Assembly (NCBI GenBank): GCA_043228905.1
Contig: JBHGNT010000309.1
Coordinates: 1 to 36,333, forward strand
Reading direction: 5' to 3'
Length of the DNA stretch: 36,333 bases
Source: Azolla caroliniana
Taxonomy: Eukaryota; Plantae; Polypodiophyta
Shown here piece after piece: positions 1 through 36,333 of the stretch. Every line of letters starts with the position of its first letter. Position 1 is the stretch's first letter. Below the pieces are notes generated by a model. The model worked only from the letters and a program-made list of their open reading frames with translations, was not told the DNA's origin and made no database searches. The translations under genes and the position numbers were made by a program.

Positions 1-2567
1 AGAGGATGCCGCAATCCATTGTGCCGCTCACATAGCGTAGAACTTGCTTAACACAATCCAAGTGAGTATCACGCGGTGTTTGCATGAATTGGCTAAGGAG
101 ACTGACCGGATAACTGAGATCGGGTCGTGTGATCGTGAGGTAGATGAGACTCCCGATGAGTTGTCGATACTGAGTTGGCTCACACACTTTGGTGTCGCAG
201 TTCGCATCTAGTTTGAGATTATGATCGAGCAGGGTTGCCATGGATTTGCACTCAGCCATACCGAACTTGTACAATAAGTTGAGCATGGAGTGCCGTTGGG
301 AGATCATGATTCTGGCCGGAGTCTGAATTACCTCGATGCCGAGGAAGTAGTGGAGCTCCTGCATGTCCGTCATCTCGAACTTGTGGGAAAGGAGGGATTT
401 GACCTTATTGATTTTGACGAGATGCTCACCTCCAATGACTAGGTCATCCACATATAAGATGATGACGATCAGACTTGCGGAATCACTTTGTATGTAGAGA
501 GAGTTGTCCAATTTTGACATACGGAAGCCGATTTGATGAAGATATTGCGTTATCTTCGAATGCCAAGAACGCGGTGCTTGCTTGAGGCCATAGAGTGGCT
601 TCTTGAGTCGGCAAACAACTTTCGGATGGGTGCTTGAGTTGAAGCCGGGTGGTTGGATCATGTACACCTCCTCTTCTAATTCGCCTTGTAGAAAGGCGTT
701 CTTGACGTCCATTTGATGGAGGTGCCACCCTTTCGCCGCGGCAATCGCAATTACGGTCCGCACCGTCGTCATCTTTGCCACCGGGGCAAAGGTCTCTTCG
801 TAGTCGACGCCATGCGTCTGAGCGTATCCTTTCGCTACGAGTCGAGCTTTGTAGCGGTTCATGGAGCCATCGGCATTATACTTCACCTTGTAGATCCATC
901 TGCATCCGATCGCCTTTCTGTGTGGTGAGGTGGGAACGAGATCCCACGTCTCGTTCTTCCGTAGTGCCTACATCTCCTCGTTCATTGCTTCAATCCATCG
1001 CGGGTCCTTCACGGTTTCCGAAAAGGTTTCTAGCTCCAGTACTGTCGCTACCTTCATCATAAAGACGTAATGGTACGCCATATAATTGTTGTAGCCGAAT
1101 CGGCTTACGGGGTTCTTTTCACGAGTGGATCGGCGGAGCTTTTCATTTGCAGAGATGAGGGCTTTCTTGGCTCGATTGGTACCTCGAAACCACCGAACTC
1201 ACTGTCGAGTGAGTGAGTCGACTCATCGTCGTTGAAGCAATCATCTTCGTATTCCGACATTTTCGCCTTGCCTTTGTCCATCTTCGGGCTAGGTCATGAT
1301 GTGCTTTGATCGCTCAAAGGCTCTTGTGGTCCGCTCAATCGGGTCGTGATCGGACTTTCTTCGAATATGCGCATAAGGCGATCTTCATCCTCGATCTCTT
1401 GTTTGGCGAATTCTTGGTCGAGCGGAGTCGGAGTTGGAGTTGTCTTTGGTGCGTACCAGGATGTGGACTCGTCAAAAACGACGTCTCGATTTACTCGAGA
1501 TTTTCGAGTTGAGGGGTTGTAGAACTTGTACCCCTTTTGCTCCAGTGAGTATCCTACGAGGATACATTTCTCCGACTTTGGGTCGAGCTTTTGACGCTTC
1601 TCGTCGGGGATGTGCACGTACGCAATGGAGCCGAATATTCGAACATGTGATAGGTTTGGCTTCTTTCCGAAGAATTTTTCATGCGGAGTGACCTCGTGCA
1701 CGCCGGATGTTGTGCACCGGTTCATTAGGTAGACAGTCGTATTTGCAGCTTCGGCCCAATATGACTTGGGCATATGCTTCTCGTTGATCATGGCCCGCGC
1801 TACTTCGAGGATGTGCCGATTTTTGCACTTCGCTACTCCGTTTTGTTGCAGAGTGTGTTGGCAAGTGAATTCTCACCGAATTCCTTCCTTTCGGAGATAA
1901 CCGTGAAATCATCCGAGAAGTACTCCTTGCTGCCATCCGATCGAAGGCATCGTACATGTCAGCCCATGGCTTTCTCGACTTCATTCTTGAAATTTTGGAA
2001 GTGTCCGAAGAGTTCGCTCTTTTGCTGCATCGGCTAGATCCAAGTGTGCCTAGAGAAGTCATCGATGAAGAGCACGTAATATCGGCATCCGCCGAATGTA
2101 GCCGTCTGCGCCGGTCCCAATACGTCGGAATGGACTATGTCGAGTAGACCTTTGCTCACGTTCCGCTCTTTCGGGAATGGGTGTCGGTGTTGCTTGCCGA
2201 ATTGACACGCTTCGCATACACCTTCAATCTCCTTCTCTTTGAATGTTGAGAGTCCGATGATGACTTCTTTCGATTTCATTGCTTTGAGTTTGTTAAGATT
2301 GATGTGGCCGATTCGTTTGTGCCATAGCTCTATGTCGGAGTCGGCTTTCGTGTTTTTCGCGAACATGGCGGATTTCATCTTGCGTGCATTGAGAATGAAC
2401 ATCCGGCTCTCTCTTCGTCCGCGTGCGATGAGTCGGCCCTCTTTTTCAATGAATCAACCGCCTTGATTAAATCGAACTTGCATCCTTGCTCTACAATTTG
2501 GCCGACGGAGACCAAATTCTTCGTAATGGTTGGTACATGCAAGACATTTTTAATGTAATTTTTCTTA
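1..2567 (-). mobile_element. Ty1/copia retrotransposon pol, 3' part (end of protease region, GAG-pre-integrase, integrase, reverse transcriptase); frameshifted, runs off window start
   Basis: Minus-strand motifs LWHKRIGH..CEACQFGKQ, RYYVLFIDDFSR, YWAEAANTTVYLMNR and KLDPKSEKCILVGY. RT motifs KARLVAKGYAQ, QMDVKNAFL and YVDD (~445-456). INT-before-RT order indicates copia. Confidence 0.95.
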
Positions 2568-2593
2568 GGGTCGAAGCATGCTACGGTGTACCA
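2568..2593 (+). repeat. Left terminal inverted repeat (26 bp)
   Basis: Reverse complement of 14574-14599 with 3 mismatches; preceded by TSD CTTA. Confidence 0.95.
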
Positions 2594-3943
2594 ACTTTTG
2601 GCCAAAAATTTAGTACTAAATCGAAGAAGAAAATAAACATTAAAAATTGTAAATAAATTTCAAAAAACAAAAAACAAATTCATTACGTCACACTCGAAAT
2701 GTCCCTAGGCCATATTTAATACATTAATTGTTGCCCTAGTCTCCTAGGTAGAGTTATACGAAAGCACACCTGGAGAAGGTATCCATTGTGACAGTTGGTC
2801 AGTCTCAGTATCTCTCTCTCTCTCTCTCTCTGGTATGGGTAGTCGAACGTGTCAGTTGGTATGTCTCTCTCTCTCTCTCTCTTCTGTCTCGAAGTTGTCA
2901 GACAGACAGTGGCAGAAAGTTAAAGAAAGACGACATATCTATTACAGGTCTATCTCTCTCTTTCTCTCTCTCACTCCACCTTCAAAGCTCTGTTTCTTTC
3001 TTTCTGTTTCTCTCTCTCACTCCACCTTCGATTCTCTGTTTCCCCGCGTAGCTGTTCTTGTGTTCCCCTCTGTGCCAGGTTCGATCTCTGAACTCTGTAT
3101 ACGCAGAGATTTTTGTTTCCCCTGCTCGTTGTATGTGTTGTTGATTTTCCTTCCTTGTGTATGCTCGTTTGTCTCCTCTGTGTATGCTCGTTTGTCTCCT
3201 CTACAGCAGCCTCGTCAAAAACCTCTTGCATATAGGTGATTTTGAAGGCTTGGTGTGCTCCCAAGGTGTAGAAATCAACACGGTGTGGTACCTCTGCAAG
3301 TTGTACGACCTCCAGGTATTCTCTGTGTTGCATGCCCAATTGGCATGTTTTGTTTTTTTGAATGTTTCTTGTCTGTCTGTTTTTTATTTGCATGTGAATG
3401 GCCATTTTTAGGTTTTGATTATTAATAGTCTATGTGTTGCATGCCCAACTGGTATGTTTTTGTTTTCTCTGTGTTTCTCTGTGTTTCTTTTAAAAATGTA
3501 TGACAATATTTTGATCGAGGTGGTTGTTTGTTAGACATGTTTGTACATGCAACGTAAATGGAGTTGGCGTCGATGAGTTGCTATGTTTTCGTTTTGTTCT
3601 TCTTTCCTGTCCATCTGTTTTATTTTGTGTGAGTTTGACATGGATGAGTGTTTTTCCGACTATTTTGGGTTTTTGTGTGTTTGACATGGCTTGTACATGC
3701 GATGTGATGGAGTTGGCTATGATGATTTACAATGTTTTCGTTTTCTTTGACTTTCCTATCCGTCTGTTTTTATTGTTTGTGTGTTTGACATGGATGAGTT
3801 TTTTTCTGACTATTTAGGGTTATGGTGTGTTTGACATGGTTTGTACACGCAATGTGATGATTTGCTATGTGTTGATGGTAATTGCTTGAGTTTTCTTCTA
3901 GTACATGCATATTCATTCCCTGAGAATTGTGTTGACTAGGACA

Positions 3944-6900
3944 ATGACGAGAAGGACACCCATAAAGAAGACATTGATGAAAGAGAAAGTGAAGACACCA
4001 GTGAAGGAAGGAAGAAGGACACCCATGAAAGAAAGCAAGAAGACACCCACAAGAGAAAGGGTGATGAATTCATCAACACAAAGAAAGAAGATGCACCACT
4101 CCATCAGTCGAGACACACCTCTTGGATGGAATTATTTCCTTCGAGCACGACCTGACGTTTATCCAGAGCTGAGAGAGTGGTTGTTAAAAACCTGGGGGTC
4201 AGCACATCCCGACACAAGGCGAGGATTCCACATAAGTGGTTTGAAGAGGGAATACATGAATTTATTGAAGACGAGATACGAACATGTTTATGATACAAAT
4301 CAAATCACTAACAATGAGGTGGGTACTGTTTTTGCACGTGCTTTTGCATGTGAAGTTCAAGGTGGCATTGACGTGAATTGGGAAGATTTTAATCGGCACC
4401 GGTCAAAACATTACAAAGGGTCCTCTAGTACCAACACTGGCTTGAAGTCATCTGGAACCTCTCATGTGGATATTCCAGCTACAACACCTGTCCACCAAGT
4501 TCTAGAGGCAAAGGTACGGGCCACAATGACTGAAAAGCATGAACACATGATGGCTGGTTGCATAGCTTCTATGAGCTCAAGAATACAAGCACTACTTGCT
4601 GGTTTGGAAGCAGTTAAATCAGCAGAGATACAGGCAGAAAAGAAATATTCTTCAATAAAAACTACATATGAATGGATTGCATCGACAATCCAAAATTCAG
4701 AAAGTGAGGTGTTGAAAGAGGAGTTGAAGAAAGAGCTGAACAATATGGGCACTCAATTAGGTTCACAGATGAGAGACCTTGATACTTGCAGGAATGCACA
4801 TGAAGAAATAGATAATAAGTTGTCAGCCTTAAAGTTGCATTCTGAGAACCTTGCATGCTTGATGCAGGATTTAAAACAAAATGGTTTTGATACTTTGTGT
4901 CCATCTGTAATTGAGCACCCAAGTGGTATAGAAAGTACCATTATTAGTATAGCTATATCACGGTATTGGCTTTAAAAGTTATTTATTTCTACTTCTCTGG
5001 TATAAATAAGTGAGCATCTAATATAATATAACTTGTGTTTGCAATCTTCCAGGTGTATATTTTGTGGCCTCGGATTCAAGCTGGAGGCTATGGATGTTGT
5101 GATTACACCATGCTTGCACACATATCATGTGTAAAACTACAATTGCGGCTGAGTGGTACTATGCTTGGGGTCTAAAAGTACACCCGTACGGTATGTGGCT
5201 CTACTATTCTATTGTTTGTATTATATGATGTCAATTAACATTTGGACTAGAACTAGTGTATGCCACAATTCATACTTGAAATTTAGTGTAATCTCTAACA
5301 ACTATTATGTGGAACCCTAATTATGTGGGTTAGTATTGGCAGTACTCTTAATATATAATTGGTATGTGTAGTTGAAGGGATATTTTCCAGAATTAGTAGT
5401 ACTAAAAGGGAACCATGTACAACATCGTCCAATCTATATTGCAACTTGCCTAGTATTAGTTTAGTAAACACTATACTTATAGTACACTGTTGACTGTTAG
5501 TATTGTTTGTGTAACTTGGGAATTAGTACTAGTAATGTAATTTGGGAACAAGGTGTATAGTAAATTGCTGAATAATAGTACAATTATTGTAATTTGGAAA
5601 TGAGGTGTGTGAAATACATATCACGTTTAGTACTAATACTGTTCAAGATTAATATTGTTGGTGTAATTAGTACAAGTTATGTAACTAGGTGTGTAGACCA
5701 CATATCATGTTTAGTATTACTTGTGTGCAAAATACCAATCTACATTTGTTGGATTAGTACTTAGTAAGTACTACATGGTTCATGATTAGTACTAGTTCTG
5801 TACTTTGTGAACTAAGTTACTAGTACAGTGCTCATGATTAATACTAGTTTTGTAATTTGGGAACTGAGTAGTACTTTGTTCCTTATTAGTACTAGTTTTG
5901 TACCTTATTAGTACTAGATCAGTAATCTAGAAAATAAGTGAGTAGTACATTTTGTAGGATTAGTACTAATTGTGTAATTTGACTAAGTCAATGGTACATT
6001 CTTGAGTACTACATTGTTCAGGATTAGTACTAATTGTGTAATTTGACTAAGTCAGTGGTACATTGTTCGGGATTAGTACTCCTTGTGTAATTTGGTAACT
6101 AAGTGAGTAGTATATTGTGCATGATTAGTACTACTTGTGTAAATTGGGAACTAAGTGAGCATTACATTGTTCGGGATTAGTACTCCTTGTGTAATTTGGT
6201 AACTAAGTGAGTAGTATATTGTGCATGATTAGTACTACTTATGTAAATTGGGAACTAAGTGAGCAGTACATTGTTTGGGATTAGTACTCCTTGTGTAATT
6301 TGGTAACTAAGTGAGTAGTATATTGTGCATGATTAGTACTACTTGTGTATATTGTGCATGATTAGTACTACTTATGTATATTGTGCATGATTAGTACTAC
6401 TTGTGTAAATTGGGAACTAAGTGAGCAGTACAGTGTTCCTTATTAGTACTAGTTCAGTAATTTAGGAACTATGTGAGTAGTACATTGTTCATGATTGGTA
6501 CATTGTGTAATATGGGAAGCAGCTCTTGTGACCTACATTATATATTTTAGATGATGGTACTAACATTCAAGGTTTTTTTGTTTCTTGCAATGAATGTTGT
6601 AGTGTCAAGCAACTCCACGCCAGGGAAGGTAATGGAACAACCAACCCCTGTGCCTAAACCCTCAATATCTGCTGCACATTCCAAGGTTCAGGGACCATCA
6701 TTACCAATAACCTATGATTTTTATGATGAGGATGAATGTATGAGAAGGGCCATTGGAGCAGTGGCACATATGCTTCTACAAACAAATTCCCCAAACTCCA
6801 GTCAACATCAAGAAATAGAGCCCACTAAGAAGAGAAATGCAGTTTCTTTACAAATAGAGCCCAGTAAGAAGAGAAATGCTGCAAGAATGTTGTATGGAAA

Positions 6901-8395
6901 CGGCAAGAAAGGCAAAGTTGAATGCAATGGTGAGTCATATAAGTTCTCACCTGTCCAGAGCATTGTCAACCTAATCCATTGTCTAATACCATGTACTTGT
7001 GTTACTAGCTGATGACGAAATGATATTTGGTGACGGAGATACGAGTCCAAAACTTGATCGTGAAGACGAATTTATCACACTCCTAGGTACACGTCAAAAG
7101 CCAGACTTTGAAAACAATGATTTAGCTCATAACAACCCTATTTTTGTTGCTATTATAGATCATAACAACACTGTTGAGCACCTAGATGTTGTGGAGAAGA
7201 TGACCGAGCCCACCACTTGCAATGGGGTATCTACGGCTGTACAGTATGATGATGTAACATTAGGTAAAAATGTGGCCCCTAAACCCTATGTTCATTGTTT
7301 GCAAACTTTTGAGTATGTGAGTTGATACCAATATTCTTTGGAATCCCATTAATTAGGTTTACAAGAGCAGTCTGATTCCCAACTGCAATCAAATGAATCA
7401 GGAACTTCATGGAGCACAAGTGCAGAGTCAGATTCTGGTCAGAGTCAGAATCAAATTAACCTTTGCACGGAGGCAGACTCTAGAAGCACATCTTCCACAC
7501 ATGAGGACTGTGAGAAAAACGAAGCATTCATATGTGAAGAGCAGCTGGCATGTACAAACAACACTATGTCTAAAGAAGCCTATGAGGAGTGTGGAAAGAA
7601 TATGGCAAGTACTGAAGAGAAGATTGAAGCCCATGAAGAGTGTGGAAAGAATACTGATAATGTGTTAGTAGTGTCTACTGATAATGTGCTAGTACTGTCT
7701 AAAGATTCCCATGAGGATCATGGAAAGAAGATTGCTAGTAATGAAGAGGAGCTTGATTGTACTGAGAATGTGCTAGTAGTGTCTTGTGAAGCCCATGAGG
7801 ATCGTGGAAAGAACATCGCTTTCCCTGAAGATAAGCCTGATTGTACAGAATCCCATGAGGAGTGTAGAGCGAACAACGTTACTAATGAAGGGGGGCCTGA
7901 TTGTATACTCAGAGCAAGCATACTAGCATCACCCAAGAGGACCAGGCAATAACGACCACCCAAGCAGGTACACGTTGTCTTAAGAATGAGGTGACATCCA
8001 CCGTACAAGAGGAGTTGACCATGACTACTGCCACGGTCCACATACAGGAGTCTAATAAGAATGAGTGTATAGGCATCGATGATGATGATAGGGCAATAAA
8101 GATCGCTAGGAGTACAAGCATTCAGGAGATGAGTGATAATTTGTCTATCGACAGCACCTTTGTGGATTTGTGTACAAGCATTGCAGTTGCAGAAAACACA
8201 GTTGCTCTCTCAAGCTTGCCACCAGTACAAGGTGCCCGCGCATCCACGCCTGTCTCTGATGCCTCTGATGATGAAGTGCCACTTAGTCAGCTCATACCTA
8301 AAGGCTTTAAGATAAAGAAGAATGTAAAATCAGAAAAATCTGGCACCAACAACAAGCGCATTACAAGATCGGCCAAGTTACCCTCTAGTGCTTGA
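3944..8395 (+). pseudogene. Transposon accessory gene, 5 coding exons (~3944-4962, 5053-5190, 6603-6929, 7009-7263, 7357-8395): basic TPxK N-terminus, coiled coil, partial RING-type finger, acidic low-complexity C-terminus
   Basis: All four GT-AG introns join in consistent phase (2,1,1,1). Exon 2 reads CIFCGLGFKLEAMDVVITPCLHTYH, then a frameshifting deletion, then CKTTIAAEWYYAWG. A second frameshift lies near 7900. Confidence 0.75.
5740..6510. repeat. Intronic tandem repeat, ~52-bp monomers in a 104-bp dimer, rich in TTAGTACT
   Basis: CGGGATTAGTACT recurs at 6068 and 6172 (104 bp apart) with alternating monomer types; degenerate copies on both sides. Confidence 0.85.
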
Positions 8396-8524
8396 TTGTC
8401 TTTCGGTTGTACTTGAACTTTAGTTGTTAGTGATGTCTGAAATTGAACTATTTGGATACCAAAATACTGTTTCAATTGCCAATGTCAAAAATCCAGTTCA
8501 TGAATCTGAAATAGTTATACCAGT

Positions 8525-9366
8525 GTGAAATCAAGTTCATGTTTAAGGATTGCTTCTGTATTTTGCTCGTCAACATATATCAAAAACAATGGGAATATAC
8601 TTTTTGATCTAAGTATTCTTATTTTACAACGTTTTGTTTCTTTTTTGAGATCATCTCCTAATCCTCGCAAAGTCTTTCAGTCTGTTGTAGATAAAATGCT
8701 TGAAAGTCTTCTTAGCTTGCTAGGAAAATTTAGGTTTTCAGGTGTTGATGATGAGAAACAGAAAATATCGGGTGTTATTGAAGATATACTGAATTATAGA
8801 CTGTTTCATCAATCCCATTTGGAGGGTAACCAGAATGTGTGCAAATTGTTGAAGCAATGTGGGCCATATTTTGATGATATCATCCCAAAGGATGAACCAT
8901 CCACTAACAGTAGTAAGGAAACACTTAAAGAAAGAAAGGTCTCTACTTTAAAATCCATAGCCTGGATATTCAGGACTTATATACAAGAAGTTAAAACTCA
9001 GATGGCTTCACAGGACATATCATGAAACAAAAAAGGATTCTAAGAGAATAATTTTCTTTGTTGTCTTAACAGAATTCATCACCCCCTTTGAAGAATGAAC
9101 TTACAGTAGAAAATCTTACAATATTAAAGTCTTTAATGAATTCAACTAACAATCTTCTCTTGGTAGCAAAAGAAGAGCATATTTATGTGCCAACAAAGGA
9201 CACACCAACTCTTATGAATCTAGACTTTATCAAGAAGATATACGATATTTTTACTCATTTTAACATGGCTCTGCAAAACTTCTATGCTCAAATAACATCA
9301 GGAAACATGAGCAATATCGGCAATGAAGAAATCCAAGTCCTGTTGACAACAGCTAATATATTATGA
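8525..9366 (+). pseudogene. URB2: Probable captured fragment of plant URB2/Npa2 (nucleolar pre-ribosomal protein), broken by a stop/frameshift
   Basis: LSILILQRFVSFLRSSPNPRKVFQSVVDKMLESLLSLLG...VIEDILNYRLFHQSHLEG resembles the plant Urb2 segment (LEPF..FL..HP..K..F.DFxDKLxEP..xLLG...IEDILS..LFH..HIDG) as recalled; not verified by search. Confidence 0.5.
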
Positions 9367-9511
9367 AAGATAAGTACAAGTGGTTGAGAGGCATAAACAC
9401 TTTAGAAGAAAGACGAAATATATCAATTCATTTGTCAATCATCAAAATTAATAGTGAACTCCAAGTGGATGTTTTTCAGTTTTCTAGTACAATGTATTGA
9501 TAGGGTGACTT

Positions 9512-12500
9512 TCAAGCATTAAATAGAGAGACCTCCCCTAATATGTGCTCATGAACCTCTTGGGGGACCTTGTAGACAGTGTTGTATCCCTTAACCTTGT
9601 GCTTTGCTTGAGTCATATTGAATTTGATCGCAAGAATGGCATTAGCGTAGATTATTGCGATGGGTGCTTCTTTTAGTAATGCATATGTGTTCTTGCACTG
9701 CGGCAACTTTGCATAATAGTTTCCATACACGACAGACTCACCAACGTTGAAATTGTTGCCCCAACCATCCCTCACCACTTCTTTCAATAATGTCTTTCCT
9801 TGCTTGCACACCACAATGTAGTAGTCTTCTAAATCTTCATTCTAAGGAGATTTGAGCACTGCAAAATGATCTCCAACTTCTAATAAAATTGCCAAGTCTT
9901 GATTTTGGTTGTAGTATACAATATCGTTTGAATGCACATCCTCTTCAATATCATCTTGTCGTTCAGGCTCAAGCTTCTATAGCTTCCAGGGCTCCACGAT
10001 TGATAGGTTGATGCATTTATCCCAAGCTTCATCTAGACACATGGAACAAAAGCATGATAAACTACGGAGTAACAATTGTGTTGTGTCCTTGCGGCTAAAC
10101 CCTAACACACAATGGGTGTTGCGTGTGCCTTTCACGGTTTTACAACCATATGATTTAATTCTATCGACCTCATCAGCGCGAACTTCAACAAACTATCTGT
10201 TCTTACCATCATTTGACATCTTCCATGTTAGCCACTGCACAACATCATGTGCATTTTGTAACTTAGCACCATTATTATCCAACTGCTCACTTGTAAGGGC
10301 ACGTTTGATCACAGCCCCCGCGCCATCATGCTCTCCTTTTCCATGTCCAGACCCGAAGTAATTCCATTGCATACGAATATTGAATAAGGAGAAATACCTG
10401 CTTTGGTATCTTAGGTTTCCAACAAAATTAGTACTATGTTGTCAATTGAGAGTACTACACTTCCATTAATACTGATTTAGTACAAATACAAAACAAAGCA
10501 TAGCACAACGTATCCATTGAGAACACTCTACACTTATTAAAAGATAAATAGTACTATGTTGTCAACCAACAGTACCTGGCATCCATTTAATACTAACTTA
10601 GTATGGATATAGCACAAAGTATAGTACAATGAGTTCATGGAAAGCACTCTACATGTATTAACAGATAAATAGTACAAAATGTTCAATATCGGATAGTACA
10701 GTACAATGTGTCCACGAAGAACACACCCCTCCTTAGAAGATCATTAGTACTACAAGACATGTACTTTACATCCCCCAATAAACACTGATTTAGTATAGAT
10801 ACAACACATAGTACAATACAGTGTGTTCATGGAGAACGCTGAACATTGATTAATAGATAATCAGTACCACACAGTGTGTTTAAAAGATGAGTACAAGATG
10901 AGTACAATACTATGAGTACAACATGAGTAAATACTGATTTAGTACAATTCTCTGAAGGACGGACAATACTATGAGTACAAGATGAGTACTTTACATCCTC
11001 CTGTAAACACAACATAGTACAGATACAACACACAACATAGTACAATGTGTCTATGGAGAACCCTTCACATGGATTAAAACATAATTAGTACAATTCTCTT
11101 AAGGACGGACAATACTATAAGTACAAGATGAGTACTTTACATCCTTTTGTAAACACAACATAGTACAGAACCAACACACAACATAGTACAATGTGTCTAT
11201 GGAGAACCCTTCACATGGATTAATCGATACTTAGTACAATTCTCTTAAGCACGGACAATACTCTGAGTACAATATGAGTACTTTACATCCTTCTATACAC
11301 ACAACATAGTACAGATACAACACACAACATAGTACAATGTGTCTATGGAGAACACTTCACATGGATAAAAAGATAATTAGTACAATTCTCTTAAGGACGG
11401 ACAATACTATGAGTACAAGATGAGTACTTTACATCCTTCTGTAAACACAACATAGTACAACGTGTCTATGGAGAACACTTCACATGGATTAAAAGTTACT
11501 TAGTACAATTCTCTTAAGGACGGACAATACTATAGAGTACAATACGAGTACTTTACATCCTTCAGTAAATACTGATTTAGTACAGATAGAACACACAACA
11601 TTGTACAAACAAAATTAGTATGCATGCATCCATTCACAAGTGCAAGATTCGAATAGTTACAAACATAATTAGTATGCATCCATGTGAATAGTACTGTTTG
11701 TTAATAGTTACAAACATAATTAGTATGCATCCACTAACACAGGAATTACTTCCTTACACATTGCATGATAAGTACTAAACATATGGATTAAAAATTACCT
11801 GGCGATAAAGTAGAACGATCGTGCCGCCTTAAACTGTGAGGCAGCACCATCAGACCAAACCCAATGACGGTTAAAGGTTAACCCTAGAGAAAATAAATCT
11901 GCATGGTGAAGCTTAAAACAATGTTGAACAAATAGTGTATCATGCTTTTTATCATTTGAAATGTAAAATATTGATTTCTTATGTAACTCACCGTCTTGCC
12001 TCCAATAGCAAATATGTACAAGTATTGTACATTGATCATTGTACCAATGCATTGATTGAACCTCATTTTGAACTTTAAATGTATAGTTTTCTGCAAAATC
12101 AATAACGGATACGATGACACCCATTGGTAAGTTATTAATACATTCCTTGAACTGTGAATTTTGCCAATAACTCCGGAAGTTATGTGGAATGAACTCCCCA
12201 AGTTGTTTCTTCAATTCTGAGACAAGGGTAGCAACACATGTCTCCTTATATACTTCCTTGATACGCTTAGTTACAACTCCCTTGCCAATATTTTCAGTCA
12301 CATACTCCAAATATTTCCATTTCACGATATGACTATTTCCCAAATCAAGCTCCTGCCTACAAAATAATGGTAGCGGACAAACCTTACATGTTCTTAATAG
12401 ACATGTACGACGATGCCACTCACATGATGGTTCTTTTTCACAAACACAAGACCTCCATAGCTCAGAAACGGATGCATAAGTCATGTTTCGTGCATGACAC

Positions 12501-13459
12501 CTATTATCCTCCCCATTTGGTGTACAAATCTCACAAGTGCAGACACATAATTCCCCGTGTATACCCTTAGAATCAGTACACATTGCATTCACTGCTAACC
12601 TTAACATGTCCATCTTCACATGGTACACACAACAACATGTATTCCTCTCATTTAATTATCTAACATAAAATGGTTTCAAACCTTGGAACTTGTGGAATCC
12701 AACAGTCAAGCTTGGATGTTGGTCTTTAAAGTTCATGTACAATTCAGCCTAGATCAACCAATATATATAGCAAACATTAATATACACTTGGTCAAAACAT
12801 AAAGTTATGGAATGTGAATTGATATAGAAAAATGGAATACCTCTGTCATCTCCAAGAAGTGTCTAGGCTGAATCTGGTACTTACCCTGACTTATTCATTG
12901 TCTACACACGTCCTTCTTATTTGGTGAGACACGCGTATTTTTGGCCCAAAATGAATCCACTTTCTCAATAATCTCTTGAGATAAGGCATCACATCGTTGT
13001 CTACGTCCCAACCCCAACCACTTGAATTTGCTTGAGTGTATATTTCGGCGATGTTTCCTCAAGTTCCTTCTTTGAATACCCAGGGCTAAGGCAAATTTAG
13101 TATCACTATATTTTTTTCTCTCGCACAACCATGTGTAGGGCTGCCCTCTTTGCAGCAAGTTTGTCTAAGCTCTCTACACCTTTCACTAAGTCTAGGGATG
13201 ACTTCATAGACTCCACAATCTCTTCTGAAACACATTGGTCCCTAAATTTTATTCTCTCCATGTCTTCATTCAAACTTTGATGGTGTAACACTCTACAAAT
13301 AATATCCCTACGATCCTCTTCACTAAATCTCTTCATTATTTCTACCAAATAACGGACTATGTGAAGAACCACTCGTCTCTTAGTCCTTTCAGATATGCAT
13401 GAGTTACTTGACAACTCACTCTCGTTAGGAACCCCCATTCGGTCACTAGATTTATCCAC
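9512..13459 (-). pseudogene. DDD transposase, Sola2-like; 3 exons (~13459-12841, 12748-11799, 10397-9512), with several stops and one frameshift
   Basis: Motifs F.GLKPFYV..CCCVYH, Cys clusters, IDFAENY (~12081-12103), EVQSMHW, WVWSDGAASQFK (~11830-11865), WNYFGSGHGKGEHDGAG (~10317-10367), C-terminal SCFCSMC. GT-AG introns 12840-12749 and 11798-10398 restore the frame. Confidence 0.88.
10939..11600. repeat. 146-bp tandem repeat (~4.5 copies) in transposase intron 2
   Basis: TTAGTACAATTCTC at 10939, 11085, 11231, 11377 (146-bp period) and 11500 (123-bp interval). Confidence 0.92.
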
Positions 13460-13671
13460 AAAAATTAAGTGTCTTGCGAAAGTAGTTAGTGTTATATAGA
13501 CTCAACCAAGAAAACACAATCAAATGTTTTTAAATGTGGCCTGCAAAGTGAGAAATATTTTGTTTCAAACATTAGAATTACATATCAAATATGACAAATG
13601 TCAATTCTAAAAATTTAGTACTGAAATATGAAGAAATGAAACATTTTAGTACTGAAAATAAAAAAATGGAT

Positions 13672-14076
13672 GGAAGGAACCTCCAATGGTGGAGGGAGCG
13701 TTGGATATGCCGCCTCGATTTGGTGGAAGGAACCTCCAATGGTGGAGGGAGCCTGGATATGCAGCCTCGATTTGGTGGAAGGAACCTCCAATGGTGGAGG
13801 GAGCGTTGGATATGCCGCCTCGATTTGGTGGAAGGAACCTCCAATGGTGGAGGGAGCGTTGGATATGCCGCCTCGATTTGGTGGAAGGAACCTCCAATGG
13901 TGGAGGGAGCCTGGATATGCAGCCTCGATTTGGTGGAAGGAACCTCCAATGGTGGAGGGAGCGTTGGATATGCCGCCTCGATTTGGTGGAAGGAACCTCC
14001 AATGGTGGAGGGAGCGTTGGATATGCCGCCTCAATTTGGTGGAAGGAACCTCCAATGCCGCCTCGATTTGGTGGAA
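13672..14076. repeat. Subterminal 53/52-bp minisatellite, 7 full copies plus 1 truncated, each containing the hairpin CCTCCA-ATGG-TGGAGG
   Basis: Units start at 13672, 13725, 13777, 13830, 13883, 13935, 13988 and 14041; variant order A-B-A-A-B-A-A'. Confidence 0.97.
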
Positions 14077-14160
14077 AAAGCCCCAAATCACCACGACATC
14101 AACTGCAATCGGTGGAAGTAAGAAAGTCATTGTCGAAGAAGTCATTATTGGCTGCTACCT

Positions 14161-14220
14161 AAACCCTCACAATAGTCTCTGTACCTCAACCTAAACCCTA
14201 ACAAAAACAGAAACCCTAAA
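14161..14220 (-). promoter_or_regulatory. Telo-box-like AAACCCT(A) cluster upstream of the transposase
   Basis: AAACCCT at 14161, AAACCCTA at ~14193 and 14211. Telo-boxes are common in plant promoters and 5' UTRs; function is inferred. Confidence 0.35.
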
Positions 14221-14573
14221 AAAATAAAAAATCTTGAACTCAAACTCTCCAACCAGACATGGATGTCTGATATTTAGATTGAAGGAAAATCAGAAACGTG
14301 ACATGGATGTCTGTGATGAAAAGCTCAGAGGGATAGAGGAAGAGGAGTATGAGGGGAAGCGCCAAAATCGACGTGAGGGGAAAATAGCCCCCAAAATGGA
14401 AGAACATCTCCTCACGTGTTCCCCCCACTCCTTCTACAGTAAATGACACTTGTACTACAGTCACCCCACTCTCCAAAATCGATTTTCTTTTTCTCTAATT
14501 TTTTTTCTAAATTATTCAGTACTAACAGTATTGAAAGTACTGACAATTTTTGTGGCAAAAAACAGTACTTTTC

Positions 14574-14599
14574 TGGTACACTGTAGTGTGCTTCGACCC
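14574..14599 (-). repeat. Right terminal inverted repeat (26 bp)
   Basis: Followed by TSD CTTA (14600-14603). Confidence 0.95.
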
Positions 14600-15830
14600 C
14601 TTACCTTCTTTTCCGAACGGAACATTGCCAATGTGCCGAATCGGGTGCGTAGTGTCATCTCCAGTTTTGACATAGCCGGGTCGGTCCGGCTCTCGGAGTT
14701 CTCGGAACCATTCTTGATGCGATGTCATATAGTTCGAGGCACCGGAATCAACGAACCATACGTCTTTCGGACCGGAAGCACTAGTTGAGGTAGCGGCCGA
14801 CATAGAGTTTGCTCTATGTTTAATCATGAACATTCCGCCACGGTCGGAGTTGTGCGCATACATTCCACCACGATCTTCGTAGTCGGAGTTGTGCCCGTAC
14901 ATTTCGCCACGGTCGGAGTTGTGTGCATACATTCCTCCACGATCTTCGTAGTCAAAGTTGTGTGCGTAATTCGTGAGTTGTCGGTTTGTGGAAGCTGATT
15001 CACGCATCTTCTTTCGGCACTCTTCTTCGTGGTGGTCGAGCTTTCTGCAATATCCGCATTCGGTTCCGTTTTGACGGCATGGGCCGGAGTGGAAGCTCCC
15101 CCTTCTTGCGAAGGTTCCTCTTTGGCCTCCGTTTTGTGGTCGAAATTGGGAGTTGTTGTCGTAGGTCGGACCTCGTCCACTTTGTCCTTGGCCGAATCGG
15201 CCTCTCGCTCGTCCGCGTCCTCTTCCTCCATTAGAGTGCATGTAGAGCATGTGGCCTTCCGACTCATTGCTCCTTGTACGCACGTGGTTTTCTTCGACCA
15301 ATAGCATTGATTGGAGCTCGAAGAAGGAGGGAGATTTCTCCCGTGCTAGAACGGCGGTTTGCATCACGCCGAACCGTGGTGCGAGGCCGCCGAGGCATAT
15401 TTGCACCATCTCATCATCATCTATACTTACACTTATTGAGCCGAGCGAGTCACAAAGCTCCTTGATCTTCAAGGTGTATGTCGTGATGGACATGTCCCTT
15501 TGTTGAATGTTGTTCAACTCTTGGCGGAGTTGAAGCTTCCTCGCGGTCGTGTTGGCGGCGAAAATCTTTCGTAGATTTTCCCACGCTTCCTTCGGCGTCC
15601 TCTCGAATGGAACCGAGCATGTGGTCATGAACACATGTTGCCAAAAATACATCACGCAGCTTGCGGCTTGCTCCCATGTCTCGTATCCGGGAGCCGCTTC
15701 ATGCGCTCCTTTGATGTAGCTCCAATAGCCTTGTCCGCCAAGGTTTTGGTGCATCTTGTACTCCGAAGATGCGAAGTTGTTTCAATCCAACTTCTCGGTA
15801 GGGAGAGCGCTCCCCATTTGAGTATTCATT
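14600..15830 (-). mobile_element. Ty1/copia gag-protease (5' part of the element split by the transposon)
   Basis: UBN2-type gag (KEAWENLRKIF..RKLQLRQELNNIQQ), CCHC-like knuckle CGYCRKLDHHEEEC, protease WFVDSGASNYMT. Confidence 0.93.
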
Positions 15831-15976
15831 ATGTCGATTCTTCTTCTTCTTCTTCTCTCTTCGAATGCGAGCTATGTAGCGAAGCTACGATAGCTATGAC
15901 CCGGTTCTTGGTCGTCGGCGTAGAGCACAACACACAATCACGATGAGGCGAATGGGCTAGATCGATCTACCAAATC

Positions 15977-15988
15977 GTTCTGATACCA
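15977..15988 (-). promoter_or_regulatory. Copia primer-binding site (tRNA-iMet)
   Basis: Minus strand CA|TGGTATCAGAAC versus canonical TGGTATCAGAGC. Confidence 0.85.
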
Positions 15989-16304
15989 TGTAAAGAATCA
16001 AGAGATGGATTCTTGTGAAGCGGAAGAGATGTGAGTTATGTGTGTGTGTAAGAGAGAGAGAGAGAGTGAGTGAAACACAGAGAATACGCAAGGTAAAAGT
16101 CTATTGACAAAGGAGAAAGACTCAACATTATACAAGGTGGGAGGAGGGTGCTTTATGTAGTCACCCTCTCTCTTCATTGACTACAAGACTCATGGAGCAT
16201 GGGGAATGTGAAAGCTCATAAGTTATGTGTCATAGAATATGATTCTATGACTCATACTAAATGCTAGAATACAAAGTCGTGACATAATAATGGTGACTCT
16301 TGAC
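15989..16304 (-). mobile_element. Copia 5' LTR (~316 bp)
   Basis: TG immediately after the PBS on the + strand; ends TTGAC(C) where the gypsy gag sequence begins. Outer terminus is imperfect. Confidence 0.7.
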
Positions 16305-17054
16305 CGTTGGAGTGTCTCTTCACTCTCAAGGTGATTTCACACACTATACCAAGTTGAGCTTGATTCTCAACATTCTACCACCCCTGGTTTCGTGTGTCTC
16401 ACTAATGCAGCCTGTGGATGTTTGGCCACTCAACGGAGACCCGTCATTCCATTCCCTTCTCTTATTGAAGCAACTCCAAACCCGTTTTACCATAGCCCAA
16501 TCCGTCATGAGCCCATCATTAGTTTCGAGGAGGAACCCCACCTTCTCTCGGTCTCATGCATCAACAGTCTTTATGAATAGTAGGACCTTGCTTGTGTCAA
16601 GCACCATCCTATCGAGCGTCAAGAGTCGAGCGAAGCGCTTCTCAAATTCTTGTAAAAGTACCATAGTACTTCTCCCCTTGCCGGGAAGCTCAACCCACTC
16701 CATTAGATCCCTTTTCGAAATTCTGAGTGAGTCATCAAGGCCGTACTTCTCGAGGAGTCTTTCTTCAAACTCCACCCAATTGCAACAGTCCGCTTGGATC
16801 TCGAGTACCTCCGTGTGGATACTCGGCGTTACCACTCTAGAGAATCCGGTTAGCCTCCTATCTTCGGGGACATTTCGCATAAGCATTTCGGCCTTATAGG
16901 CATCCAAGTAGCTCATGATATCTCTTCCATTGAACCGACCCGTTGTGCTTACCATCGTCTCTATGGCCCGGTCTAGGCCGGTCATGCCTTCTCGGGCATT
17001 TACTAAGCGGTCCACCGCCGCCACCATCACTTCAGCGAGTTCTCCTCCTCGCAT
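16305..17054 (-). mobile_element. Ty3/gypsy gag remnant (non-chromovirus, possibly Phygy-like), interrupted by the copia element
   Basis: ORFs 16554-17096 and 16344-16541: GRFNGRDIMSYLDAYKAEM...WVEFEERLLEKY...LLETNDGLMTDWAMVK, a retrotransposon capsid-like sequence lying downstream of a PBS and LTR. Confidence 0.75.
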
Positions 17055-17076
17055 CTTGGTTCTCCCTTGCCGCCCT

Positions 17077-17095
17077 TTCACGTCGGGTTCACCCA
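17077..17095 (-). promoter_or_regulatory. Primer-binding site complementary to tRNA-Trp
   Basis: + strand TTCACGTCGGGTTCACC(C)A matches the 3' end of plant tRNA-Trp(CCA) (...TTCACGTCGGGTTCA-CCA), 4 nt from the LTR end. Confidence 0.8.
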
Positions 17096-17099
17096 TTTA

Positions 17100-18789
17100 T
17101 GTCGCGAAGTTTCGCGCACGTGTGTTACTTGGGCGGGACCACGAGGGTTTTGGACTAGGGAGTACTCAAGGGATAGAGAAGACCCGAGGTTTGCTTTACG
17201 ACAATACTACTTCCCGGCCCCTTCCTGAGCAAGGTCTCGTTGCCCTTTGTTTTGTGAGGTCGGTGGCTCTCGTTGATCACGACTCGTCGACCTTCCGAGA
17301 TCACCGCACGAGCCAAGTGACCAAACGGGTACAAGCAAGATGATTACGCAACATGAGCGCACAAGGGGACGATAACAGAAACATGAATGTCCGTATGTCT
17401 TTATGAGGAGGAGAGGTGCATGGGCACGCCCGAACGATTCCTCGTCACAAGACGTCGAACGTACGAGGAAGACACAAAACACATGCACAAATGCTCGTAC
17501 GCCTTTATGAGGAGGAGAGGTGCATGGGCAAGCCCGAACGCTCCCTCGTCACGAGACGACCGAACGTACAAGGAAGACACAAACACACGCACAAAATGCT
17601 CGTACGCCTTTATAAGGAGGAGAGGTGCATGGGTGAGCCTGAAATGCTCCCTCGTCACGAGACGGTCGAACGTACAAGGAAGACACAACACATGCACAAA
17701 ATGCTCGTACGTCTTTATGAGGACGAGAGGTGCATGGGCACGCCCGAAACACTCCCTCGTCACAAGACGGCCGAACGTACAAGGAAGACACAAACACACA
17801 CCCACATGCTCGTACACCTTTATGAGGAGGTGAGTTGCATGGGCAATCCCGAATGGTCTCCTCGTCACAAGATGGCCGAACGTACAAGGAAGACACTAAC
17901 ACACACACAAATGCTCGTACGCCTTTATGAAGAGGAGAGGTGCATGGGCAAGCCTGAACGGTCCACTCGTTACAAGACGGCTGAACGTACAAAAAAAGAC
18001 ACAAACACACACACACAAATGCTCGTACGCCTTTATGAGGAGGAGAGGTGCATGGGCAAGCCCGAACAGTCCCCTCGTCACAAGACGGCCGAACGTACAA
18101 AAAAAAACACACAAACACACACACACAAAATGCTCATACGCCTTTATGAGGAGGAGAGGTGCATGGGCAAGCCTGAACAGTCCCCTCATCACAAGACGGC
18201 CGAACGTACAAGGAAGACACGAATAAAGAAAGAAGGAGAGAAAGAAACACGAATGATATCAACCAAAGAGATAAATAGGTGTTCGATTCCAACGCTAGAG
18301 AACCCTTTATAAAATAGGGTTTTGTTTACAATGGCAACTTATAGTTAACCACAAGTTCAATCAAAACATAAATATTAAATGCCCTTAGAGACAAACGTAA
18401 ATCCGAACACGGTGAAGATGAACACATGAGCACCACCAAAATGTCAATCCCAACGAACCACGACCACCCGAACGGCGAGCACACAGGTTCGCAACGACGA
18501 ATGGGGCGGAGCAACGTCAAACCAACGAATCTTGGGCTCACGAGCACTTCAAGTGCCGACACGAAGAGGACGAGCACGTGGCGATGGGGAGATGAAGGGG
18601 TATGAGATGAAGAGAAGTGGTAAATAAGGAGATGAAGAGCTTCGAAGGAAAATTGGCGATAGTCTCCTCCTCCCAAAACGTCCTCCCGAATGAGCCCCCC
18701 TCGACCTCTTTTTATAGGAAAAAAAGAAGGGGGGGTCGCCAAATTTGTCTTCAATAAAAAAGGAATAAAATTCCTTAAATCATGCTACA
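17100..18789 (-). mobile_element. Gypsy 5' LTR (~1.69 kb)
   Basis: TGTCGC (17100)...TGCTACA (18789) imperfect inverted ends, adjacent PBS, TATA-like TATAAAAA on the minus strand near 18710-18717. Confidence 0.7.
17385..18221. repeat. ~105-bp tandem repeat, 8 copies, inside the gypsy LTR
   Basis: TTATGAGG-type anchor at 17401, 17505, 17610, 17715, 17820, 17925, 18033 and 18144. Confidence 0.95.
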
Positions 18790-19114
18790 CTATAAGTCCA
18801 AATTCAAACCGTGCACCTCTAGCTTATAGTCAATGTGACTATCCACTAGCCCACTAACTCTCTTTTATATAATATATAATTCTATCTCTATAAATTTATA
18901 GCCTCTCTCCCCTCTACCTTTTATCTCTCCTCTCTCTTACTTTTTGCACGAGCTTCTATACCTCCTTTTCACCCTTTCTTTTCCTTTTTACTTTGCATAT
19001 ACACAGTTAATCGCATTTGTGTGCACACACATTGCACATGCAACTTTTTGACCCCCCCTTCCGCCGGTTTTAACCACCCTCGAGCACGCCACATCACGAC
19101 CCTCGAGCACGCCA

Positions 19115-20842
19115 TAAAAGAGAGAGAGAGAGAGAGAGATAAGACTTGGAATGGAAATGAGATTATTTTATGAAGAAACAAGGTTACAAAGAGTAGGCTA
19201 AGGGCTAAATACTGGTGTTGAACCGAATGAGTTATGATAAATGAATAGACACCTATTTATAGGTCCTTATGGAGTATTCTAGAATGTTCTAGAATATTCT
19301 AGATATTTATGATATTTAATACAATCATGGAATATCCTAGAAAGTTCTAGAATATTCTAGAATACTCTAAATATCTTGTAATAACTAATAATATATTTAT
19401 TGTAAATATATATGATATATGTTATTATAATGGTTAAAGGTATCTTGGGCTCGAGTCCTTGTAAGGCCAAAATGTATGTCTTCATGACATTATGCTCCCT
19501 TTTGGACAATGAGTTCCATGGGTCAGAAGACAAGATTTCAGACTTTGTTTATGGGGATATTTGTTGTGAAACATAGCAACCATTTCGAAAGCATTAGCAA
19601 GATTCTCGAGAGGTTCCCATGTTCGATCATTAGGTGTATAACCTAACCAATCAACCAAATAATACAGTTTGTTGCAAACGATCTTGGAATCGAGAATGGT
19701 AGAAACTTCACATTCGAAGCCATTCGAAACTTTGATTGGAGTTGAGGAAGATGTAAGCCGACCTGCAATAGAGTTGGTCTTGTACGTCTCCAAAAGTGAA
19801 ACATGGAAGACCGGGTGAAGATGCATATGAGGGGGAAGATCAAGGCAAAATGCCACATCATTAATCTTACCAGATATCACATATGGGCCAAAACGTTGAT
19901 AATCCAATTTGCAGCTTGAAGGTCGGGTTGTTTTAATGTGACCTTGTAAAACCCATACTCGATCTCCCACTTGAAACGTAGTCAATGAATCACGTCGATG
20001 ATGGTTGACAACCTTCTTTTGAGTGTTTTAAGCATCACATAAATGGTGTAAAAGGATATCTTGAACTTCTTGGAGTCGGCTGAGACGATCATCAACAGTC
20101 AAGTTCGTCGGGAGTTCGGGATGTTCAAGCATAGTCGAATGAGGATGGTACCGAATGTTTGCAAAAAATGGGGAATATCACCCTGGGACGCAACAAGTAA
20201 AAGCAGATGCTTTATGTCGACGTTGATATGTAGAACTTCAACCAGGAGAGGCACATTTGAAAGTCAAAAGCAAATCCTCTTGGGTCTTGACCATCTACGA
20301 CTAATGGCATTTCATGTTATAGACACACCCGAGGATTCAAGTCTTCTGGACTCCATTCGAGAGCATATTGCGATTGATGAATTCGCCCAAGACATTCTGA
20401 ACCATATTATCCTAGATCGTGCTTCTTGTTCACAATCTCAAAATCCTCGTCAAGACTACAACCAGTTCAATTGGTATGATGGATTACTTTTTCGACAAAA
20501 TCTCTTATATGTGCCTGATGGTCCTTCTCGACTCCAAGTCTTGCAACAATGTCATGACGCACCAATGGCTGGATATTTCGGCATCCACAAGACTTTGACG
20601 TTAATTTCTCGAAGATATCGGTGGCCACGACTTCACCATTTTGTTGTGGATTATGTTCGTAATTGTGATACATGTTGCCGATCCAAAAAAACTCGACATC
20701 ATCCATATGGGTCATTAGAGCTAGTGCCTATTCCTGAGAGTCCATGGAAATCTATTTCATTGGTCCTTATTACGGATTAGCTCTTAGCCTACTCTTTGTA
20801 ACCTTGTTTCCTCATCATATAACCTCGTTTCCATTTCAACTC

Positions 20843-20893
<51 letters not shown>

Positions 20894-21195
20894 TCACGAG
20901 TTACGATAGTTTGAACCGAATGAGGTGTGATGAATGAATAGACACCTATTTATAGGTCCTTATGTAGTATGCTAGAATTTTCTAGAATATTGTAGATTTT
21001 TATGATATTTAATATAATCATGGAATATCATAGAATGTTGTAGAATACTCTAAATATCTTGTAATAACTAATAATATAATAATATTTTATGACTATACAT
21101 CATATATGTTATCATAATGGTTAAAGGTCTAATGTATAGACCAAGACATCTTGGGCTTGAATCCCTTTAAGGCCAAAATGTATGGCTTCATGACA
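19115..21195 (-). mobile_element. Rearranged non-autonomous chromovirus (Tcn1-like gypsy), copy 1
   Basis: LTR ending at 19489 with PPT. Minus-strand GPY and chromodomain (HPVFHVSLLE...YYLVDWLGY...TWEP). Plus-strand RNase H end and integrase zinc finger 20176-20776. Inverted LTR piece 20777-20908, second LTR piece 20911-21195. Confidence 0.85.
20846..20889. repeat. (TC)n microsatellite in the LTR piece
   Basis: About 22 TC units, read directly. Confidence 0.95.
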
Positions 21196-23046
21196 AATTA
21201 TCTCGAGATTTGCTCCAATTTCGCTTGTTGTTTGGCTGCTATGAAGAACTTCTTCCTCGGTTAGTCGAACCTTGTAATACATACGCGTTATTGGCCGAAT
21301 CTTTTGCAAATGATTTCCTCCAAGCTGCTTTAGTCAAAATTGTGCCCGTGCCTGAGGAGTATTTAACGACCGCAGTCGATGCGTTGCACATGGTTGTGAT
21401 GAAAGTTTCCCACGAAGGGGGGAGACTACTGATAAGCAGCAATGCTCTTAGTTCATCCTCGATAGTCATTCCTTGAGCCGAAATTTGGGAGCTTATACTT
21501 TCGTACTCGTTGAGGTGCGTTGGAGCGAATCAGATTCTTTCATCCGAAGGTTATAGAGGCGTCGTATCAAATATATCTTCGTGGCGGCGACCTTCTTTTC
21601 GTAATTGTCCGAAAGTGTCTTCCATAGTTGGAAGGCAGTCAAACATGATTGCATTCTAATGTACACGGACTTCGATAGATGCATCCGAATAGTGGTTGTG
21701 ACAATTCTGTTGAACTTGTCCCATTCAAGCGGCTTGTATCCTTCTACAGCATTTTCGTTTTCGATGGGGTCGATTTGCCCCTTGACTATTATTAAATAGT
21801 CTTGAATCTACTCCTTCCATATTTGAAGTTCGATGTATCAAACTTCCTTAGACTCATCTCTGACGAGCCGGATGTTGATGCCATCTGTGTCGATTTTGAA
21901 GGGGGCTTTGTTTGGCTTGGCTACGAATAGTCCTTGGGTGCGGCAGACTGGCTCACCCGAATTCGTTCTAGTCGAGTTTGAACACAAGCCGGATCTTATT
22001 CGAAATTTAGGAGACTCGATCCGAAGTGACCACGGCTGACTAGCCTAGTCGAGTTGGACCCGAGTATGTCGATTTTTTTTTTTGAGTTCTGAACATAGAG
22101 TATGTGCCGATTATCCAGGCCGATCCTACTTCAGGTGACTACAACAATGAGAAGAATAGATTCAGCTAATCTTTCTGAATGAAGCACAGAAGGGGGTTAT
22201 TCCTATAGCCCAGACAACTATGAGTGATTATGACAAGCGAGTGACTAGCGTCAGGTGACCTATTCGATTGTTGTCTAATCCAAGGACTATTCGATTGTTG
22301 TCTAATCCAATGTAGTTCAGCTGAGGCAGAGCATGTGAAGCAAAATCTCACTCTATGCGGCTACAATCAAAGGAGTGAAGTGTAGCCGATTGGCTCACTT
22401 CAATGGTGATTTAGAATAGCGAAGTGCAGATTTTGCCGGTGTTTCTCTTCGCGGAAACGATCTTGTAGAGAGTTGCCAACCGAGATATTCACGATGTACA
22501 AAAGAAGAGTTGTTGATAGAAACTAGATAGACGGCAGACGCAGAATCGAAAGAACCTGGCTCTAATACCAAATGTTGAGAACATGGTCGTATTGTGCAGA
22601 ACAAATCAACACTCTCCAAAGGTGAGGATCATAAGTGGATGCAAACAAGGTAGATTGATACCATCATCAACAGAAACAGAGAAACAAGACACAAGAAGAA
22701 CGCAAGAGAGAGAGAGAGACGATTAGGCACAAGATGAACTATATTTGAACAACACTCAAAACTAGGTTACAAAGTTAGTTTATGTACTGTTTGACTTAGG
22801 GCAAGTGCCCTTCGTGTAGGACTTTCGTGTAGCTCGTTCTTCCTTCCTTCCTTTTGGTTTGTTGGTCTGTCCATGTAGCCAATTTATGGTGTGGACATCC
22901 TGATCATGAAACATGTGTCGTGCCAATGCCTGAACTCGTGTCCGCCCACTCCGCTTGCGCAACCATGAAGCTCAGCCTTTGCCAACCACGCAATATACAA
23001 AACCCTATCTATAAGAGATCTAAACATACAATAATTCTTACAAACA
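21196..23046 (-). mobile_element. Second Ty1/copia remnant: truncated gag (21196-~21890), PBS 22558-22570, 5' LTR 22573-23046
   Basis: gag motifs LWKTLSDNYEKK..KIYLIRRLYNLRMKE and LLLISSLPPSWE; PBS TGGTATTAGAGCC; LTR TGTTG...CAAACA. Confidence 0.8.
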
Positions 23047-24406
23047 GATAAAAGCTCGTGAGCACAGCAATAGATAAACCAACATCACGTTTTTCTTAAT
23101 ACGTGATTGTTTTATATGTGAAGAAGAGAACCAATGATTGTTTTGTCCTCACAAGCTTGTACGGGTGTTATGTTGTAGGTTTTTTAAGGGTTACAATTAC
23201 TCATCTCATTTGTAGTTTGTCCGGGGTCTTTGTGTTGAAAACAAAACTTGACCAAAGAGAGATATTACATACTTGTTGGAACTAATTGGATTAATCTTAG
23301 ATGATTATACTAAGACCTTCAACATACTCCAAGTTGTGGATTTTTTATCATGATAAGATTATATGTATTGAAAGGTGGGCATATGGCTTGAGATATGATC
23401 CTAGTTCTCCATTGTTTGAGAAGATGTTCATTTTGTTGAGTTCATCATGTTCCTTACTCAATAGCTTGATGACTCAAGAGTCACATATGTGTCTTTTAAA
23501 ATGCATAAACAAATGTCACTTGTTTTCAAGGAGTTTTTTTGGGGGCACTAATTAGACACTAGAGGATTTCACAATAAGCACTATCAAGAAGAAGAAGACG
23601 AAGAACAGTGGTTGGGCAAAGCATGATGCTGAAATAACCCCATAACATATGCAGGAAGTGATTGTTGCAAGCCCACCTTTTGCTTCTAAATAATATACTT
23701 TACATTCAACTACTTTACACATGTGAGAAGTGACTGTTGCAAGACTACCTTTTGCTTCTAAGTAAACTATGCATTTGAGTAACTATCTAGCACTAACAAT
23801 ACCATGGGACTTCTAACCTTTTTAACTCCTATTAAGGTAGATGTAAAACATGAATTATGAATTCATACACCAATATATACCAAATACCTTCTTTAGTCAA
23901 TGGTTCTCAGGTAAGAATTAATCCATTCAAGAGTATGGTTACGTGCATTTTAAATCTAAGAAAAAGCTCAATTATCAGTGGAAATCTAGCTTATAAAGAA
24001 TATACGGTAGGATATCTACCATATGTTGAAAACGTGTCATAGATGATATACTTCAGTAAAAATCATCTAACATGAAAAGATGATGATATACCATAAAAAC
24101 GTAATTACAAGCCAACATATACAAATATCTTAAAATAGACCAAGCAAACAAAATCAAGAACAAGAATAACTCGACAAACCCAAAGCAAAAAACAACACAA
24201 GGAGCATGAAGTAATTAGAGCCAACTTAAACAGGCGTTCAAAAAGTATCATCACTAAAAGTGTCACGCGGTTAAAAGATCTGGCTTGCATTCCAGAACTA
24301 AAACCAGAATTTCTTCTCCTACGAGTCAGCATCTAATTGTAGAAAATTTAAATTGTGTGCAATCCATCCATCTATTATGCCTCTGTACATTAGCATTTCC
24401 ATTTAC

Positions 24407-25054
24407 CTATGCACTACCACTTACATCACCATTAATATCCAATGGCGATGTAGACTTTGGTTTAACGGCAAACCCTGCAGAGAGCCATCCTTGAGCCTTC
24501 GCCTTATCCACGTACCGTAAAAGCTTCTGCTTTGCATCATGTATGTCCAAGGCAAGATCCTCTAAGCTATCTAAAACTCTGGTGAAACCTTTCAACATCT
24601 CATTTGAAGTGATAAGGCCTTCACGAGAACATTCTTGCAGCAAGTTCAACAAATTCTCATTCTGTTTCTCCATGGCCATAACAAGAGCTTTCTTCACAAC
24701 TTCATGGTGGAAGAATGGCATATCAAGGTCCCGAATACATTGGCAAGCCTCCAACACATCTCCACCAGCTTCATACTCTTCCAAGAGCTTCACGATTTTG
24801 TCTTTTGCATCCTCTACAGCCCAGCCAGAGCCACCTCCCCAGCACCGCAAGATTCGTTCACTAGCATGCAAAGGTGGTGACAAGTAGCTTTTCTCAGCTT
24901 TATGTATGACATTATGACCTTTCGATCCTTCGGGCAAAGTTTGGGTTACTTTATGAATAAATGATGGAGGAAGAATATCATCAACAATAGCTCTAGCCAC
25001 AAATAGAGCAAGTATATCGAGTGCATCTAGTATGTCAATCACCAAGTCATCTGG
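24407..25054 (-). CDS. PDCD4: MA3-domain translation regulator (plant PDCD4-like, MRF/ECIP1 family), 3' fragment; 5' part absent, possibly a pseudogene
   Basis: DDLVIDILDALDILALFVARAIVDDILPP...AEKSYLS...ERILRCWGGGSGWAVEDAKDKIVKLLEEYE...PFFHHEVVKKALVMAME...GLIT..EMLKGF..LEDLALDI..GWL; open to the stop. Likely 3'-UTR intron starting GTAAAT at 24406. Confidence 0.9.
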   Translation of the reverse strand, partial: PDDLVIDILDALDILALFVARAIVDDILPPSFIHKVTQTLPEGSKGHNVIHKAEKSYLSPPLHASERILRCWGGGSGWAVEDAKDKIVKLLEEYEAGGDVLEACQCIRDLDMPFFHHEVVKKALVMAMEKQNENLLNLLQECSREGLITSNEMLKGFTRVLDSLEDLALDIHDAKQKLLRYVDKAKAQGWLSAGFAVKPKSTSPLDINGDVSGSA

Positions 25055-25128
25055 TATTCCCGAATAGACTGAGCAGTTGGAGTAGCCACTAGTTTATATG
25101 GTTCCTGATAATTCAACATTTATTATGA

Positions 25129-26268
25129 TGAGCCGATCTTCAACAGTCGAATTCGTCGGGAGTTCGGGATGTTCAAGCATAGTCGAACAAGGATGGTGGA
25201 GAATGTTTTCAAAAAATGGGGAATATCGCCCTGGGACGCAACAAGTAAAAGCAGATCCTTATCTCGACATTCATATATGGAACTTCAACCAGGAGAGGCC
25301 ACATTTGAAAGTCAGAAGCAAATCCTCTTGGGTCTTGACCATCTACGACTAATGACATTTCATGTTATAGACACACCCAGGGATTCAAGTCTTCTTAACT
25401 CCATTCGGGAGCATATTGCGACTGATGAATTCGCCCAAGACATTCTGAACCATATTATTCTAGATCGTGCTTCTTGTTCACAATCTCATAAATCGTCGTC
25501 AAGACTAGAACCAGTTCAAGTGGCATGATGGATTACTTTTTCAACAAAATCTCTTATATGTGCCTGATGGTCCTTCTCGACTCCAAGACTTGCAACAATG
25601 TCATGACGCACCAATGGCTAGACATTTCGGTATCCACAAGACTTTGATGTTAATTTCTCGAAGATATTGGTGGCCACGACTTCACCATTTTTGTACGGAT
25701 TATGTTCGTATTTGTGATACATGTTGCCTATCCCAAAAAACTTGACATCATCCATATGGCTTATTACAGCGAATGCCTATTCCTGAGAGTCCGTGGAAAT
25801 CTATTTCATTGGACCTTATTACGGATTAGCCCTTAGCCCACTCTTTGTAAGCTTGTTTCATCATAATATAATCTCATTTCCATTTCAACTCTTATCACTC
25901 TCTCTCTCTCTTGCTTCCATGTGACTTAGCTCACATGCATTGCAATGTGAAATAGGGCGCTGGGATACAAGTGATGAGAGTGTTCGGCTATGCGCACTTT
26001 GCCCTAAACAAGTTTGCGAGTCTGAGTATCACACTTTGATACAATGCTCTGGCTTTGATCATATTCGACCATGCTTTACACATCTCTTCGATCGAGCCCA
26101 ATCTTTGCATGAATTCCTCTCACAACCACAATGTGCACTCTCGATTGCAACATTCATTGGTAAAGTTCTTGAACATCGAGAGTCACTACTCACTTTCACA
26201 CATATCACGTGAAATGTAATATTTTTGGTCTCATAGGTCATATTTGACCTCCGAAGACGATAATATAA

Positions 26269-26305
<37 letters not shown>

Positions 26306-26321
26306 CTCACGAGTCACGATA
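25129..26321 (+). mobile_element. Rearranged chromovirus copy 2 (5'-truncated), interrupted by a LINE fragment
   Basis: Closely similar to ~20080-20910, including both rearrangement junctions (~25225 and 25826). Confidence 0.88.
25911..26272 (+). mobile_element. 5'-truncated non-LTR retrotransposon 3' end (C-terminal CCHC; RTEX-like) inserted in (TC)n
   Basis: LSSHALQCEIGRW...RLCALCPKQVCESEYHTLIQC...IR matches the LINE ORF2 C-terminal SSHxLxxExGR..RxCxxC..ExExH..C pattern. Short 3' UTR with hairpin AGGTCA-TATT-TGACCT; (TC)n on both sides; absent from copy 1 of the host. Confidence 0.8.
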
Positions 26322-26821
26322 GTCCTCCAATTGTCGACATTCTTTTCACTTAAGAATAACTACTCCTTTATGCGTTTTTGGTTTGCTTATTATCAAGCTT
26401 AGATAGATAATATCTCCAACATTTTAGTGTGCACAATACTCAAATCGATTCATAAAAACTAGAAACAATTTTCTTGACTACTTATGGTGGTTGACTCAAA
26501 ATCAAATGTTTGCTTCCCATAGCTTGGAATCCTACATTTGTAGACTTTCTTTTAGAATATTTGATGTTGCCGTCGTTGATTTATATCGAGCCATTGTGTG
26601 GCAAACCAATACATTATCAAAATTTAGTGAGGTGACATCTATCATGAATATTTGACCGCTTAAGCCAAATGTGTCAATATTAGCCCGACTCCATATTTTG
26701 AAAATTTCCTAATATAACCGAATATTTTTGCCTTAGCATAACGCCAACTAAGATAATCATTACACGGATTGCCCAAAATATTAATAGTTGTACTATTTCA
26801 TGGTAGAAGCGAACCAAATAT

Positions 26822-26902
26822 GGCAAATTGGCTGAGTGGTTAAGGCGTTTGATTTGAAATCAAATGGGTTCGCCCTCGTAGGTTAGAATCCTGAAGTTGT
26901 TG
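26822..26902 (+). tRNA. trnS-UGA: tRNA-Ser(UGA), degenerate copy
   Basis: 81 nt; TTTGA-TTTGAAA-TCAAA anticodon arm, GGG-TTCG-CCC variable arm, mutated T-loop (GGTTAGAATCC). Confidence 0.7.
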
Positions 26903-27153
26903 AGATTCTTTAACTATGTTTTGGAAACTATTTACAAACATTGCGCTTCTGTGCTTTAAACATTAAATATCCCAATAGGAATCAAATGTATGTGCACTAA
27001 AATACTTGTGAACACTTAAATCGTATCGCTACCCAAAGAATAAAGACTCATTATTTTCCAATTTCCTACCTTATTAGCATGGTTACATAGAAAATATTTT
27101 CAACATTTAATCACAACCAATACTAAAATATATTATCGTAGATGGCTACATAG

Positions 27154-27225
27154 GATAATTAGGCCGAGTTGTGAAGGCATTTGAGTAGATATGAAATGGG
27201 TTCCCACTCGTAGGTTTGAGCTTGA
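27154..27225 (+). pseudogene. Highly degenerate tRNA-Ser copy
   Basis: Aligns to neighbouring copies (GGCCGAGTTGTGAAGGC...GGGTTCCCACTCGTAGGTTTGA); anticodon arm disrupted, 3' end lost. Confidence 0.65.
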
Positions 27226-27477
27226 CATAAGCTATAAAATAAATATCCCATCTTAGGAAGAAGTGGTCAACATATAGAGTAAACTAAATTTTATAAAACA
27301 CATTTGTGAACATCGGTTTCCCTATCTATCTTAAAAACAGCCTAACCTAATGAAACGTAATTGCAATAAGCTAGTAGTGAGCACATAAATAGTAGCATTA
27401 CGTTAAGAATAACTACTCTCTCTAGCGTTTTTCTTTCGCTTATTTTCAAGCATAGATAAGAGATGCCAACTAAATAC

Positions 27478-27558
27478 GGCAATTTGGCCGATTGGTTAAG
27501 GTGTTTGACTTGAAAGCAAATGGGTTCGCCCTTGCAGGTTCCAATCTTGCAGTTCTCG
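27478..27558 (+). tRNA. trnS-UGA: tRNA-Ser(UGA), degenerate copy
   Basis: 81 nt; anticodon loop CTTGAAA, long variable arm, T-arm GCAGG-TTCCAAT-CTTGC, G discriminator. Confidence 0.7.
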
Positions 27559-27858
27559 ACATTCTTCCGCTTAGGTGTTGAAATTGTTCACTAACGTTGA
27601 GCTTCTGTTCCTTAAACAGTAAATATCCCATCTTAGTAACGAATCCCACATAGAGGAAACATGACTTTTAATGTCCCATGGGTTAATATTAGGTTCCCAA
27701 GGGATTGGAGAAACGGGCTATATCGTATCGCTACCCAAAAAATAAAGACTTATAATTGTCCTGTTTTCTGCTTTATTAGCATGCTTAGATAGATAATATT
27801 TGCAACATTTACTTATAAATAATACTAAAATATGTAACTATCATTAATTGCAAAATAG

Positions 27859-27939
27859 GACAACTTGGCCGAGTGGTTACGGCGTTTGACTTGAAATCAA
27901 ATTGGTTCGCCCTCGTAGGTTCGAATCCTACAATTGTCG
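27859..27939 (+). tRNA. trnS-UGA: tRNA-Ser(UGA), best-preserved copy
   Basis: GACAACT/AATTGTC acceptor (1 mismatch), GCC/GGC D-stem, perfect TTTGA/TCAAA stem with anticodon TGA, GTAGG-TTCGAAT-CCTAC T-arm, G73, TTCTTTT downstream. Confidence 0.85.
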
Positions 27940-28401
27940 ACATTCTTTTCCCTTAAGAATAACTACTCCTTCATGCGTTTTTGGTTTTCTTATTATCAAA
28001 CTTAGATAAATAATATCTCCAACATTTTAGTGCGGACAATACTCAAATCGATTCATCAAAACTAGAAACCATTTTCCCGACTGCTTATGGTGGTTGACTC
28101 AAAATCAAATGTTTGCTTCTTGGAGCTTGGAATCCTCTATTTTTAGAATTTCTTTTAGAATCTTTGATGTTGCCGTCGTTGATTTACATCAAGTCATTGT
28201 GTGGCGAACCAATACATATCACAATTCAGAGAGGCGAAATCTATCATGAATATTTGACCGCTTAAGTCAAATGTGTCAATATTAGCTCGACTCCAGATAA
28301 CCGAATATTTTTGCATTAACATAATGCCAACTAGGAAAATCATTAGACGGGTTGACCAAAATATTAATACTTGTACTATCTCATAGAAGCCAACAAAATA
28401 T

Positions 28402-28446
28402 GCCAATTAGGCCAAGTGGATTAGGTGTTTGACTTGAAATCAAATG
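28402..28446 (+). pseudogene. 5' half of tRNA-Ser, cut by the gypsy remnant
   Basis: GCCAATTAGGCCAAGTGG...TTTGACTTGAAATCAAATG, followed by unrelated sequence. Confidence 0.75.
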
Positions 28447-31400
28447 TGGGACCACAAAGATGATTTCTCGCTCTTCAAATACCTCGGCGATACGCATGAA
28501 GCACGCTCACCACAAAAGCATTGTGTCCTTTCCCTGCCCACCGTAGCACCCAACATGGCCTTTGCTTATCCCTGCTTCAACGGCGAAACCGACGCCGCAA
28601 CCCACATCTGACTGTTCCTCAATGTCTAGAATGCAAACCACATGGCGGAGAGCCTTTCCGAAGCAGTGGCGCACTAGTCCAAAATGACGGAGTTCGGATT
28701 AACCTTTGATGGGAGAGCGGCGTTTTGGCATTCACAGATGGATTTGCCAGCAATCACGACCTTCGACGAGTTGTAGTCAGCCTTTCTACGGTTTTTTCAT
28801 TGGAGTGTGACGCAACGCGAAATCCTCGGGCAGTTTTACACAATTAAATAGTTGCCAATCGAGATGGTAGCGGATTTCAGTTTACGCTTCCAAAATCTAC
28901 GGCGGAAATTAGAACGGGGCCCAAGGGAGGACGAGGCGAGGGAGACATTTTTGGCAGCATTACGCCGACCCATACGGACAACACTCAACAACAATAGTGT
29001 GAAAGGGGAAACAACCAATATGGTCATAGAAAGAGCGCTACAGCTCGAGCTCGACGAAGAAGAGGAAAGGTTTTCCATGTCCTCATTGCGACAAGCATTA
29101 GCTCAAGACGAGGAACGACATTTTCGCCAAGCGATCCAGTGCACGATTTGCTAGAATTAAGGGCATTCCGCCGTTGAATGCAACATGCGAATCCACTGTC
29201 CAATCTGTCACTCGAAAGCTCACACAGTGGAGCAGTGCGAGTACAATATGTAGAACAGAGCCACGCCCACAGTACGCGATGGCATGGTATATGGATCGAA
29301 ACCCACGCGATGACCGACACTACTGGAATCACCGAAATCACAACGATTCCGAGGAAGACGAGCCGGAGGATGAAGACTACCGTGGCAACCCTAGAAATAC
29401 TAAAGAGGGCCAACGCTATGAGAATTACCGTCTGGCACCAGGAACCACGCCGACACCAACATCAACCATAGCGTACACTTCGACGCACGAATAAGGACCG
29501 GGAGGAGTAAGTCACACCTGGGGATCGGCACACACCACTAGGGGCCGAGAAGGGCGAATCTATGATCCATTGTTTTGTTCGTCAATAGCCTGGACATTAT
29601 GCCACACAATGCCCAGTACGTAAGGGCAAGGGGCCCGCCGTCAATACGATTACGGCATAAGTACAACAAGTCACAACACGTCAGCAAACAAAAAATTTTG
29701 ATTGGGCCGCGCAAGATGAGATACGGCGGACAACCCAAGAATGGGTTGAAAAAGAAAACGCGGCAAATACGGACCGCATGCGGAAGGAGTCTGCAAACAC
29801 GATGGAGCTATTGAAGGAAGAGGGACCATCTCCAGACCCCATATGGCAAGCACTAACAAGCTCCGAGATAACGTTAACCATTGACAAGTTGCTGCAACTA
29901 GTCCCACAATTCCGCCAGGCCGTGGAAGAGCAGATGACGAGCAGACCTGGGTCGTTGCCGCGAATTTTACGGACTTTAGCGATGGACCGACATTGCTGGA
30001 TCAACACAACCCGGCTATTAAGTTGATACTACACAATCAGGAAATGCTAGGATGCGTAATCGATGGCGGCTCGGGCATTAATGTAATTAGCGTGAAGACA
30101 TGCGAACAATTGGGAATTTCAGAATGGGAAGCTTGCCAGTTTTGGCTTTGCATGGCGGATACTTGTCAGTACGACCATTGGGGTTGATACGCAAGGTAGG
30201 CATTATCATGGGAGGAGATCACTTCGACATCTTGGTAGTAGTCCTCGCCCTTGACGCCCCAGGGGCGTATGTGATGTTGTTGGGCAGACTGTAGCTTTAT
30301 TCTACGAAAATCAAGCAGAGCTAGCAACACAAGTGTATCAGCTTTCGACGCGGACGCACCAAGGTCCGTATACGAATAGAGGAAATGGAGACACAACCCA
30401 AGGGCATAACACCATTGTACGTACAGGATATAAATATGTTGGCTGGGGTGGACTAAGCAGAGCACGGGCAGCGTTTGAAAGGTAAATGGAAATTTCACGA
30501 CGAGTCACCGTCTCCGCCTTGGAAGAAGTAAACGTGGGTACGGCGTCAGAACCCCATTTCCTCTCCATCACAAAAGAATTAATGCCGGATCAGAGAGACG
30601 CGATGATGGCACTACTCAGGAAGTATAAAGATGTGTTCGCCTGGTTCAGAAGGACATGAAGGGGTTAGATCGGAAGTTCTATGAGCAGAAGATCAATTTA
30701 GCAACCGACGCGAAACCGGTCCACCAACGTCGATACCGCATGAACCCAAACTACGCGGCCCGCGTAAAAGAAGAAATTGACAAACTCCTCAAGGCTGGAT
30801 TCATACGACCAGTTAAACAAGACACATGGTTAAGCCCGACAGTAGTCGTACCAAAGAAAAATGGGAAAATACGGGTATGCGTGGACTACCGGAAATTAAA
30901 CGCCGTAACCATTACAGACGCATTCCCTTTAGCTTTCACCGATAGCGTACTGTACGCGGGGCATGACATGTATTGTTTTTTAGATGGCTTCAGTGGGTAC
31001 AACCAAGTACGCATGCACCCCGACGACCAAGAGAAGAAGGCGTTTGTCACGGATTAGGGAGTCTATGTTGTAGTCGTCATGATGTTCGGGCTAAAGACGG
31101 TGCCGGCGACATTTCAACGGACAATCATAGAGAATTTTGGGCAATATATTCCAGTATTCGTGCAAGTTTTTTTAGACGATTTTGCGGTATATGGGACAAC
31201 AACCGACCATTTTACGCATCTACAATTGTGCCTGGAGCGTTTCCGAACCGCACGCTTAAGCCTGATTCTCGCCAAATGTGCCTTCGGTGTTACCAACAAG
31301 GAAGGGATAGCGGTCACTCCAAATAATATCTCCGTGATTACTCACGCGAAAAGGCCAACAAACGTGAAATCACTCAGCCGGTTTTTAGGACAAATACGAT

Positions 31401-31566
31401 GGCACAGTTGGATGATACGCTATTTGGCGGACTTCGCCACGCCGTTACATGCCACAATTCATTGGACTCCCTTCCAATGGACAGCTACGGAAGAGAAGGC
31501 ATATGATGCGCTAAAGGTAATGCTAACAAAGGCACCCGTCGTACAGCCACCAGTTTGGGCGAAGCA
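28447..31566 (+). mobile_element. Decayed Ty3/gypsy gag-protease-RT (non-chromovirus), no LTR evident
   Basis: CCHC knuckles (CTIC..GHSAVEC, CPICHSKAHTVEQC), protease IDGGSGINV, RT motifs YRMNP..., VVVPKKNGKIRVCVDYRKLN, LDGFSGYNQV, MMFGLK and VFLDDF; many stops. Confidence 0.92.
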
Positions 31567-31600
31567 CCAAAATATGTAACTATGATAGAGAGCAAAATAG

Positions 31601-31635
31601 GACAACTTGGCTGAGTGGTTAACGCGTTTGACTTG
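31601..31635 (+). pseudogene. 5' half of tRNA-Ser, cut in the anticodon loop
   Basis: GACAACTTGGCTGAGTGGTTAACGCGTTTGACTTG preceded by the same upstream flank as the 27859 copy. Confidence 0.8.
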
Positions 31636-31637
31636 GC

Positions 31638-31924
31638 CGTTGGGAAGATATTCCTCGTAAGGGATAATTTTGAGAATTAGTGTAGTAGGCTCATTTATGA
31701 GCGGTAAAGTACTGTCAGTACTTGTGTCAGCCCGATTGTCAGGGCTTGTATAAAAGGTGATAACTGAGCACAGTCTATGTACAGATTGAGTATTATTTTA
31801 AATTGAGTTTCTTTGTGTTCTCTCTCTCTGTCACTCCCGCATATTGTGTAAATTCAAGCTCTCCATTAAACCTGCGTATTTTCTGTGTTCAGTTTTCTAT
31901 TGCTTCCGCACGCTATGCTTTTCA
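31638..31924 (+). mobile_element. Probable solo LTR (~287 bp)
   Basis: (C)GTTGGGAAG start, TATAAAA box, typical U5 end CTTCCGC...TTTTCA; unrelated flanks and no TSD. Confidence 0.55.
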
Positions 31925-33011
31925 GGAAACAAGGTTACAAAGAGTAGGCAAAGGGCTAAAGATTGGTGTTGAACCGAATGAGTTGTGATGAATGAATAGA
32001 CACCTATTTATAGGTGCTTATGGAGTATTCTAAAATGTTCTCAAATATTCTAGATATTTATGATATTTAATATAATCATGGAATATCCTAGAATGTTCTA
32101 GAATATTCTAGAATACTCTATATATCTTCAAATAACTAATAACATATTTATTATAAATATATATCATATATGATAATATAATGTTTAAAGGTCTAACATA
32201 TAGACCAAGACGTCTTGGGCTTGAATCCTTGTAAGGCCAAAATGTATGTCTTCATGACATTATCCTCCCTTTTCGACAACGAGTTCCACTAGTCAGAAGA
32301 CAAGATTTCTAGACTTTGCTTATGGGGATATTTGTTGTGAAACACAGCAACCATTTCGGAATCATTAGCAAGATTCTGGAAAGGTTCCCATGTTCGATCA
32401 TTAGGTGTATAACCTAACTAGTCAACCAAATAATACAATTTGTTGCGAACTATCTTGGAAGCCATTCGAAACATCGATTGGAGGTGGGGGAGATGTAAGA
32501 CGACCTGGAATAGAGTTGGTTTTGTAGGGCTCCAAAAGTGAAACATGGAAGACCGGGTGAAGATCCATATGAGGGGGGAGATCAAGGCAAAATGCCATAT
32601 TAGTAATCTTACCAGATATCACATATAGGCCAAAATGTTGATAATCCAATTTGTAGCAAGGTCAGGTTGTTTTAATGTGACCTTGTAAAACCCATACTCG
32701 ATCTCCCACTTCAAACGTAGTCGATGAATCACGTCGATGACGGTCGGCAACCTTCTTTTGAGTGTTTTAAGCATCACATGAATCACTTCTTGTAGTCGGC
32801 TGAGCCGATCTTCCACAATCGGGTTCATCGAGATTCGGGATGTTCAAGGATAGTCGAACGAGGATGGTACCCTACGTTTGCAAAAAATGGGGAATATCGC
32901 TCGGGGACCCAACAAGGAAAAGCAAATGCTTTATCTCGGCGTTCATATATGGAACTTCAACCAGGAGAGGCACATGAAAGTCAGAAGAAAATCCTCTTTG
33001 GTCTTGACCGT
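31925..33011 (-). mobile_element. Rearranged chromovirus copy 3 (LTR to 32259, chromodomain/GPY, same strand-switch junction), truncated by the next LTR
   Basis: Colinear with ~19175-20292; junction GGGGAATATCGC at ~32889-32900. Confidence 0.88.
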
Positions 33012-34100
33012 TGTCGTGAAGATCCGTCACTACGCGCGGATCGTGAGGCGGAACCGTCGGGGTTCTAGACCGGAAGGATTCAAAGTCGAGACAAGCTTTG
33101 GCGAGAAAGTACTTAAGATAGATTGGGAAAGAGAGAAGTTGAGATTAAACGATTGAGAGATATTGATTGAACTTTTAACTTTAGATTTAAGAAACAAGTT
33201 ACACCATCAATTTGATAACGAATTTCTTCTTCTTAATTTCATAATAATAAAAAACCCCCCCATCTTTTTTCTCCTCCCCCTTCCCTCTTTTATAGATGCT
33301 CTCATGCATATGATGCATGTGAGGGTACAAGACATGCATAAATTGCATGTTTGCCATTTGGCGCTTATGTATTACATGTGGTGCATGATAACCATGTCAC
33401 TCATTTTAGTTCTCATGTATGAGAATTTACATGTAAAAGTACAATGATAGAAATATAATTTCAACTAAATAGCATGGCTTAATGGTAAGCCAATTCACTC
33501 CTAACTTGGAGGTGCAAGGTTTGAATCCTTACTTGCCCTCCTTGTATATGTAAATATGTATATATATTTATATATTTATTTATCTAGTCGCCGGTTCGCC
33601 GGATACCGTCGCCGGATGCCGTCGGTTATCGGTGCGTCGCCGGATACCAGTGCCGTCGCCGGATACCGGTGTGTCGTCGTATACCGTCGGTTACCGGTGC
33701 CGCCGTCGGGGTCCGGTTTTGGTTGGCCAAAACCCTTTACGAGTAGCTAGCCCACCTCCACTCTTAGTTCAAGTTACCTTGAACTCTCTATGCTCCACAC
33801 ATAGACACAAAGATAATATCTTTTGCTCCACCTTATATATGATGAGAGTTGTATTTGTCGTGCCTATGTGGGATATCTCACAATTTTCTCCTTTCCTTTT
33901 ACAAACTTTATACCCTCATATCTTGACATTTAGTTGTCCGTTTCTCGTGTAATAAAGTGCATTCGAAACCTCCATCATTTTGTACTTAGATATTAAATCT
34001 ATTTAAAATGTTATCTTCACAATTATTGTACTATGTGATTCATACTCGATTTCGTACGTTTTATGGGATTTTCACACTATTGCCGAAAATCTTCACGACA
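33012..34100 (-). mobile_element. Gypsy 3' LTR (1089 bp)
   Basis: Perfect 12-bp terminal inverted repeat TGTCGTGAAGAT...ATCTTCACGACA; PPT GGTGGGGGTGGA (minus strand, 34101-34112) after the integrase stop. Confidence 0.9.
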
Positions 34101-34172
34101 TCCACCCCCACCAAACCGCACGTCCTCTGGTACGTGCCAAGAAGAGGAGAAGTGAGATTTCGGCTACGATGA

Positions 34173-36333
34173 TCAATTAGATTCCTCCATGTCTTCATTT
34201 TCATCCGGCCTATTATGTTCATCGTCGAGGTAATCGAGGTCAGGATCCTTGTCTTGTCTTTTCTTGAAAATCTTTACTCTTTTTCCCGCAATGGGTACGG
34301 CCAACCTTGATCCGTCTAGTTCCGCAAGGTGGTATGTGGCATTATCGTTGGAACTTGGCACCACATACGGCCCGAACCATCTTCTTGCGAACTTCCTTGT
34401 TGTACTGTGTTGATTGTCAAGGGTGTTATCGTAAACCAAATCCCAATCCCCTTCTTCAATCTTCTTGGGACGAAGTCGATGCGTGTTGTCGAACCGAACT
34501 TTGTTCTTTACTCGGGTTGCCTTCATCATCTTTCGCGCTTTTTCTAAATCTTCAGGTCTTCTTTCAAGTTGCCTTATCCACGCCGCTAATAACTCTTCTC
34601 GGCTCATCTCTTTCTCCCACGGTATCGCTACCCATGAGGCGATCGTCCTTTCGATGGTCATAATCGGCTTTTGTCCATACATAAGCTCCGTCGGCATATA
34701 CCCTGTCACCGAGCTATGTGTCGTTCTATCGGCCCACAAGGCATAGGGTAATAGTCGTGGCCAATTCCCGACTCGACCGTTGCATGCCCGTACGATGGCT
34801 TTAACGATAGGTCCATGCCCTCGCTCGATCTTCCCATTTGTTTCCGGATTGTAGGCAGTCGTGAGGGAGAGCTTCACGCCTAGTCTTTCGAAGAGCTCCA
34901 TCACTTCGTGCGCGTCCAACTCCCCTCGGTCGGCCACTATCTTCCCTACACATCCATATCGGCAAACAACATCTTCAAGTAAAAATTTACAAACGGCTGA
35001 AGTCGTCTTATTTGTCCCACTCCCAAGTACTTCATTTGTCCCACTCCCATTGGCATCGAGACTAGATCCACCATCCATTTGAAGTGAATGGTGAGGGGGT
35101 ATGTCGGCTTTAACTCATCACGATGACATATATTTGAATATATTTGGCAAGTTTCACATGTGGACACGAAATGGAGTACATCTTTGTACATGCTTGGCCA
35201 CCAGTACTTCTCCTTCAATTTTTCGAACGTCGCCCATGTTCCTCTATGACCTGCCCAAGCACTCTCGTGGAATTTGGTCATCAGCGTCTCTTGCTCTTCT
35301 TTCTTTACCACCACTCGACGTGGTATTCCTGTCCTTCTTTTTGGATGTCGCCAAAGGAATCCTCCCTTCAAGAAGTATTGGTAAGCTTTCTTTCGGATTC
35401 GTAGGGCCTCCTCCTTTGTCAACGAAGCATCTGTCGTCAATGTTCTTAGGAATCTACCGATGAGTTATAATGTCCCGACTGTCGATCGCCAATTGGAATT
35501 GGTCATATCCGGAGTAGAGATCGCCAATGGAGTAGATGGACTGGCCCGCAAACGCTTCGGCAAATTCGTCCACGCTCGGACCGATTCCGGCATTTCGAAT
35601 TGTCACCTTGTTGACGGGTTGAAGATCTTGGATGAATCGCAATGATCCATTCTTCTTGGGCATCGTGAACCACCTATTGGAATAAGGAGCATTCGACGGT
35701 TCTAGAATTCCCATACTCACCTTCTCCTTTAAGAGCTCGATCAGCTTCGGAAGGTGTGCTCTCGGAACCGGTATCGGTTTCAAGTTCCAAGGCACATGAG
35801 GCACCGTGAAGATCACCATCGGCTCTATAACCTTTGGGTCGGCGCATCTGATTTCTCGTAGGAAGAATGCGAAAGCCTTCCCATGTCTCTCAAGCATATC
35901 GCGAAACATTCGGTCCTCTTCAGGGAGAAGGAAATTCTCCTTTCCAACTCGTAGCTTCCCCTTCATCTCTTTGGTGAAGACATGACCTATCTTCTTCGGA
36001 TCTCTTAAGCTTGGATCGTTAGCGACTTCCTTCATCTTTTGCCAGCTATCTTCCGGTAGCGGAACCGCAACTGGCTTGATCTTCTTATCCACCGTTTTAT
36101 ATTTCGTGTTGATGTCAGCTTCCTTCATCGAGATGCCACGACGGTATTCATCGATGATAGCGTACATGTTGACGGAGTTAACCGAAATCACGCATTGGTT
36201 GTGAAGATAGCTCAAGTCCACGACGTCCTCGATTTCGCCGATGGTGTCGTTAAATGAGGCTTCTTCCATAATATGAGTCACGAATTATGTTCTCTTCTTT
36301 CAGCATCTTCTCGAATTCTTGTATCCGGTGCTT
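34173..36333 (-). mobile_element. Ty3/gypsy pol (possibly Phygy-like): RT N-terminal half joined by deletion to integrase; runs off window end
   Basis: RT RWFTMPKKNGSLRFIQDLQPVN...DLYSGYDQ stops at ~35460. Integrase H-H-CC (HESAWAGH..CETC), ADRGE, YNPETNGKIER, WFGPY. YxDD and RNase H are missing. Confidence 0.92.

Follow-up and report, generated by a model that had tools for sequence, protein, structure and literature searches.

A conserved RING-type accessory gene beside the transposase of plant Sola2 transposons, with a candidate role in countering silencing

Introduction

Why should a DNA transposon carry, next to its transposase gene, a second gene that encodes a RING-type zinc finger, and could the product of such a gene act on the element itself? 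This question is raised by a 36,333-nt stretch of DNA from the fern Azolla caroliniana (hereafter, the window), which is repeat-rich plant DNA. The first-pass annotation of the window had read one of its genes as a transposon-borne accessory protein with a coiled coil and a RING-type finger, possibly an anti-silencing or transposase-regulating factor. Only a handful of cases show how host silencing is defeated by transposons, and the biochemistry of VANC, the accessory protein with which the gene had been compared, is still thin. We therefore examined the element, the gene, its homologues and the short motifs that accompany it.

Results and Discussion

Identity and state of the element

The gene lies within the terminal inverted repeats (TIRs) of a transposon (Table 1), as had been claimed for it, and in a distant element (L059) ends at 6820 and 19900 likewise enclose the transposase, the domain and the RING, with a 3-of-4 match of the target-site duplication (TSD). 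In translation, the window transposase carries the motifs DF(A/S)ENY, SD..H, SDG..Q.K and HGK...DG, which it has in common with Sola2 in general when compared with the reference alignment in PMC3627910 (Additional file 10, part 1 of 2). The flanking CTTA duplications have the 4-bp length given for Sola2 (PMC3627910, partial text). The TIRs run from GGG to CCC (Table 1). The original description of Sola elements reportedly gave their TIRs as having GRG...CYC ends. Judged by its motifs, ends and insertion site, the transposon is a Sola2 element. A Sola2 element of Ceratodon (cluster_4006, 10.9 kb) has a similar 26-bp TIR starting with GGGTG (PMC12973397 Table S2, partial text).

PIF/Harbinger-like ends with a 3-bp TTA duplication were ruled out because the flanks give the 4-bp CTTA; Pfam scans of the exons and homologues also returned no Myb row of the kind expected of a PIF/Harbinger Myb/SANT partner.

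The alignments of two sister contigs (L003 and L004) start exactly at 14599, which confirms the right end of the element. The insertion interrupts a Copia retroelement, leaving RVT_2 and SH3 on the left and gag on the right. Because the window transposase contains 7 in-frame stops across its three alignable stretches, the whole window copy is dead. At 2 stops of the third coding region, a sister contig has sense codons. Our protein search detected 45 transposase relatives, including proteins of Klebsormidium, Ceratodon and Calypogeia; among viral contigs, 108 pattern matches yielded 0 confirmed relatives.

Table 1. Features of the Sola2 element in the window, with the evidence or state of each
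Feature	Position	Strand	Remarks
Left TSD, CTTA	2564..2567	.	identical 4 bases at 14600-14603
Sola2 element	2568-14599		12,032 bp; 26-bp inverted repeats, CTTA on both sides, DFAENY transposase
Left TIR, GGG start	2568..2593	+	23/26 bases match right end
Accessory exon 1: basic N-terminus, globular domain, helical segment	3944..4962	+	open frame; RNA junction
Globular domain, ~100 aa	4115..4423	+	model pLDDT 91.8, pTM 0.85
Predicted coiled-coil segment	4529..4879	+	homologue helix, weak Pfam coiled-coil rows
Accessory exon 2: RING-H2 finger with 47-nt deletion at 5130/5131	5053..5190	+	
Accessory intron 2: 22-, 29-, 52- and 64-bp tandem arrays	5191..6602	+	42 TAGTAC sites
Accessory exon 3: low-complexity linker	6603..6929	+	splice signals, phase; partial RNA cover
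Accessory exon 4: acidic	7009..7263	+	splice signals, phase
Accessory exon 5: acidic repetitive tail, basic end	7357..8395	+	2-nt frameshift at 7904
Third decayed coding region	8510..9366	+	ORFs, sense RNA reads
Transposase C-terminal exon (HGKG..DG)	9515..10408	-	4 stops
Transposase intron: 121-146-bp tandem arrays	10442..11794	-	25 TAGTAC sites
Transposase N-terminal part and core: Cys-rich region, DFAENY, SDG..QFK	11798..13501	-	
53-bp tandem array, 7.3 copies	13671..14057	+	upstream of transposase
Right TIR	14574..14599	-	element ends GGG...CCC; sister contigs align from 14599
Right TSD, CTTA	14600..14603	.	equals left 4 bases

Structure and damage of the accessory gene

The accessory gene and the transposase gene are convergent, on opposite strands. 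The five exons proposed by the first-pass annotation held up, all being bounded by GT/AG, with phases (2,1,1,1) that are consistent once 47 missing nucleotides are restored. The order of parts also stood: a basic N-terminus (19 K+R in 57 residues), a globular domain, a long helical segment, the RING and a tail that is acidic and S/T/P-rich. Its length needed a small upward revision, from roughly 900 aa to about 940 aa for the intact product. A frameshifting deletion had been placed near 5130, and we found that the 47 nt lost there remove RING ligands 6 and 7 as well as shifting the frame; a second frameshift, two extra bases at 7904 that are absent from the main contig of run X11, had been overlooked.

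Four runs were aligned to positions 3050-5500, and RNA was also examined over 6540-10440. In both DNA runs the deep contigs break off at 5131 and continue in sequence absent from the window; where their loose ends overlap, the 47 nt that the window lacks can be read. The deletion is real and specific to the window copy. The RNA check of the splice junctions bore out only the first: RNA of a related subfamily joins 4962 to 5053, with 17 reads in X21 and 6 in X23 that carry the end of exon 1 in their loose ends ahead of 5052. Junctions 2/3, 3/4 and 4/5, for which no RNA joint was listed, are predicted from splice signals and phase only.

Transcription and coding constraint

PolyA RNA reads over 3050-5500 were scarce, numbering 65 among 12.6 million records in X21 and 19 among 11.9 million in X23. 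All were less than 95% alike to the window and thus represent a different subfamily; protein P0081/P0046 matches their loose ends. The reads of the accessory gene lie on a single strand, opposite to the transposase reads, and the RING stretch missing from the window is carried by 23 reads in X21 and 6 in X23. Over 6540-10440, reads at least 95% alike made up 26 of 56 in X21 and 7 of 38 in X22, indicating that the window's own family is weakly transcribed too; no exon junction was listed in this region, and no RNA dataset was listed for the exact window stretch. The accessory gene is spliced and transcribed in the related subfamily. Among the exonic RNA differences listed, 12 of 22 were silent against an expected fraction of 0.22 (P 0.0008), an indicative value; all 4 of those listed in the RING exon were silent.

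Homologues and their linkage to the transposase

A full HMMER search with the accessory protein gave 35 matches and a profile search with the accessory family gave 14. The nearest named homologues come from the fern Adiantum nelumboides (four hypothetical proteins), and no annotated host gene was among the homologues found. The open frame of exon 1 persists in sister proteins of 340 aa, which finish at the exon 1 splice point and whose domains are about 63-67% identical. P0079 and P0090 contain no introns, and a single frame encodes their domain, coiled coil and RING. Exon 5 has a short C-terminal likeness to P0071 (E 0.002). A word-based search with exon 1 among proteins of 595-2000 aa found nothing.

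The first-pass annotation had named two outcomes that would speak against an accessory gene of a transposon, namely intact copies lacking the remaining RING ligands and homologues that are ordinary host genes unlinked to the transposase. Neither occurred: the ligands are complete in intact copies, and the homologues are linked to DFAENY transposases. Our transposase-alignment scan covered the best 80 of 294 confirmed stretches, which collapse to 56 elements. An accessory homologue was present in 8 of the 14 distinct elements having at least 4 kb of downstream DNA; four of these carry domain and RING, three the RING only, and one (L020) domain and coiled coil with the RING undetected. The homologue always lies downstream of the transposase on the opposite strand, 4.2-9.3 kb away, and none was found upstream of the transposase or on its strand (185 kb of upstream versus 178 kb of downstream DNA; 14 elements with 4 kb upstream). 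Profiles built without any locus sequence recovered 7 of the 8 linked homologues, and tblastn found the eighth; two regular-expression scans of the loci for the RING gave no match because distant copies have decayed or vary in their ligands. Among the six elements without a homologue, a Gypsy element has inserted downstream in one, and the downstream DNA amounts to only 5-6 kb in three.

The transposases of the distant elements are 33-41% identical to that of the window, and their Ceratodon-like ends suggest that the hosts are probably bryophytes. The accessory gene keeps its position and orientation across distant Sola2 elements, and we are almost certain that it is a conserved accessory of the transposon. 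That it is host cargo captured passively, with no role for the element, is largely refuted and highly improbable: the intronless P0079 and P0090, and an expressed fern subfamily that may not be mobile, would suit such cargo, but side, strand and domain order are kept at this transposase divergence, silent changes are in excess among the listed RNA differences, and the homologues include no annotated host gene. Even taken alone, the sequence findings describe an accessory family, previously undescribed, that is conserved across distant plant Sola2 elements.

The RING-H2 finger

The first-pass annotation had expected other copies to restore exon 2, and sister contigs and RNA do complete the eight RING-H2 ligands, which read by eye as C-x2-C-x15-C-x-H-x2-H-x2-C-x10-C-x2-C; the window copy lacks this pattern owing to its deletion. 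All eight ligands, in the order C3H2C3 (C-C-C-H-H-C-C-C), also occur in P0067, P0079 and P0090. Run at E 0.5 against 177,635 solved sequences, the RING profile, built on 8 sequences, found 68. Its top matches were ARK2C/RNF165, Arkadia and RNF38 (E about 1e-6 to 5e-5), and the best nine are RING-H2 ligases; P0079 also reaches the zf-RING_11 cut-off. The PHD-type finger of KMT2D scored E 2e-5, and PHD fingers were among the weaker matches.

A Trp in the central helix of the RING contacts the E2, and a Pro after ligand 7 and a basic linchpin are further usual E2-contact features of RING ligases, although none of these residues is universal among active RINGs. In the accessory RING, His occupies the position of ARK2C's Trp, and the Pro is present in P0079 only. 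Lys follows ligand 8 in the window family and P0079 but not in the others; in distant members the last pair is C-x4-C and no basic residue follows ligand 8. We give the finger a slightly better than even chance of being an active E3 ligase. The missing Trp and Pro, the variable last ligand pair, the weaker PHD matches and the element in which no RING was detected would suit instead a finger without catalytic activity that serves as a scaffold or reads histones, on a protein that is structural or binds the motif. The C3H2C3 order and the nine best solved matches argue against this alternative, which we consider distinctly improbable.

The N-terminal domain and coiled coil

The globular domain, modelled as 103 residues, had no Pfam family near the cut-off and no Foldseek match at E 0.001 against PDB and BFVD. 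VIA-align against solved structures gave a best Z of 3.0; its rows at Z 2.2-2.6 include six for DNA-binding domains of the MerR or Ski/Dachshund type, which are too weak to rely on. The ESM Atlas offered no usable match for the window domain and only weak unnamed clusters, with low recognition, for a distant version. As modelled, the domain has no recognised family or fold among Pfam, PDB and BFVD, which does not in itself prove a new fold. A likeness to plant mobile domain or Transposase_32 proteins was set aside, as no Pfam row appeared for it, and the accessory protein had no Myb or other DNA-binding Pfam match. The model of homologue P0079 contains one helix of 117 residues; the window protein scored weakly in a simple heptad test.

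A substrate domain, a coiled coil and a RING are a common ligase layout. The protein could be a diffusible E3 ligase that is not targeted to DNA: its N-terminal domain would capture a silencing factor of the host, its RING would tag that factor for degradation, and the motif would serve some other purpose. The RING-H2 matches of the profile fit such an enzyme, as does the lack of a recognised DNA-binding fold in the structure searches. This reading would leave the intronic, family-specific motif described below unexplained, and plants are said to offer few instances of broad anti-silencing (PMC12973397, partial text); we judge it improbable.

A short word massed in the introns

Counted on both strands, TAGTAC occurs 80 times in the 12-kb element versus 4 times in the other 24.3 kb of the window, with its main concentrations in accessory intron 2 and the transposase intron (Table 1), which do not align to each other. 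The sites occupy 49 distinct contexts. With the tandem arrays masked, 11 and 7 sites remained versus 1.4 and 0.7 expected, which none of 300 simulations reached. In the L005/L007 subfamily, about 85% alike in the exons, the intron has 22-27 TAGTAC sites per kb, although only 23 of its bases can be aligned to the window's intron. The word is near-palindromic, and TAGTAC-like words are also found near both element termini.

In a cross-region test of 8 elements, the top post-RING word ranked first of 1,884 words on the transposase side in two, the window (GTACTA) and the distant element L024 (CAAGTA), each word being absent from the other element; in L024, CAAGTA is massed in the same two places as TAGTAC in the window. 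In the other six elements the top post-RING word ranked 289-1870 on the transposase side, and in four of those the second or third words ranked 2-70. A family-specific word massed in non-coding DNA by tandem repeats is thus present, clearly so in 2 of 8 elements. VANC targets are a family-specific short motif massed in introns by tandem repeats (PMC5735166, partial text).

The piling of TAGTAC into the element's own introns suggests that the accessory protein likely docks on the element, and we put its binding to this motif at an even chance. The transposase may be the binder and is an equally available candidate; a transposase acting alone can bind its own family and activate it (bioRxiv 10.64898/2026.08.24.746577, partial text). 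The accessory protein might then be a transposition cofactor or regulator that binds the transposase and whose RING controls transposase turnover; the motif's binder would be the transposase, either by itself or together with the accessory protein. The stable two-gene layout and the transcription of both genes in the same runs are consistent with this, as are the direct binding of MURA and MURB, the similar pairs cited for Harbinger and CACTA (PMC12973397, partial text), and the RING-bearing transposases of Chapaev and RAG1 (PMC4411706, partial text). However, the arrays of the motif are found deep within introns and not chiefly at the element ends, and the 14 Sola2 transposases aligned in PMC3627910 (partial text) are accompanied by no such partner, the one described there being Fanzor; we consider a cofactor rather unlikely. 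A complex prediction for the L020 transposase and its cognate domain scored 0.00, which is neutral to every reading.

Proposed function

Our best reading is that the gene encodes a self-targeting, RING-bearing anti-silencing factor. The basic N-terminal tail would serve nuclear import, and the N-terminal domain would read the family word massed in the element's introns. The predicted coiled coil would pair two copies of the protein and keep the RING off the DNA, where it could ubiquitylate nearby chromatin or silencing proteins; silencing would be relieved and the Sola2 family kept expressed. We hold this whole mechanism tentatively, at somewhat under an even chance. The stronger proposal, a sequence-addressed ubiquitin ligase with a new fold that delivers a RING to its own chromatin and arose independently of VANC, is more doubtful again.

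Counted against our best reading are the His in place of Trp, the mostly missing Pro and the C-x4-C pair of distant members, the KMT2D PHD match, the TAGTAC-like words near both termini, the ability of a transposase to activate its family alone, a top post-RING word that leads on the transposase side in only 2 of 8 elements, L020 with its RING undetected, 6 of 14 elements without a homologue, and the scarcity of RNA.

The RING offers a directly assayable activity, and TAGTAC is a ready candidate word for a simple DNA-binding test. If the anti-silencing reading is true, the domain would be an additional DNA-binding fold, and the protein a compact programmable tool for ubiquitin delivery.

Comparison with known systems

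Described Sola partners are of other kinds: Fanzor1 in Sola2 elements of amoebae (PMC3627910, partial text) and a ParB-methyltransferase in Sola1-1_Ec32 (PMC12477816, partial text). In the literature seen, in part, a RING-type second gene such as that of the window element has no description for Sola2, and we found none of a Sola2 RING accessory gene, although a second ORF may be annotated in Repbase for plant Sola2 elements. In the accessible main text of PMC12973397 RING does not occur as a whole word, and Sola appears in at least four rows of Table S2.

As of 2015, a RING was known among transposable elements only in the Chapaev/RAG group (PMC4411706, partial text). The accessory gene resembles that group in that a RING finger travels with a DNA transposon; there, however, so far as that text goes, the RING is fused to the transposase, whereas in Sola2 it is of the H2 type and lies in its own convergent gene on the opposite strand. 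MuDR with MURB, Harbinger with its Myb/SANT protein and CACTA with TnpA are likewise two-gene autonomous elements with a non-catalytic partner (PMC12973397; bioRxiv 10.64898/2026.08.24.746577; partial texts), but none of these partners is described there with a RING, and the Sola2 accessory has no Myb match. With the ligases ARK2C/RNF165, Arkadia and RNF38 the finger shares ligand order and spacing; it differs in lacking the Trp and usually the Pro, in being followed by a conserved W..W/hG helix, and in being joined to an unrecognised domain.

The conserved domains of VANC proteins are Pfam DUF families. No VANC-type Pfam row was found in any exon or homologue, and the host is a Sola2 element, not a MULE. 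What the accessory gene shares with VANDAL and VANC is a separate accessory gene with a conserved domain and a variable repetitive region, and a short family-specific word massed in introns by tandem repeats (PMC5735166, partial text); it differs from them in its Sola2 host, its RING finger and a motif that is near-palindromic and lies on both strands. The intronic motif arrays, which the first-pass annotation had not mentioned, lend the analogy independent circumstantial support, and if it is true, convergent systems of a motif plus its reader would exist outside flowering plants.

Composition and repeats of the Sola2 element

The Sola2 element is inserted into a Copia retroelement, which it splits. 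The CpG observed/expected ratio was 1.19 in the Copia sequence, which is not depleted, whereas the Sola2 exons were depleted (0.35-0.57). The 53-bp array, which was also found in the sister contig L003, lacks TAGTAC, the word massed in two introns of the element. Other family-specific words (TAGTCA, CTACTA and ATGGAC/AGTCCA) were enriched in related Sola2 elements, where they clustered in non-coding parts.

Features of the window and of related Sola2 loci
Feature	Location	Strand	Remark
Split Copia element	1-2567, 14600-16000	-
150-bp repeat	3524-3932		two copies; presumed 5' leader intron of accessory gene
Decayed coding region	8510-9366	+	third within Sola2
53-bp tandem array	13671-14057		upstream of transposase
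Nested Gypsy fragments	16297-20780, 28836-31579, 34173-36284
105-bp array	17392-18220		7.8 copies
MA3-domain exon	24407-25093	-	E 3.7e-36
63-bp tRNA-like copies	26804-28446, 31583		n=6
Word clusters	L004 2000-3000; L014; L052 and L059 9000-10000
Accessory homologue	L020 7026-8732	-	568 aa

A third coding region

Reads of sense RNA from the decayed third coding region were present in two runs. One sister contig has approximately 50 nt more than the window near position 8927, and two stops of the window are sense codons in that same contig; the main contig of sequencing run X11 carries large deletions here. No Pfam family came close to the cut-off for this region.

Flanking repeats and apparent host gene

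One of the nested Gypsy fragments carries SH3 and a chromodomain. ARAGORN called two of the tRNA-like copies tRNA-Ser(TGA); the six probably represent either the heads of SINEs or duplicated tRNAs that have decayed. The MA3 exon appears to represent a host gene's 3' end, lying amid repeats.

Related proteins

The accessory homologue in the related locus L020 comprises the domain, acidic repeats and a coiled coil, with no RING detectable, and adjoins an open transposase frame of 639 aa. Among the transposase relatives, the Klebsormidium nitens protein P0022 (KFL_005820050) combines, as annotated, leucine-rich repeats and a Sola2-like transposase in one gene model.
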